A DNA stretch of 60,160 nucleotides, the filler included. It is 4 parts of 4 records of this genome, joined end to end, with 100 filler letters (N's around TTAATTAATTAA, not from the genome) between each part and the next. Parts side by side here need not be neighbours in the genome. Positions count along the whole stretch, not along the records: positions 34,788 to 53,194 come from DRR723986_8933; 3 more parts are not named here. One strand, 5' to 3'. This document shows positions 1 to 60,160 of the stretch, piece after piece; within the stretch, counting starts at the first letter, position 1, and every line of letters begins with the position of its first letter. The position numbers and the translations under genes were made by a program. The notes beneath the pieces are model-generated. The model was not told where the DNA came from, made no database searches, and worked only from the letters and a program-made list of their open reading frames with translations.

Positions 1-1
1 C

Positions 2-688
2 AACCGCACCTGGGACAGCCGCTGGTACGCGAACAAGAACGAATACGGCGATCTTCTGCACGAAGATTTCCGCATCCGTGAGCTCCTGCTGAAGGAACTG
101 AAGCAGGCTGCCGTGTCCAAGGTTGTTATCGAACGCCCGCACAAGAAGTGCCGTGTGTCCATTCACTCCGGTCGTCCGGGTGTGGTCATCGGTAAAAAGG
201 GTGCCGATATCGAGCGTCTTCGCAAGAAGATCGCCGACATCACCAATTCCGAAGTGCATCTCAACATCGTTGAAGTGCGCAAGCCGGAAATCGACGCGAC
301 CCTGGTCGCCCAGTCGATTGCCCAGCAGCTGGAACGCCGCGTTGCTTTCCGTCGCGCCATGAAGCGGGCCGTTCAGTCCGCCATGCGTCTCGGTGCACAG
401 GGCATCCGTATCAACTGCGGTGGCCGTCTCGGCGGTGCGGAAATTGCGCGTATCGAATGGTACCGCGAAGGCCGCGTCCCGCTTCACACGCTGCGTGCAG
501 ACATCGACTACGGTGTTGCAAGCGCTCACACGGCTTATGGCGTGTGCGGTGTGAAGGTCTGGATCTTCAAGGGTGAAATTCTGGAACACGATCCGATGGC
601 GTCTGAGCGCCGTGCGACCGCTGCTTCCGAAGGCAACCAGGGTGATCGCGGCGGACGCCGGGATCGGGGCCGCGAGCGCGCAGCTTAA
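2..688 (+). CDS. rpsC: 30S ribosomal protein S3 (5'-truncated)
   Basis: Frame is open from base 2 ([10 protein letters not shown]...); contains [10 protein letters not shown] and [14 protein letters not shown] motifs; S10 operon order. Confidence 0.98.
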
Positions 689-735
689 TTCAAGCTGCCT
701 GCCGCTCGTAACTTAAGAAAGACGAGAGAAGAACG

Positions 736-1149
736 ATGCTGCAACCGAAGCGCACAAAGTTCCGCAAGCAGCACAAGGGCCGCATCCACGGCTTGTCGAA
801 GGGAGGCACTGACCTCAACTTCGGCGCATTCGGTCTGAAGGCGATTGAGCCGGAGCGTGTTACGGCACGTCAGATCGAAGCGGCCCGCCGTGCTATGACC
901 CGCCACATGAAGCGTGCGGGTCGTGTTTGGATCCGCATCTTCCCGGACGTCCCGGTTTCCTCGAAACCTGCTGAAGTCCGCATGGGTAAAGGTAAGGGTT
1001 CTCCGGATTACTGGGCTTGCCGTGTCAAGCCAGGCCGGATCATGTTCGAAATCGACGGTGTGCCGGAAGACATTGCGCGTGAAGCCATGCGTCTTGCTGC
1101 AGCCAAACTGCCGATCAAGTGCCGCTTCGTTCAGCGTATCGGCGAGTAG
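736..1149 (+). CDS. rplP: 50S ribosomal protein L16
   Basis: [11 protein letters not shown] start and RMGKGKG motif. Confidence 0.99.
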
Positions 1150-1170
1150 GGCAGGCGAGGAGTTAGAGCC

Positions 1171-1371
1171 ATGAAGGCTACCGATGTACGGGCTAAGACC
1201 CTCGACGAGCTCCGCAGTGAGCTTGAAGGCCTGAAGAAAGAGCAGTTCAACCTGCGCTTCCAGCGGGCTACGGGTCAGCTTGAAAACACTGCGCGTGTCC
1301 GGCAGATCCGCCGTGATATCGCGCGTATCCAGACGATCATGCGCGAAAAGCGCGTGTCGGCGAACGCGTAA
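1171..1371 (+). CDS. rpmC: 50S ribosomal protein L29
   Basis: [18 protein letters not shown]...RRDIARI; position after rplP. Confidence 0.98.
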
Positions 1372-1381
1372 GGAGACGGCC

Positions 1382-1612
1382 ATGCCGAAGCGTATCCTGC
1401 AGGGCACCGTTGTCAGCGACGCCAATGACAAGACGGTGACGGTGAATGTGGAGCGCCGCTTCACGCACCCGCTGCTGAAGAAGACTGTGCGCCGGACCAA
1501 GAAGTACCGCGCACACGACGAAACCAACCAGTACAAGGTTGGCGACATTGTTCAGATCGAAGAATGCGCGCCGATCTCTAAAAACAAACGTTGGACCGTG
1601 GTCGCTCAGTGA
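1382..1612 (+). CDS. rpsQ: 30S ribosomal protein S17
   Basis: ATG at 1382 after [19 protein letters not shown] and PISKNKRW motifs. The ORF-track start at 1280 is too far upstream. Confidence 0.98.
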
Positions 1613-1681
1613 CCGCGCTCCATTCAGTGAGCATCAGGCGCCCGTGACCCGAGCGCCATCAGAAGAACAAGGCAGCCAGTC

Positions 1682-2050
1682 ATGATTCAGATGCAAACAA
1701 ACCTCGACGTCGCGGATAATTCCGGCGCTCGTCGTGTCATGTGCATCAAAGTGCTCGGCGGCTCCAAGCGTAAATATGCCCAGGTAGGCGACATCATCGT
1801 CGTCTCCGTGAAAGAGGCAATTCCGCGGGGCCGCGTTAAGAAGGGCGACGTGATGAAGGCTGTCGTCGTGCGCACGGCAAAGGATATCCGCCGTCCCGAT
1901 GGCAGCGTGATCCGGTTCGACCGCAATGCGGCCGTGCTGGTCAACAACAACAAGGAGCCGATCGGCACCCGTATCTTCGGACCGGTACCGCGCGAACTCC
2001 GTGCAAAGAACCATATGAAAATCATTTCGCTCGCGCCGGAGGTGCTCTGA
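1682..2050 (+). CDS. rplN: 50S ribosomal protein L14
   Basis: [16 protein letters not shown] start and SLAPEVL end. Confidence 0.99.
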
Positions 2051-2367
2051 TGGCTGCGAAAATTAAAAAAGGCGACACGGTGGTTGTGCTGACCGGCCGT
2101 GACAAGGGTAAGTCCGGCGAAGTCATCCAGATGCTGCCGGCTGACAACAAGGCCCTGGTCCGCGGCATCAACATGGTTCGCCGCCACCAGAAGCAGACCC
2201 AGACGCAGGAAGCAGGCATCGTGGCCAAGGAAGCCCCGATTCACCTTTCCAACGTTGCACTGGCCGATCCGAAGGACGGCAAGGCGACCCGCGTCGGCTT
2301 CAAAGTGCAGGACGATGGCACCAAGGTCCGTGTGGCCAAGCGTTCGGGAGACCTGATCGATGGCTGA
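2050..2367 (+). CDS. rplX: 50S ribosomal protein L24
   Basis: KOW motif [26 protein letters not shown]. Confidence 0.99.
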
Positions 2368-2917
2368 GACCACTAACGTGCCGCGTCTCAAGACGCATTA
2401 TGACGAAGTTGTGCGCAAGCAGCTTCTGGAGAAGTTCCAGTACAAGAACGTCATGCAGGTTCCGCAGCTGGAAAAGATTGTCCTCAACGTCGGTGTCGGC
2501 GAAGCGGTCAGCGATTCCAAGAAGGCGCGTATCGCAGCTGACGACCTGGCACTGATTGCCGGTCAGAAGCCGGTGATCACCAAGGCGAAAAAGTCGATCG
2601 CAACCTTCAAGGTTCGCGAAGGCATGCCGCTTGGTGCAAAGGTTACCCTGCGCCGCCAGCAGATGTTCGAATTCCTGGACCGTCTGATCACCATCGCGCT
2701 GCCGCGCGTACGTGACTTCCGTGGTCTGAACCCGAAGAGCTTCGACGGTCGCGGCAACTACGCCATGGGCATCAAAGAACACATCGTGTTCCCGGAAATC
2801 GAGTACGACAAGGTCGACCAGATCTGGGGCATGGACGTGATCATCTGCACCACGGCGCCGAATGACGACGAAGCACGCGAGCTTCTGCGCGCGTTCAACT
2901 TCCCGTTCACGAAGTAA
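2360..2917 (+). CDS. rplE: 50S ribosomal protein L5
   Basis: LPRVRDFRG and FDGRGNY motifs. Confidence 0.99.
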
Positions 2918-2938
2918 CGGGCAAGGAAGGGATCGACG

Positions 2939-3244
2939 ATGGCGAAGAAAAGCGCAATCGAGAAGAACAAGCGCCGCGAGAAGCTTGTAAAGAAATACGC
3001 TGAGAAGCGCGCCGCCCTGAAGGCACTGGCTAAAGATGAAAGCCTGTCCCTGGAAGAGCGGTACAACGCACGCCTGAAGCTGGCAAAATTGCCGCGGAAT
3101 TCCGCGCCGAACCGTGTTCGCAACCGTTGCGAAGTGTCCGGCCGTCCGCGCGGTTTTTACCGCAAGCTAAAGATGTCGCGTATTGCGCTTCGTGAACTGG
3201 GCTCCCTGGGTAAGATCCCGGGCCTGGTCAAGTCGAGCTGGTAA
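2939..3244 (+). CDS. rpsN: 30S ribosomal protein S14 (long, non-zinc form)
   Basis: [12 protein letters not shown] and IPGLVKSSW motifs; 101 aa with a single Cys. Confidence 0.99.
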
Positions 3245-3256
3245 GGAGAAACTCCG

Positions 3257-3655
3257 ATGGCAATTTCTGATCCGTTGGGGGATATGCTGACCCGCATTCG
3301 CAACGCGCAGATGCGTCGCAAGAACAAGGTCAGTTCACCAAATTCCAAATTGCGCGCACATGTACTTGATGTGCTCGCAAAAGAGGGGTACATCCGTGGC
3401 TACACCACGGTTGAATACGAGGGCGGTAAGTCCGAGTTGGAAATCGAACTGAAGTATTTCGACGGTGAACCGGTTATCCGCACGATTGAACGTGTGTCCA
3501 AGCCGGGCCGCCGCGTGTACTCGTCGGTGAAAAACATCCCGCATGTCTCTAATGGCCTGGGCGTGTCGATCATTTCGACTCCGCGTGGTGTCATGAGCGA
3601 CCATCAGGCGCGGGACGAAAACGTAGGTGGTGAGGTTCTTTGCCGCGTCTTCTGA
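3257..3655 (+). CDS. rpsH: 30S ribosomal protein S8
   Basis: [17 protein letters not shown] and GGEVLC motifs. Confidence 0.99.
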
Positions 3656-3696
3656 TGCGGCATCCTCACTTTTAAAACAACGACAAGGTTGGTCAT

Positions 3697-4230
3697 ATGT
3701 CTCGTATTGGCAAAAAGCCAGTCCCCGTGCCAAGCGGGGTAACGGCATCGATCGACGGTCAGACTGTTACGATCAAGGGCCCGAAAGGCGAAAAGTCTTT
3801 CGTGCTCAATGATCTTGTCCTGGCCGAAATGACGGATGATGGGATCAAAATCGATCCGTGCAACAGCTCCAAGCCGGCTCGCTCCATGTGGGGCATGAGC
3901 CGCACCATGGTCGCGAACCTGATCACTGGCGTAACCGAGGGCTTCAAGAAAGACCTCGCCATCACCGGTGTCGGTTATCGCGCTCAGGTCCAGGGCAAGA
4001 ACCTTCAGCTGGCGCTCGGTTTCTCTCATGACGTTGTCTATCCGATCCCGGATGGTATCGATATCGTGTGCCCGAAACCCACGGAAATCAACATCACCGG
4101 TACCGACAAACAGCGCGTCGGTCAGGTTGCTGCTGAAATTCGTGAATTCCGCCCGCCGGAGCCCTACAAGGGCAAAGGCGTTCGTTATGCAGGCGAGTTC
4201 ATCGTCCGCAAAGAAGGCAAGAAGAAGTAA
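3697..4230 (+). CDS. rplF: 50S ribosomal protein L6
   Basis: MSRIGKKP start and PEPYKGKG motif. Confidence 0.99.
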
Positions 4231-4242
4231 CGGACCCAGATC

Positions 4243-4605
4243 ATGGCGAACAGCAAACAAGCTTTCGAGCGCCGCCGCGATCGCGTGCGCCGTTCGATTC
4301 AGAAAGCCGCGAACGGTCGTCCGCGCCTTTCTGTCTTCCGCTCGTCGAAGCAGATCTACGCCCAGATCATCGACGATGCGAAGGGACATACGATTGTCTC
4401 TGCTTCAACGATCGAAACAGATCTCAAGAGCAGCCTGAAAACGGGCGCCGACGTCGCTGCAGCCGCAGCCGTTGGCAAGCTTGTCGCCGAGCGTGCTGCT
4501 GCCGCTGGCGTAAAGCAGGTCGTGTTCGACCGTGGCGGGTACCAGTATCATGGGCGCGTAAAAGCGCTTGCTGATGCAGCCCGTGAAGGTGGACTTGAAT
4601 TCTGA
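4243..4605 (+). CDS. rplR: 50S ribosomal protein L18
   Basis: RPRLSVFRS and [12 protein letters not shown] motifs. Confidence 0.99.
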
Positions 4606-4646
4606 CCAGCGCCCGTTGGCGCTCTTAAGAACGGAAGACGTATAAT

Positions 4647-5213
4647 ATGGCGAGACAAGAAAATCGCGATCGCGACGAGCGAGACAGCGAATTCGTCGAC
4701 AAGCTCGTTCACATCAACCGCGTTGCGAAAGTGGTCAAGGGTGGCCGTCGTTTCGGCTTCGCAGCACTCGTTGTGGTTGGTGACCAGAAGGGCCGCGTCG
4801 GCTTCGGTCATGGCAAGGCGCGTGAAGTGCCGGAAGCCATCCGTAAGGCAACTGAAGCAGCAAAGCGCACGATGATCCGTGTACCGCTTCGCGAAGGCCG
4901 GACCCTCCACCACGATGTGGAAGGCCGTCACGGCGCTGGCAAGGTTCTGCTTCGTGCAGCTCCGGCCGGTACCGGTATCATCGCAGGCGGTCCGATGCGT
5001 GCCGTTTTCGAAACGCTCGGCGTCCAGGACGTTGTGGCCAAGTCTCTGGGGACTTCCAACCCCTACAACATGGTGCGTGCAACTTTTGCTGCGCTGACCA
5101 AGGAAGACAGCCCGCGTTCCGTCGCTGCCCGCCGTGGCCTGAAGGTCTCTGTGCTGCAGTCCCGCCGTCGTGACAACAACGATGAGGCGGCTTCGGCTGC
5201 CGCTGAGGCTTGA
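4647..5213 (+). CDS. rpsE: 30S ribosomal protein S5
   Basis: [14 protein letters not shown] and GTGIIAGG motifs. Confidence 0.99.
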
Positions 5214-5254
5214 CCTTAGCGGCTCCGGTCCCCAGCTGAGAGAGGGTATGTTCC

Positions 5255-5452
5255 ATGGCGAACACCGAAAAGACTGTCACGGTCGAACAGATCGGCAGCC
5301 CGCTGCGCCGTCCTAAGGACCAGCGCGCGACGCTCGTCGGTCTCGGCCTGAACAAGATGCACCGCCGTTCCACACTGAAGGATACTCCTGAAGTGCGCGG
5401 CATGATCAATAAGGTCCAGCATCTCGTTCGCGTCGTCGAAGACAACGCGTAA
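5255..5452 (+). CDS. rpmD: 50S ribosomal protein L30
   Basis: [10 protein letters not shown]...[11 protein letters not shown]. Confidence 0.98.
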
Positions 5453-5475
5453 GAACGGGGTGAGGAGAAACGAAC

Positions 5476-5943
5476 ATGAAGCTCAATGAACTTCGTGACA
5501 ACGAAGGTGCCGTAAAAGACCGCATGCGTGTGGCTCGTGGCATCGGGTCCGGCAAGGGCAAGACTGGTGGCCGTGGTGTCAAAGGTCAGAAGTCCCGTTC
5601 CGGCGTTGCCATCAAAGGCTTTGAAGGCGGTCAGATGCCGCTTCACCGCCGTCTGCCGAAGCGCGGCTTCACGAACATTTTTGCCAAGGACTACAACACT
5701 GTGTCCGTTGGCCGTGTTCAGAAGGCGATTGATGCAGGCAAGCTGAATGCGTCCGAGACGGTTACCGTCGAAGCGTTGAAGGCAGCAGGCGTTGTCAAGC
5801 GGGTCCGTGACGGTGTGCGCATCGTTGCCAACGGTGAACTCACCGCTGCAGTGACCTTTGAAGTTGCTGGTGCCTCCAAGGGCGCTGTTGCAGCGATCGA
5901 AAAAGCAGGCGGCAAGGTTGCCGTTCTGGGAGCTCAGGCTTAA
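5476..5943 (+). CDS. rplO: 50S ribosomal protein L15
   Basis: [10 protein letters not shown] and [17 protein letters not shown] motifs. Confidence 0.99.
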
Positions 5944-5990
5944 CAGCCTGGGCTTCACCCATTTCTTGGGCAAGCATTCCGGAGTAGGGC

Positions 5991-7322
5991 ATGGCATCGG
6001 CCGCCGAGCAACTGGCGTCAAATCTCAATTTCTCAGCTTTCGCCAAGGCTGAAGAACTCAAAAAGCGCATCTGGTTCACACTGGGGGCGCTTTTGGTTTA
6101 TCGACTGGGCACTTACATTCCCTTGCCCGGCATCAATCCGGACGCCTTTGCGCAGGCCTTCAATCAGGCCCAGTCCGGCATCATCGGCATGTTCAACATG
6201 TTTGCCGGCGGTGCTGTCGAGCGCATGGCGATCTTCGCTCTCGGCATTATGCCGTATATTTCCGCCTCCATTATCATGCAGCTCATGACGACCGTCGTAC
6301 CGACGCTCGAGCAGATGAAGAAGGAAGGCGAGCAGGGCCGCAAGGTCATCAACCAGTACACGCGCTACGGCACTGTTATCCTGGCGGCTTTCCAAGCTTA
6401 CGGTATCGCAGTTGGTCTGGAAGGTGCGACCAATGTGGTTGCCGATCCGGGCTGGTTCTTCCGCGCGTCAACTGTTCTGACGCTTGTCGGCGGTACCATG
6501 TTCCTGATGTGGCTCGGTGAGCAGATCACATCGCGCGGTATCGGTAACGGTATTTCGCTGATCATCTTTGCCGGCATTGTCGCCGGTCTGCCGGTCGCGC
6601 TGGTCAACGTGCTTGAACTCGGCCGCCAGGGCTCGATGTCGACGATCCTGATTCTCGGCATCCTGATACTGGCTGTTGTGGTGATCGCACTGATCGTGTT
6701 CATGGAACGTGCTCAGCGCAGACTGCTGATTCAGTATCCTAAGCGCCAGATGGGCAATCGCATGTTCGAGGGCAACACCTCGTTCCTGCCGCTCAAGCTC
6801 AATACTGCCGGTGTGATTCCACCGATCTTCGCTTCTTCCCTCTTGCTGGTTCCTGCCACCATCGGCGGCTTCAGTCAGGGTTCGGGCAATGAGTGGCTGA
6901 CGTATATCACTGCGGCGCTTGGTCACGGCCAGCCGTTGTTCATGGTGTTCTACGCAGCGATGATCGTGTTCTTCTGTTTCTTCTATACTGCGATCGTTTT
7001 CAATCCGAGCGACACTGCGGACAACCTGAAGAAACACGGCGGTTTCATTCCCGGGATCCGTCCCGGCGAGCGTACAGCGCAGTATATCGACTATGTTCTG
7101 ACGCGCATTACGGTGGTCGGTGCAATTTACATCACCGTCGTTTGTCTATTACCCGAATTCCTTATTTCGGCGACAGGCGTTCCGTTCTATTTCGGTGGCA
7201 CCTCTTTGTTGATTGTCGTAAGCGTGACGATGGATACCGTGTCACAGATCCAGGGGCATTTGCTTGCGCACCAATATGAGGGTCTGGTGAAAAAAGCGAA
7301 ATTAAGTGGGAGGCGTCGATGA
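5991..7322 (+). CDS. secY: Preprotein translocase subunit SecY
   Basis: [32 protein letters not shown] and GGTSLLIVV motifs; multiple hydrophobic segments. Confidence 0.99.
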
Positions 7323-7915
7323 GGCTTATTCTGGTTGGACCGCCAGGAGCGGGGAAGGGGACACAGGCCGCGCACCTCGTTGCGAAATACGCGATCCCGC
7401 AGCTCTCCACCGGAGACATGCTGCGGGCCGCAGTGGCCGCCCAGACCCCGGTAGGCGTTAAAGCCAAGGAAGTCATGGACGCAGGTGGTCTCGTATCGGA
7501 TGAGATCGTTGTCGGTATCATCCGCGACCGGATCGCCGAAGAAGATGCCAAGAACGGATTCATTCTTGATGGTTTTCCCCGCACGCTCGCCCAGGCCGAA
7601 GCGCTTGACGAGATGCTGGAAGCAAACAGCCTCAAGCTGAACGCCGTCATCGAACTGCGTGTCGACCAGTCGAAGCTGGTCGATCGGATCATCAAGCGCG
7701 CCGCTGATGCACAGGCTGCTGGTCAGCCCGTGCGCAAGGACGATGATCCGGAAGTCTTCAAGCAACGCCTTGAAGCCTACAACCGCGATACCGCAGTTGT
7801 TGTGCCGTATTACGAGAAGACAGGTCTTCTTTCCGTGATTGACGGTATGCAGTCCATTGATGAAGTGACGGCTTCAATAGATTCCGTTCTTCAAGGACTT
7901 GACGAAAAGGTTTAG
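7319..7915 (+). CDS. adk: Adenylate kinase (short form without a full LID domain)
   Basis: [10 protein letters not shown]-loop, STGDMLR, LDGFPR and RKDD motifs; ATGA overlap with secY. Confidence 0.98.
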
Positions 7916-7927
7916 AGCCGTTAAACG
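7899..7927 (+). promoter_or_regulatory. Putative sigma70 promoter of the alpha (rpsM) operon
   Basis: TTGACG (7899-7904), 17-nt spacer, TAAACG (7922-7927); a -10 element lacking the final T is common in Alphaproteobacteria. Confidence 0.55.
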
Positions 7928-7949
7928 ACCCGCTCTACCTTACAGTTAA

Positions 7950-8076
7950 GCCGGTTCCATGTAAGTGGGGCCGGCATTCTCTGTGCCGGGGTTACCCCGG
8001 CATTTTCGTACCCGCAAGGGCCGGACTCCACCGGACGCGGGCATTACAACCTGCGGCAAGACCATGGTCTCGCTGC
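7950..8076 (+). promoter_or_regulatory. Structured 5' leader of rpsM (several hairpins)
   Basis: Stems at 7950-7975 (GTAA loop), 7984-8002, 8011-8020 (GCAA loop), 8021-8034 and 8053-8076. Confidence 0.5.
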
Positions 8077-8094
8077 GTAATCATGGAGACGAAC

Positions 8095-8364
8095 GTGGCA
8101 CGTATTGCTGGCGTTAACATCCCGACGAACAAGCGCGTTGTCATCGCGCTTCAGTACATTCACGGCATCGGCGCGAAGTTCGCGCAGGAAATCATCGAAA
8201 AGAACAACATCGATGCTGCCCGCCGTGTGAACGAGCTTTCCGACGCAGAAGTTCTGTCCATCCGCGAAACCATCGACCGCGATTACCTCGTTGAAGGTGA
8301 CCTGCGTCGTGAGACCGCGATGAACATCAAGCGTCTGATGGACCTTGGCTGCTACCGCGGCCTG
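8095..8364 (+). CDS. rpsM: 30S ribosomal protein S13 (3'-truncated by contig end)
   Basis: GTG at 8095 after [13 protein letters not shown]...EGDLRR...LGCYRGL. Confidence 0.98.
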
Positions 8365-8464
8365 NNNNNNNNNNNNNNNNNNNNNNNNNNNNNNNNNNNN
8401 NNNNNNNNTTAATTAATTAANNNNNNNNNNNNNNNNNNNNNNNNNNNNNNNNNNNNNNNNNNNN
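8365..8464. other. Artificial contig linker (N44-TTAATTAATTAA-N44)
   Basis: Synthetic spacer with stops in all six frames; rpsM is cut off and sequence style changes across it. Confidence 0.99.
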
Positions 8465-8465
8465 A

Positions 8466-8494
8466 GGCAACTCAAGGTGAATAACTGAGTTGCC
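8466..8494. terminator. Inverted repeat downstream of carB, possible terminator
   Basis: GGCAACTCA-N11-TGAGTTGCC; any T tail on the minus strand would fall beyond the contig edge. Confidence 0.4.
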
Positions 8495-8606
8495 CTGAAA
8501 TCAAGCAGTAGCCGTTGGCCTAAGCGCTCACCATCCTGCGCTCACTCGGACAGCCTGATGCTGGCACGTACCAGTTCCGAGCCGCGTCTGAGTAGGCTGC
8601 CGAATG

Positions 8607-11600
8607 TTACTGGCCGATTCGTTCTTGCAGCGATTCGACAGTCAGTTCCTCGGTGCGAAGCGCTTCCATGGCTCGGACCGCGGCTGTTGCCGCTGCCATG
8701 GTCGTGATGCAGGGGACACCGTTTTGAACAGCGGCGGCACGAATACGCCCTTCGTCTGTCCGAGCTCCCTTGCCGTTCGGAGTGTTGATGATCAACGACA
8801 CATCCTCATTCTTGAGGTAGTCGATCAAGTTGGGCGAGCCTTCGGCGATCTTCTTCGTGCGGGTTACGGGAATGCCCGCTTCTTCGATGACAACGGCTGT
8901 TCCGGGAGTTGCCAACAGCGGGAAACCCATCTCGTGCAGAGCTTTCGCCATGTCCGGAATGCCATGCTTGTGGCGCGAATTCACACTGATGAAGATATTG
9001 CCTTCGGTGGGCAGCACCACGCCAGCAGCCAATTGACTCTTGGCGAATGCGATCGAGAATCGCTCGCTAATCCCCATCACTTCCCCGGTGCTTCGCATTT
9101 CGGGTCCGAGCACGATGTCGACGCCGGCGAATTTGCGGAACGGGAAGACGCTCTCCTTGATCGAAACCTGTTTGGGTGTCGGTTCGCTGGTAATCCCCAG
9201 GTCGGCAAGAGTCTTCCCAGTCATCACTTTGGCGGCAAGCTTAGCCACTGCAACACCGGTGGCTTTAGCCACAAACGGAACCGTCCGACTAGCACGAGGA
9301 TTCACCTCAATGACGTAGACGTTGGCAACTCCATCTTCGCTCTTCACAGCGAATTGAACGTTCATCAAACCAATCACGTTCAGCTTCAGAGCCATCTGGC
9401 ATGTTGCCCGGCGTATTTCATCTACGACCTCGTCCGGCAGACTGTAGGGTGGAATCACGCAAGCGGAGTCACCGGAGTGGACCCCCGCTTCTTCAATGTG
9501 TTCCATGATTCCCATCACCTGGACGGATTGTCCGTCGCACAGGGCATCCACGTCAACTTCGATGGCGTCCTCCAGGAATCGATCGATCAGGACTGGTTGA
9601 CCTTCGGCGACGATGAACGCCTCCGCAACGAAGCGCTCGAACTGCGCTTTGTCGTAGCAAATCTCCATCGCACGACCGCCAAGCACGAAGCTCGGGCGTA
9701 CCAATGCTGGAAAGCCAACCTTCTTCGCCTCGACGCGTGCTTGGGCCATGGTGCGAGCAATGGCGTTCGCTGGCTGCTTTAAGCCCAGTGTTTCTAGCAA
9801 CTGCTGGAATTTCTCGCGATCTTCAGCCGCCTCAATGGTATCGACGCTGGTTCCGATGATGGGAACACCGGCGGAAGAGAGTGCTCTTGCCAGATTTAGA
9901 GGCGTTTGGCCGCCGAACTGGACTATGACACCATCGGGCTGCACGGCGTCGCAGATGTTCAGAACGTCTTCGGTGGTCAGTGGCTCGAAGAAGAGAATGT
10001 CGCTGGTGTCGTAATCGGTCGAAACCGTCTCCGGATTGCTGTTCACCATAATCGACTCAATGCCAAGTTCGCGGAGTGCGTAACTTGCGTGGCAACAGCA
10101 GTAGTCGAACTCGATCCCTTGGCCAATGCGATTGGGCCCGCCGCCGAGGATCATGACGCGTTTCTTGCCGGGAGCTTTGGGCGGCGCCTCAGTCTCGTCC
10201 TCGTAGGAACTATAGAAGTACGGCGTGTAGGCTTCAAATTCGGCTGCGCAGGTATCAACCGCCTTGTATGTGGCCACGATGCCGTGCTGCTTCCGCCATT
10301 GTCTGACCTCCAGTTCATCACTACCGAGCAAGTTGGCCAACTGCCGATCCGAGAATCCGAATTCTTTCGCCAGCTTGATATCGGCTGCTTCGGCGGCATC
10401 GAGTGACGCAACACCGCGCATGTGGTCTTCCATCTCGACCAGTTCGGCCAAGTGGTCGAGGAACCACGGGTCAATGCCGGTGATCTCGTAGATTTCTTTG
10501 GTCGAGAAGCCAAACTTCAGGGCGTATCGAAGGTACCAAACGCGATTGGCATTCGGCACCGAGAGCTTGCTGCGAATCTCATCTTCGTCTGGCTGAAGGT
10601 CGGTGCCCCAGAGATCTTTGTTGTCACAGCCAAAGCCGAACGCGCCGACTTCGAGTCCACGAAGTGCCTTTTGAAAAGATTCCTTGAATGTTCGACCGAT
10701 TGCCATCGTCTCGCCGACGCTTTTCATCTGCGTCATCAAGGTCGCGTCAGCCTCGGGAAACTTCTCGAATGCGAACCTTGGAATCTTTGTAACGACGTAG
10801 TCAATTGTTGGCTCGAAGCACGCCTTGGTCTTTTGCGTGATGTCGTTGGGAAGCTCCCACAGCCGATAGCCAACTGCCAGCTTAGCGGCAATCTTTGCAA
10901 TCGGGAAACCGGTCGCTTTACTAGCCAGTGCGCTCGAGCGGCTGACTCGAGGGTTCATTTCGATGACAATCATCCGTCCGGTGTCGGGATGAATTGCGAA
11001 CTGGATGTTGGATCCTCCAGTCTCAACGCCAATCTCGCGGATAACGGCCAAGGAGGCGTCCCGCATTCGTTGGTATTCTTTGTCCGTCAGCGTTTGGGCG
11101 GGTGCGACGGTGATCGAATCTCCCGTGTGCACACCCATCGGATCAAAGTTCTCGATGGAGCAGATGATGACGACATTATCGTCGCGGTCACGCATGACCT
11201 CCATCTCGTACTCTTTCCACCCAATGATGGATTCCTCAATGAGTACTTCGGTGACGGGCGATTGCTGCAGTCCGTTTCGCACCAGCGATTCATAGTCGTC
11301 GCGGTTGTACGCGATCGCCGACCCACTGCCACCCATCGTAAAGCTTGGGCGAACGACGCATGGCAAGCCGATATCGGTCAGAGCTGCTTGGGCCTCTTCG
11401 ATCGAGTGGACGACTTCCCCTCGGCAAACATCAAGCCCGATTTTCTCCATCGCCTCTTTGAACTGATCTCGCTCTTCGGCTTTGGCGATCACGTCCGGAT
11501 TGGCCGCAATCATCTCCACGCCGTACTTCTCGAGAACACCGTTGGCTGCCAAATCCATGGCAACGTTCAATCCGGTTTGGCCGCCGAGCGTGGGCAAGAG

Positions 11601-11855
11601 TGCGTCCGGCCGCTCTTTTTCGATGATCTTCGAGACGACTTCCCAGGTCAGCGGTTCGATATAAGTTCGTTCTGCGGTGCCAGGGTCGGTCATAATGGTC
11701 GCAGGATTACTGTTGACCAAGACAACCTCGTAGCCTTCTTCGCGAAGCGCCTTACATGCTTGGGTGCCAGAGTAATCGAACTCGCAGGCCTGACCAATCA
11801 CGATCGGACCGGAACCGATGATCATGATTTTCTTGATGTCTTCTCGCCTTGGCAC
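8607..11855 (-). CDS. carB: Carbamoyl-phosphate synthase large subunit
   Basis: Likely GTG start ([29 protein letters not shown]); duplicated ATP-grasp halves (EMNPR and EVNPR); C-terminal MGS domain. Confidence 0.99.
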
Positions 11856-12041
11856 TTCGTCGCTTCCAATCGCTGATTCGCCCATGGCCAGGCTCTGAAT
11901 CACCAGAGCGGCAGGCATTTGGGCGGAAGGGTCGAAAAATAAAATTTCCCAAAAGTATCATGTGATACGATGTTTTGCCAAGGACCCATCGAATCGACTT
12001 CCAGTCATGAACATCGATTCACAGCCACAGGAATTGGAATA

Positions 12042-13460
12042 ATGCCTAAGCCAAGCAGGGTTTACCAACTGTGTCGTGGATGCGCGGCTCAAGCGTGTCG
12101 CGTCCAAGCATGCTCAGTTGCTCTTGTTGTCTTCGCTGCCGTGCTCGCGGAAGATGCCGCAATCCAGTCCGTGGCGGCTCAGACGACATCTGAGGGCACC
12201 TCAACGCCCAATCTCGCGGCGACGGATCGGATCGGAGGAGGCGATGAAGGCAAGCCAGACGCGTTCGTTACCCCTGACTCAAAACTATCCAAACTGCTGA
12301 AGGGGAAGCTCGAGAAAATTCGAGCAAAATTTGGCCTGCCAGCTCTTTGGGCGGCACGCTACCAGGTGACCAAGCCGCAGGGCGAGGCGTTTTTCATCGC
12401 TGCAACCGGCCTGCGGAAATCGGGGGCCGAGAGCCCTGCAAGCGTCGACGATCCTGTTCACTTGGGTTCCTGCACTAAGGCGATCACCGCGTTAATGATC
12501 GCTCAAGCTGTCTCGGCGGGTGAGATTGAGTGGACCGATACGCTGGGACGGCTGTTGCCCACCCACGACGGGATAAACGAGTCCAAGTGGAGTGACGTCA
12601 CTGTTCTGGAACTGATGCAGCAACGCAGCGGCTGCGCTACGACGACTCCTTGGCACATCTTCCACCAAGTTCACCCAGATGACGTGCTGGCGGCTCGCCG
12701 CGCCATGGTCGATTGGCTGCTTGAGCAAGATAGGCCTGCGAATCCGAAGTTCGAGTACTCCAATCTCAACTACGCACTGCTCGGGCACATCTTAGAAGTA
12801 GCACATGGCGAGACCTGGGAGACGCTGATCGCCAAACGCATCTTCGAGCCACTGGGGATTGAGAGGTTTGGTTTCGGTCCGGTCAGCAAGCCGGATGTTG
12901 TCTCCCAAGCTTCGCAGGATACCGATGAAACGAGCGATCAGAAGGCTGCGTCGGTGCATGCACCTTGGGGGCACGTCGTTGATGCCTCCATCGGCAAGCT
13001 GCTCGGGCGGGCCATTGCTTCGGCCGCCAGTGGAGGTGCAACGATCCACGATCACTCCCCGGTAGAGATCGACAACGTTCCCCCGCTCGGACCCGCTGGG
13101 CGATTGCACATGCCGATGACCCAGTGGTGCAAGCTGCTCAAGTTATTCATCGACGAACAGGCACCAGAGCAGTTGTTGGGCGTCAAGCAAGCTGATTGGG
13201 ATATGCTGACCGCCACTGCACCCGATGAAAACTATGCAGGAGGTTGGATTATTCTCGATCGCGAGTGGGCCGGCGGAAAGACTCTAATGCACAACGGCAG
13301 CAACACGACGTGGTACTGCGTGGCCTGGATGGGCCCAAAGAACGACGTGATCAATGTTGCCGCAACCAACTGTTACGACCCAAACGTGCAAAAGGCTTGT
13401 GACAAAGCGATTGGCGCTCTTTTCGAAGTGGCTGAGGCAGCCAAGAAGCAAGAGGACTAG
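12042..13460 (+). CDS. Secreted serine hydrolase, beta-lactamase/class C-like family
   Basis: SxxK (GSCTK), YSN and HNG motifs; hydrophobic N-terminal segment; start codon uncertain (11970 or 12042). Confidence 0.85.
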   Translation: MPKPSRVYQLCRGCAAQACRVQACSVALVVFAAVLAEDAAIQSVAAQTTSEGTSTPNLAATDRIGGGDEGKPDAFVTPDSKLSKLLKGKLEKIRAKFGLPALWAARYQVTKPQGEAFFIAATGLRKSGAESPASVDDPVHLGSCTKAITALMIAQAVSAGEIEWTDTLGRLLPTHDGINESKWSDVTVLELMQQRSGCATTTPWHIFHQVHPDDVLAARRAMVDWLLEQDRPANPKFEYSNLNYALLGHILEVAHGETWETLIAKRIFEPLGIERFGFGPVSKPDVVSQASQDTDETSDQKAASVHAPWGHVVDASIGKLLGRAIASAASGGATIHDHSPVEIDNVPPLGPAGRLHMPMTQWCKLLKLFIDEQAPEQLLGVKQADWDMLTATAPDENYAGGWIILDREWAGGKTLMHNGSNTTWYCVAWMGPKNDVINVAATNCYDPNVQKACDKAIGALFEVAEAAKKQED

Positions 13461-13551
13461 AAAGTAAGAAGACATAGAGTCGTCACCTGCTAGCGCCGCG
13501 ACGATCCTGTTCAACCTATGCAATTCGGAAGCGTAGAAGGTCCCAGATCAT

Positions 13552-15111
13552 CTACTTGAGCTTCGGTTTTGACGTGTGCTTGATCTTGGGGCGTCGCATG
13601 TCACTGTCGGGTTCGCGGAATACCCACGGCTGCCAAGAATCCCGAACGCTCTTCCACTCAGCCAGTGATCGAGTTGGATACCAGGCGGGTAACCCATGAC
13701 GTGCGAACTCGAATCGGCCCACGTTCTCAGCAACCCACTGTCCAACTGGTTTACTCGGGCGTTCGCTCGGATACACGCCCTCTGCACGAAAGTCCTCGCC
13801 AACGCCTTGGTCTCGGATCACCTCGTCGCGCCATTGCTGCAGTTTCGATAACAACTCAAGCTTCTGTTGCTGGTACTGAGGTTCGTCGGCAACATTGTGA
13901 ACTTCGTGCGGATCGCGGCGAAGATCAAACATCTCAACTGGTGGTTTCTCCGGAGCGAAGAACGCGGCCTGCTCGGGCGTGAGTTTGCCTTCCAGGTAGA
14001 GCACGCTCATTTCCGCCAGCGGTGGATAAGATCCTTCCTTGTAGAAACTCAATTGGCAATACGACCGCTCGGGCATCAAATTGAGAATGAGCTTGAAGTC
14101 CTTTGAGCGGATCGACCTCATCGCGTCGTGCGTTTCCCCCATGCGGTCTCGGGCTGCGAAGGTGTACCGTCGGTCCTTGATCTTCGCCGAAAAAAGGCTT
14201 TCGCCATGCAAGGGGGACGGCGGGGTGACATTGGCAACGTCAAGAATCGTCGCACAAATGTCGATCGACATGACAAGATCGTCGTTCACCTGCCCTGGAA
14301 GCACTTTCCCGGGCCAACGCACGATCATGGGAACCTGAGTCCCTTCGTCGTACAGAAACTGCTTGCCGCGAATGTGACAACGGCCATGGTCTGCGATAAA
14401 GAAAACGAGCGTGTTCTGTGCAAGTCCGTCGTCGTCCAATCGCTTCAGCAGCTTGCCGACCTCACGATCAACAATCTGCATCTGCTCCAGTCCATTTGCC
14501 CAGTCCCGGCGGATAAAGTCCGTGTCTGCGTAGTAGGGCGGCAACTCGACATCAGCGATATCGATTGGACGCTGCGGATCGCGCCGCCAGCTTCGATGTG
14601 TCCCATCGAAAGTGATTCGCGCGAAGAAGGGTTGTCCCTCGCGACGCTGGGACCAATCCGTCCCCTGAAACAGCTCACCTTTCGTGTCTGGCAGAAAGTT
14701 GCAGTCCACCTTCTTGCTCATCAGGCAAGTGAAATAGCCCGCGTCGGCAAGCAGGTGAGGTATCGGACGTACTCCGTGTGGCAACGGTTGCTTGTTGAGC
14801 GTTCGGTGTTGCTGGCAGCCAATAAAGTCCTGGTGGTAACCAGTCATCATTGCCGAACGGCTCGTTGAACAAACCGGTGATGTCGTGAATGCCCGTTCGT
14901 ATCGAACTCCCTGTGAGGCAAGTTCGTCGACGTGAGGCGTGTGGATCCCTTTGGTGCCGTAGCACGACAGATCCGGACTCCAGTCTTCGATGGTTATCCA
15001 AAGGATGTTGGGCCTGGCTTCATCACTGGCTTGCACTGGTGCCGTGACCAGTGCCAAGCAAATACAAGCAGCAATTCGCCGGCCAAGAGACTGCCAGTCA
15101 CAACCCGCCAT
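13552..15111 (-). CDS. Formylglycine-type (S1) sulfatase, exported
   Basis: RPNILWITIED, CSTSRSAMMTG, ADHG, KQFLYDEG and EMFDL..DPHE motifs; signal peptide ending VQA. Confidence 0.93.
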   Translation of the reverse strand: MAGCDWQSLGRRIAACICLALVTAPVQASDEARPNILWITIEDWSPDLSCYGTKGIHTPHVDELASQGVRYERAFTTSPVCSTSRSAMMTGYHQDFIGCQQHRTLNKQPLPHGVRPIPHLLADAGYFTCLMSKKVDCNFLPDTKGELFQGTDWSQRREGQPFFARITFDGTHRSWRRDPQRPIDIADVELPPYYADTDFIRRDWANGLEQMQIVDREVGKLLKRLDDDGLAQNTLVFFIADHGRCHIRGKQFLYDEGTQVPMIVRWPGKVLPGQVNDDLVMSIDICATILDVANVTPPSPLHGESLFSAKIKDRRYTFAARDRMGETHDAMRSIRSKDFKLILNLMPERSYCQLSFYKEGSYPPLAEMSVLYLEGKLTPEQAAFFAPEKPPVEMFDLRRDPHEVHNVADEPQYQQQKLELLSKLQQWRDEVIRDQGVGEDFRAEGVYPSERPSKPVGQWVAENVGRFEFARHGLPAWYPTRSLAEWKSVRDSWQPWVFREPDSDMRRPKIKHTSKPKLK

Positions 15112-15181
15112 TCCATCCTCACTTTGCAAACAGCAACCAGCCCGAGTGCTATCGCCACGGGGTGCCCCGAACTACTTCAAC

Positions 15182-17032
15182 CTAGTTGGGAGGTGGAAGC
15201 TGGACGACTGACTCCAGATGCAAGCCGTCGTTATCGGCTCGAAGTTCGTTGACCATGACGCCGAGCGTTCCTTCGCTTTCTTCAGGCGAAGGTAGCTCGG
15301 CCAGCATTGCTTCAAAAAGGGAAAAGGCCGGGTCATCACCGCCGAATTGGTTCTGGACGGTTTGCATTTGTGTCACGATGCTTTCGAGCGCCTTGAAGGC
15401 CGCTTGCTGTTGAGTGTTTCCGTCGGCGATGTCGATTCGCATTCCTGGTTCACCACTGAGCATGTCCAACCCGATATCGTAAGTGTCTGAGCCAACAAAG
15501 CTGTCTTTGCCGCTGGGGGGATTCTTGATTGCAACGATCGTCTTCTCCAGAACACCTTCGCCTAGCCCAACGATCAGGTATCCGTCTCCGATGGCGGCAG
15601 CAAGTTCAATCGGTGCACCGTTGACTCTAAGGCCGAAGTAGCCTTGCTCGTCGGTCTCTTCAATTCCGCCTGGTGGTGCAAATGCCGTCGCACTGCGGGC
15701 AAAATCTTCTACAAGGTCTTGATCGCCGAGTTCGACAACAATCGCGGTTGGCTCTTGCAGTTCGCCGGATTCATTCTCAAGTGCTTGGGCAACAATTTCG
15801 CTATCAAGTGGGAACACGAGCGAGGTCACGCGTGGTCCTAGAGCACCCAGCAACTCGACAAGGTCGACTTGAAGCAGTGCCTTTGCCTGCCCTTTAACGA
15901 TTTCGAAGCCGGAAGCGGTTGAAGGAAACTCGCGACGAACGTTTTCTTCAATGATAGAGAACACTGCGTCGAGCTCGAGATAGCCCTGAGAAACGGTGTG
16001 AGCCGTAGATGGAAGCCACTTCGGAGGGTCGAATGCCTCTTGTTCAATGTCAAGCAACTGTCCGAGACCGATGCGTGGCGATGGCCATTGTAGCTGTAGG
16101 TCTTGTCGCATCAGTTGATCGCCGTACGCCATGCTGAAGGTTAGCCAGCCTATCTGCTCGAAACCCGTCAGTCGTGCGATCCGCTCAACCTCTTCCTCTG
16201 GTGCTTGCGACTGCTCGATAATCGTCTTGCTCAACAAAGGCCCGTTCACAGCCGCTTCGAAAAACGATTGCTCGGCGTCGGAAGCACGTTCCGGTTGAGG
16301 CAACCCGTCGGCGAATTCGAACCGTTCGGAGCTGGGCAGGTCTTCACTGAGAAGTCGCTCAACCTGCTCAGTTAGGAAGTCAATGCAAGCATCTTCGTCA
16401 TCTTCAATAATTGGCTTTGGCATCAGAGAGACTACAAGATGGTTGCCTCGCTTTGCGAAGATGGTATTGATGCTCCCGCCAGGTACGCTCAGGTTCAGCC
16501 AGAATGCGTCTGCATCGTTAACGTCCGCATCGAGAGACTTGACGTCGTCGGAATCTTCAACTTCGTCGTCAACCAATTGATTGATAATGTCCCAGAGTTT
16601 GTCGGCCGTCTCGTCTGAAGGGCTCGCCCAAACGGAAACACACGGTGCAAAATCCTCCGTACGGTCGCCGATGTAGGCGATTCCCATCTCGCCGGAGAAC
16701 ATGCCAAGCAGCTCATCCGGGCTCCATTCTTGTTCAGCCAACTTTGATGCCGGGGATCCCTCTCGCGCGCTTCCTTCGAGCGCATCGATAGTGATTTCAG
16801 CGAATCTGGCGAGTCGCGCGTCATCGAGAAAGAGGGCACCGAACTGGGTTTCCTCTATCATCTGTTCGGCCAACTCAGGACTCGACGCCAAACGGACTGC
16901 GGCAATCGTGGACGCTGGTAGTCGCTCCCAGCCCGAATGAGGTTCGTCGGCAGTGCATCGCGAAGATGGCTGCAATGTGAGCGCGGCGGATGCAAGTAGA
17001 ACGAAGGCGAAAGGCCGGACTATGTTGGACAT
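15182..17032 (-). CDS. Secreted acidic protein of unknown function (DUF3352-like architecture possible)
   Basis: Long clean ORF with signal peptide, D/E-rich, with repeated LPxx motifs (LPAST, WLPST); no catalytic motif recognised. Confidence 0.7.
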   Translation of the reverse strand: MSNIVRPFAFVLLASAALTLQPSSRCTADEPHSGWERLPASTIAAVRLASSPELAEQMIEETQFGALFLDDARLARFAEITIDALEGSAREGSPASKLAEQEWSPDELLGMFSGEMGIAYIGDRTEDFAPCVSVWASPSDETADKLWDIINQLVDDEVEDSDDVKSLDADVNDADAFWLNLSVPGGSINTIFAKRGNHLVVSLMPKPIIEDDEDACIDFLTEQVERLLSEDLPSSERFEFADGLPQPERASDAEQSFFEAAVNGPLLSKTIIEQSQAPEEEVERIARLTGFEQIGWLTFSMAYGDQLMRQDLQLQWPSPRIGLGQLLDIEQEAFDPPKWLPSTAHTVSQGYLELDAVFSIIEENVRREFPSTASGFEIVKGQAKALLQVDLVELLGALGPRVTSLVFPLDSEIVAQALENESGELQEPTAIVVELGDQDLVEDFARSATAFAPPGGIEETDEQGYFGLRVNGAPIELAAAIGDGYLIVGLGEGVLEKTIVAIKNPPSGKDSFVGSDTYDIGLDMLSGEPGMRIDIADGNTQQQAAFKALESIVTQMQTVQNQFGGDDPAFSLFEAMLAELPSPEESEGTLGVMVNELRADNDGLHLESVVQLPPPN

Positions 17033-17103
17033 CAAACTCTCGATACGAATTAGGAGCTGTCAGGTTGAGGGCAACAATTTACGAAATAGCAGGCGCTATT
17101 GCG

Positions 17104-18078
17104 TTAGTCTTCATCTGAGGACCACTTGGGTGGAGCAAGATACTTTACTCCATTTTGCGGCTGTGTTGAATCGAACAAGTAAGCATCTCGGTGCTTCAAG
17201 AAGTCGACAAGGTCCGAGACGGGAATGCCGAATGCAAGACCATCGAAACTAGAGTAGCCTGCACAGGCAACACCAATCACTTCACCGCGAAGGTTGAACA
17301 GTGGTCCACCACTATTGCCCGGGTTGATCGACGCGTCGGTCTGAACGAACCGAAGGTGCCCCATCGTCCGCGTTACTGAGCTGACGATGCCTTGGGTGAC
17401 AGAGCGCTCAAGGCCGAGAGGGTTGCCGATCGCGAATACAGACTCGCCAACCGAAACCTCTTCTTTTGCGATCGTTACATGAGGCAGCTTGAGGTCGATC
17501 ATCTCCTGCGAATCGATCTTCAACAGCGCGAGGTCACGATGAGGGTTGACCGCTAGAATCTTCACATTGCTCAGCGTCTTCTTTTCATAGCCTGCTGCAG
17601 TTCGTTGAAACGCGGTTACCTTTACGTCCAGCTCTTCCTCGACCACGTGATAGTTGGTGATGAAGTGGCCTTGTTTGCTGATGAGGAAACCGCTGCCAAC
17701 GCCTGATGCTGTCGACACAGTCAGAACCGCATCACCAAAGTTGTTGACATGGCGATTGATCCCCGCTGGCTTCAGCCTGCCGGTCGTATAAATGTCAAAA
17801 CTCTCACGGTCTGTGCGAATTTGACTCTTGTTTTGGTCGAGCACCTCAACGACCTGTTTGGCCGGAATACTGACGATTTCACTGCCCAAGTCGATGATGA
17901 CGCGTTCGTCGCTACGTCGAAGTAGGGGAGCGGTAATCTGTGATCCGTTGTTCAATTGAACGGTGACAACCTTTTCGTCATCATCACCGGCAATAGAACT
18001 TGCACTGGGCAAACATAGGGTTGCTGCTAGAGCCAGGGCGGCGGCAATCGGGAGTCGTTTGAATTGCAAATTGATCAT
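17104..18078 (-). CDS. Trypsin-like (S1C/HtrA-type) serine protease without PDZ domain
   Basis: Catalytic triad motifs TNYHVV, DLALL and GNSGGP; signal peptide; extra N-terminal domain. Confidence 0.92.
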   Translation of the reverse strand: MINLQFKRLPIAAALALAATLCLPSASSIAGDDDEKVVTVQLNNGSQITAPLLRRSDERVIIDLGSEIVSIPAKQVVEVLDQNKSQIRTDRESFDIYTTGRLKPAGINRHVNNFGDAVLTVSTASGVGSGFLISKQGHFITNYHVVEEELDVKVTAFQRTAAGYEKKTLSNVKILAVNPHRDLALLKIDSQEMIDLKLPHVTIAKEEVSVGESVFAIGNPLGLERSVTQGIVSSVTRTMGHLRFVQTDASINPGNSGGPLFNLRGEVIGVACAGYSSFDGLAFGIPVSDLVDFLKHRDAYLFDSTQPQNGVKYLAPPKWSSDED

Positions 18079-20264
18079 TTGGGATCCTTTCCGAAGTAAA
18101 TCACCAACCGGTCGTGGCAGAGCATGGCTAAATCTGGTGCTTTATCACCGTCGAGATCCATCGAAGCGACCGCGCGGGGCTCTCGCTCAGCGCCATCGTC
18201 TCCGAAATCGTCACCGCCGTAAGGATATGTCATATCTTCAAAGACCTTCCAAGAAGCGATCTTCTCAAAAGTGTCGCCCAGCTTCATTGCGGTCAGGTTG
18301 TGTTCGCCGTCGTCACAGAGCAGCAGTTCATCTTTCCCGTCTAGGTCCAGATCCGCGACCAGAAATCTATCGCAATCTCCCTTTCCGGCTGCCCCGCGTC
18401 GGCTCTTGGGAGTGAGGGCTTCGACCTGCTTGAGCTCTTCCTGCTTTCCGTCGGACAAGCTGACGATGCTGTCACGTCCAACGCTCAGCAGCCCCAGCAC
18501 GGCATCGCGAGTGATCGACTCGGTGCCGGCAAGTTCATACCGCATCTCTTCTTTGGAGACGCCGGTTTCGTCCGGTTTCATCAGGTGAATTGTTCCATTA
18601 GCCGCATCGACTGCCCACCCGGAGGAGAGGGAATCTGGCAGGAAGTCGGCGATTTCCTGCGAGTCGCCCAACATGACTTGTTCGAACGGCTCAAGCTCTT
18701 CATCGAGCCACTGCAGCACGCCGTCTGTTAATCGTCCAACTTTTACTTCACCGCCAATGTCGTATACACGGAACTCTTCCACTTCAGCACGCTGAAGCGC
18801 TGTCGGCTCGCTCTTCGCAGGCTTAGTCTCTCCTTCGGGCAGATCGAACAGAACCAGTCCACGAGCGCGACGTTCTTTAGCCAGCAGACGGTTGTCGCCA
18901 ATCCACAGAACTTCTTCAACCGAAGAGCCAACGCCGTCAAACGTGACTGTCTCGGGCTTCTCTGCGGATGCACTCCACTTGTTCAAGAGAATGTCGCGGC
19001 CGTTTTGCGTTGCCCACCAAGTCGTATCGCCAACCTTGCCAAGTGCGAGAATCTTTGCGTCGTCATCCAGAGTCGTATCGGACTCCATAATCTTTGGATA
19101 AGAGAGTCGATTGCCATCCCACTTGGTTGAGTAAAGTTGGGCGGCATCCTTGCACCAAAGCAAAAGTTGCCCCGGCGTAGCAGCGGGCTGAACCAGTTTG
19201 ACAACATTTCCAAGAGTTGGGAAAGTTGCCCCAGCCTTCCAGCCGTCCTCTGTCAACGAATATGTCTCGAGAAGTGGACTGCTCTTGGACGCCGTCACGA
19301 GAACTTTCTCATCACCCTGGTTTAAGCTACTCCATACCGTGCCGTTTTCGATTGGCAGAGGCAGTTGACGACCGACCGTCGACTCCTCGGTGAAATCCAT
19401 TGCAAAGCGACGTACCATCCCTTCTGCTCGTTCGTCCAGCACAACGACAGGAGTTCGTTCGAAACCGCTTAGGACTCGAACATCCGCGTTGAGGCGGTCG
19501 TGTAGGGTGCGAGCTGGCTGGAAGCTCCCCTCGCCGTCGCCCTGCAGCCAACAAATCGCCTCTTCGGCTGAACGACGTTGTTCAAGAATGTCTTGTTTGC
19601 CGTCACCATCAACGTCCGTTAGCCACCAATCTAGCAGCGTTCGCTCTTCCCGCGGTTGCAGCCACTGCGATGAGATCTCATCGCCCAATGTAACGGTCAG
19701 ATATCCATCTTCGCAAGCGATCATCAACTGGGGATCAGCCGCGTCCCGCACTGGCAGCAGTTGCATCGCCTTGTGTCGGGCAGTTGCCTTCGCGCCAAGC
19801 AGATCAAATTCCTTTGCGACGGTCCATTTGAGCGATTCTTTGTCGCGTTCCATGAACAGCAATCGAGCAGGACCTGCGACCAAGACCGCAAGCTGATGAA
19901 CACCGCCACGCTTGATAGCGACCACATCCATCGGGATCTGTTCGAGCTGGATCTTGGAATGCTTCAGCTCGATAGCAAGTGGCAGAAAGTTTGCGTCCTC
20001 CGGATCTGACAGATTCTCGCCGTCGAGCTGCTCCGTTCGCCCCTCTGGGGCTCGGTAGCTGTAAACATCCAGGCGTGAGTATCTTGGATTTACGACGACG
20101 ACATCGTCAATTCCATCCAAGGTCGCATCGAAGGATCGCAATACCCGAGATGCGCCCTTTTGTTCGGCGACGCGAATTCCCTCCCAGCCGTCGAATTCGA
20201 CCGCAGAAGCTGAAGCAGCCAGGATGCTGCCAGCAAGCGCCAACGTATTTGTTAAACGTCTCAT
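18075..20264 (-). CDS. Secreted FG-GAP/VCBS repeat (beta-propeller) protein
   Basis: Ca-binding loops DVDGDGKQD, DLDLDGKDE and DLDGDKAPD; signal peptide from ATG 20264; ATGA overlap with the protease. Confidence 0.85.
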   Translation of the reverse strand: MRRLTNTLALAGSILAASASAVEFDGWEGIRVAEQKGASRVLRSFDATLDGIDDVVVVNPRYSRLDVYSYRAPEGRTEQLDGENLSDPEDANFLPLAIELKHSKIQLEQIPMDVVAIKRGGVHQLAVLVAGPARLLFMERDKESLKWTVAKEFDLLGAKATARHKAMQLLPVRDAADPQLMIACEDGYLTVTLGDEISSQWLQPREERTLLDWWLTDVDGDGKQDILEQRRSAEEAICWLQGDGEGSFQPARTLHDRLNADVRVLSGFERTPVVVLDERAEGMVRRFAMDFTEESTVGRQLPLPIENGTVWSSLNQGDEKVLVTASKSSPLLETYSLTEDGWKAGATFPTLGNVVKLVQPAATPGQLLLWCKDAAQLYSTKWDGNRLSYPKIMESDTTLDDDAKILALGKVGDTTWWATQNGRDILLNKWSASAEKPETVTFDGVGSSVEEVLWIGDNRLLAKERRARGLVLFDLPEGETKPAKSEPTALQRAEVEEFRVYDIGGEVKVGRLTDGVLQWLDEELEPFEQVMLGDSQEIADFLPDSLSSGWAVDAANGTIHLMKPDETGVSKEEMRYELAGTESITRDAVLGLLSVGRDSIVSLSDGKQEELKQVEALTPKSRRGAAGKGDCDRFLVADLDLDGKDELLLCDDGEHNLTAMKLGDTFEKIASWKVFEDMTYPYGGDDFGDDGAEREPRAVASMDLDGDKAPDLAMLCHDRLVIYFGKDPK

Positions 20265-20825
20265 GTTGATTTGTCGTTGCAGATTCTTGTGTAGTAAAAG
20301 CAATCGTTCAGTTCGACGATGCGATACCGGCTGCGAAAACGCACTTATGAACCAATGGCGTAAGTAAGTGCCGACCAGCGAACTATCTTCTTTCGAACTA
20401 CTGCCATGATAACTGCTCTGCCAAGCACCTTAAGAGCTAGTGGGCCGTATTGTTAGAGTTGGCGGGTGGAAAATGGTGCGTCGCATGGCTTTGCGGATTC
20501 GCCCCGATCCTTAGCCAGTCCTTTTGGGGTGCATGCACGACGGTAGCCCCGAGGATAGTGCGGTCTCAAAGAGTGCACCAGTTTTCACCGTCTGACGGCT
20601 TCTGACGCCGGTTCGCCAGCAAGGCACCCGCAAATTCCGCATGACTCGTTTTATCTTCCGCTGCTGCCGTGGCTTTCAAGATACTTGGCGCGGTTCCACA
20701 CCGAGCGGCATCAAGGCGAAAACTAGCCTTCACTACATTCCCATCCGCGCGATCCGAATTTCGACGCTCAAAAGGCTCGACTTGGGTAGGCCGACTGCGA
20801 GTCGAGCGGCCTACAACGTCGTTGT

Positions 20826-20861
20826 TGACGCAAATTGAGCATTCGGATGCTGACGCAAATT
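20826..20861 (+). promoter_or_regulatory. 11-bp direct repeat around a small palindrome, candidate regulator site
   Basis: TGACGCAAATT at 20826-20836 and 20851-20861, with AGCAT-TCGG-ATGCT between them. Confidence 0.4.
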
Positions 20862-20949
20862 TTGGGAACCTAGGTTTGAGATAACTGCTGGAGCGTACGA
20901 TTGCAAAGTTGTGCGTCCGGCCAGCCATCCAAGAGAAGGAAGCGTACTG

Positions 20950-21456
20950 ATGTCCAGCCAACGCAAGAAACTATTTGTTGACAAAGCGGTACAGGGAGCA
21001 CTGGTGCAACGCGTCGTGCTTCACTGGATTGCCTTTTTCGGAATTACGCTGTGCCTGCTGGCGGCGCTGAACATCTTGCTTGGCGAACACAACCGGTCGA
21101 TCGTCCAGTGTTTGGCGGATATTTGGCAGCAAAATGCGATCATCATCCTGGTGCTGTTAGCGCTGCTACCGGCATTTGTCTACGACACGGTAAAGATGAG
21201 CCATCGTTTTGCTGGACCGATCTTCCGTCTTCGTAGATCCTTGAAACAGTTGGCAGCCGGCGAAGAAGTTGCACCGATTCGGTTCCGTGAAAAGGATTTT
21301 TGGACTGAGCTTGCGAATGACTTCAACGATGTCGCTGAGAAAGTTCGTCGTGGCGATGCCGGAAAATACGAATCCGTAGAAGTGGCTGAGGCGGAGAGCG
21401 TGTACGTTCCTAGCCTGCCGGTCAGCCCTAACACATCAACGAATCAAACCGTCTAG
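20950..21456 (+). CDS. Small two-TM membrane protein with HAMP-like C-terminal segment
   Basis: Two hydrophobic helices followed by SHRFAGPIFRL...L..GE...DFWTELANDFN. Confidence 0.75.
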   Translation: MSSQRKKLFVDKAVQGALVQRVVLHWIAFFGITLCLLAALNILLGEHNRSIVQCLADIWQQNAIIILVLLALLPAFVYDTVKMSHRFAGPIFRLRRSLKQLAAGEEVAPIRFREKDFWTELANDFNDVAEKVRRGDAGKYESVEVAEAESVYVPSLPVSPNTSTNQTV

Positions 21457-21512
21457 AGTCGACCGTATCAGGGTAACGATGCAAAACATCGCTAAGCCCA
21501 GATAAACCGATT

Positions 21513-21956
21513 ATGCGAATTACAAACGTCGTTATGAGACCTCGAAGAACTTACGCCAAACGAGCAATTCATCCCGGCAGACGCCGCGCAAGTGCGGTCG
21601 TTGAACTTGCCGTTTGCATGCCCGTCATTGTGCTACTCGGACTGGGCGCTATCGAGGGTGCGAACAAGATATTTGTTCGGCAGGCCGCAGTGATGGCAAC
21701 TTACGAAGCCGCGAAAGCAATGGCTGATTTCGATGGTACCGAGGCCCGAGCTCAAACACTGTGCACCGCAGTGCTTGAAGCGAGAGGGATCGATGTCCAC
21801 ACTTTGACGTTTGTCCCTGCAAACGCAGAAGATCTTGATGAGGGTGAGCTATTCACAGTTCGTCTACAGGTTCCGGGAAACGTTCGAACAGTTACTGGCG
21901 TGGGGCCGTTCGGTAGCGTCACGATTGAAACCACTGCAACCATGGTGAAGGAATAG
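21513..21956 (+). CDS. TadE/TadG-family pilin-like protein
   Basis: Prepilin-like RRRASAVVELAV, hydrophobic helix, then ATYEAAK. Confidence 0.85.
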   Translation: MRITNVVMRPRRTYAKRAIHPGRRRASAVVELAVCMPVIVLLGLGAIEGANKIFVRQAAVMATYEAAKAMADFDGTEARAQTLCTAVLEARGIDVHTLTFVPANAEDLDEGELFTVRLQVPGNVRTVTGVGPFGSVTIETTATMVKE

Positions 21957-21959
21957 TGA

Positions 21960-23006
21960 ATGTTTTCATCTGCACGACAGAGAGATCGCCGCGGAGCCAT
22001 GGTAATCATGGTGGCGATGACGCTAGTGCTACTGTTGGTTGCGGCGGTCTTCTCCATCGACGTTGCCTACATGCACGTTGTTCGCTCTGAACTACGAACT
22101 GCGACAGACGCCGCCGCTCAAGCGGGAAGTGAAGCTTTGGCGCGGACCCAAGATCTGGCCGTTGCTCGTGCCCGAGCGATCGAAGTCGCACAACTGAACA
22201 CCGTCGCCGGCGAGCCGCTGACCATCGACAATTCACAGATTGAAGTCGGAGGAATCCGCCGTGACGCAAGCGGGAAACTGGTCTTTGATCCGGCCGGGTT
22301 GCCGATGACCGCTGTGCGAATCCGTGGTGGACGAACGACCACTGATGCTGACGGAACCGTTGGGCTATTCTTCGCTAGACTGTTTGGAGCGTTTGAGTTC
22401 CAGCCCGTGCAATTTGCAACCGCTTCTTCCGGAGTTCGCGATGTCGCGTTGGTGCTAGACGTCTCCGGATCGATGAATTCCAGGACAGACGCGGGCATAA
22501 CGCGGCTTCAGGCGCTTCAGAATGCGGTGAACATATTCTTGGATGAGGTAGAAACGCTTGGGCCCGCGACACGAGTCTCGCTGACCACCTACGCGACCAG
22601 CCCCGCAAAAGTTCTTGAACTGACGGGCGATCTAGCCAGTGTTCGCGCGGCTGTTGCTAGACTCCGCGCGCGAGGTTTGACAAATATCGGAGGCGGCATT
22701 CAGGTAGGCAGCGACTCAATCGAAAATGACACGCTCGCACGCCCCTTTGCAGACAAGGCGATTGTGGTCATGACCGACGGCAACCACAACAGAGGTCTGA
22801 ATCCTGTTACGGCTGCTCGAAACGCTTCCGCACTGGGACATACCGTACACGCGGTCACGTTTAGCCGTGGTGCAAACCAGCGACGAATGCAGCTAGTTGC
22901 TGCTGAGACAGCCGGTGGCTCGTTCACACACGCCGACGGAGCCGCCGACTTGAGCAACGCGTTCCGTGACATCGCTCGAACTCTGTTTGTGAAATTGATC
23001 GAGTAG
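21960..23006 (+). CDS. TadG-like protein with von Willebrand A domain
   Basis: RRGAMV prepilin-like N-terminus, ELRTATDAAA, MIDAS motif DVSGS, TNIGGG and MTDG. Confidence 0.9.
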   Translation: MFSSARQRDRRGAMVIMVAMTLVLLLVAAVFSIDVAYMHVVRSELRTATDAAAQAGSEALARTQDLAVARARAIEVAQLNTVAGEPLTIDNSQIEVGGIRRDASGKLVFDPAGLPMTAVRIRGGRTTTDADGTVGLFFARLFGAFEFQPVQFATASSGVRDVALVLDVSGSMNSRTDAGITRLQALQNAVNIFLDEVETLGPATRVSLTTYATSPAKVLELTGDLASVRAAVARLRARGLTNIGGGIQVGSDSIENDTLARPFADKAIVVMTDGNHNRGLNPVTAARNASALGHTVHAVTFSRGANQRRMQLVAAETAGGSFTHADGAADLSNAFRDIARTLFVKLIE

Positions 23007-23027
23007 TGGCCCCAAGACCGCCTACGA

Positions 23028-23498
23028 ATGTCACCTGCACGCACAGCCAACAATAAGACCATGTCAGCAATACAAGCTATCAGATCAAATCGACGAAGCC
23101 AAAGATCGAATAGGTGCCCTGAGCGCAACGGTGCGATGGCAGTGGAATTTGCGGTCACGCTACCGGTGCTGCTGCTGCTTGTGTTCGGGATCCTGGAGTT
23201 GAGCCATGCCAACATGGTGCTCAATTCACTCGAAGCGGCGGCCTATGAGGGAGCTAGGAAAGGCATTTTGGAAGGTGCCTCCACCGCCGACTGCGTGAAC
23301 TCGGCGGAGTCCACGTTGCGGATCTGTGGCGTTAGGAATGCCACTATTGCCGTCACGCCCAACAATCTGAACACGGATGAAGCTGCTGAAGCTGTTGAAG
23401 TAACAATCACTTGTGTCTACGGCCAGAACAACATCATTGCGCCATCCTTTACGTCCGGCTTGCAGTTTGTTCGAAGCTGCCGGTTGCAGCGAGAGTAG
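23028..23498 (+). CDS. TadE-like pilin protein
   Basis: RNGAMAVEFA...AAYEGAR motif; start may be 23061. Confidence 0.88.
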   Translation: MSPARTANNKTMSAIQAIRSNRRSQRSNRCPERNGAMAVEFAVTLPVLLLLVFGILELSHANMVLNSLEAAAYEGARKGILEGASTADCVNSAESTLRICGVRNATIAVTPNNLNTDEAAEAVEVTITCVYGQNNIIAPSFTSGLQFVRSCRLQRE

Positions 23499-23529
23499 AC
23501 CGGAACGAACTACCGCGCTGCACTGAGTC

Positions 23530-24270
23530 TCAACCGCTCAGAAGGTCTTTGCAGTAGGTCAGCAGTTCGAGTTCCGCGAGCTCCGATTCGACAGCACATC
23601 GGTCAGGGTTCTCGAGCGTGTCTGCGACGCTTTCAATCAAGAGTTGGGCAAATCGTTCACGGGCTCGGTGAACGATAACCCTTGCATTGCGTGGTGCAAT
23701 CTCACGGCCCAGGAGCCGCGTAAACGTGGCTGATAGCTCTTCGTAATCGGCCGCCGGGCTGGAGACTCTGCTTTTCAGCACAGTGAAGTAACTGTTGCGG
23801 CCTTGTGTTTCTTCCTCACCGAGCAGCTTCCAAGTCCGAGCGAGAAGTTCGTCTTTCCAGTTTTGCTTAAACAGCGAGTCTTCTGCGGCCGCTGCGACAG
23901 TACTAGAATCCGAGGGATCGAAGCCCTCAAGTGCAACCGTTTGTCGCCGTCCTTGTTTGCGAAAGTGACTACGGATGAGGTTGTAGAGAACGGCCTTCAC
24001 GTAGTAGCGAAACTTGCCACGAGTCTTATCAACTCGTTCGAAGTCACCTCGCACGAATCTGAGTGCAAACTCTTGAAACACTTCATCGGCAAGCGAATCG
24101 TCGCGCAGCGAAGCGACCAAGTATCGCTTGATGGCTGCACCGTATCGAGCCAGCAACTCGGTCTGCGCTTCTCGAGCGGTTGCCCCGTCGTCGTGCGCAC
24201 GATCAACAACACTCCATCGCGTCTCGATTCGACTGAGGTGGCTATCAAGATCAAAGGGCTCCTTTGTCAT
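23530..24270 (-). CDS. ECF-type RNA polymerase sigma factor (planctomycete style)
   Basis: TRWSVV, region 2 ADEVFQEF..RGKFRYYVK, region 4 end VHRARERF. Confidence 0.85.
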   Translation of the reverse strand: MTKEPFDLDSHLSRIETRWSVVDRAHDDGATAREAQTELLARYGAAIKRYLVASLRDDSLADEVFQEFALRFVRGDFERVDKTRGKFRYYVKAVLYNLIRSHFRKQGRRQTVALEGFDPSDSSTVAAAAEDSLFKQNWKDELLARTWKLLGEEETQGRNSYFTVLKSRVSSPAADYEELSATFTRLLGREIAPRNARVIVHRARERFAQLLIESVADTLENPDRCAVESELAELELLTYCKDLLSG

Positions 24271-24384
24271 TGATTGCCACCTTCGGATAAAGTTGTCTCG
24301 ATCGCTTCACAAAACTTTCGCTGCCTCCTGCAGCTCGGGTGCAAGTAGCAGTTTGCGTGCGTTGTGAAAAGGCATTTGAGCTAT

Positions 24385-25761
24385 TTAGCCCAGGTACTTC
24401 TCGCGACTTGGTCGGGACATCAGCTTGTTAGCCATGTCGTTGCCCAAGAACATTTCCTTGGATGGATCCCAGCGAAGATCGTCACCAACCATAAGTGCGA
24501 TGTTGCACATGTGGCAGCTCGTCATGGTGCGGTGGTGACTGTAAACGTCCGAGATCGGCTCGGAACGGTCTTTGATGCAATCGAAGAAGTTCTTCATGTG
24601 GCTGGTAATCGGCTTGTCTTTGTAAAGCTTCGCCATCTTCTGTTCGATACGCTTCTTGTCCGCCTCGGTGAGATCCTCGACAGGCTTGCCGGTGATTTTG
24701 CCGCGGTTTACAAAGAATCGACCGTTCTCGCCGACGAACAAGATGCCGTTGGGGAACTTCGTCTTTCCGTCATCTGAGACGTATTCATGGTTTACGTTCA
24801 GCACCGCGCCATTGTCGAATGTTAGGTCAACATTGAACTCAGTGGCGGCGTTGTAGCCGTTCTCGAGTTCAGCCTTTCCTTCGAAGAAGGCGACCCAATC
24901 GAAACCAGTCGGGACGACTTTGCCGAAGCTTCCTTTGCCGCTGATGCTGACCGGCCCGGTTTGGTCCATGCCAATGGCCCATTGAGCGATGTCGATATGG
25001 TGGGCTCCCCAGTCGGTCATTTTGCCGCCGGAATACTCCATGTACCAACGGAAGAACTTACGACGCTCCAGTGAGTAGTCTGCGGCTTGGGCTGGTCCTA
25101 GCCAGAAATCCCAGTCTAGTTTGTCGGGCACATCGCTCGTAGGAAACGGTCCTTCACCAGGTGCTGCACCGATGGCGATGTGAGCGGAAACGTTCTTGCC
25201 GATAAACCCTTCCTGAACCATCGCAACAGCTTGCAGGAACTTCCGGTCCATTTCGGTTCGCTGCTGTGTTCCAACCTGGAAGACCTTTCCAGTTTCTTTG
25301 ACGAGCTTGCAAATATGCTTGCCTTCGTCGATCGTCAGCGTCAGCGGCTTTTCGCAGTAGACGTCGCAGCCGGCACGCAGTGCGTAGCTTGCAATTGGTA
25401 CGTGCCAGTGATCGTTCGTGCCGATGACGACGACATCCGGTTTTTCGGTGTCGATCATCTTCCGATAATCTTTGTACTCGTTCAGCTTCCCGCCAAACAG
25501 TTTGTCGGCGTTGTATTCGGCCGTATGCATTTCGTCGACATCGCAGACGGCAATCGTGCGTCCAAACTTTGCTGCCTGACGTCCAATCGTTCCGCCGCGG
25601 TTGTATCGCCCACGACTGCCTCCAACTCCGATTGCGGCGATGGTCAGGTCGTCATCCTGAGTGGCCGCATTTGCGTCGCTGGTCCAGATGTACGGCGTCG
25701 CAGCTAAGCCGGCGGTGGTGAGCGCTGAATTCTTGAGGAATGTCCGTCTTGTGTTGGTCAT
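24385..25761 (-). CDS. Tat-exported Gfo/Idh/MocA oxidoreductase
   Basis: TRRTFLK Tat motif; CEKP, GTQQR, DWDFWLGPA and DWGAHHID motifs. Confidence 0.93.
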   Translation of the reverse strand: MTNTRRTFLKNSALTTAGLAATPYIWTSDANAATQDDDLTIAAIGVGGSRGRYNRGGTIGRQAAKFGRTIAVCDVDEMHTAEYNADKLFGGKLNEYKDYRKMIDTEKPDVVVIGTNDHWHVPIASYALRAGCDVYCEKPLTLTIDEGKHICKLVKETGKVFQVGTQQRTEMDRKFLQAVAMVQEGFIGKNVSAHIAIGAAPGEGPFPTSDVPDKLDWDFWLGPAQAADYSLERRKFFRWYMEYSGGKMTDWGAHHIDIAQWAIGMDQTGPVSISGKGSFGKVVPTGFDWVAFFEGKAELENGYNAATEFNVDLTFDNGAVLNVNHEYVSDDGKTKFPNGILFVGENGRFFVNRGKITGKPVEDLTEADKKRIEQKMAKLYKDKPITSHMKNFFDCIKDRSEPISDVYSHHRTMTSCHMCNIALMVGDDLRWDPSKEMFLGNDMANKLMSRPSREKYLG

Positions 25762-25875
25762 GGGAATCCGCCCTAAAGAGAATCGTTGTCGAAGATCGTT
25801 AGTAAGATTGTGACAGAAATTAGACTGCTTGTGCAAACGTAATGCTGAATCGCCCCGCCGCACGCCGTCGCTTGT

Positions 25876-26082
25876 TTATGTGTAGGCTAATAGGACGCCA
25901 ATGATAATCAAAGCGAACACCAGGCCGACGCCGACCATCGCTTTGCTCTTGAAATCACTGACGTGGCTGAGCCGTCGCTTAATCCGCTTGTAACGAAGAA
26001 GCATGCCAATCGCAACAGGTAACGCAAGCGGAATGAGCGTCCAAGGGTGCGCGACGATGTAGTCTAAGACCTTTTCCTTCAT
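25876..26082 (-). CDS. Small two-TM hypothetical protein
   Basis: 68 aa with two hydrophobic segments; ATG with AAGGGG upstream; fills the gap between co-oriented genes. Confidence 0.65.
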   Translation of the reverse strand: MKEKVLDYIVAHPWTLIPLALPVAIGMLLRYKRIKRRLSHVSDFKSKAMVGVGLVFALIIIGVLLAYT

Positions 26083-26118
26083 GAGCCCCTTGTCTCCAGC
26101 TCAGATCGCGACCGATGC

Positions 26119-27480
26119 CTACTCAGATCCAAGTGGCTGCCACTTGAAACCGAGTCCTTCGCCGTCGAGCAGTTGCGTTGGCACGGTGCCATAGCGGACT
26201 CGGAACATGGGAGCGTAGTCCTTCATGTAGGCTTCGTTCCCAGCCGGGCAGTACTGTCGACCGTTGCCTTCGATCGCGGCCACATTGGGAAGGTGGCTCG
26301 CAATGGCTGCGGAGTGCAGGAAGGATCCTCCAACGCAGGTCAAATCCTGCACCGCCGTAAACATCTCGTAGTGCGCGGCCGCTGAGGCCATGATGAGTGC
26401 CTCCGACTGCCCCTTACACGCCTTGAGAGCAATGCCAGTGTAGCCGCGCTGACGCGCCAGCCGCAAACTTTCCGGATCGGTCAAAGATTCGTCGATTACA
26501 ATTGGACGCAACCGAGCAATCCGGTGCACGGTCATGTCTGTGCGATCGGTCAAATCGCGTGGCGTGGGCTGTTCAATATACTGCAGCCGGTCAAATGAGA
26601 GCTTGCTCAGTCGCTCGATTCGTTCCAGCAGATCAAGCACGTAGTCTTCACTCGGGCACTGCTCGTTGAAATCGAAACTGAGTTTCCAGTTGCGTTCCGG
26701 AGCGACGATCTCGCAGATGCGTGTTACTTCGACGATCCGTCCAACGTCCCAGTCGATGTTGTTTCCGTCCAGCTTAATTTTCAGGTGCGTGATGCCGTCT
26801 GTGTGCAACCATTGTTCAAGCGTCTCAGGCCAGCCATCATCCAGCTTCTCCTTCAGATCCTGGTCACTCAACGGATCGAGTGCACCGACCAAATGGTAGA
26901 GTGGCATTGTGGGTTTGGGAGCGGCCGAGATGTAGTCTCCGGGAAACTTCCCTGCAAACTCTTCGCCAAGGTAGACGGAAAGGTCGTCGTTGAGGAACTC
27001 GCTCGTCATGCACTGAAATGCATTCGCCCCAAGCCCTCGACCGAACGCATCGTGAATTGCCGCTTCCAAAGGACTGGTAGCCAACATGGCTGCCAGTAGA
27101 GGAATGCCTTCAGCGATCTTCATCTCTGCGACCATATCGGTCACGATACTGTCACGAATCTTGCCGATTTGATGGGTGACCTGAAGTGGGTCTCCTGAGA
27201 GCGCTTCGCCGGAAACCTCCTCAGCGACCCGGTCCGCAAGTTGCAAAAGAATTTTCAGGGTAATTTTGCCGGGGATCTTGCTGGGCCACGCCCAAGCGTT
27301 TCCCATGGTCATTTCCCCAGTGCCAGTGATCTTTTTGCGACTGCCCGCCATCGAAATCGCAACATCGGTCCGGAGAATGCAAACGTCCTCGACCACACGA
27401 CCGCCGAACTTCATTGGTTGGCGATAGGTGAAATTTCCGGTACTGTTTGTGACGCTCTTCAGCGTGATCGTCTTGCCCAT
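26119..27480 (-). CDS. Mandelate racemase/muconate lactonising (enolase superfamily) enzyme
   Basis: KIK catalytic motif and metal ligands DFNE, EQP and DES; KACKG. Confidence 0.88.
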   Translation of the reverse strand: MGKTITLKSVTNSTGNFTYRQPMKFGGRVVEDVCILRTDVAISMAGSRKKITGTGEMTMGNAWAWPSKIPGKITLKILLQLADRVAEEVSGEALSGDPLQVTHQIGKIRDSIVTDMVAEMKIAEGIPLLAAMLATSPLEAAIHDAFGRGLGANAFQCMTSEFLNDDLSVYLGEEFAGKFPGDYISAAPKPTMPLYHLVGALDPLSDQDLKEKLDDGWPETLEQWLHTDGITHLKIKLDGNNIDWDVGRIVEVTRICEIVAPERNWKLSFDFNEQCPSEDYVLDLLERIERLSKLSFDRLQYIEQPTPRDLTDRTDMTVHRIARLRPIVIDESLTDPESLRLARQRGYTGIALKACKGQSEALIMASAAAHYEMFTAVQDLTCVGGSFLHSAAIASHLPNVAAIEGNGRQYCPAGNEAYMKDYAPMFRVRYGTVPTQLLDGEGLGFKWQPLGSE

Positions 27481-27857
27481 GCGGCGGGTGCTTCCAGTCA
27501 ATAATTTGAGTCGCTCGGGATCCCAAAATCGGCTCTGGACGCCCGACGACGTTGCGAAATTCGCTCCTCAGCGTCGTAATCCAGCGAGAATGGTCTCGAT
27601 CCACCGAAAGGGTGGGAGGTGCGCGAAGCTGCATAAACTAGCACATTCCCACGCCAATTGTCAGTCTGGATGTCGTTTCGCCGCATCGGAAGTCCCAGAA
27701 TTGCCGCCTGGATGTTGCCGCCTAGGATAGACCGGCGACTTGGGCCTTTAGATGGAGTTACGGCAATGGGACAAGGCACCGACTCACCACGCGTGGCCCC
27801 ATCATGACGTCCGCCCGTGGTTTCCCAGTTCAGCGTGGCAAGGAGTGTTTTTGATTG

Positions 27858-30800
27858 ATGCGTTACGTCGAACTGCACTGCAAATCGAATTTCTCATTCC
27901 TGGAAGGAGCCTCGCACGCGGACGAACTTCTCCAACGGGCCGAAGAAATAGGCTACGAAGGCCTTGCGATCACCGACCGAAACACGCTCGCCGGCAGCGT
28001 CCGAGGCCACTCGGCGGCAAAGGATCAGTCGATTGCCTACTACGTCGGGGCCGAGATTCATCCCGTTGATGGGCCACCGCTAGTCATCTGGCCTCAGGAT
28101 CGCGCCGGCTACGGGCGACTGAGCCGCCTGATCACTCGAGGTCGGCTTCGCCGTGAAAAGGGCGGCTGTCAGATTACTTGGCAAGATATCTGTGAACTCA
28201 ACCAAGGCTGCCTGGCTGGACTGCTCCTGCGGCAACCAGTCCCCGAGAGTGTGCCAGATTCAGATCAAATTCACCATGCGGACGCCGATGCTTTCCCCTG
28301 GGAAGCCAGCGACAGTCTCACCACCGGGAACGCCATTAGCGACGAGGCCCAGATAGGTGTTCCCGACGCACTCCTCGGATCCGCCTCTTCGCAAATCTTG
28401 GGGGAATCTGAAGTTCTGGGCGGCAAAACCCGCAGCCTTCCCAACGCGGAATTCGATCCCAGCAACGATGGCGATTGGCTGAAGTGGCTGGGCCTGTTCC
28501 GCGAGGTCTTTTCCGATCGCGCTTATCTGCTCACGCAGGCCAACATGGGAGTCAGCGATGCAAACAAACTGTTGCGTCACGCCGCACTCTCCAAGCAATC
28601 CAAGGTCCCACTCTTAGCCAGTGGCGACGTCCATTTCCACTCAGCCGAACGTTCTATCTTGCACGACTGCCTGCTGGCAACTCGCCTGAACACGACGATC
28701 GATGCCGTCGTCTCACAGCGGCTTGGGAATTCTGAATACCATCTCCGTTCCCTCCAGCGATTGCAAGCTTCCTTTGCCGGACACACCGATGCACTCGAGC
28801 GAACGGTAGAAGTAGCCTCACGCATAGACTTCTCCCTTGATCAACTAAGGTACCAATACCCCGAAGAGCTTTCTGAGGACGGACAGAGTCCAATTGACTT
28901 CCTCAAACGAATTTCGTGGGAAGGAGCCAAACGGCGTTACCCAGATGGCGTTCCTGAGAAGATAATTGACGTCCTGCGACATGAACTTCGGCTGATCGAG
29001 AAGTTGCACTACGAGGCTTACTTCTTAACTGTTTGGGATCTAGTGCGATTTGCTCGCAGTCGCGGAATCCTTTGCCAAGGGCGAGGGTCGGCGGCCAACA
29101 GTGCCGTGTGCTACTGCCTTGGCGTCACCAGCGTTGATCCTAGCCGCGTTGATCTGCTGTTCGAACGCTTCATCAGCGAAGAACGCAACGAAGCACCGGA
29201 CATCGACGTCGACTTTGAACATCAACGCCGCGAAGAGGTGTTGCAGTATATTTACGAGAAATACGGTCGCCATCGTGCAGCCATGACGGCAACCGTCACC
29301 ACATACCGAAGCCGCAGCGCGATCCGCGATGTGGGCCGAGCCCTCGGGGTGTCACTTGACCAGATTGATTCCCTCAGCAAATTGATCGACGCTCGCATCG
29401 TAGAAGGCAATTTGACCGACCGGATGGGGCAGTGCGGGCTCGATCCTGAATCGCCAACTGGCCAGCGTTTCCGTTATCTGGTCGAGAACTTGGTCGGATT
29501 TCCCCGACACCTATCGCAACATGTCGGCGGCATGGTGATGACGCAAGACTGGTTGTGCGAAGTCTGTCCGCTGGAAAACGCCGCCATGGAGGGGCGAACC
29601 GTCATCCAATGGGACAAAGATGACCTGGACGAATTGGGCATCTTGAAAGTGGATTGCCTTTCGTTGGGAATGCTCAGTGCAATCCACCGAAGCTTCGACA
29701 TGATACAGCTTCACTATGACCGAGGACTGACCCTGGCAACTGTGCCCGCCGAAGATCCCGATGTCTACGACATGATTTGTGCGGCCGATACGATCGGCGT
29801 CTTTCAAATCGAAAGCCGCGCGCAAATGAGTATGCTGCCACGCTTGCGGCCACGCTCGTTCTACGATCTCGTTATTGAGGTTGCCATCGTGCGCCCCGGG
29901 CCAATCCAGGGGCAAATGGTGCATCCGTACCTAACTGCACGCCGCACCGGCGTCCAGCCCGAATATCCCAGCGAAGCGATTCGTGAAGTGCTCGCGAAGA
30001 CGATGGGAGTTCCCATCTTTCAGGAACAAGCAATGCGACTGGCCGTCGTTGCCGCTGGATTTACACCGGGCGAAGCGGACCAACTGCGAAGGGCCATGGC
30101 CGCTTGGCGGCGGCCGGGGCTAATCGATCAGTTTCACAAGAAGCTAATCGGTGGAATGAAGCAGAACGGTCTCTCAGAGGAATTCGCCGAACGAGTTTAC
30201 ACGCAGATTCGCGGTTTCGGCGAATACGGTTTTCCCGAGTCTCACGCGGCTAGCTTTGCCCTGTTAGTTTACGTTTCCTGCTGGCTGAAACACCACTATC
30301 CCGCCGTCTTTTGCGCATCGATCATCAATAGCCAACCCATGGGGTTCTACGCGCCAGCACAATTGGTGACGGACGCCCGTGAGCATGGAGTCCGGGTGCG
30401 GCCTGTGGACGTGAATTGTAGTTTCTGGGATTGTACACTCGAGCCTTCGTCCACCCGCCGCGATTCAACCGGCCCCAATACAACTCAACAGAGTGCGGAC
30501 CACGAACTGCGATTAGGCATGCGGATGATTCGCGGTCTGCCAGAGCAAGCGGCCATGAGGGTGACGGCGGTTCGCAGTGAGGGTGGCCCCTACCGTGACC
30601 TGGCTGATTTCACGCGAAGAACACAACTAGGCAGCGGCGTTGTCACTCAGCTCGCCGATGCTGGAGCCCTCCAGTCCATTACTGGGGATCGACGTAGTGC
30701 ATATTGGCAGTCGCTATCGCAGGAGCAGAGCGATAATGACCACTCGCTTTTTGCCGCCGCAGGAGTGGACTGCGACGAAGCGCTGCCAGATGCGATTGCA

Positions 30801-31226
30801 CCGATGCAACCTATCGAAGAGGTCTACACGGATTATTCAACCATTGGTTTGTCTCTGCGAGCTCATCCGATCTCGTTTGTCCGCGGGCAATTGGACGCAC
30901 AGCGCGTGACACGTGCACGGGATCTGAAGCAGACACGTGACGGAAAATTCGTGCGTGTTGGAGGTTTGGTTATCCTTCGCCAGCGACCGAGCACTGCGAA
31001 GGGAATAACGTTCGTAACCTTAGAGGATGAGACGGGTTCGATGAACCTTGTCATAACGCCAGAGGTATGGAAGCGTCATTTTCGCGTTGCCAGAACCAGC
31101 AACGCTTGGCTTGTCCACGGAGCCTGCGAGAATCGCGAGGGCATCATCCACGTCGTGGTCGGCAGGGTCGAAGATCTAACCGAATCCGTCGAAGGCCTAG
31201 TTCTCCGCAGTCGTGATTTCCATTAA
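27858..31226 (+). CDS. dnaE2: Error-prone DNA polymerase DnaE2 (ImuC)
   Basis: ELHCKSNFSFLEGASH PHP start; GRGSAANS, PDIDVD, KVDCL and YGFPESHA motifs; diagnostic C-terminal SRDFH. Confidence 0.97.
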   Translation: MRYVELHCKSNFSFLEGASHADELLQRAEEIGYEGLAITDRNTLAGSVRGHSAAKDQSIAYYVGAEIHPVDGPPLVIWPQDRAGYGRLSRLITRGRLRREKGGCQITWQDICELNQGCLAGLLLRQPVPESVPDSDQIHHADADAFPWEASDSLTTGNAISDEAQIGVPDALLGSASSQILGESEVLGGKTRSLPNAEFDPSNDGDWLKWLGLFREVFSDRAYLLTQANMGVSDANKLLRHAALSKQSKVPLLASGDVHFHSAERSILHDCLLATRLNTTIDAVVSQRLGNSEYHLRSLQRLQASFAGHTDALERTVEVASRIDFSLDQLRYQYPEELSEDGQSPIDFLKRISWEGAKRRYPDGVPEKIIDVLRHELRLIEKLHYEAYFLTVWDLVRFARSRGILCQGRGSAANSAVCYCLGVTSVDPSRVDLLFERFISEERNEAPDIDVDFEHQRREEVLQYIYEKYGRHRAAMTATVTTYRSRSAIRDVGRALGVSLDQIDSLSKLIDARIVEGNLTDRMGQCGLDPESPTGQRFRYLVENLVGFPRHLSQHVGGMVMTQDWLCEVCPLENAAMEGRTVIQWDKDDLDELGILKVDCLSLGMLSAIHRSFDMIQLHYDRGLTLATVPAEDPDVYDMICAADTIGVFQIESRAQMSMLPRLRPRSFYDLVIEVAIVRPGPIQGQMVHPYLTARRTGVQPEYPSEAIREVLAKTMGVPIFQEQAMRLAVVAAGFTPGEADQLRRAMAAWRRPGLIDQFHKKLIGGMKQNGLSEEFAERVYTQIRGFGEYGFPESHAASFALLVYVSCWLKHHYPAVFCASIINSQPMGFYAPAQLVTDAREHGVRVRPVDVNCSFWDCTLEPSSTRRDSTGPNTTQQSADHELRLGMRMIRGLPEQAAMRVTAVRSEGGPYRDLADFTRRTQLGSGVVTQLADAGALQSITGDRRSAYWQSLSQEQSDNDHSLFAAAGVDCDEALPDAIAPMQPIEEVYTDYSTIGLSLRAHPISFVRGQLDAQRVTRARDLKQTRDGKFVRVGGLVILRQRPSTAKGITFVTLEDETGSMNLVITPEVWKRHFRVARTSNAWLVHGACENREGIIHVVVGRVEDLTESVEGLVLRSRDFH

Positions 31227-31416
31227 TCACTCAGATAATCCTCCTGCCGCGTCAGCACCTCCATGCATAGCAGGCCGTACACTTGAGACAGCCGTGCCCT
31301 GAATTCGTACAAGTCCGAATGCCGGAATCAACATTCCGGCAGTGGAACTGTCCAAACGGAAGGACAGTCACGCTTGCTTAGAAACTGGTTTGGATGCCGT
31401 GGCGGTTGGCCAACTA

Positions 31417-33228
31417 CTAAGACAGTTTCCATTCCTCGAGCATCTTGCGCTCCTTGGCGACGTCGCTGCCGTCGGGAGTTTCGTCGGAATCGCGGTCGAA
31501 CCAGGAATCCTGGAACTCGAGATAGCCGCCCTTTCCTTTCGCAGCGTTTTCCATGGCAACATTTGTCGATAGCGCGATGACTGCATCGGCCATGGCGACC
31601 TCAGGGTAACAGCGTGGCTTGTTCTCTGGATCTGGGTTGCGAATGCAGTACGCCCAGTGCTCGATCTCTTCGGTATAACCACGGCTCACGTCGGGGCCAG
31701 TCGCTGCCTTCGAGATCGGAGCAGCACTGTAGGATCCGCTTGCTTGAGTATCCAAGCTGTAGGCACCATCATCTTCCTTGACGGTGACCTTGCTGGATGT
31801 GTCAGCAGACTTGTACAGCATGATTTCCTTCTCACGCTCGAGAACCATCGTCCCCTTAGTACCCATGACGACTTCGCCGTAACCACCGTAACCATTTCCG
31901 TTGATCGTCGAGTAGGTGACGACGATCTTCTTGTTCGGATCTTGCTCGTACGGAGGAATGCCCTTGTTCTTCGGCGGATAGTTATATGCTTCGTTGTAAT
32001 AGCCAACGTCGAAGTCAGGATCGTAGTCGGGGCCAGGAAATTCGTACATGCAGTAGACGTGGTCGCCAGCGTCACGGTCCATCGGGAAGATGTGGCGACC
32101 GCCGACAGCGTGAACGCTCAGCGGATGGGCCTTCTTCCCGTCACTGCGTAGTGCGGAACAGAAAATCGTGGCTGCGTCGAGTTGGTGGGAGCCGAGTTCG
32201 GCCATCAGCCCACCGCCGGTTCGTTCCCACAGTCGCCAGCGACATAGCTCTTCTAGTGCACTTCGTTCGTGGCCGTTGGGCAAAGTCATTTGCTCGTAGC
32301 CGTGTTTGCCAGCTTCTACGTCGGCGTCACGCATCCAGGCTTCCCACTGGGCGACTCGCTTCTTGAGCAGCTCAATTTTCGATGCCTTCGTTTCCTTGGT
32401 CAGCGCGTTTTGAAAGCTCTTCAGTTTCTTAGCGATTTGGTCGTATCGCTTATTATCAACGGGAGAGATTTCTCCACCCGGCAGTGGCATTTGCCAGCTA
32501 TCGTTGCCGGGCAAGTTGCCGCGGTGCCATTGTGCACGAATGTGATGAAGCTGCCCAAGCAGGCCAAAGCGAAGTAGATGCACCGCGTTGTCGTACAGGA
32601 CGCTATAGTGTCGTTGGTGCCCCGTTGCCAGATGAAGGCCAGTTTCTTTTGCAACGCGTGCCATAACTTTGCACTGAGCCACATTGTGGGCCATCAGTTT
32701 TTCAGTCAGAACGTGCTTGCCTTTCGCCATGGCTTGCACTGCGATTGGTGCGTGCAGGAACAATGGCAAGGCGATAATGACCGCTTCGATGTCTTTGTCG
32801 TCCAGGAGTGCTTGGATGCCACCATTCTCGGGCGTGTAGACCTTGACGTTCTTCTCAGCTTGCTTACGCGAGCTGTAACCGTACTGCTTGATCAACCCGG
32901 GGCGGGCAGCAAGAGCAGCATCGCTGGACCAATCGCCCTCAAACGCTCGATGAATACTGCTGGGCCGGATGTCTGCAATCGCGACAACATCGACGAACTC
33001 TGGTGTACAGCCACCGAGCAGCACGTTGCCTTCGTCGCCGACGCCGATCACACCAATTCGAACGGGCTTGTCGATCCCTTTGTATCCGAAGTACATCCCG
33101 CCCAGACCAGCTCCGGACACGACACCCGCCGTTGCAACGCCCTTCACGAAATCTCGACGAGTCACGCCGACCGCTTCGTGGAAGTTATCTTTGCCGACCT
33201 GCTTTTGTTCTTCGGTTAGCGACTGCAT
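31417..33228 (-). CDS. Large Tat-type Gfo/Idh/MocA oxidoreductase
   Basis: TRRDFVK motif; IGVIGVGDEG Rossmann fold; TEKL, GHQRH and ELGSHQLD motifs. Confidence 0.9.
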   Translation of the reverse strand: MQSLTEEQKQVGKDNFHEAVGVTRRDFVKGVATAGVVSGAGLGGMYFGYKGIDKPVRIGVIGVGDEGNVLLGGCTPEFVDVVAIADIRPSSIHRAFEGDWSSDAALAARPGLIKQYGYSSRKQAEKNVKVYTPENGGIQALLDDKDIEAVIIALPLFLHAPIAVQAMAKGKHVLTEKLMAHNVAQCKVMARVAKETGLHLATGHQRHYSVLYDNAVHLLRFGLLGQLHHIRAQWHRGNLPGNDSWQMPLPGGEISPVDNKRYDQIAKKLKSFQNALTKETKASKIELLKKRVAQWEAWMRDADVEAGKHGYEQMTLPNGHERSALEELCRWRLWERTGGGLMAELGSHQLDAATIFCSALRSDGKKAHPLSVHAVGGRHIFPMDRDAGDHVYCMYEFPGPDYDPDFDVGYYNEAYNYPPKNKGIPPYEQDPNKKIVVTYSTINGNGYGGYGEVVMGTKGTMVLEREKEIMLYKSADTSSKVTVKEDDGAYSLDTQASGSYSAAPISKAATGPDVSRGYTEEIEHWAYCIRNPDPENKPRCYPEVAMADAVIALSTNVAMENAAKGKGGYLEFQDSWFDRDSDETPDGSDVAKERKMLEEWKLS

Positions 33229-33294
33229 ATGAGAAATTCCTTGCCTGGAAAACTTATTTTGTTCGGTAAATGGCGGAGTGGTCGGAAACGCGTA

Positions 33295-34227
33295 CTAGGC
33301 CGCAGCAACCTTTTCGGTCTTCTTCCGATTCCAAAACGCCCAAGGGATGAAGTCGAGTCCCGCGAATCGTCCAGCATCAGTCGTTGCCAATACGATACAC
33401 CCGAGTGCCTCGATCGCCTGGTAGTAGGTTGGGGTTGTGCCTGCGAAGCCGGGCATTTGTGTGAGCACAACGCTAAGCAGAAACAGTGCCGCAGCCCAAC
33501 TCGCGAGCGGCGTGAGCAGCCCGATGATCAGCAGGATGCCAACCGTCATGTCGAAGATCGGAATGATTCGATCGACAACTCGAACGTTCATTTCGCCTTC
33601 GCCAGGCTTCTTGAACCAGAAGTGACCGGTCTCCTGTCGTTCGACCGCATTGAGAACATTCAACTCGTACTCGTAGTTCGCCCAGAGTTCATCCAGCGAG
33701 GACAGCACGGGTTGGACGTCTGCCATACGTTCCGCTTTGATAGATTCTTTCTGGCCACGAAGACTCGCCACATCATTCCACATCCCGGAATTGTCCATCG
33801 CCTCGACACGTTCGACGCTGTCCCAATACTTCTGAATCGGTTCAGCGTTTTCAAGGTAGACGTCGTTGATAAGGCCGACATAGTTCTCCTTCGACTTGTC
33901 CAGCCCGGCGTAACGTGCCGCAAGCTTGTCGATCTCCGCGGCGCGTTTCTCGTCCGCGCCAAAGTGCTTCTTGGCATCCTCGGCAGCTTGCAGGAACAGG
34001 CCGTTCATTTTGTCCTGGCTGAGCCGTAGGGAACCGTCGTTGTCCCACAAGAGACTTTGGAACTTCGGTGCCAATGGCCCTTTGGCTGCCTTCAAAAAAC
34101 CGGTCGAAGAAAATCCGCCCTCTTTAACCTTCGTAGCACCTTCCATAAAGAAGTGCCATCCGATGCCGATTCTCAACGCAACCAGAGCAAAGATGGCAAA
34201 GGTTCCGAGACGTGCGTAGTTTTGCAT
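33295..34227 (-). CDS. DoxX/DoxD-family membrane protein with large soluble insert
   Basis: ALRIGIGWHFFMEG, GILLIIGLLT and AGRFAGLD motifs; one TM, a long helical loop, then about three TMs. Confidence 0.85.
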   Translation of the reverse strand: MQNYARLGTFAIFALVALRIGIGWHFFMEGATKVKEGGFSSTGFLKAAKGPLAPKFQSLLWDNDGSLRLSQDKMNGLFLQAAEDAKKHFGADEKRAAEIDKLAARYAGLDKSKENYVGLINDVYLENAEPIQKYWDSVERVEAMDNSGMWNDVASLRGQKESIKAERMADVQPVLSSLDELWANYEYELNVLNAVERQETGHFWFKKPGEGEMNVRVVDRIIPIFDMTVGILLIIGLLTPLASWAAALFLLSVVLTQMPGFAGTTPTYYQAIEALGCIVLATTDAGRFAGLDFIPWAFWNRKKTEKVAAA

Positions 34228-34456
34228 AGTGATTCGCGAGATATGAACGGGACAGTTTCGGCGCAGCTCCGCAGGCGGAAGGCTGTCGTTCGTTTCTTGG
34301 TTTGGAGTGGGGCTGCAGGGCGGCCGCGTTGGGGTGGGAAGGCGTTTGCACAGCCACTCGCGTTGGATCCACCGGCAGCGAAGCCAGCACCAATTTGGGT
34401 TGTGGCTGAATCGCGATTCCTAACGATTAATCCCTAGCATCCTTAGACTAACCGCA

Positions 34457-34477
34457 AGTTACCATCTACTGGTAACT
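34457..34477. promoter_or_regulatory. Perfect 8-5-8 inverted repeat upstream of the DoxX gene, candidate operator
   Basis: AGTTACCA-TCTAC-TGGTAACT. Confidence 0.4.
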
Positions 34478-34687
34478 GATCCGCGATTGACAGCCCATTA
34501 TTGCCTAAATGCGACCGTTAGCCAAGTCGAAAGCTCGCAAGCCCCGGCCGGTGCTGAGTTGCAGAGTACCGCCCATGAAAGTTCGACTTTGGATGGGGCA
34601 ACGGCTGGAGAGCAGTCGCACGCTGATCACCTGTCGCATCGCGTCAGACTTACAAAACCGCCCGGCCGCTGACGCGTCGCGGCTCAC

Positions 34688-34787
34688 NNNNNNNNNNNNN
34701 NNNNNNNNNNNNNNNNNNNNNNNNNNNNNNNTTAATTAATTAANNNNNNNNNNNNNNNNNNNNNNNNNNNNNNNNNNNNNNNNNNNN
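34688..34787. other. Artificial contig linker
   Basis: N44-TTAATTAATTAA-N44. Confidence 0.99.
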
Positions 34788-35549
34788 CTGTTTCGCAACC
34801 CCTTGGCCGATCCGTTTTTGTTGGGCAGCGCGTCGGGTGCTTCCTTGGCGGTGGCAGTGTCGCTGGCTGTACTGGGCGTGTCGCCATTTGCCGAGGCGTG
34901 GGTGGTGCGGCTGGGCCTAACCGGTGCTGCTTTTGTGGGTGCGGTGGGCGCTGTGCTGCTGACCCTGACGTTGGCCAAAGGCGTGCAACACACACTGCGC
35001 CTGCTGCTGGCAGGTGTGGTGGTTGGCATGGTGTTGGGTGCGCTGACATCATTAATCACGATTGCGGTTCCGCAAACCTTGCAGGCCATGCAAGCGTTCA
35101 TTCTGGGTTCTACCGGTTTTGTGGGTTGGCAATCGCTGGGAATCATGCTGCTTTCCGGCGTGTTGTGCCTGGCTGTGGCCTGGGCTTTTTCCCGCACGCT
35201 GGATGCCCTTACCTTGGGAGAACACACCGCGCAAAGTCTGGGTTTGCCCTTGCGCCCCGCACGCATGGCATTGATCGCTGTGGTCGCTTTGGCCACCGGT
35301 ACTGCCGTTGCACACACCGGCCTGATTGCCTTTGTGGGTTTGGCTGCACCGCATTTGGTGCGCGCTGCGGTGCGCACTACCTATGCACAGTTGGTGGTGT
35401 TGGCCAGCCTGATGGGTGGGGTGTTGCTGCTGGCTGCCGATATTCTGGCCCGTGGCTTGATTGCGCCTCAGGAAATTCCTGTGGGCGTGTTGACTGCCAC
35501 GCTGGGTGGCGGCTATTTGCTGTGGCTGATGCACAGGAGGGCGGGGTAA
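34788..35549 (+). CDS. FecCD/BtuC-type ABC permease (5'-truncated), probably for corrinoids
   Basis: LFRNPLADP, A.SLG, G.IAFVGL..PH and EIPVG motifs; leads into the cob cluster. Confidence 0.9.
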   Translation: MFRNPLADPFLLGSASGASLAVAVSLAVLGVSPFAEAWVVRLGLTGAAFVGAVGAVLLTLTLAKGVQHTLRLLLAGVVVGMVLGALTSLITIAVPQTLQAMQAFILGSTGFVGWQSLGIMLLSGVLCLAVAWAFSRTLDALTLGEHTAQSLGLPLRPARMALIAVVALATGTAVAHTGLIAFVGLAAPHLVRAAVRTTYAQLVVLASLMGGVLLLAADILARGLIAPQEIPVGVLTATLGGGYLLWLMHRRAG

Positions 35550-36346
35550 TGAACATGAACCAGACTACTGCCGCATTCGAGGTAAAAGGCCTTTCGGTTT
35601 CACTGGGTTCGGGCCGCTTTGCGTGCCCCGTCATACACCAGCTTGATACTCGTATTGCGGCTGGCCGCTGGACCTGTGTGGTGGGCCCAAACGGCGCGGG
35701 AAAATCCACTTTTCTGCGTGCCTTGGCTGGGCTTGTTCCCACGCAGCGAGGCCGTGTCAAGGTGAATGGAAAAGACTTGCAGAGCTATGCACACCGCGAA
35801 CGCGCCAAAACTGTGGCCTGGCTGGCCCAGGGCGGGGCCGATCAGGCTGCTGATGACTTGAGTACCTACGACATCGTCATGCTGGGCCGCTTTCCCCATT
35901 TGCCCTGGTTAAGCCCGCCCGGCCCAGCCGACCACGCCGCTGTGCAGCAGGCCATGGAACAAACCCGTGTGTGGGAATGGCGCAGCCGTTTGTTTGGAAG
36001 TCTTTCCGGGGGCGAACGCCAGCGCGTGCTGCTGGCGCGCCTGTTGGCTGTTCAGGCCGACATTGTGTTGATGGACGAACCTTTGGCCAACCTCGACCCG
36101 CCGCACCAGGCCGACTGGATTGCACTGGTGCGTAGCCTGGTGGCCCAAGGACGAACGGTGGTGACCGTGTTGCATGAAATTTCCCTGGCCTTGCTTGCCG
36201 ACGACCTGTTGGTGTTGCAAGCAGGCCAATTGCACTACGCCGGCCCCAGTCACGAGCCAACGGCACACCACGCCCTGCAAACTGTTTTTGATCATCGACT
36301 TTCCATTCACCAGGTGAACAACCGTTGGCTTGTGTTGCCAACCTGA
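35549..36346 (+). CDS. BtuD/FecE-type ABC ATP-binding protein
   Basis: GPNGAGKST, LSGGERQR, DEP and H-loop motifs; ATG overlaps the permease stop codon. Confidence 0.92.
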   Translation: MNMNQTTAAFEVKGLSVSLGSGRFACPVIHQLDTRIAAGRWTCVVGPNGAGKSTFLRALAGLVPTQRGRVKVNGKDLQSYAHRERAKTVAWLAQGGADQAADDLSTYDIVMLGRFPHLPWLSPPGPADHAAVQQAMEQTRVWEWRSRLFGSLSGGERQRVLLARLLAVQADIVLMDEPLANLDPPHQADWIALVRSLVAQGRTVVTVLHEISLALLADDLLVLQAGQLHYAGPSHEPTAHHALQTVFDHRLSIHQVNNRWLVLPT

Positions 36347-36363
36347 CTGCGAGAGAAAACCCC

Positions 36364-36945
36364 ATGCAAATTGAAACGCCCCCCACTGAAAAACGTTACG
36401 ACCGGCCCGAAGGCGAAAGGCGTGGCCTGATCATCGTGAACACCGGCGATGGCAAAGGCAAAAGCACTGCGGCATTTGGCCTGGCCTTGCGTGCATTTGG
36501 GCGCACCCATGTGCATGGCAAGCTCGTGAAAATTTACCAGTTCATGAAAGTGCCCAGTGCGCGTTTTGGTGAACATCGATCCTTCGAGCAACTGGGTTTG
36601 TCCATCGAAGGGCTGGGTGATGGCTTTAGCTGGAAAAGCAAAGACATCGAACATTCAGCGCAACTGGCCCGGGACGGCTGGGCCAAAGCCCGCGACACCA
36701 TTCTGGGAGGCGAACATTTTATGGTGGTGCTGGATGAACTGACCTACGGCTTGATTTACGGCTGGATCCCGCTGGAGGATGTGTTGCAAACCCTGCGCGA
36801 ACGACCCAAGGATGTGCATGTGGTAATCACCGGGCGGCGTTGCCCGCAGGAAGTAATCGACATGGCCGACACGGTGACAGAGATGACCATGGTCAAGCAT
36901 GCTTTCAAGGCAGGCATACCGGCCCAGCGCGGTATCGAAGATTAA
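36364..36945 (+). CDS. cobO: ATP:corrinoid adenosyltransferase (CobO/BtuR/CobA)
   Basis: TGDGKGKSTAAFG, QFMK, LDE, TGR and KHAF..G..AQRGIE motifs. Confidence 0.96.
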   Translation: MQIETPPTEKRYDRPEGERRGLIIVNTGDGKGKSTAAFGLALRAFGRTHVHGKLVKIYQFMKVPSARFGEHRSFEQLGLSIEGLGDGFSWKSKDIEHSAQLARDGWAKARDTILGGEHFMVVLDELTYGLIYGWIPLEDVLQTLRERPKDVHVVITGRRCPQEVIDMADTVTEMTMVKHAFKAGIPAQRGIED

Positions 36946-36956
36946 ACGCAACGCAA

Positions 36957-37943
36957 ATGGACAATGCCAGCCCCGCTTTGATTTTCGCCACGTCTTTTAC
37001 ATCCATTGACGGTTTGGCTGGTGCCATGCTGGTGGCTTTGCTCGTCGATTATTGTTTCGGCGAACCGCCGGTTCGCTGGCACCCGGTGGTGTGGATGGGC
37101 AATTATCTGGGGTGGGTCGGTCGTTTGTTTGCACCTGTAATGGGTGTTGTGCCCAGCAAAGTGATGGCCCCATTCACAGCCGGTGCCTTGGCGTGGTGCG
37201 CGGGTGCTGCGGGTGTATTCATTCTGGCTGCGTTGCTTTCAAAGTGGGTGGCACAGGCGAATTGGGTTTTCCAAGTGTTGTTGCTGGGCCTGTTGTTCAA
37301 ACCCATGTTGGCCTGGCGGGTGCTGCGCGATGAAGTACACGCAGTTGAAAAAGCCTTGCAACGTTCACTGCCCGAAGGCCGACAGCAGGTGGCGCGTTTG
37401 GTCAGCCGCGATGTGAACGGCCTGAGCGAGGCGCAGGTTCGGCAGGCTGCCATTTCTACACTTGCAGAAAATTTAAATGACTCTGTGGTAGCCCCGCTGT
37501 TCTGGTTTGCGGTGCTGGGTTTGCCAGGCGCTGCAGTTTATCGCTTTGCCAATACGGCCGACGCCATGTGGGGCTATCTTGGCGAACGCGCAGGGCGCGA
37601 CTGGACCTGGGCAGGCAAGTGGGCAGCACGCGCAGACGATGTGTTGTCCTGGTTGCCTGCCCGCATCACCGCCGTGCTGATTTGCCTGTTGTTCAAAGGT
37701 CGTGGCCTGTTTCAATTACCCGGTATTGCACAACAAACCCCTTCACCGAATGGCGGTTGGCCCATGGGGGCCTTGGCTTTGGGCATGAATATTTGTCTGG
37801 AAAAGAAAGGCGTGTATTGTTTGAATAGGCAAGGCGAGGCGCCACGCAGTGGCCACATCGAAGCCGCCTTGCATGCCTGCGCACAAGTGGTGGTATTCAT
37901 AGCGGTGCTTTGCTTGGTGGCTGTTTCGTGGGGGGTAACATGA
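36957..37943 (+). CDS. cbiB: Adenosylcobinamide-phosphate synthase (CbiB/CobD)
   Basis: GEPP..WHPVVWMG, LVSRD, LAENLNDSVVAP, NTADAMWGY and SPNGGWP motifs. Confidence 0.95.
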   Translation: MDNASPALIFATSFTSIDGLAGAMLVALLVDYCFGEPPVRWHPVVWMGNYLGWVGRLFAPVMGVVPSKVMAPFTAGALAWCAGAAGVFILAALLSKWVAQANWVFQVLLLGLLFKPMLAWRVLRDEVHAVEKALQRSLPEGRQQVARLVSRDVNGLSEAQVRQAAISTLAENLNDSVVAPLFWFAVLGLPGAAVYRFANTADAMWGYLGERAGRDWTWAGKWAARADDVLSWLPARITAVLICLLFKGRGLFQLPGIAQQTPSPNGGWPMGALALGMNICLEKKGVYCLNRQGEAPRSGHIEAALHACAQVVVFIAVLCLVAVSWGVT

Positions 37944-38935
37944 ACACACGTATACATGGCAGTACCGATGAGCACGGGCCGGTGCCCTTTGACTTCTCGA
38001 GCAATGCCAATGCAGTTGGGCCTTGCCCTGTGGTGTTGAACGCAGTTCAGCAGGCTGACGCACTGCGTTACCCCGATCCGAATTACACGGCCTTGCGCAC
38101 TGCGCTTGCCGACTTTCATCAAGTGGATGAATCCAGAATTGTGGTTGCGGGCAGTGCAAGCGAATTCATTCAACGCCTGACCACCTGCCAGTGGCGCAAG
38201 GGCTGCAATTCTTACTGGGTGCCGCAACACGCTTATGGCGATTATGCGCACGCCGCGCAGGTGTGGGACATGGAACTGGTTGATGACCCAAGTCAGGCTG
38301 GCTTGGTGTGGTTGTGCAACCCTTCAAGCCCCTTGGGGCAAACTGAATCGACCGAGCTCTTGAAAATTGTAGAGGCCCACCCCGATGTGGTTGCCGTGCT
38401 TGATTGTGCTTATGAACCCTTGTGCCTTGATGAACAGGCCCGCACGGCCGTGCAAAAACGAGACCATTTGTGGCAATTGTGGTCGCCCAACAAGGCATTG
38501 GGCATGACAGGTATTCGCGGCGCTTACGCCATTGCACCCGTGGGTGAAAGCCGAGCGGTGTGCGCACTGAATAGCTTGGCACCTTCCTGGCCGATCGGCA
38601 CGCACGGGCAAGCAATGCTGCTTGCCTGGACCTTGCCGGAAACACAAGGCTGGTTGGCTGAAAGCCGCAGCGTGCTGGCGCAATGGAAACTGGATCTGCT
38701 GAATTGCCTTCACCAGCGGGGTTGGGAAACGATGCCCAGCATTGCCTCGTTTGTGTGTGCCAAAGCACCTTGCGGAATTGATGAGGTGCACCTGCGCGCG
38801 CGTGGCATCAAGCTGCGCGATGCCACCTCGTTTGGTTTGCCCGGCTGGTGGCGCTTGTGCGCGCAAGGGCCACAGGCCATGGCTGCGCTTTCAAGTGCGC
38901 TTGAATATTATCCTGCAAGGCAGGGCCACGAATGA
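37940..38935 (+). CDS. L-threonine-O-3-phosphate decarboxylase-like PLP enzyme
   Basis: HG..DFSSNAN, YPDP, CNPSSP, DCAY and SPNKALGMTGIR motifs; cob context. Confidence 0.85.
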   Translation: MNTRIHGSTDEHGPVPFDFSSNANAVGPCPVVLNAVQQADALRYPDPNYTALRTALADFHQVDESRIVVAGSASEFIQRLTTCQWRKGCNSYWVPQHAYGDYAHAAQVWDMELVDDPSQAGLVWLCNPSSPLGQTESTELLKIVEAHPDVVAVLDCAYEPLCLDEQARTAVQKRDHLWQLWSPNKALGMTGIRGAYAIAPVGESRAVCALNSLAPSWPIGTHGQAMLLAWTLPETQGWLAESRSVLAQWKLDLLNCLHQRGWETMPSIASFVCAKAPCGIDEVHLRARGIKLRDATSFGLPGWWRLCAQGPQAMAALSSALEYYPARQGHE

Positions 38936-40395
38936 CCGCAGTGTGTGTGATGGTTCTGGGTACCAGCAGCGGTGCAGGTAAAAGCTGGGTGACCACGGCA
39001 TTGTGCCGTCACTATGCACGCCTGGGTTTTAAGGTGGCACCCTTCAAGGCACAAAACATGAGCAACAATGCCCGCGTGGTGGCGGGTTTGCATGGCAGTG
39101 AAGGGGAAATTGGTTCTGCCCAGTATTTCCAGGCGCTGGCCGCATGTTGCGAACCGCATGTGCACATGAACCCGGTGTTGTTAAAACCCGAAGCCGACAC
39201 CAAAAGCCAAGTGGTCGTGTTGGGACAAGTGGACATGGCGTTGAGCAAGACCCCGTGGCGGGAACGCAGCGCCCAGGTGTGGCCGCACATCATGGCATCA
39301 CTGGATGCACTGCGTGCCGACCATGATGTGGTGGTGATCGAGGGGGCAGGTTCACCGGCAGAAATAAACTTGCACGCCAGTGACATTGTGAACATGCGCG
39401 TGGCCGTGCACGCGCAGGCGCGCTGCCTGCTGGTTGCCGACATTGACCGTGGTGGGGCTTTTGCCCACCTGTATGGCACCTGGGCTTTGTTGCCCACCGA
39501 GGAACGTACCTTGATTCGCGGTTTCGTGTTGAACAAATTTCGAGGTGATGCGGCCTTGCTGGCTCCCGCGCCCGAACTGTTGCAGCAGTTGACCGGTGTA
39601 CCCACCGTGGCCACCCTGCCCATGTGGTTTCAGCATGGTTTGCCGGAAGAAGATGGGGTGTTCGATGACCGCAGCCGTTCCACTGGCCGCGTGCACATCA
39701 CCATTGCTGTGCTGGCTTTTCCGCGTATCAGCAATCTGGATGAATTCCAGCCCCTGAAAAATATGCCCGGTGTGCGTTTGGTGTGGGCCCGCACACCTGC
39801 CGATTGTGCAGGCGCTGACTGGATTATTCTGCCGGGTTCAAAACACACCACAGCCGATTTGGCATGGTTGCGCGAACAGGGGCTGGACCAAACTGTGGCC
39901 GCGCATGCCGAACAAGGCAAACCCGTGTTGGGCATTTGTGGTGGCCTGCAAATGTTGGGTGAGGCACTGGTGGATGCGCACGGCATTGATGGCAATGCAC
40001 CGGGGCTGGGGCTTTTGCCTTTGGTGACCTGCTTTGAACCCGACAAAACAGTGCGCCGTACCACGCTGCTTTTTGGTGCCGTGCAAGGGCCTTGGGCCGC
40101 GTTGGCGCAGCAACTGGTCAACGGCTATGAAATTCACCATGGTCAAACCGCGCAACACCCGGCGCTGGCTCAAGTCGGGCAGCTTGCGCGCGAAGTGCTG
40201 CCCGGCTTGGGTTGGCAAAATACAGCGGGCAATGTGCTGGGTGTTTACGTGCACGGCCTGTTTGAAGATGCCGCAGTGTTGGCCGCATTGTTTGGCGCAC
40301 AAGCCCCCACGCTGGAAAGCGTATTCAACGGGCTGGCAGATTTTCTGGAACAGCATGTACAACCGGGCGTATTGAGCGCACTTATCGAACCCTAA
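38932..40395 (+). CDS. cobQ: Cobyric acid synthase
   Basis: GTSSGAGKS, FKAQNMSNN, EGAGSPAEINL, GICGGLQM and YVHGLF motifs. Confidence 0.97.
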   Translation: MTAVCVMVLGTSSGAGKSWVTTALCRHYARLGFKVAPFKAQNMSNNARVVAGLHGSEGEIGSAQYFQALAACCEPHVHMNPVLLKPEADTKSQVVVLGQVDMALSKTPWRERSAQVWPHIMASLDALRADHDVVVIEGAGSPAEINLHASDIVNMRVAVHAQARCLLVADIDRGGAFAHLYGTWALLPTEERTLIRGFVLNKFRGDAALLAPAPELLQQLTGVPTVATLPMWFQHGLPEEDGVFDDRSRSTGRVHITIAVLAFPRISNLDEFQPLKNMPGVRLVWARTPADCAGADWIILPGSKHTTADLAWLREQGLDQTVAAHAEQGKPVLGICGGLQMLGEALVDAHGIDGNAPGLGLLPLVTCFEPDKTVRRTTLLFGAVQGPWAALAQQLVNGYEIHHGQTAQHPALAQVGQLAREVLPGLGWQNTAGNVLGVYVHGLFEDAAVLAALFGAQAPTLESVFNGLADFLEQHVQPGVLSALIEP

Positions 40396-40416
40396 TTTTT
40401 CAGGTACACAGCACCC

Positions 40417-41469
40417 ATGCCATTTGATTTACCCCTTGTTCAAAACCCCTGCAGTGCTGTTTTGCAAGCACGGATCCAGGCCTTGCTTGACAACAAAACC
40501 AAACCGCTTGGTTCATTGGGTCGGCTTGAAAAACTGGCCGTTCAAATAGGCCTGGTCTTGGGCACTGAGAGCCCTGCTCTGGAACAGCCGCAAATGCTGG
40601 TGTTCGCAGCCGACCATGGTTTGGCACAGCGCGGGGTGTCCGCCTACCCCAGCGATGTGACCTGGCAAATGGTAGAAAATTTTCTGGCTGGTGGTGCGGC
40701 GGTCAGTGTACTGGCACGCCAGCATGGCTTGAATTTGGGCGTGGTCGATTGCGGTGTTCGCCATGACTTCACGGCGCGCCCCGGTTTGTTGATTCGCAAA
40801 ATTGGATATGGCACGGCTGACAGCCTTGAAGGCCCGGCCATGTCGATTCATCAATGCGAACAGGCACTGATCAACGGTGTTGAGTTGCTTCGCAACCTGC
40901 CTGGCAACGTGCTGTTGTTGGGGGAAATGGGCATTGGCAATACATCGGCTGCAGCGCTTTTGATGGCGTGTTTCACCGGGTACGACATTGCTGAATGCAC
41001 CGGCGCGGGCACGGGTTTGAATCCCGAAGCTGTTCAGCGCAAAACGAGTATTTTGCGGCAGGTTTTAAGCCAGCATGCCAAGGCACAAACACCGCTTGAA
41101 ATACTTGCAGCCGTTGGCGGGTTTGAAATTGCAACGATGGTGGGTGCGGTGTTGCAGGCCGCTAGTGAACGCCGTGTGGTGGTGGTTGATGGTTTTATAG
41201 CCACGGCAGCAGTGCTTGTTGCGCATGCAATGTGCCCCAAGGTGTTGGCGTACTGTGTTTTTGCGCATCAATCGGGCGAGCAAGGCCACCGCAAGATGCT
41301 GAAATTCTTGAATGCACAACCCTTGCTTGATCTTGGTTTGCGTTTGGGTGAAGGCTCTGGTGCAGCTTTGGCCTGGCCCTTGCTGGTGTCGGCTTGTAGC
41401 ATACTGCGCGACATGGCCAGTTTCGATTCAGCCAGCGTGTCGCGCGCAGGCGATTCAACACAGGCGTAA
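40417..41469 (+). CDS. cobT: Nicotinate-nucleotide--dimethylbenzimidazole phosphoribosyltransferase
   Basis: TKPLGSLGRLE, ADHG, GEMGIGNT and LRLGEGSGA motifs. Confidence 0.97.
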   Translation: MPFDLPLVQNPCSAVLQARIQALLDNKTKPLGSLGRLEKLAVQIGLVLGTESPALEQPQMLVFAADHGLAQRGVSAYPSDVTWQMVENFLAGGAAVSVLARQHGLNLGVVDCGVRHDFTARPGLLIRKIGYGTADSLEGPAMSIHQCEQALINGVELLRNLPGNVLLLGEMGIGNTSAAALLMACFTGYDIAECTGAGTGLNPEAVQRKTSILRQVLSQHAKAQTPLEILAAVGGFEIATMVGAVLQAASERRVVVVDGFIATAAVLVAHAMCPKVLAYCVFAHQSGEQGHRKMLKFLNAQPLLDLGLRLGEGSGAALAWPLLVSACSILRDMASFDSASVSRAGDSTQA

Positions 41470-41475
41470 TTTCCC

Positions 41476-42309
41476 ATGCTTCAACTGCTCACTCAATTCA
41501 TTCGCCACTACCTGCTTGCAGTGCAGTTTTTCACACGCATACCCATTACCGGAAAATTGGCTGAGTGGGTGGGCTTCTCGCCCGCCATGTTGCGTGCCAG
41601 TGCTGCACATTTTCCCGGTGTGGGCTGGCTAGTAGGGGCAACATGTGCAGCCGTGTTGTGGGGCTTGGTGTGCGCCTTGCCTGAAGTACCTGCTGCAAGC
41701 TGGGTGGCAGCCGTGTTGTGCACCGTGTTCAGTGTAATGTTGACGGGTGCGTTTCATGAAGACGGTTTGGCCGACACGGCTGATGGCTTGGGTGGCAGCA
41801 TGAACCGCGAACGCGCGCTCGACATCATGAAAGATTCCCGTGTGGGCACCTATGGCGCACTGGCGTTGGTGCTGGTGGTGTTGCTTAAAATCAGCCTGCT
41901 GACCATGTTGTTGCAAATCGCAACCTTGCCAATTACAGCGGTGGGCGTGTTGGGTGCGCATGTGGTGTCGCGCCTCTTGCCCTTGTTCATTATTCGCAGT
42001 TTGCCGCATGTGGGCGACACACATCAATCCAAATCAAAGCCACTGGCTGATCAAATTGGCAACCGTAGTTTAGCGGTAGCCACGGTGTGGGCTGCGATGG
42101 TTTTTGGCCTGTTGTATGCGCTTGCACCGGGCGCACCCTGGTGGGCAGCTGCTTTGGGCGCAGTATTGGCACTGGGTTATATGTGGCGCTTGCTAAAACG
42201 CAGGCTGGGCGGATTTACTGGCGACGGTTTGGGGGCCACACAACAAGTGTGTGAGGTGGTTTTTTACCTGGGCTTGTTATTGGCTTGGCCGCTGGCTGCT
42301 GTGTCATGA
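41476..42309 (+). CDS. cobS: Cobalamin 5'-phosphate synthase
   Basis: FFTRIP, TGAFHEDGLADTADG, MKDSRVG and GGFTGDGLGA motifs. Confidence 0.97.
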   Translation: MLQLLTQFIRHYLLAVQFFTRIPITGKLAEWVGFSPAMLRASAAHFPGVGWLVGATCAAVLWGLVCALPEVPAASWVAAVLCTVFSVMLTGAFHEDGLADTADGLGGSMNRERALDIMKDSRVGTYGALALVLVVLLKISLLTMLLQIATLPITAVGVLGAHVVSRLLPLFIIRSLPHVGDTHQSKSKPLADQIGNRSLAVATVWAAMVFGLLYALAPGAPWWAAALGAVLALGYMWRLLKRRLGGFTGDGLGATQQVCEVVFYLGLLLAWPLAAVS

Positions 42310-42848
42310 AGCTGTGGTTGGTTCGCCATGCCCCGGTGCTGTTACCTGCAGGAATTTGCTACGGCGCAAGCGATGTATTGGCCGATGATGCGGCCAGCCT
42401 GCAAGCGGCCCGGCAAGCAGCAGAACAATTGCCGCCAGGCTTGCATGTGCGTGTTTCAGGCCTGCTGCGCGCGCAACAACTTGCAAACCATTTGGCGGCG
42501 CTGCGGCCCGATCTTCCCACCGCAATTGTAGATGCCCGCTTAAATGAAATGAACTTTGGTTGCTGGGAAATGCAGCCTTGGGACGCAATTCCACAAACCG
42601 CCTTCGACGCCTGGCTGGCTGATTTTGATCACCATTGTTTTGGCGGTGCCGAAAGCACACACGTGGTGTTGCAGCGCGTGGGGAAGGCTTTAAGTGGCGT
42701 GCAGAACGATGAGTTGTGGATTACCCATGCAGGTATCATTCGCGCGGTGCAATGGATTGTTGAACACGGTTTTGAACCTGTTCAAAAGGCTGAAAACTGG
42801 CCGAAAACGGTGGTGGAGCCAGGGGGTTTATTGAGTGTCAATTATTGA
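42306..42848 (+). CDS. Histidine phosphatase, CobC-like alpha-ribazole phosphatase
   Basis: LVRHA, L.EMNFG.WE, GAES and THAG motifs; ATGA overlap with cobS. Confidence 0.85.
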   Translation: MKLWLVRHAPVLLPAGICYGASDVLADDAASLQAARQAAEQLPPGLHVRVSGLLRAQQLANHLAALRPDLPTAIVDARLNEMNFGCWEMQPWDAIPQTAFDAWLADFDHHCFGGAESTHVVLQRVGKALSGVQNDELWITHAGIIRAVQWIVEHGFEPVQKAENWPKTVVEPGGLLSVNY

Positions 42849-42851
42849 TAA

Positions 42852-44750
42852 TCACGCTACCCACCTACCGGCCCCTTCAATCACCAACCCCCTCGGCCCA
42901 CGCACTTCATTCTGGTTTGCATAGGCCCAGTTCAAGGCCTTGCACATTTCATCTGAAAACTCGTTGTCGTGTTGCTGATGCAAATCCATGAACTGTTTGG
43001 ATGCCACCATGGCGCGCAATTCCTCAAGCAGGCCCGGCTCGTTGATGTAACGCACCACGCCATGCACATAGTTTTCAACTGAATCGGCCACGCAGTATTC
43101 AGCCAGTCCTAGCGAAGCCAAAATATCGTAGTCACTGCGCGAATGGGGTTCGGCACCGATCAGGCTGATCACAGGCAGGCCCAACACCATGCAATCGATG
43201 GTGCTGGTGGCGTTGCCAAACGGGAAGGGGCTGAGTGCCAGGTGGTGCTGGTTGAGCATGTTCAGGTAGGCTTCATAACCCGTGCGGCGGGCCACCACGG
43301 CGGTGGGGAAGAAGCTGCGCAGGCGTTTCTCGGTTGAAAGGTGACCAACACCATATTCATTGGGGAAGAAGGTGAAGCGAATCGGCTTGGCCGAGAGGCG
43401 TTCAATCTCCTTCAGCGCAGTCATGAAGCCCAGGTTGATCTTCATGGTGTTGCAGGGCACCGCAATCGACACCACAGCGTCATCCAGCACCGCGGGTGGT
43501 GGCAGTTTCAAGTCTTTGTGGGCCTCGGCCACATTGCCAATTTCACTCTCCAGAATCAACATGTTCTCATTCACCACGCCGGAGCCGCCAAATACACGGG
43601 TGGTCACAAATGCTACGTCCATCTCGCTGCTAAAGCTGCTGGCCGGGTGGCCAAAGCTCATGGCTTGTAGTGGGGCCCAGCGCAGGTTTGCGAGTGAAAT
43701 TCCCCAAGAGCGCATGCCCACGCTCATGAACCAGGCAATGTCGGGTGTACATTGGTTCAGCACCGGTTGCAGGTTCATTTCTTCTTCGGGCACTTCAATG
43801 AAGTCATCGAACAGGCCAATGGATTGGTCATCTACATCGGCTTTCATTGACACCATCACCAGGTAGTAATCGAGTTTCAGGCGTTTGATCATGGGGGCAT
43901 ACCAACGGTACATGGCGTGCACCGACTTGAACGTTTCGGCAATCACCACCATCACGGGTTTGTTGTCGATGTTCCCGGTGTGTCGAACGCTGCCAGCGGG
44001 TTTGACCTGAATGCCTTTGGCCTTGTGCACACGCTTGAACCAGTGGTTCAGGTGCTTTTTAATTTCATGCTTGCGCGGGCTGGTACTGTAGCTGCACAGC
44101 ATCCAGATATTGGAGATCAAAGCGCGGTATTGGTCCAAGGGGCGCAGTGCACTGTAGGGGTTGTACTCTTCCAGCAGGAAGGTGCGGCCAGCGTCGCCTG
44201 TCACGGTCAAGGGCAGGCGGTCGAGCAACAGGCCAATCGCCAACAGGGCCGAGGTTTCCGTGCTTTCCAGAGTCAGTTCTACCAGGTCGGCGGGGTCCAG
44301 ATCGCCCACGCTGGCCAGCAGCAGGGCGCGTACCAAAGCGGGGTTGTCTGTCAGTTGTTTGGCTTTGCGCTCGTGTGCCTTGTTCAGCAACAGCTTGAGT
44401 ACTGCGCGGCTGCTGCCGTAGCCGGACACCTCAAAAACATGACTCATGAAGCGCTTTTGTTTGGTCAACACCAGCAAGCTATTCAAGCTCAGGGTGTGCT
44501 TCAGGTCGGTGAGTACATTCACGTATAGCGCGGCAAACCGCGTGCACAATTCGGTTGTGCCTTGTATGTTCAATTGCATCAAGCTGGCATACGGTTTGTT
44601 CTGGCACTCATTCACCAACACAGCCAACTGATTGATGGTTTTTTCTGCGTCCTGCTGTTGAATGAATACCCCACTCTCGATGTTTTGCAATTTTGCGTCA
44701 ATGTCATCAAACAGCGGTTGTAGTTGTTCTTCCAGGCTTGCTGTGGTCAT
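42852..44750 (-). CDS. HMW1C/NGT-like cytoplasmic protein glycosyltransferase (GT41)
   Basis: Colinear family motifs: MLCSY..KHEIK, KPVMVV.E.F...HAMYR, RWAPLQAMSFGHPAS, TMKIN, Y..YL, PFPFGN....D and G.EPH.R.D; no signal peptide. Confidence 0.85.
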   Translation of the reverse strand: MTTASLEEQLQPLFDDIDAKLQNIESGVFIQQQDAEKTINQLAVLVNECQNKPYASLMQLNIQGTTELCTRFAALYVNVLTDLKHTLSLNSLLVLTKQKRFMSHVFEVSGYGSSRAVLKLLLNKAHERKAKQLTDNPALVRALLLASVGDLDPADLVELTLESTETSALLAIGLLLDRLPLTVTGDAGRTFLLEEYNPYSALRPLDQYRALISNIWMLCSYSTSPRKHEIKKHLNHWFKRVHKAKGIQVKPAGSVRHTGNIDNKPVMVVIAETFKSVHAMYRWYAPMIKRLKLDYYLVMVSMKADVDDQSIGLFDDFIEVPEEEMNLQPVLNQCTPDIAWFMSVGMRSWGISLANLRWAPLQAMSFGHPASSFSSEMDVAFVTTRVFGGSGVVNENMLILESEIGNVAEAHKDLKLPPPAVLDDAVVSIAVPCNTMKINLGFMTALKEIERLSAKPIRFTFFPNEYGVGHLSTEKRLRSFFPTAVVARRTGYEAYLNMLNQHHLALSPFPFGNATSTIDCMVLGLPVISLIGAEPHSRSDYDILASLGLAEYCVADSVENYVHGVVRYINEPGLLEELRAMVASKQFMDLHQQHDNEFSDEMCKALNWAYANQNEVRGPRGLVIEGAGRWVA

Positions 44751-44769
44751 GGCTTAGACAATCTCACAT

Positions 44770-45912
44770 TTAAAGTTGAATGGTGCGGCCACTGGTCGAG
44801 GCTTGTGCGATCGCCTGGCTCAAGGTGAGGCCTTCTGCAGCGACACCAGTCGACAAGGTGTAGGCATTCAGCTTCTCATCGCGCATGGCTTGTGCAATGT
44901 CGGCGTAGTAGTTGGCAAAGGCTTCGATAAAACCCGAGGGGTGGCCGGCCTTGAAGCGGTTGTAGCGGGGCTGTGCGGTTATTTCACTGCCCGTTGAAAT
45001 TCGGTCAAGCAGCATGCGGTTGCCTGCTTCATCAGCGGCCTCAATCATTTCGGGGCTTTCCTGATGCCATTGCAAACTGCCCTTGGTACCAAACACGCGT
45101 ATGCGCAAGCCATTGCGATAACCCAACACGGCTTTGCCATACCACGCATTGACCATCAGGTTGTTGCTGTATTGAATGACAGCATCCACTTCATCAATCA
45201 GCCCCGGCGATACGTTGGTGATTGCGCGTTGCCAGGCATTCACGGCTTGTGGTGTGTTGCCGCACACAAAGTTCACCAGGCTGTGCAGGTGCACAAACAG
45301 GTCGAGCGACACACAGCTGATGTCGCCGTCTTCCAGCCGCCACGATTGAATGGCGTGGGTTTTGTTTTGGTTGCTCAGCCGCATGTATGAGTCTTGTGGC
45401 ATTTCCACCATCACCTTGAATACGCTGCCAATGGCCCCGCTTTCCACACGGCGTTTCATCTCGCGCACAGCGGGGTAGCCGGTGTAATTGAAGATTGAAA
45501 ATACCTGGGTGTTGTCGGGCTGGACACGGGCCAGTAGTTCTTTGCATTCCTGCACATTGGCCAACAGGGGCTTGTCGGAGATGACCCGCAAGTTGTGGTC
45601 GAGTGCCAAATGAATGTACTGCGCATGCGACTTGATCGGCGTGGCAATCACCACCGCATCCACTTCGTGCGCTACAGCATCGATCAGCGCTTCTGCGCTG
45701 GGGTACAGTTTGTCGGCCGGCACATTGTACTGGCGGCCAGATTCAGCATTGAATTCCGGATTGCGGCTAAAGCACCCCGCCACCAGGTCGAATTCATTGT
45801 CCATTTTCATGGCAATTTCATGCACGCGGCCCACAGCCGAATTCACACCGCCGCCTATCATGGCGACCCTGATGGGTTTGTGCAGTGGTTTCAGTGCGTT
45901 GTATTTGCTCAT
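44770..45912 (-). CDS. Cytoplasmic Gfo/Idh/MocA oxidoreductase
   Basis: IRVAMIGGG..SAVGRVH, SDKP, NYTGYP and AGHPSGFIEAFAN motifs. Confidence 0.88.
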   Translation of the reverse strand: MSKYNALKPLHKPIRVAMIGGGVNSAVGRVHEIAMKMDNEFDLVAGCFSRNPEFNAESGRQYNVPADKLYPSAEALIDAVAHEVDAVVIATPIKSHAQYIHLALDHNLRVISDKPLLANVQECKELLARVQPDNTQVFSIFNYTGYPAVREMKRRVESGAIGSVFKVMVEMPQDSYMRLSNQNKTHAIQSWRLEDGDISCVSLDLFVHLHSLVNFVCGNTPQAVNAWQRAITNVSPGLIDEVDAVIQYSNNLMVNAWYGKAVLGYRNGLRIRVFGTKGSLQWHQESPEMIEAADEAGNRMLLDRISTGSEITAQPRYNRFKAGHPSGFIEAFANYYADIAQAMRDEKLNAYTLSTGVAAEGLTLSQAIAQASTSGRTIQL

Positions 45913-45936
45913 GTTCAGTGTCCTTTGCGTGGGGCT

Positions 45937-47082
45937 TTAACCATTGAAGGTGTAAAGCCTGCGCTGTGTGGCAAGGCTGGCCAGTGTTTGAAGTTCAACC
46001 GCGTTGGTGCAGCGTGCAAACAGCAGGGCGATGCGGCCTACAGGGCTGGACGCAATAAAGTCGCCAGTGGCGGCAATGGGCACCCAACGCTCCATGTGTA
46101 CCGGGTGATTAAAGTGCAGGTGTTGCAACAAGCCTTCGTGCGGCAGGGTCAGTGTGTGGCGCAAAATGAAATTCTGCTTCAAGGGGCCAGGCGCAGCACG
46201 CTGCCCCAAAAAGCCTTTGGCGTAGCTGGCCACGTAGGGAAAGCCGGTTGAAAGTTCAATCAACTGGCTGTACAAATCGCCGGGGCAACGGCGGGTAATT
46301 TCAACCAGCCAGAATTCATTGCCTTTCAGCAAAAACTGCGTGTGCACCAAACCATCGCACAGGCGCAGGCTTTGGGCCAAATGTTCAATTTCTCGCCGAA
46401 TGCGTGTGTGCACCTCCACCGGAAAATCGATGGCCAGGTGGCTGGTGTCGACCACAAAGCGGTTGGCCGAGCCATGTTCTATCACCACAAAGTCTTGCGC
46501 CACGCGGCCATTCACTACAAACGCAGAATGGCTGTACAACTGGCCTTCCACATATTCTTCGACCAAACAATCACCACTTCTCGATTCGGCTTTGGCGGTG
46601 CCAATTGCCTTGTGCAGCTGACTGGTCTCGCCGGCCTGCACCACTGTAATGCCGCGGCCACTGTAGGCATCGACCGGTTTTACAATCACGGCGCAAGCAG
46701 GTGTTTCATTATTGCCAAACACACGGGGTACCGACAAACCCTCGCGTTGTGCATAGGTGCGAAACTTCTGCTTGTGGTTGATGGTCTCTGTGGCCTCCAG
46801 GCGATCAATGCCGGGAAAGTGCAAGGTTTCCGACACTTCTGCGCAGGAGTAATACGAACGATCATTGCAACCGGGCACCAGGTACTCGATGCCCAGTTGG
46901 GTGCATAAATCGGCCAGAGCGGCGGGGCTGGAATAATCCAGTTGTTGGTAACCCGGCGTGGCCTTGGCCAAAAAGTCGTTGGGCTTGCCACCCGCAAACA
47001 TCACCGTGTGCCCGGCATTGCGCAGGTAGTTCAGGATAGGCCCTGACGAGAAATTGGTATCGACCAACAGCACCTTAGCCAC
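45937..47082 (-). CDS. ATP-grasp domain protein (putative amide ligase)
   Basis: IVKPVDAYSGRG, EEYVEG and HTQF...EITRR motifs; GTG start with GAGG upstream overlaps the aminotransferase stop. Confidence 0.85.
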   Translation of the reverse strand: MAKVLLVDTNFSSGPILNYLRNAGHTVMFAGGKPNDFLAKATPGYQQLDYSSPAALADLCTQLGIEYLVPGCNDRSYYSCAEVSETLHFPGIDRLEATETINHKQKFRTYAQREGLSVPRVFGNNETPACAVIVKPVDAYSGRGITVVQAGETSQLHKAIGTAKAESRSGDCLVEEYVEGQLYSHSAFVVNGRVAQDFVVIEHGSANRFVVDTSHLAIDFPVEVHTRIRREIEHLAQSLRLCDGLVHTQFLLKGNEFWLVEITRRCPGDLYSQLIELSTGFPYVASYAKGFLGQRAAPGPLKQNFILRHTLTLPHEGLLQHLHFNHPVHMERWVPIAATGDFIASSPVGRIALLFARCTNAVELQTLASLATQRRLYTFNG

Positions 47083-48193
47083 GGCTGGCCTCGTCAATAA
47101 TCACGCAAATGCGCGCCACATCTTCCAGCGGCAGATCAGGGTAAATCGGCAGGCACAACACTTGTTCAGCGGCTTTGTGGGCATTGGGCAAATTACGTGG
47201 CGCGGCGGAGGACAAACCACGGTACATGGGCATGCTGCTGATCAATGGGAAAAAATAGCGGCGACCATGGACACCGTGCTCTTGCAAACGGGCGTACAGC
47301 GCGTCGCGCGTAATTGGGTAGTGGGCATTCACGAAAATCGGAAAGTAAGCGCCGTTCCATTCCACATTCTCGGGCACAGCCATGTGTTCGATTCCGGGGA
47401 CATTGGCCAGCAATTCGCGGTACAGGGCCTGTATGCGGTGGCGCTTTTCAATGGCTTGGTCCACATACTTCAATTGCAGCATGCCCATGGCGGCATTCAG
47501 TTCGCTCATCTTGCCGTTGATGCCCGGTGCCATCACGGTGACCTCGTCGGCAAAGCCGAAGTTTTTCAGGTAATCAATGCGTTGTTTGGTTTTGGCGTCT
47601 TTGCAAACAATGGCGCCACCTTCAAAGGTATTGAACACTTTGGTGGCATGCAGGCTGAGCACCGACAAATCGCCGGCATTCAAAATGCTCTCGCCGTTTT
47701 GCTTCACGCCAAAGGCGTGGGCCGCGTCGTAAATCACCTTCAAGCCATACACATCGGCAATGCGTTGAATCTCGGTGGTGTTGGCAGGCAGGCCATAGCA
47801 ATGTACCGGCAAAATGGCACTGGTTTGCGGCGTGATGGCTTCTTCAATGCGGCGGGGGTCCAGGTTCAGGGTGACCGGATCCACATCCACAAACACCGGC
47901 TGCAGGTCGTTCCACAACAGGGAATGGCTGGTGCACACGAATGAATAGGGCGTCGTAATCACTTCGCCTTGAATGCGCAGGGCTTTCAACGCAGTCATCA
48001 AAGCAATGGTGCCATTGCAAAACAGGGAAATGAAAGGCACACCCAAATATTCGCACAGCGCCTTTTCAAGCTGCTGGTGATAGGGGCCGTTGTTGGTCAG
48101 GGTTTTGCTGTCCCAAATCTGTTCTAGGTAGGGTATGAACTCCGCAAGCGGCGGCAGCGCTGGCTGCGTCACATAAATTTTCCGATGATCCAT
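47075..48193 (-). CDS. DegT/DnrJ/EryC1/StrS sugar aminotransferase, VioA-like
   Basis: IYVTQP.LPP, LTNNGP, NGTIAL, DAAHAFG, SLHATKVFNTFEGG and GINGKMSE motifs. Confidence 0.92.
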   Translation of the reverse strand: MDHRKIYVTQPALPPLAEFIPYLEQIWDSKTLTNNGPYHQQLEKALCEYLGVPFISLFCNGTIALMTALKALRIQGEVITTPYSFVCTSHSLLWNDLQPVFVDVDPVTLNLDPRRIEEAITPQTSAILPVHCYGLPANTTEIQRIADVYGLKVIYDAAHAFGVKQNGESILNAGDLSVLSLHATKVFNTFEGGAIVCKDAKTKQRIDYLKNFGFADEVTVMAPGINGKMSELNAAMGMLQLKYVDQAIEKRHRIQALYRELLANVPGIEHMAVPENVEWNGAYFPIFVNAHYPITRDALYARLQEHGVHGRRYFFPLISSMPMYRGLSSAAPRNLPNAHKAAEQVLCLPIYPDLPLEDVARICVIIDEASRG

Positions 48194-48370
48194 ACCCAAG
48201 CCTTTCTATTTGATTTTCTTCATTATCCCGGCTGGATTACACAATCATTTGTTAAATATCAGGCCTCTTTCCCCTTCAGAAAAATGTTTTCCCCCATTCA
48301 GGCTTGCTATAGTTCGCATTGAATTTGGCTTGAAAACGGCCTTTATTGATCTATTTACCGGGAATTCACC

Positions 48371-49228
48371 ATGTTTGTTGCCGGCAACGGTGTGGGTTGG
48401 CTTGAGGCCGTTATTTTGGGGCTGATCCAGGGGCTTACTGAATTTTTGCCCATTTCATCGAGTGCGCATTTGCGTATCATTGGACCCATGTTGCCCTCAG
48501 GCCTCGATCCCGGCGCAGCTTTTACGGCCATTACCCAGCTGGGAACCGAACTCGCGGTGCTGGTGTACTTCCGCCACGACATCGCCCGAATTTTTCTGGC
48601 CTGGTGTGGGTCCTTCAAACGCAATGCCGCCAGTGGTGTGCCAATGAGTCCCGATGCCCGTTTGGGGTGGCTGGTCATTGTGGGCACCTTGCCCATTGCT
48701 GTTTTGGGCCTGTTGTTTCAAGATCTGATTGAAACCTATCTGCGCAATTTGTACCTGACTGCCATCATGTTGATTGTGTTTGGCCTCATCCTTGGTTTCG
48801 CCGACAAAGTGGGCAAGCGCCATACCGAGCTGAGGGAAATGACCTGGCGCGACGGCATTGTGTTTGGTTTTGCGCAAGCCTTGGCACTCATTCCCGGTGT
48901 GAGCCGGTCGGGCGGAACCATCACCGCAGGTTTGCTGATGGGCTACACCCGAGAGGCCGCGGCGCGTTATTCCTTCTTGCTCGCGGTGCCCGCGGTGTTT
49001 GCTTCCGGCTTTTACCAGTTGTACAAAAGTTGGGGCGTGGCCGGCCCGGTCAGCCCGGCCAACACGGCCTTGGCAACCTTCATTGCTTTCTTTGTGGGCT
49101 ATGCCGTCATTGTGTGGTTCCTCAAGCTGGTCAGTACGCGTGGCTACGGCCTGTTTGTGGTGTACCGTGTGGTGCTGGGTGTGGTGGTGTTGGCGCTGTT
49201 GGCTGCCGGGGTGTTGCAGCCGCTTTAA
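48371..49228 (+). CDS. uppP: Undecaprenyl-diphosphate phosphatase (BacA)
   Basis: [22 protein letters not shown] and AARYSFLL motifs. Confidence 0.96.
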
Positions 49229-49245
49229 AGTTGCAGGAACGCAGT

Positions 49246-50625
49246 ATGCAGGTGTTGTGGTTCAAACGGGATTTGCGTTTAAGCGATCACCTGCCGCTGT
49301 TTGAAGCCATGCGCAATGCCAAGCATCACGGGCTTGTGCTGCCCTTGTACATTCACGAACCCAGCCAAATTGCAGATGCGCACACCGCGCGCCAACACCA
49401 GTTGTTTGTGCATGAATGCCTGGATGATTTGAAGCAACAGTTTGCCGATGTGGGCGGCTATCTGCATGAAGAATTGGGCGAGGCCGTCGAGGTGTTGGCT
49501 CGCCTGCATGCACAGCTCAAATTTACCCACGTGTGGGCACATCAGGAAACCACGCAGCTTGCACAATACCGACGCGATCAAGCCGTGGCGGCATGGTGCA
49601 AAAGCATGGGTGTGGCGTTTCATGAATTGCCCCAAAACAATGTGCAGCGTGCCACCTTCAAGGCCAATCCGTTTGCTGAGAAAATTAATTTTCAAACTTA
49701 CCTGGACCGGGCCGCTCAAGAAGAAATCAAAAACCCGGCCGGGCGAAATTTGCAGGCCTTCTTCGCACCCAAACCCCCTGTTGAATTCAACCGTGCCACG
49801 GTGCCGCTGGCTGCAGGCGATGACAAACCACTGCGCATGAAAGGTGGCCGTGCCCAGGCCCGGGCAGTGGCCGCGAAATTCTTTACTCCAGCCAAATTGA
49901 GAAGTTATCCCTTCTCGATCTCCAGCCCCTTGAAAGCATGGAATGGTTGCTCGCGCCTGTCGCCTTACTTGGCCTACGGCGTGGTCTCTGATCGGGAAGT
50001 GCTTCAAAAGCTCAACGCCCTGGTGAACACGGTGCATGGGCAGGGTGATGTGACACACATTGCAAAAGTTGAAGATGCCGCGCGGTTTTATGTGGACAGG
50101 CTGATTTGGCGGCAAGGTTATTTGCAGCAGCTGGAGAACCACACGGGGTTGGAAACCGATGCTTTTTACTGCGACGAACCAGCAGAGGTGAATCAGGAAT
50201 TCTTGAATGCTTGGCAGCAGGGCCGAACGGGCTTTGCCTACGTAGACGCTTGCCAGCGCTTTTTACAACAAACAGGTTGGCTGAACATGCGGGCGCGGGC
50301 CATGTTGGTGTCGTTTGCGTGCGTGCAATTGGGTTTGCCCTGGCAACCCGTGGCTTTGTATTTGGCACAGCAGTTTCTCGACTTCGAGCCCGCCATTCAC
50401 TATGGTCAGGTGCGCATTGCAAGTGGCACCAGCCACTTTTCGCAAATGCTGGTGTATGACCCCTTGAAACAACAGGCCGAGCAAGATCCCAAAGGCGAGT
50501 TTGTGAAGCGTTGGTTGCCGGAATATGGCACTGCGCGCTATCCAGCGCCCATGGTCGACAATGCGGAATCACTAAGGCTTGGCAAGGCACGCTTGCATGC
50601 CATGCGCCAAAACCGGCTGTTATGA
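49246..50625 (+). CDS. Cryptochrome/photolyase family flavoprotein (divergent)
   Basis: WFKRDLRLSDH, SRLSPYL, W..GRTG...VDA and DP.G.FVKRWLPE motifs; ATG at 49246 after AGGA. Confidence 0.9.
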   Translation: MQVLWFKRDLRLSDHLPLFEAMRNAKHHGLVLPLYIHEPSQIADAHTARQHQLFVHECLDDLKQQFADVGGYLHEELGEAVEVLARLHAQLKFTHVWAHQETTQLAQYRRDQAVAAWCKSMGVAFHELPQNNVQRATFKANPFAEKINFQTYLDRAAQEEIKNPAGRNLQAFFAPKPPVEFNRATVPLAAGDDKPLRMKGGRAQARAVAAKFFTPAKLRSYPFSISSPLKAWNGCSRLSPYLAYGVVSDREVLQKLNALVNTVHGQGDVTHIAKVEDAARFYVDRLIWRQGYLQQLENHTGLETDAFYCDEPAEVNQEFLNAWQQGRTGFAYVDACQRFLQQTGWLNMRARAMLVSFACVQLGLPWQPVALYLAQQFLDFEPAIHYGQVRIASGTSHFSQMLVYDPLKQQAEQDPKGEFVKRWLPEYGTARYPAPMVDNAESLRLGKARLHAMRQNRLL

Positions 50626-51285
50626 ACAGGTGTTGCCACGAAGCCCTGCACTGATGTACTCGTGAAACAGCCGGCGCATTTCCTTCAAGCCACCGCTTTG
50701 GTTGACCAAGGGCAATAGCCTTTCATCGTGCATCACCATTGAAAAGTCGGCCAGCCCGTGAATAGCCGTATTCACGGCCAAATGCACTTTAAAACGCAGC
50801 TGTGCTTCAGAGTATTGCGGGAAAAATTGTCGCAAAGTGGGCGCAAACACATCCATGTAGGGGTTGAAGTAGCGGGTCAGAAACCGCTGTCCCTGTTCGC
50901 CGGTTTGCCAGGTCAGGCGGGACAGAAACTGTATGCACACCGCACCGGTCTCGCCGCTTGAAAACAGTTGCACAAAGGGATCAAAAATCAGCTCGCACAA
51001 GCGGGTCCATTCTCTGTGCTCGGGCGCGTTGCGCGCAAATTCGGTGTGGGCCTGCTTGCAGTGAACATCAAGCTGACTTGTCACAAAATCCACCACTTCT
51101 TCCACCAATCGATCTTTGGTTTTGAAGTGATAGTGCACTGCTGAGCGGTTGCCCTGACCTGAAAGCTGCCGAATTTTGCTTAAGGTGACACCTTCAATGC
51201 CATGCTGTGCAAATTCATTCAACGCAATCCGTAACAGCTGTTCGCGAGTATCAATGAGAAGTGCGGCGTCGGCAGATTTGTTCAT
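50620..51285 (-). CDS. TetR/AcrR family regulator (PsrA-like)
   Basis: TREQLL..A...FA..G...N.SAVHYHF.TK helix-turn-helix. Confidence 0.92.
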   Translation of the reverse strand: MNKSADAALLIDTREQLLRIALNEFAQHGIEGVTLSKIRQLSGQGNRSAVHYHFKTKDRLVEEVVDFVTSQLDVHCKQAHTEFARNAPEHREWTRLCELIFDPFVQLFSSGETGAVCIQFLSRLTWQTGEQGQRFLTRYFNPYMDVFAPTLRQFFPQYSEAQLRFKVHLAVNTAIHGLADFSMVMHDERLLPLVNQSGGLKEMRRLFHEYISAGLRGNTCS

Positions 51286-51322
51286 GTGTTTGTTTTTGTG
51301 AGTAAATTTCCGCTTGCCTGAT

Positions 51323-51340
51323 TTAATACCAAAGTATTAA
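51323..51340. promoter_or_regulatory. Probable TetR operator in the divergent promoter
   Basis: Perfect TTAATAC-CAAA-GTATTAA, lying between TTGCCT (51314-51319) and TAATCT (51338-51343). Confidence 0.65.
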
Positions 51341-51386
51341 TCTAGAGTGATTAAATACAATATAACCATAAAATCAGGAGACATGC

Positions 51387-52847
51387 GTGAAACTTTCAAA
51401 AGTATTCACGGCGGTGGTTGCAGGTGCAGCTCTTGGCTTGCTGGGTGCCTGTTCGTCTGAAGACGGGACTGTGGCAACTGGCGCCTCGGCATCGTCATCG
51501 GCCAGCAGCAATGTACTCAGCAGTGAATCATTGGCCCAGGCCATGGGTGGCAGCGAGACTCCCTTGGGCCTGGGGTGCGGGTGGATTGCGGCCAGCGATC
51601 CCGACAAAGCGAATATTGCGTTTCCTGACAGTGAGGCCAAGTACTGGGTGGCGGCTGCCCCTGTGTCGCCCCAAACCCGGTTGAGGATTGATGGCCGTTA
51701 CCCGGATGCCCGTTATTTTTCCTACAACGCATACGATGCGGCGCTGCGCCCAACAGATGCGGTGGCCGACTTTGAACTCACACCTTCTGATCAAGGTCGT
51801 GAAGGCAATCCCTTCGCGCGCAAGGGTGCCAAGCCAGGTGGTGCTTACACGGCTTATCTGGAATATGGTGCATCTCCGGTTCAAAACCCGGAGGTACAAC
51901 GCAAACCCAACACCTTTTACACCGGTGAAATTGGTTTGGGCCCATTGAATATTCCAAACGGTTTGGCGGTGTTCATTTATCGGGTGTATGTGTCGAATGC
52001 CGGCGAGTTTTTTGATGGTGGTGTGGGTTTGCCCGCGCTCACGCTGGAAACTGCAGACGGCAGTCGTGAGTTGGGAACACTGCCAAATTGTGCTGAACCA
52101 TTCTTGCCGAATTTTGGAGGTGCTGCGCCACCCCTGGGCCTGAATGAGGTATTGCTGGGGCTGGACTACCCCAATCAGTTGGCTTTACCTTTCCCAACGG
52201 CCACCAATCCGCCCAATACACTGAAATTTTTTAGCCTGGGTGACACCGCATTTCGAATTGCAGGCAATGTAACCGGTCAAGACACCAGCATGCTGGGCGG
52301 CCGGGTCGATTCAGGCTCGGGCGGCTTTTTGAGCAATGTACACAATGCCTACACCAGCACTGGTTTTGCCCGCCGCTACGGCAGCATTGCCATGGTGCGA
52401 TCCAAAGCCCCCACCTACCGTGGACAGCCCGGCGTGGAGTTTGGGCAAGAGCAGTTGCGTTACTGGTCATTGTGCGGCAATGAATTTGCAACCCAACGCT
52501 TCACCGATTGCGCGGCTGATTATCAGGTGCCATTGGATGACCAGGGATTTTTCACGGTGGTGATTTCCGATCCAGCTGATCGACCGGCCAATGCCACAGC
52601 CGAGAACGGATTCCTGTGGTTGCCTTGGGGGCCGTATCCTGATCAACTCCTGTTGTATCGCCACATGCTGCACAATCCGGGATTCGCTGAGGCGATCCAG
52701 AATGTGGAGAAGGGTGACGCATTGGCCGACGTCATGAAAGATTTCGCGCCTGTCGGCATTTATTGCGACCCAAACGTTTTTACACAAAGCAATCGCAGTG
52801 GCGAGGTGTTCGCCCTGTGTGAACAAGATCAAAACACCAATCGATAA
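51387..52847 (+). CDS. Lipoprotein of unknown function
   Basis: GTG after AGGAG; lipobox LLGAC, Ser/Ala linker, aromatic motifs FPD..AKYW, YPDARYFSY and RYWSLC. Confidence 0.8.
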   Translation: MKLSKVFTAVVAGAALGLLGACSSEDGTVATGASASSSASSNVLSSESLAQAMGGSETPLGLGCGWIAASDPDKANIAFPDSEAKYWVAAAPVSPQTRLRIDGRYPDARYFSYNAYDAALRPTDAVADFELTPSDQGREGNPFARKGAKPGGAYTAYLEYGASPVQNPEVQRKPNTFYTGEIGLGPLNIPNGLAVFIYRVYVSNAGEFFDGGVGLPALTLETADGSRELGTLPNCAEPFLPNFGGAAPPLGLNEVLLGLDYPNQLALPFPTATNPPNTLKFFSLGDTAFRIAGNVTGQDTSMLGGRVDSGSGGFLSNVHNAYTSTGFARRYGSIAMVRSKAPTYRGQPGVEFGQEQLRYWSLCGNEFATQRFTDCAADYQVPLDDQGFFTVVISDPADRPANATAENGFLWLPWGPYPDQLLLYRHMLHNPGFAEAIQNVEKGDALADVMKDFAPVGIYCDPNVFTQSNRSGEVFALCEQDQNTNR

Positions 52848-52873
52848 CCACTCATACTTGAGGAGACTACGAA

Positions 52874-53194
52874 ATGGCAGTGCAAAAGTTGAAACACGGG
52901 TTGCTGGCCGCAGCGATCGTTTTGGGGAGTGGCGCAGCACTGGCCAATGACCTGTCTGAACTGGGCAAAAGCCTGACCCCAGTGGGCGCCGAGAAAAAAG
53001 GCAATGCGGCTGGCACCATTCCGGAGTGGACTGGTGGTCTGGTCACTGTACCCAAAGGGTTTGATCCGGCAAAAGGCTATATCAATCCTTTTGCAGATGA
53101 AAAACCACTGTTCACCATCAGCGCGGCAAACATGGCGCAGTACGCAGCCAATTTGACACCGGGCCAAATGGAAATGATGAAGCGTTACCCCACT
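52874..53194 (+). CDS. DUF1329-family periplasmic protein (3'-truncated)
   Basis: Signal peptide, then LG..LTPVGAEK.GN..GTIPEWTGG and PFADEKPLFTI. Confidence 0.85.
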
Positions 53195-53294
53195 NNNNNN
53201 NNNNNNNNNNNNNNNNNNNNNNNNNNNNNNNNNNNNNNTTAATTAATTAANNNNNNNNNNNNNNNNNNNNNNNNNNNNNNNNNNNNNNNNNNNN
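53195..53294. other. Artificial contig linker
   Basis: N44-TTAATTAATTAA-N44. Confidence 0.99.
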
Positions 53295-53296
53295 CG

Positions 53297-53839
53297 ACCA
53301 TGATCTACGTCACCCACGACCAGGTCGAGGCGATGACCCTGGCCAGCCGCATCGTGGTTCTGGCCAACAAGGGGATCGCCCAGGTCGGCAGCCCGCTGGA
53401 GCTTTATGAACGTCCCCGGTCAACCTTCGTGGCGCAATTCATCGGCAGCCCGGCGATGAACCTGCTGGCGGGCAAGATTGTCGGCACGGGCGAGGTCACC
53501 ACGCTGGAACTGGCGGACGGGGCAGGGCGGATCACCTCGCACTATCCGTCTGTCGAAGCGGATATGGGAGCAGAGGTCGAGGTGGGCATCCGGCCCGAAG
53601 ACATGGTTCAGACCGATGCTGCCGATTATGCCTTCGCGGGGACCGTCGCCATTACCGAGGCCCTCGGCGAAGTCACGCAGCTCTATTTCACGGCACCAAG
53701 CGCCAATCACGATACCGATACGGTCATCGCCAAGCTGCAAGGCATCCATCTGGGCCTGCGCGGCACGCGCGTCACCATGACCGCCGCGCCTGAAAAGGTG
53801 CATGTGTTCCGCGATGGCGTGTCGCTGCATTATCGGTAA
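53297..53839 (+). CDS. MalK/UgpC-type sugar ABC ATP-binding protein (5'-truncated)
   Basis: [24 protein letters not shown] and GIRPED motifs; TOBE-type C-terminus. Confidence 0.93.
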
Positions 53840-53872
53840 GCCGGTTCCTCCCGCGCCCTTATGGGCGCGTGT

Positions 53873-53914
53873 GAAACGACGTTGCGTCCCGATTGACGCG
53901 GCGTCGTTTCTTTT
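53873..53914 (+). terminator. Probable intrinsic terminator
   Basis: 16-bp stem (GAAACGACGTTGCGTC/GACGCGGCGTCGTTTC, two G-U pairs) followed by TTTT; a second hairpin lies at 53852-53869. Confidence 0.7.
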
Positions 53915-53920
53915 CGTAAT

Positions 53921-53934
53921 TGAACATGTGTTCA
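53921..53934. promoter_or_regulatory. Palindromic candidate operator upstream of the SDR gene
   Basis: TGAACA-TG-TGTTCA, 19 nt before the ATG. Confidence 0.45.
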
Positions 53935-53953
53935 GTTCCAAAGGGAGGCAGCC

Positions 53954-54709
53954 ATGGATATCACAAGCGCAAAGGTGATCGTGACCGGCGGAGCCAGCGG
54001 TCTCGGGGCCGCGACGGCTCGCTATCTGGCCGGGGCAGGGGCTGCCGTGACGGTGTTTGACCGGGACAGCGTCAAAGGGCCCGAGATGGCCGCTCTGCCC
54101 GGAATCAGCTTTGCCGAGGTCGATGTGACCAGCGAAGACAGCGTTGCAGCAGGTGTCGCGCTCGGCTTGGCAGAGATGGGTGGGATCACCGCCGTGGTGA
54201 ACTGCGCGGGCATTGTGACCGGCGCGAAAACCGTGGGTTCCAAAGGGCCGTTCCCGCTCGATGCCTTCCAGCGCACCATTGATATCAATCTTGTGGGCGC
54301 TTTCAACGTGGCCCGCCTTGCAGCGGTCGAGATGTCGAAGAACGACCCCACTGAAGATGGCGAACGCGGTGTGATCGTCAACACCGCCTCGATTGCCGCG
54401 TTTGACGGGCAAAAGGGGCAGGCGGCCTATTCCGCGTCCAAGGCCGGTGTGGCCGGGCTGTCGCTGCCGATGGCCCGCGATATGGGCGCGCTCGGCATCC
54501 GGGTGAATGCGATTGCGCCGGGGCTGTTCCTGACGCCGATGCTCGAAAGCCTGGGGCCCGAGATGATGGCGGAACTGGCCAGTGACGTGCTCTTCCCGCG
54601 CCGCCTTGGCAACCCCGAGGAATTCGCGCGGATGGCCCGGTTCATGATCGAAATGCCCTATCTGAACGGGGAAACCATTCGTCTCGACGGGGCGCTTCGG
54701 CTGCCATAG
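53954..54709 (+). CDS. SDR, type II 3-hydroxyacyl-CoA dehydrogenase (HSD10-like)
   Basis: TGGASGLG, NCAG, ERGVIVNTAS, YSASK and IRLDGALR motifs. Confidence 0.92.
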   Translation: MDITSAKVIVTGGASGLGAATARYLAGAGAAVTVFDRDSVKGPEMAALPGISFAEVDVTSEDSVAAGVALGLAEMGGITAVVNCAGIVTGAKTVGSKGPFPLDAFQRTIDINLVGAFNVARLAAVEMSKNDPTEDGERGVIVNTASIAAFDGQKGQAAYSASKAGVAGLSLPMARDMGALGIRVNAIAPGLFLTPMLESLGPEMMAELASDVLFPRRLGNPEEFARMARFMIEMPYLNGETIRLDGALRLP

Positions 54710-54743
54710 GGTTGCGGGTGAACCGCTCTTTCGGACCCTTGGC

Positions 54744-55691
54744 ATGACCCCAATTCTGACGATTACCCTGAACCCGGCAGTGGATCTCGATACCTCCACG
54801 CCCGCGGTGCGCCCCGGACCCAAACTGCGCTGTTCTCCGCCCCGGCTCGACCCCGGTGGCGGCGGTATCAATGTGTCGCGCGCGATGTCGGAACTGGGCG
54901 GCGAAAGCCTGGCACTGGTCGCGGCGGGCGGGGGCATGGGCGTGGTGCTGGCCAAGTTGTTGGCGGGCACGGGCCTGCCGGTCAGGATCATCGAGGCACC
55001 GGGCGAAACCCGGCAAAGCGTGGCGGTGATGGACGAGAACAGCGGCAAGCAATTCCGCTTTATCTTTCCCGGACCGGACTGGGCCGCCAGCGATATCGCG
55101 AAAGCCGAGTCGGAGATCGCGGAGGTGATTCCCAAGGGCGGGCTTGTGGTGTTGTCCGGCAGCCACCCGCCGGGCTTCCCCGATGATTTTCCCGCCCGTT
55201 TGGTCAGTCTGTGCGATCAGCTTGGGGCGCGTCTGGTGCTGGACACTTCGGGGGCCGCCCTGCGGGCACTGGAGGCGCGCCGTATTTCAGGGCTGGCGGT
55301 GCTGAGGCTGGACCACGAAGAAGCTGAAGAGCTGGCCGCGCACCCCTTGCCAACGGCCAAGGACAGCGCTGATTTTGCCCAGTCACTGGTCAGGGACGGG
55401 GTCGCGCAGGTGGTTGTTCTGGCGCGTGGGGCCGAGGGTTCCGTCCTGGCGGAGGCCGGGGGGCGCTGGATGTCCCATGCGGCCAAAGTTCCGGTGCGCT
55501 CGAAAACCGGGGCGGGGGACAGTTTCGTAGCGGGCTTTACACTGGGCCTTGCGCGCGGCGATATCCTGCCCGAATGCCTGCAACGCGGAATGGCAGCCGC
55601 AAGTGCAGCGGTCATGACCGAAGCCACGCGCCTGTGCGAGCGCGCGGATGCGGAACGGTTGATTGCGGATTGCCCGGTCGAGGCGATCTGA
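54744..55691 (+). CDS. PfkB/1-phosphofructokinase-family hexose kinase
   Basis: TLNPAVD, PGGGGINV, LSGS.P and GAGDSF motifs. Confidence 0.93.
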   Translation: MTPILTITLNPAVDLDTSTPAVRPGPKLRCSPPRLDPGGGGINVSRAMSELGGESLALVAAGGGMGVVLAKLLAGTGLPVRIIEAPGETRQSVAVMDENSGKQFRFIFPGPDWAASDIAKAESEIAEVIPKGGLVVLSGSHPPGFPDDFPARLVSLCDQLGARLVLDTSGAALRALEARRISGLAVLRLDHEEAEELAAHPLPTAKDSADFAQSLVRDGVAQVVVLARGAEGSVLAEAGGRWMSHAAKVPVRSKTGAGDSFVAGFTLGLARGDILPECLQRGMAAASAAVMTEATRLCERADAERLIADCPVEAI

Positions 55692-55696
55692 ATGAA

Positions 55697-55724
55697 GAAA
55701 GCCGACCCAGATAGGTCGGCTTTC
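55697..55724. terminator. Bidirectional terminator between convergent genes
   Basis: GAAAGCCGACC-CAGATA-GGTCGGCTTTC, 11-bp stem. Confidence 0.75.
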
Positions 55725-55778
55725 CCCTGTCCCTCATGATCGTATGGCCGTCGCTTGGGCAGGACGGCCGCTGTCGTC

Positions 55779-56339
55779 TTATCCGCCCCAGCTGCGCACG
55801 GGACCGCAATCCATATGGGTGAAGTTGGAGCCGGAATAGCGCCCGACACCGCCGGCGCTACAGGATTCCGCCGCCGCTGCGACCTGTCGGACCGATCGGC
55901 CTTCGATCCTAAGATCGGCGGCTTGGCCCTGCATGTGCAGCGAGTTGCGCGCAACACCCGAAGACCGGGCCCGCAGCATGGCATTGGTGGAGGGCGAACG
56001 GTAACCGGACAGCAGCAGATAGGGCTGTTGGGTTTCCAGCAGATTGTGAGACGCGGCCATGATATCAATCGTGCGGGGGTCGATATCATAGGCTTCGTCA
56101 ACGCGCCAATCGCGCATGAAATAGCTGATCTCTTCGATTGCGGGCCGGATGTAGTCGCCGTCAATCCAGTAGACCATGTCGAGCGTTTCACCGGTCCGCG
56201 CGGAATACATGCGCAGTTTGCGGTAGTCGCCACCGCCGCGAAGTATTCCGAAGGCGCTTGCCGTGTAGGGTGCTGCTGCGACCGTTGTAGCCGCAAATGC
56301 CCCGAGCAGCGACCGCCGCGTCATCGTCGGATTCATCAT
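55779..56339 (-). CDS. mepK: Tat-exported YcbK/MepK (DUF882, peptidase M15) murein endopeptidase
   Basis: TRRSLL Tat motif; SGYRS, SLHM.G.A.D and HMD motifs. Confidence 0.88.
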   Translation of the reverse strand: MMNPTMTRRSLLGAFAATTVAAAPYTASAFGILRGGGDYRKLRMYSARTGETLDMVYWIDGDYIRPAIEEISYFMRDWRVDEAYDIDPRTIDIMAASHNLLETQQPYLLLSGYRSPSTNAMLRARSSGVARNSLHMQGQAADLRIEGRSVRQVAAAAESCSAGGVGRYSGSNFTHMDCGPVRSWGG

Positions 56340-56682
56340 TAGATTTGCCCCGTCCTTCTGCCCGTTCCGTCCAGTGTCACTTTTGCGTGACTTTTTTAAG
56401 CTCATCCCCAGTTGTGCGTTTTATGACACAATTGAAACTTTCTTGAAAGTCTCAAGTCGGGGCGGTCCACACTCATGGTGGCCTGTCGGCAGAAATCCGC
56501 CAAAAAGGCGTTGTTTCCGGGGATATTGGCCGATTCTTCAGCAGGCGTTGCATCGGGTACACTCCGCATTTCTTATCTATCTAACATCAACGTCTTTCGA
56601 AAATGTGAATGGACTCTGCCTGTTCTGCTGGGTCATCTAGTCCTCACACACCCGTGATCCTTGCGCGCAAACAGGTGATCTT

Positions 56683-58290
56683 ATGACCAAAAAGACTTTG
56701 CTTCCTTCGATGCTTCCGGTTCTGGCGGCACTCCTGTCCATCTCGCTTCTGCTTCCTGCGCCTGCTTCGGCGTTGGTCACAGCCTTTCGGCAGGCCATTG
56801 CCGAAGGTGTGGCCGAGCACGACGACATGGCTGAATTCTACCGTGAGCGGGCGTTTGAACCGATCTGGACACGCACGGAAGATGCCGCGCGCCGCAACGC
56901 GCTGCTTGTGGCGCTGGAAGGTGCCGAAAACCATGGCTTGCCCGCCGGGCGCTACGACCCCGACGCGCTGCGCGCTGCGTTCATGGACGCCGACAACCCC
57001 TATAGCCGGGGCCAGGCCGAGATCATGGCCTCGACGATGTTCCTGCGCTACGCCCATGACGTGCAATCGGGCATTCTCGATCCGGGCGAAGTCGTGCGCG
57101 AGATTCATCGCGACCTTCCGCGGCGCGACCCGACCGATCTGCTTCAGGGCATTGTCGATGCTGATCCCTACGAGTTCATGCGTGCATTGCCGCCCGCGCA
57201 TCCCGAATACCTGCGTCTTCAGCGCGAATTGCTGCGCCTGAGCCAGATGGCCAGTGAAGGGGGCTGGGGATCGTCGGTCTATGGCGGCCGGCTGGAACTG
57301 GGCGACCGTGGGCAGGCCGTCGTGCAGTTGCGCGACCGACTGATCCGCATGGGCTATATGGAACGCTCGGCCACCGCCGTTTTCGATGCCGACATGGAAG
57401 CTGCCGTTCAGCGCTTTCAGTCCGCGCACGGGCTTCTGGCCGATGGCGTTGCCGGATCGAGCACCATCGAAGAGGTGAATATCGGGCTTGATACGCGCCT
57501 GCGTCAGGTCATTCTGGCGATGGAACGTCAGCGTTGGCTGAACTGGGAAGATCCGGAACGCGGCAGCCGCCATGTTCTGGTGAACATCCCCGACTACCAT
57601 GCCTATGTGATCGACAATGAAGAGGTCACGTTCGAAACACGCGTGGTGGTCGGTGCAACCCCCTCGAACCGGGTGACGCCCGAGTTTTCCGACACGATGG
57701 AGCATATGGTGATCAACCCGAGCTGGTATGTGCCACGCTCGATCACCATCGGGGAATACCTGCCGCAGATGCAGGCAAATCCCGGTGCTGCCGGTCATCT
57801 GGACCTGTTGCAGGGCGGCCGTCAGGTCAGCCGAGCAGGCATTGATTTCAGCCAGTACACCGCATCGACCTTCCCCTTTGACCTGCGTCAGGGACCGGGG
57901 CCGGGCAATGCGCTTGGCCGGGTGAAGTTCATGTTCCCGAACCGGCACAACATCTATCTGCATGATACCCCGTCGCGAAACCTCTTTGCCCGTGAAACAC
58001 GTGCCTACAGCCATGGCTGTGTGCGGGTGCATCGGCCGTTGGAACTGGCCTATCACCTGCTGGCCCGCCAGGAATCGCAGCCACAGAGCTATTTCAACCG
58101 GATCCTGAATTCCGGTCAGGAAACGCAGGTTGACCTGGTTCAGCAGATCCCGGTGCATATCGTCTACTGGACGGCTTTCGTGACGCCAGAGGGCGAACTG
58201 AACTTCCGCCGCGACATCTATGGGCGGGACCGTGCCTTGTGGACCGCGCTGGAACAGGCCGGGGTGGAACTCCCGATCATGGCCAGCTAA
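56683..58290 (+). CDS. ldtD: L,D-transpeptidase YcbB/LdtD family
   Basis: Scaffold domain, peptidoglycan-binding domain (FQSAHGL.ADG) and YLHDTP...SHGCVRV catalytic motif. Confidence 0.92.
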   Translation: MTKKTLLPSMLPVLAALLSISLLLPAPASALVTAFRQAIAEGVAEHDDMAEFYRERAFEPIWTRTEDAARRNALLVALEGAENHGLPAGRYDPDALRAAFMDADNPYSRGQAEIMASTMFLRYAHDVQSGILDPGEVVREIHRDLPRRDPTDLLQGIVDADPYEFMRALPPAHPEYLRLQRELLRLSQMASEGGWGSSVYGGRLELGDRGQAVVQLRDRLIRMGYMERSATAVFDADMEAAVQRFQSAHGLLADGVAGSSTIEEVNIGLDTRLRQVILAMERQRWLNWEDPERGSRHVLVNIPDYHAYVIDNEEVTFETRVVVGATPSNRVTPEFSDTMEHMVINPSWYVPRSITIGEYLPQMQANPGAAGHLDLLQGGRQVSRAGIDFSQYTASTFPFDLRQGPGPGNALGRVKFMFPNRHNIYLHDTPSRNLFARETRAYSHGCVRVHRPLELAYHLLARQESQPQSYFNRILNSGQETQVDLVQQIPVHIVYWTAFVTPEGELNFRRDIYGRDRALWTALEQAGVELPIMAS

Positions 58291-58325
58291 AGCTTTCGCA
58301 GCAACCTTTGCTGCGGAGCAGGATC

Positions 58326-59414
58326 ATGGCACTGACCATTGAAAAGATTGCCGAGGCTCTTGGGGCCTCGGCTTTCGGCAATCTGGACCTGGACATTGAC
58401 GGTCTGTCGGAACCCGCGCTGGCGGGCCCCCGGCATCTGGCGCTGGCGATGTCGCCGACCTATGCCGAAGGCTTGTCCGCAGGTCGGGCAAGGGCCGCTA
58501 TTCTGGGTCCTGGTATGGACTGGGAGGCCTACGGGCTGGAGGCCGCGATCATCGTGCCGCGCCCCCGCTATGCGCTGGCCGGACTGACAGCCGCGCTGGA
58601 CCCGGGGCCAGAGATCGAGACGGGCATTCACCCCACGGCCGTCATCCATGAAAGCGCCACCATCGGTATCGGCGCGGCCATTGGCCCCTTCGTCGTGGTC
58701 GGTCGCGGCGCGGTAATCGGCGCGCGGGCGCGGATCGCCAGTCATGCCAGTGTCGCGGAACTGGCCCAAATTGGCGACGATGTAATGTTGATGCAGGGGG
58801 TCCGCGTGGGCAGCCGGGTACATATCGGTGATCGGTTCATCGCGCATCCCGGTGCGGTTATCGGCGGCGACGGCATGTCTTTCGTGACCCCGGAGAAATC
58901 GACGGTGGAACAGGTGCGTGAATCCATGGGCCAGGTCGAGGCAGTGGACCAAAGCTGGACCCGGATCCATTCGCTCGGGTCAGTCCGGGTCGGCAATGAT
59001 GTCGAGATCGGCTGCAATTCCTGTATCGACAAGGGCACCATCCGCGACACGCAAATCGGGGATGGGTGCAAGTTCGACAATCTCGTTCACGTGGCCCACA
59101 ATGTTCAGGTCGGGCGCGATTGCCTGTTTGCCGCGCAGACCGGCGTTGCGGGATCGACCATAGTGGGCGACCGGGTTGTGTTCGGCGGGCAGGTGGGCGT
59201 TGCCGACAACCTGACCGTGGGCAGCGACGTGATCGCCGGCGGGGCAACGAAGATCCTGTCCAATGTTCCCTCTGGCCGGGCGGTACTGGGGTATCCGGCG
59301 GTCAAGATGGAGGCGCATGTCGAAAGCTACAAGGCGGTGCGCCGTTTGCCGCGGCTGGCCAAGACTGTCGCGGAGTTGCAGAAAGCCGTTTCAAAACTGG
59401 CGGGCAGCGACTAA
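58326..59414 (+). CDS. lpxD: UDP-3-O-acylglucosamine N-acyltransferase
   Basis: Hexapeptide repeats; GAVIGGDG, VEIG.NSCID and DNLVHVAHNV motifs. Confidence 0.92.
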   Translation: MALTIEKIAEALGASAFGNLDLDIDGLSEPALAGPRHLALAMSPTYAEGLSAGRARAAILGPGMDWEAYGLEAAIIVPRPRYALAGLTAALDPGPEIETGIHPTAVIHESATIGIGAAIGPFVVVGRGAVIGARARIASHASVAELAQIGDDVMLMQGVRVGSRVHIGDRFIAHPGAVIGGDGMSFVTPEKSTVEQVRESMGQVEAVDQSWTRIHSLGSVRVGNDVEIGCNSCIDKGTIRDTQIGDGCKFDNLVHVAHNVQVGRDCLFAAQTGVAGSTIVGDRVVFGGQVGVADNLTVGSDVIAGGATKILSNVPSGRAVLGYPAVKMEAHVESYKAVRRLPRLAKTVAELQKAVSKLAGSD

Positions 59415-59450
59415 GTCAGCCTCATGTCTGATTTCAGGGATGTATAAGCT

Positions 59451-59711
59451 ATGTCTGACGTTGCTGAGAAGGTCATCGGGATTATTGCCGAACAGGCGGT
59501 GATCGACGTCGAGGACGTGAAGCTGGAAGCCACTCTCGACGATCTCGGGATCGATTCCCTCGGTCTGGTGGAAAGCATCTTCGCCATCGAGGAAGCCTTC
59601 GACATTCAGGTTCCGTTCAATGCCAACGAACCCGATGCGGGAGAGTTCGACATTTCCAGCGTGGCAGCCATCATCAAGGCCGTCGAGGGCTTGGTGGCAG
59701 ACGCCGCATGA
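59451..59711 (+). CDS. Specialised acyl carrier protein
   Basis: LGIDSL phosphopantetheine site; acidic; PFNANEP loop insertion not seen in housekeeping AcpP. Confidence 0.92.
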   Translation: MSDVAEKVIGIIAEQAVIDVEDVKLEATLDDLGIDSLGLVESIFAIEEAFDIQVPFNANEPDAGEFDISSVAAIIKAVEGLVADAA

Positions 59712-60160
59712 AACGGGTTGTCATTACCGGGCAGGGCACCATCAACGCGCTCGGGGCCGATGTCGCGGCCACGAAAGAGGCGATGTGTGAAGGCCGCTGC
59801 GGAATAGGCGAGCTGGAGATCCGCGATCTGGACCGGTTGGCGGTCCGCATTGGCGGTCAGATCAAGGACTACGACCCCGAGGCATTGTTCAATCGTCAGC
59901 AGATATCGCTCTACGACCGGTTTACGCAGTTCACGCTGATCTCGGCCCGGCAGGCCATCGCCCAATCGGGGCTGACGTTCAGCGGCGATCTGGCAGCGCG
60001 GTCCGGGGTGGTGCTTGGCACATCCGGCGGCGGGATGCAGACTCTGGATGAGAACTACCGCTCGGTCTACGAAGAGGGCAAGAACCGCGTTCATCCCTTC
60101 GTGGTGCCCAAGCTGATGAACAACGCGGCTGCCAGCCATGTCAGCATGGAGTTCAACCTC
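59708..60160 (+). CDS. Beta-ketoacyl-ACP synthase (FabF/NodE-like), 3'-truncated; absent from the ORF track
   Basis: Manual translation: MKRVVITGQGTINALG...DRFTQF...GVVLGTSGGG...PFVVPKLMNNAAASHVS; ATGA overlap with the ACP gene. Confidence 0.93.
   Translation, partial: MKRVVITGQGTINALGADVAATKEAMCEGRCGIGELEIRDLDRLAVRIGGQIKDYDPEALFNRQQISLYDRFTQFTLISARQAIAQSGLTFSGDLAARSGVVLGTSGGGMQTLDENYRSVYEEGKNRVHPFVVPKLMNNAAASHVSMEFNL

Follow-up and report, generated by a model that had tools for sequence, protein, structure and literature searches.

What is the role of a glycosyltransferase of the HMW1C type in an operon of amino-sugar tailoring genes? This question is raised by four minus-strand genes of Limnobacter (Table 1) in the window, i.e., the whole stretch of 60,160 nucleotides that was analysed, in which the first-pass annotation had seen a candidate new protein-glycosylation system. 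We propose with moderate confidence, at about an even chance, that the four genes form a single functional module that glycosylates a protein in the cytoplasm with a bespoke sugar, the acceptor being most likely flagellin, a reading drawn from sequence comparison and gene order.

Table 1. Features of the glycosyltransferase operon and its upstream region (window positions).
Feature	Position	Strand	Remarks
DesI/VioA-like aminotransferase gene (putative)	47075-48193	minus	372 aa, first in operon; ATG at 48193
ATP-grasp ligase gene	45937-47082	minus	381 aa, GTG start
Gfo/Idh/MocA NAD(P) oxidoreductase gene	44770-45912	minus	380 aa
Non-classical HMW1C-like GT41 glycosyltransferase gene	42852-44750	minus	632 aa, last gene of operon
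Intergenic region, presumed operon promoter region	48194-48370		between operon and divergent uppP

The start of the ATP-grasp gene overlaps the stop of the aminotransferase gene by 8 nt (GTGGCTAA), and the two following gaps measure 24 nt (ATP-grasp/Gfo) and 19 nt (Gfo/transferase); this spacing, recomputed from the sequence, reproduces the one first described. A longer TTG-start frame of the aminotransferase extends to 48199. A cobalamin operon ends at 42848 on the transferase side, and the region beyond 48371 contains uppP (undecaprenyl-pyrophosphate phosphatase gene), a photolyase gene and a TetR gene. These flanks encode no further glycosyltransferase, no Wzx/Wzy/Wzm protein and no obvious acceptor, in agreement with the earlier description of a single transferase lacking such neighbours. 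The operon itself contains neither a nucleotidyltransferase nor a 4,6-dehydratase gene, and thus the nucleotide carrier of the sugar is assumed. The cluster proteins appear to be soluble, since they lack a signal peptide and none of their 19-residue windows exceeds a hydrophobicity of 1.61.

As judged from profiles and a predicted structure, the transferase genuinely has the HMW1C fold and is a member of GT41. It matches the NGTferase model NF049992 (1.1e-62; 212 bits, the cut-off being 1000) and three Pfam HMW1C/GT41 models below their gathering scores, every named family in Pfam and NCBIfam scoring under its curated cut-off, and ApNGT (3q3e) matches residues 54-580 (4.4e-50). The ten best PDB matches of its AF2 model (pLDDT 91.8, pTM 0.91) are all ApNGT or AaNGT chains, with TM values of 0.80-0.83 over the whole length at 24-25% identity. 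Like HMW1C, ApNGT and AaNGT (CAZy GT41), it combines the all-alpha N-terminal domain with a GT-B fold (three domains), shares the catalytic lysine and most of the nucleotide-binding residues, and would act as a single soluble enzyme transferring from a nucleotide sugar.

The active site was read in AaNGT numbering, the roles of the residues in sequon reading and donor contact being drawn from the available part of the AaNGT study (PMC10507012). The counterparts of His276, Arg280, Gly369-His370, Lys440, Tyr500 and Asp524, i.e., the catalytic core, are all present, and that of Arg178 is also retained. The HMW1C/ApNGT motif series announced in the first-pass annotation is therefore there as far as the catalytic motifs are concerned, but the sequon-reading His-Asp motif is absent, having changed to SN (His214 to Ser, Asp215 to Asn). 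The donor site is altered as well (Ser277 to Ala, Asn520 to Thr, Gln468 to Asn, Thr437 to Asn, His494 to Arg; HS to HA and TNG to ATS at motif level), three donor-contacting residues being replaced. Asn520 is kept in 121 of the 138 nearest representatives (Thr in 2, Ser in 6), and a Ser or Thr in its place is characteristic of the Limnobacter clade and of its sister, two clades joined with an SH-aLRT of 100, of which the sister includes the metagenome loci L073 and L079. The transferase, carried by 23 of 25 Limnobacter genomes, falls outside the classical NGT clade (classical support 99-100), in a large branch that is uncharacterised. These sequence features indicate that the transferase is not a classical NGT, and the label "NGT-type", in the sense of an Asn-linked and sequon-directed enzyme, was not supported.

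An ordinary NGT that glucosylates adhesins from UDP-glucose, next to an unrelated LPS sugar pathway formed by the three upstream genes, would fit the full-length homology to ApNGT and the conserved Arg178, but we regard it as highly improbable. Besides the clade position, the loss of His214 and the changes at Ser277, Asn520 and Gln468, the D215A mutant of AaNGT is inactive (PMC10507012), one Limnobacter genome (G024) holds a distinct paralogue with the classical signature, and adjacency to a DegT gene recurs in several unrelated lineages of the transferase tree.

The family calls made earlier for the three upstream genes were upheld by Pfam, NCBIfam and PDB matches. On these matches, the first gene product is a DesI/VioA-like PLP sugar aminotransferase: it matches Pfam DegT_DnrJ_EryC1 (2.4e-100), its top NCBIfam model is DesI (TIGR04427; 3.1e-90, 303 bits, below the cut-off of 650) and its top solved structure is DesI too (2po3; 5.8e-65), scyllo-inosose aminotransferases and NtdA also matching at 1e-38 to 1e-45. 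The PLP lysine is residue 185, in HATK. Copies with 91% identity in genome G014 and 67% in G738, from another genus, both adjoin an HMW1C-like gene. The ligase shows Pfam ATP-grasp_3 (1.2e-06) and ATP-grasp_4 matches and weak ones to PylC and the L-amino acid ligase 3vot, and is the candidate N-acylating enzyme. The oxidoreductase has both GFO_IDH_MocA domains (N-terminal 6e-15, C-terminal 1e-16), its nearest solved relative being 3v5n (3.8e-46), whose function is not known. In all loci read far enough to judge, the ATP-grasp gene is paired with a Gfo gene, and both are missing together in L013, L014, L071 and L074.

NDP-4-keto sugars are the substrates of DesI/VioA-type aminotransferases, which argues against a pathway where the sugar transferred is a plain hexose or deoxyhexose, modified by the neighbouring enzymes once it is attached to the protein. 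Modification of that kind is documented for the flagellin glycans of C. difficile and P. aeruginosa b-type (PMC11833859), and would suit locus L081, which has ATP-grasp, Gfo and methyltransferase genes but no aminotransferase gene next to them, and genome G007, likewise without one. Nevertheless, we consider it improbable, about one chance in ten, since VioT of P. syringae takes only the fully N-acylated dTDP-sugar (PMC3927599) and the donor site of the transferase changes together with the tailoring genes, as expected if the finished sugar is read.

The latter observation comes from the comparison of loci, which shows that the locus behaves as a cassette: the aminotransferase and transferase genes are nearly always there, and those lying between and after them are swapped. 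Two genomes, G014 and G016, stand at about equal flank distance from the window (uppP 92.6 and 93.4%, photolyase 83.9 and 83.4% identity) and have about equally close aminotransferases (91.4 and 91.1%); despite this, their transferases share 50 and 82% identity with ours, respectively. In G014 the ATP-grasp and Gfo genes are replaced by a methyltransferase, a second DegT and a WbqC gene; both the donor-site residues and the overall sequence of the transferase vary along with the tailoring genes. Elsewhere, the place of the ATP-grasp and Gfo genes is taken by a PglD-like N-acetyltransferase (in L074, a metagenome Limnobacter that also has the aminotransferase and transferase), a GNAT (G008) or two KAS III genes (G738), VioS of the modified-viosamine pathway of P. 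syringae being an enzyme of the KAS III type (PMC3927599). The aminotransferase is not an invariable partner, as no such gene was found beside the G007 cluster or in the 15.6 kb of L081. The swapped-in acyl-transfer genes suggest that the donor is an N-acylated 4-amino-4,6-dideoxyhexose and, together with RmlB, found above cut-off in 5/5 Limnobacter genomes searched, back the sugar product originally suggested.

A lipid, polysaccharide primer or small molecule as acceptor, the locus being then a glycolipid or natural-product cluster, is an unlikely alternative to which we give little more than one chance in ten. A membrane FA_desaturase-family gene lies immediately upstream of the transferase gene in variant clusters, the operon is divergent from uppP in several genomes, the transferase has lost the sequon-reading Asp, and a Gfo and DegT pair recalls inosamine and kanosamine chemistry. 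However, the aminotransferase is nearest to DesI rather than to inosose enzymes and occurs without a Gfo gene in G014, L074 and G738, no flippase, polymerase, ABC exporter or polyprenyl-phosphate transferase gene is found nearby, and relatives are located within flagellar loci.

In the module that we favour, RmlA and RmlB, encoded elsewhere in the genome, would supply dTDP-4-keto-6-deoxyglucose, which the aminotransferase would convert into a 4-amino-4,6-dideoxyhexose of the viosamine type. The ATP-grasp ligase may then join a carboxylic or amino acid to the 4-amino group, and the Gfo oxidoreductase may alter either the acyl group or a hydroxyl of the ring, which is the least certain step. Finally, the soluble HMW1C-fold enzyme would pass the completed sugar directly from the nucleotide to the protein, through an O- or N-link, with flagellin probably modified prior to export. 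The locus would in that case represent a flagellin glycosylation island remote from the flagellar genes.

The evidence for linkage to flagellin is gene neighbourhood throughout. A DegT gene adjoins or lies within 7 kb of 3/9 non-classical homologues and 0/12 classical ones in the genome samples, and of 11 distant metagenome loci, four have it directly upstream and another has it within 6 kb, so the co-occurrence of the genes in other lineages was confirmed. Four of these 11 relatives sit in flagellar loci. In L073 (flagellin, transferase) and L079 (flgK, flgL-like, flagellin, transferase), both of the sister clade, the transferase gene is directly downstream of flagellin; L083 has the order fliD, fliS, DegT, transferase. 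L081 is flanked by flagellins and reads flagellin, a 1074-aa gene, transferase, methyltransferase, ATP-grasp (42% identity), FkbM (45%), Gfo (41%), an FA_desaturase-like gene, another methyltransferase and flagellin. The only acceptor-type genes adjoining close relatives are flagellins, and all five Limnobacter genomes searched encode flagellins. As to alternatives, Maf (PF01973) was found in none of these five, and the 56.8 kb around the flagellin genes of G016 contain no homologue of any of the ten cluster proteins. The proposal of flagellin as acceptor thus gained the flagellar context of relatives, but the acceptor stays a prediction. In none of the 21 loci from the sampled genomes does a flagellar gene come nearer than about 10 kb, and the Limnobacter operon is unlinked to the flagellar genes, both being about 2.2 Mb apart in G016.

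This lack of linkage would also suit the same module and kind of donor acting on other proteins, i.e., a two-partner-secretion (TPS) exoprotein, a pilin, proteins of the outer membrane or numerous cytoplasmic ones, the last having been reported for Yersinia HmwC. We give this reading somewhat more than one chance in five. The characterised GT41 enzymes described in the available parts of three sources all modify proteins, and diverse ones (PMC10507012, PMC11329713, PMC9306852). TPS-domain exoproteins occur in 5/5 Limnobacter genomes, although their genes are 17 kb to megabases from the cluster, and the varying flanks of the Limnobacter cluster hold no constantly adjoining acceptor candidate. 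Moreover, no flagellin was found in G063 (100% complete) or G981 (94% complete), both with a non-classical homologue, and therefore the non-classical branch as a whole cannot be flagellin-specific.

The arrangement differs from those known for HMW1C-like NGTs, being an operon with sugar-tailoring enzymes instead of a neighbour of large exoproteins or rimO/agt-like genes; a 2014 family review distinguishes a TPS-linked and an isolated subset, and the string "flagell" is absent from its available part (PMC3983070). OrfN and FgtA, two transferases relevant to a close functional analogue, are orthologues. This analogue is the viosamine island of P. syringae pv. tabaci (vioA, vioB, vioS, vioR, vioM, acp, vioT), likewise strain-variable and remote from flagellar genes, which combines a VioA-type aminotransferase, N-acylation, methylation and a dedicated transferase (PMC3927599). 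However, VioT is a homologue of OrfN with 1,173 aa and caps a rhamnose chain (PMC3927599), the related FgtA being described as GT2 (PMC11833859), whereas the HMW1C-like enzyme is the sole transferase of the Limnobacter locus and must therefore have the protein itself as its substrate. N-acylation would depend on an ATP-grasp ligase in Limnobacter and on KAS III, acetyltransferase and reductase in the viosamine island, with which the G738 variant shares KAS III genes. Flagellin glycosylation islands of Enterobacteriaceae, catalogued in silico, also combine GT41 with DegT, FkbM, SAM methyltransferases and fatty-acid-type genes, variable by strain (PMC4875605). Their GT41 proteins are set apart by description, being SPINDLY/OGT-type (COG3914), mostly methyltransferase-fused and encoded between flagellar genes, and none is reported as HMW1C-like in the available part of that study (PMC4875605). 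With these two precedents, the novelty is smaller than the first-pass annotation stated. FlmG of Caulobacter crescentus, compared by description, is a modular cytoplasmic protein that suffices by itself to glycosylate flagellin and has a helical N-terminal domain that binds flagellin and, at the C-terminal end, a GT-B domain (PMC7591256). It is a pseudaminic acid O-glycosyltransferase whose N-terminal domain is TPR rather than HMW1C all-alpha and whose donor is a CMP-nonulosonic acid. The Caulobacter control genome gave a GT41 Pfam match.

Concerning expression, no promoter-like site above chance was found at 48194-48370, nor a sigma-28-like site before the operon, such as those preceding Limnobacter flagellin genes. 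RNA-library contigs cover 42875-48206 only and span the three gene junctions, a weak hint that the operon is expressed as a unit; the contig stops at 48206, a point 13 nt upstream of the start of the aminotransferase gene, where runs that are likely DNA go on, which is also a weak hint.

In the window, which belongs to a Limnobacter, the sequence read and a recount agree on four co-directional minus-strand genes and on their spacing (table below), and the families proposed for their products in the first-pass annotation were upheld by profile and structure-database matches. The first gene encodes an aminotransferase that matches DegT_DnrJ_EryC1 (Pfam, 2.4e-100) and carries the PLP lysine. Its nearest solved structure is DesI (2po3, 5.8e-65), a dTDP-4-keto-6-deoxyglucose 4-aminotransferase, and its nearest curated model is also that of DesI (TIGR04427), with 303 bits under an equivalog cut-off of 650, a score that does not fix the regio- and stereochemistry of the reaction. 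The second gene encodes an ATP-grasp protein weakly similar to amino-acid ligases (PylC; L-amino acid ligase 3vot), and the third a Gfo/Idh/MocA oxidoreductase whose nearest solved relative, 3v5n, is of unknown function. The fourth encodes the 632-aa HMW1C-like transferase. Neither a signal peptide nor a convincing hydrophobic span was found in any of the four proteins.

Coordinates of the operon and of other features of the window
Feature	Position	Strand	Remarks
Aminotransferase gene	48193 to 47075	minus	sequence read and recount
ATP-grasp gene	47082 (GTG start) to 45937	minus	8-nt overlap with the aminotransferase gene (GTGGCTAA)
Gfo/Idh/MocA gene	45912 to 44770	minus	24-nt gap after the ATP-grasp gene
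632-aa transferase gene	44750 to 42852	minus	19-nt gap after the Gfo gene
Cobalamin operon	36325-42848	plus	CobO/BtuR, CbiB/CobD, class I/II aminotransferase, CobQ, CobT, CobS, CobC-like histidine phosphatase
orf486	51387-52847	plus	486-aa predicted lipoprotein
179-aa ORF	53300-53839		C-terminal OB/TOBE domains only of a MalK-type ATPase
High-G+C stretch	54000-56000		short-chain dehydrogenase gene, PfkB sugar kinase gene

The transferase gene converges with a complete-looking cobalamin operon, containing lower-ligand and adenosylation genes, that ends 3 nt from the transferase stop. Of 12 close Limnobacter loci, only 4 have this flank, and thus the downstream neighbour of the cluster is variable. 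On the other side lie uppP, divergent from the operon, a photolyase gene and a TetR gene. The flanks of the operon are unrelated to it and contain no second glycosyltransferase, flippase, polymerase or exporter. The orf486 product has a signal peptide with a lipobox cysteine, no Pfam family was found for it, and several Limnobacter genomes have its gene close to the cluster; it was rejected as a conserved partner of the cluster, since no homologue exists at the loci of other genera.

In one run recorded as RNA-seq, two assembled contigs that share 96-98% identity with the window span 42875-45713 and 45722-48206, crossing the junctions of transferase with Gfo, Gfo with ATP-grasp and ATP-grasp with aminotransferase. 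The second contig stops 13 nt before the aminotransferase start and most of uppP has no cover; two runs that are likely DNA, by contrast, carry on through uppP. Assembled contigs cannot show transcript, strand or level, and they give a weak hint that the four genes may be expressed as a unit. A scan of 42500-48500 returned one promoter-like site (3.6 expected) and 10 terminator-like sites (8.5 expected). Three of the five flagellin genes of G016, another Limnobacter, have sigma-28-like promoters (TAAAG-N15-GCGTTAA or TCGATAA), and with these three as a guide no convincing sigma-28 promoter was seen by eye before the aminotransferase gene.

The transferase is predicted to have the HMW1C fold and to belong to GT41 in the broad sense, because it aligns pairwise with ApNGT over residues 54-580 (4.4e-50) and its model finds the same relatives by structure. 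The AlphaFold2 model, built on a 28-row alignment (pLDDT 91.8, pTM 0.91), combines an all-alpha domain at the N-terminus with a GT-B fold behind it and superposes on ApNGT and AaNGT. Chains of these two enzymes occupy Foldseek ranks 1-10 (TM 0.80-0.87, E 1e-29 to 2e-26, 23-25% identity), followed by SPINDLY (SPY) and O-GlcNAc transferases (OGT) at TM of about 0.5. All the curated profiles searched stayed under their thresholds: among the Pfam models, HMW1C_N gave 20.7 bits (gathering score 27), HMw1_D2 17.7 (26.2) and Glyco_transf_41 21.8 (25), and the NCBIfam equivalog NF049992 gave 212.5 bits against a cut-off of 1000 (212-220 bits in three Limnobacter genomes).

Functional residues were taken from the structural paper on AaNGT (PMC10507012) and mapped, in AaNGT numbering, through HMMER alignments and a multiple alignment. 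The transferase keeps His276, Arg280, Gly369-His370, Lys440, Tyr500 and Asp524, which are also present in the eight other main Limnobacter copies aligned, and it keeps Arg177 (here Arg178). It has changed His214-Asp215 to Ser-Asn, Ser277 to Ala, Thr437 to Asn, Gln468 to Asn, His494 to Arg and Thr519-Asn520-Gly521 to Ala-Thr-Ser. According to the AaNGT paper, an Arg177/Asp215 dyad, together with His214, reads the Ser/Thr at +2 of the N-X-S/T sequon, with Asp215 recognising this residue and D215A being inactive; Ser277 and Asn520 touch the pyrophosphate and the glucose, and Gln468 is also glucose-contacting (PMC10507012). The nine main Limnobacter copies aligned all read Ser-Asn or Ala-Asn at the His214-Asp215 position; the His-Asp pair is kept by each of the 12 homologues sampled that have the classical NGT signature and by a paralogue of the Limnobacter G024. 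Judging from these residues, the enzyme would keep the chemistry of the family without the sequon reading and the glucose pocket that define an NGT.

An exhaustive HMMER search with the transferase yielded 406 cluster representatives at E <= 1e-30, the best 150 of which all outscore the level at which ApNGT matches. Residues were counted in 138 proteins of length 560-800 among the 149 with identifiers P0048 to P0196. The catalytic and nucleotide-binding residues, Tyr500 included, are each retained in 116 to 138 of these 138 nearest representatives (Lys440 and Gly369 in 138, Arg280 and Asp524 in 137, His370 in 136, His276 in 135). His214 is found in 5, Asp215 in 16 and Ser277 in 5, with Ala at position 277 in 113; Asn520 is retained in 121. 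Three relatives of 1,120-1,736 aa (P0066, P0122 and P0126) contain two or three stretches matching the HMW1C-like query, P0066 being a 1,184-aa tandem HMW1C-like protein, and point to tandem or fused versions of the scaffold. A scan of genome contigs with P0066, meant to see whether VioT or OrfN belong to the family, gave one irrelevant locus.

The transferase is present in 23 of 25 Limnobacter genomes, the two without it being 72% and 70% complete. No full-length homologue was found in 16 other genomes of the order, and they are rare among the roughly 400 genomes sampled at each of three levels, class, phylum and order. We have compared the flanks of 21 full-length homologue loci outside Limnobacter, 12 with the classical signature (His-Asp, His-Ser, Thr-Asn-Gly) and 9 without it. 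In quick IQ-TREE trees (LG+G4, SH-aLRT only; the long or partial rows G988 and G124 left out, and G1007 too in the second tree), the 12 classical loci and the G024 paralogue form one clade (SH-aLRT 99-100) that excludes the Limnobacter clade, and the main Limnobacter copies group far from it in a clade of their own (support 100). Four of the 12 classical loci adjoin ORFs of 1,144-1,770 aa and three adjoin ORFs of 884-891 aa. The enzyme called NGT-type in the first-pass annotation has the predicted HMW1C fold, its superposition on ApNGT/AaNGT and the catalytic residues, but it lacks the sequon-reading His-Asp pair, the glucose-contacting residues, a score over the curated cut-offs and a place in the classical clade.

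The G024 paralogue, a second HMW1C-like gene in that genome (L017; G024:C4, locus positions about 8587-10446), carries the classical signature in full (His-Asp, His-Ser). Its neighbour is a gene of the outer-membrane efflux (OEP) family, and 5 kb off lies a 1,507-aa ORF without Pfam match. Since G024 carries both types, classical and non-classical enzymes can coexist in one genome.

When wide flanks are compared across eight Limnobacter genomes and 13 metagenome contigs of Limnobacter type, the cassette takes at least five forms (table below). The aminotransferase gene adjoins the cluster in seven of the eight genome loci, the exception being G007. The cultured species L. thiooxidans carries the four-gene type.

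Cassette arrangements at Limnobacter loci
Type	Genes	Transferase identity to the window's
a (window)	aminotransferase, ATP-grasp, Gfo, transferase	82-99%
b	type a plus FkbM methyltransferase, second methyltransferase and FA_desaturase-family gene	60-64%
c (G014, L071)	aminotransferase, transferase, methyltransferase, second DegT, WbqC	50%
d (G008)	aminotransferase, (malate synthase), FA_desaturase, transferase, methyltransferase, GNAT, two genes with weak GH32/GH130-like matches, WbqC	44%
e (L074)	aminotransferase, transferase, PglD-like hexapeptide N-acetyltransferase	83%
Further variant (L075, L076)	FkbM gene added after the transferase	

Two Limnobacter genomes with different cassettes, G014 and G016, are almost equally close to the window in uppP (92.6 and 93.4% identity), photolyase (83.9 and 83.4%) and aminotransferase (91.4 and 91.1%), and their transferases share 50.3 and 81.8% with that of the window. 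With flanks alike and transferases unlike, the transferase diverges with the tailoring genes and not with the genome. This is the pattern expected if the transferase reads the finished sugar, and it is also that of strain-variable surface-glycan loci. Dedicated sugar-tailoring genes lie in the same strain-variable locus, as in flagellin glycosylation islands.

RmlB makes dTDP-4-keto-6-deoxyglucose, and an RmlB (TIGR01181) over cut-off is encoded at other loci in all five Limnobacter genomes searched; our genome-wide statements about Limnobacter are based on these five related genomes. The nearest genome compared shares 28% of sampled words with the window. No VioB-type gene is present in the window. 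The slot of the ATP-grasp and Gfo genes is filled elsewhere by a PglD-like acetyltransferase (L074), a GNAT (G008) or KAS III (G738, from another genus). Because this slot holds amino-sugar N-acylating enzymes in the variants, the position of the ATP-grasp ligase suggests that it may N-acylate the 4-amino group. Gfo accompanies ATP-grasp in every locus read far enough, and both are absent in types c, d and e. We have considered whether Gfo feeds the aminotransferase its keto-sugar, an arrangement known from the WbpB/WbpE, GnnA/GnnB and NtdC/NtdA pairs, and rejected this idea, since aminotransferases 91-98% identical to that of the window (G014, L074), and one 67% identical (G738), occur without Gfo.

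Beyond Limnobacter, no DegT gene was found at the 12 classical genome loci. Among the nine non-classical ones, DegT is directly adjacent to the transferase gene in G738 and G366 and 6 kb off in G054. The DegT protein of G738 is 67% identical to the window aminotransferase and its gene is followed by two KAS III genes. We have also scanned metagenomes with two peptide patterns that characterise the Limnobacter clade, a search hence blind to the neighbouring genes, which found 24 loci, 11 of them non-Limnobacter (25-34% identity). In four of these loci (L078, with WbqC downstream, L083, L085 and L088) DegT lies immediately upstream of the transferase gene, and in L082 a 64% identical aminotransferase is encoded 6 kb away. 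L081 contains homologues of the type b cassette: ATP-grasp (42%), FkbM (45%), Gfo (41%), FA_desaturase (36%) and methyltransferase (33%). DegT-linked transferases occur in at least five separate lineages of the tree and, with the L081 module, they confirm that genes of the operon recur together elsewhere. The sequences show a large non-classical HMW1C branch repeatedly coupled to bespoke amino-sugar pathways. Comparative genomics upholds the core of the first-pass proposal, a candidate protein-glycosylation operon, although its transferase lacks the features that define an NGT.

Flagellin had been put forward as a plausible acceptor, and flagellar genes were detected by Pfam and tblastn at four of the 11 distant metagenome loci. 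In L073 a flagellin gene precedes the transferase gene by 43 nt, in L079 (representative P0050) the order is flgK, a flgL-like gene, flagellin and transferase, in L083 it is fliD, fliS, DegT and transferase, and in L081 the whole module lies between two flagellin genes. L073 and L079 fall in the immediate sister clade of the Limnobacter clade (support of the joint clade, 100), and both clades share the change of Asn520 to Ser or Thr. Neither the window nor any Limnobacter genome examined has flagellin genes around or next to the transferase gene, and no flagellar gene was found within about 10 kb at any of the 21 genome loci. G016 has five short flagellin paralogues (about 287 aa) some 2.2 Mb from the operon, and the 56.8 kb around them contain no homologue of any cluster gene. 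Given this absence, and since no Maf-type transferase was found in the five Limnobacter genomes, the operon is the only candidate flagellin glycosylation system found in the Limnobacter genomes searched.

Flagellins are encoded in all three DegT-linked genomes. None was found in G063 and G981, whose non-classical homologues have no DegT neighbour, so their enzymes must have another acceptor. In G063 (L039) a hexapeptide acyltransferase gene starts 3 nt after the non-classical HMW1C-like gene, and in G981 (L056) this gene is near a sulfotransferase-like gene. Flagellin is therefore the best-supported acceptor for Limnobacter and its sister clade, not for the whole branch, a reading drawn from gene neighbourhoods that we regard as an even call.

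A structure prediction for the complex of the G016 transferase with a G016 flagellin gave scores of 0.33, 0.09 and 0.23 (mark, 0.32), which speak neither for nor against binding. The G016 flagellins contain 8-9 N-X-S/T sequons each against 4.6-4.9 by shuffling (p 0.02-0.07, the paralogues being non-independent), and no sequon enrichment was found in the L073 and L079 flagellins; the signal is too weak to build on. A bolder proposal, to which we would give only a small chance, is that the enzymes of Limnobacter and its sister clade constitute an unrecognised class of flagellin glycosyltransferases derived from the N-glycosyltransferase scaffold, which would attach a viosamine acylated with an amino acid or another acid directly to the protein, possibly N-linked to Asn. 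The retained Arg178 and the flagellin sequon counts leave room for the Asn linkage which, if true, would make these flagellins the first in bacteria with an N-linked glycan.

The first-pass annotation had presented the system as a candidate new one; it is better filed as a variant of the flagellin/protein glycosylation islands. According to PMC4875605, enterobacterial flagellin glycosylation islands combine GT41-type transferases with DegT and FkbM genes; compared by description, their GT41 proteins differ in being SPINDLY/OGT-like and mostly fused to methyltransferase domains. FlmG is a flagellin transferase with TPR and GT-B domains (PMC7591256), FgtA is described as GT2 (PMC11833859), and VioT of P. 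syringae is a 1,173-aa OrfN homologue, encoded in a viosamine island that, like the Limnobacter operon, is remote from flagellar genes (PMC3927599). A 2014 review of the family treats HMW1C-like enzymes as TPS-linked or isolated genes and does not mention flagella (PMC3983070), and PMC3958885 handles HMW1C and flagellin glycosylation separately. Departures from N-glucosylation have a precedent in the family, since a Yersinia HmwC is reported to be an O-GlcNAc transferase with many protein targets (PMC11329713). In the open full-text literature searched, supplements and subscription papers aside, we came across no HMW1C-fold enzyme described in connection with flagellin or a viosamine-type pathway, and no paper on Limnobacter flagellin glycosylation.

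HMW1C-like enzymes read the N-X-S/T sequon and, to our knowledge, use only simple UDP-hexoses, two properties for which glycoengineering, both cell-free and in the cytoplasm, has adopted them as a main tool. The locus points to a large unstudied branch of this scaffold, several lineages of which appear wired to bespoke amino-sugar pathways and flagellin genes. If confirmed, they would represent a third type of flagellin glycosylation enzyme beside Maf/FlmG and the GT2-type Fgt enzymes, and natural NGT-fold enzymes taking bulky N-acylated deoxy-amino sugars, useful for engineering; the Limnobacter cassettes, with one scaffold and at least five tailoring sets, would then be a natural set of variants from which the determinants of donor specificity could be mapped.

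Elsewhere in the window, the stretch with the short-chain dehydrogenase and PfkB sugar kinase genes has a G+C content of 65.7% against about 55% around it, and the 179-aa ORF just upstream may be a gene that was cut short at the border of acquired DNA.
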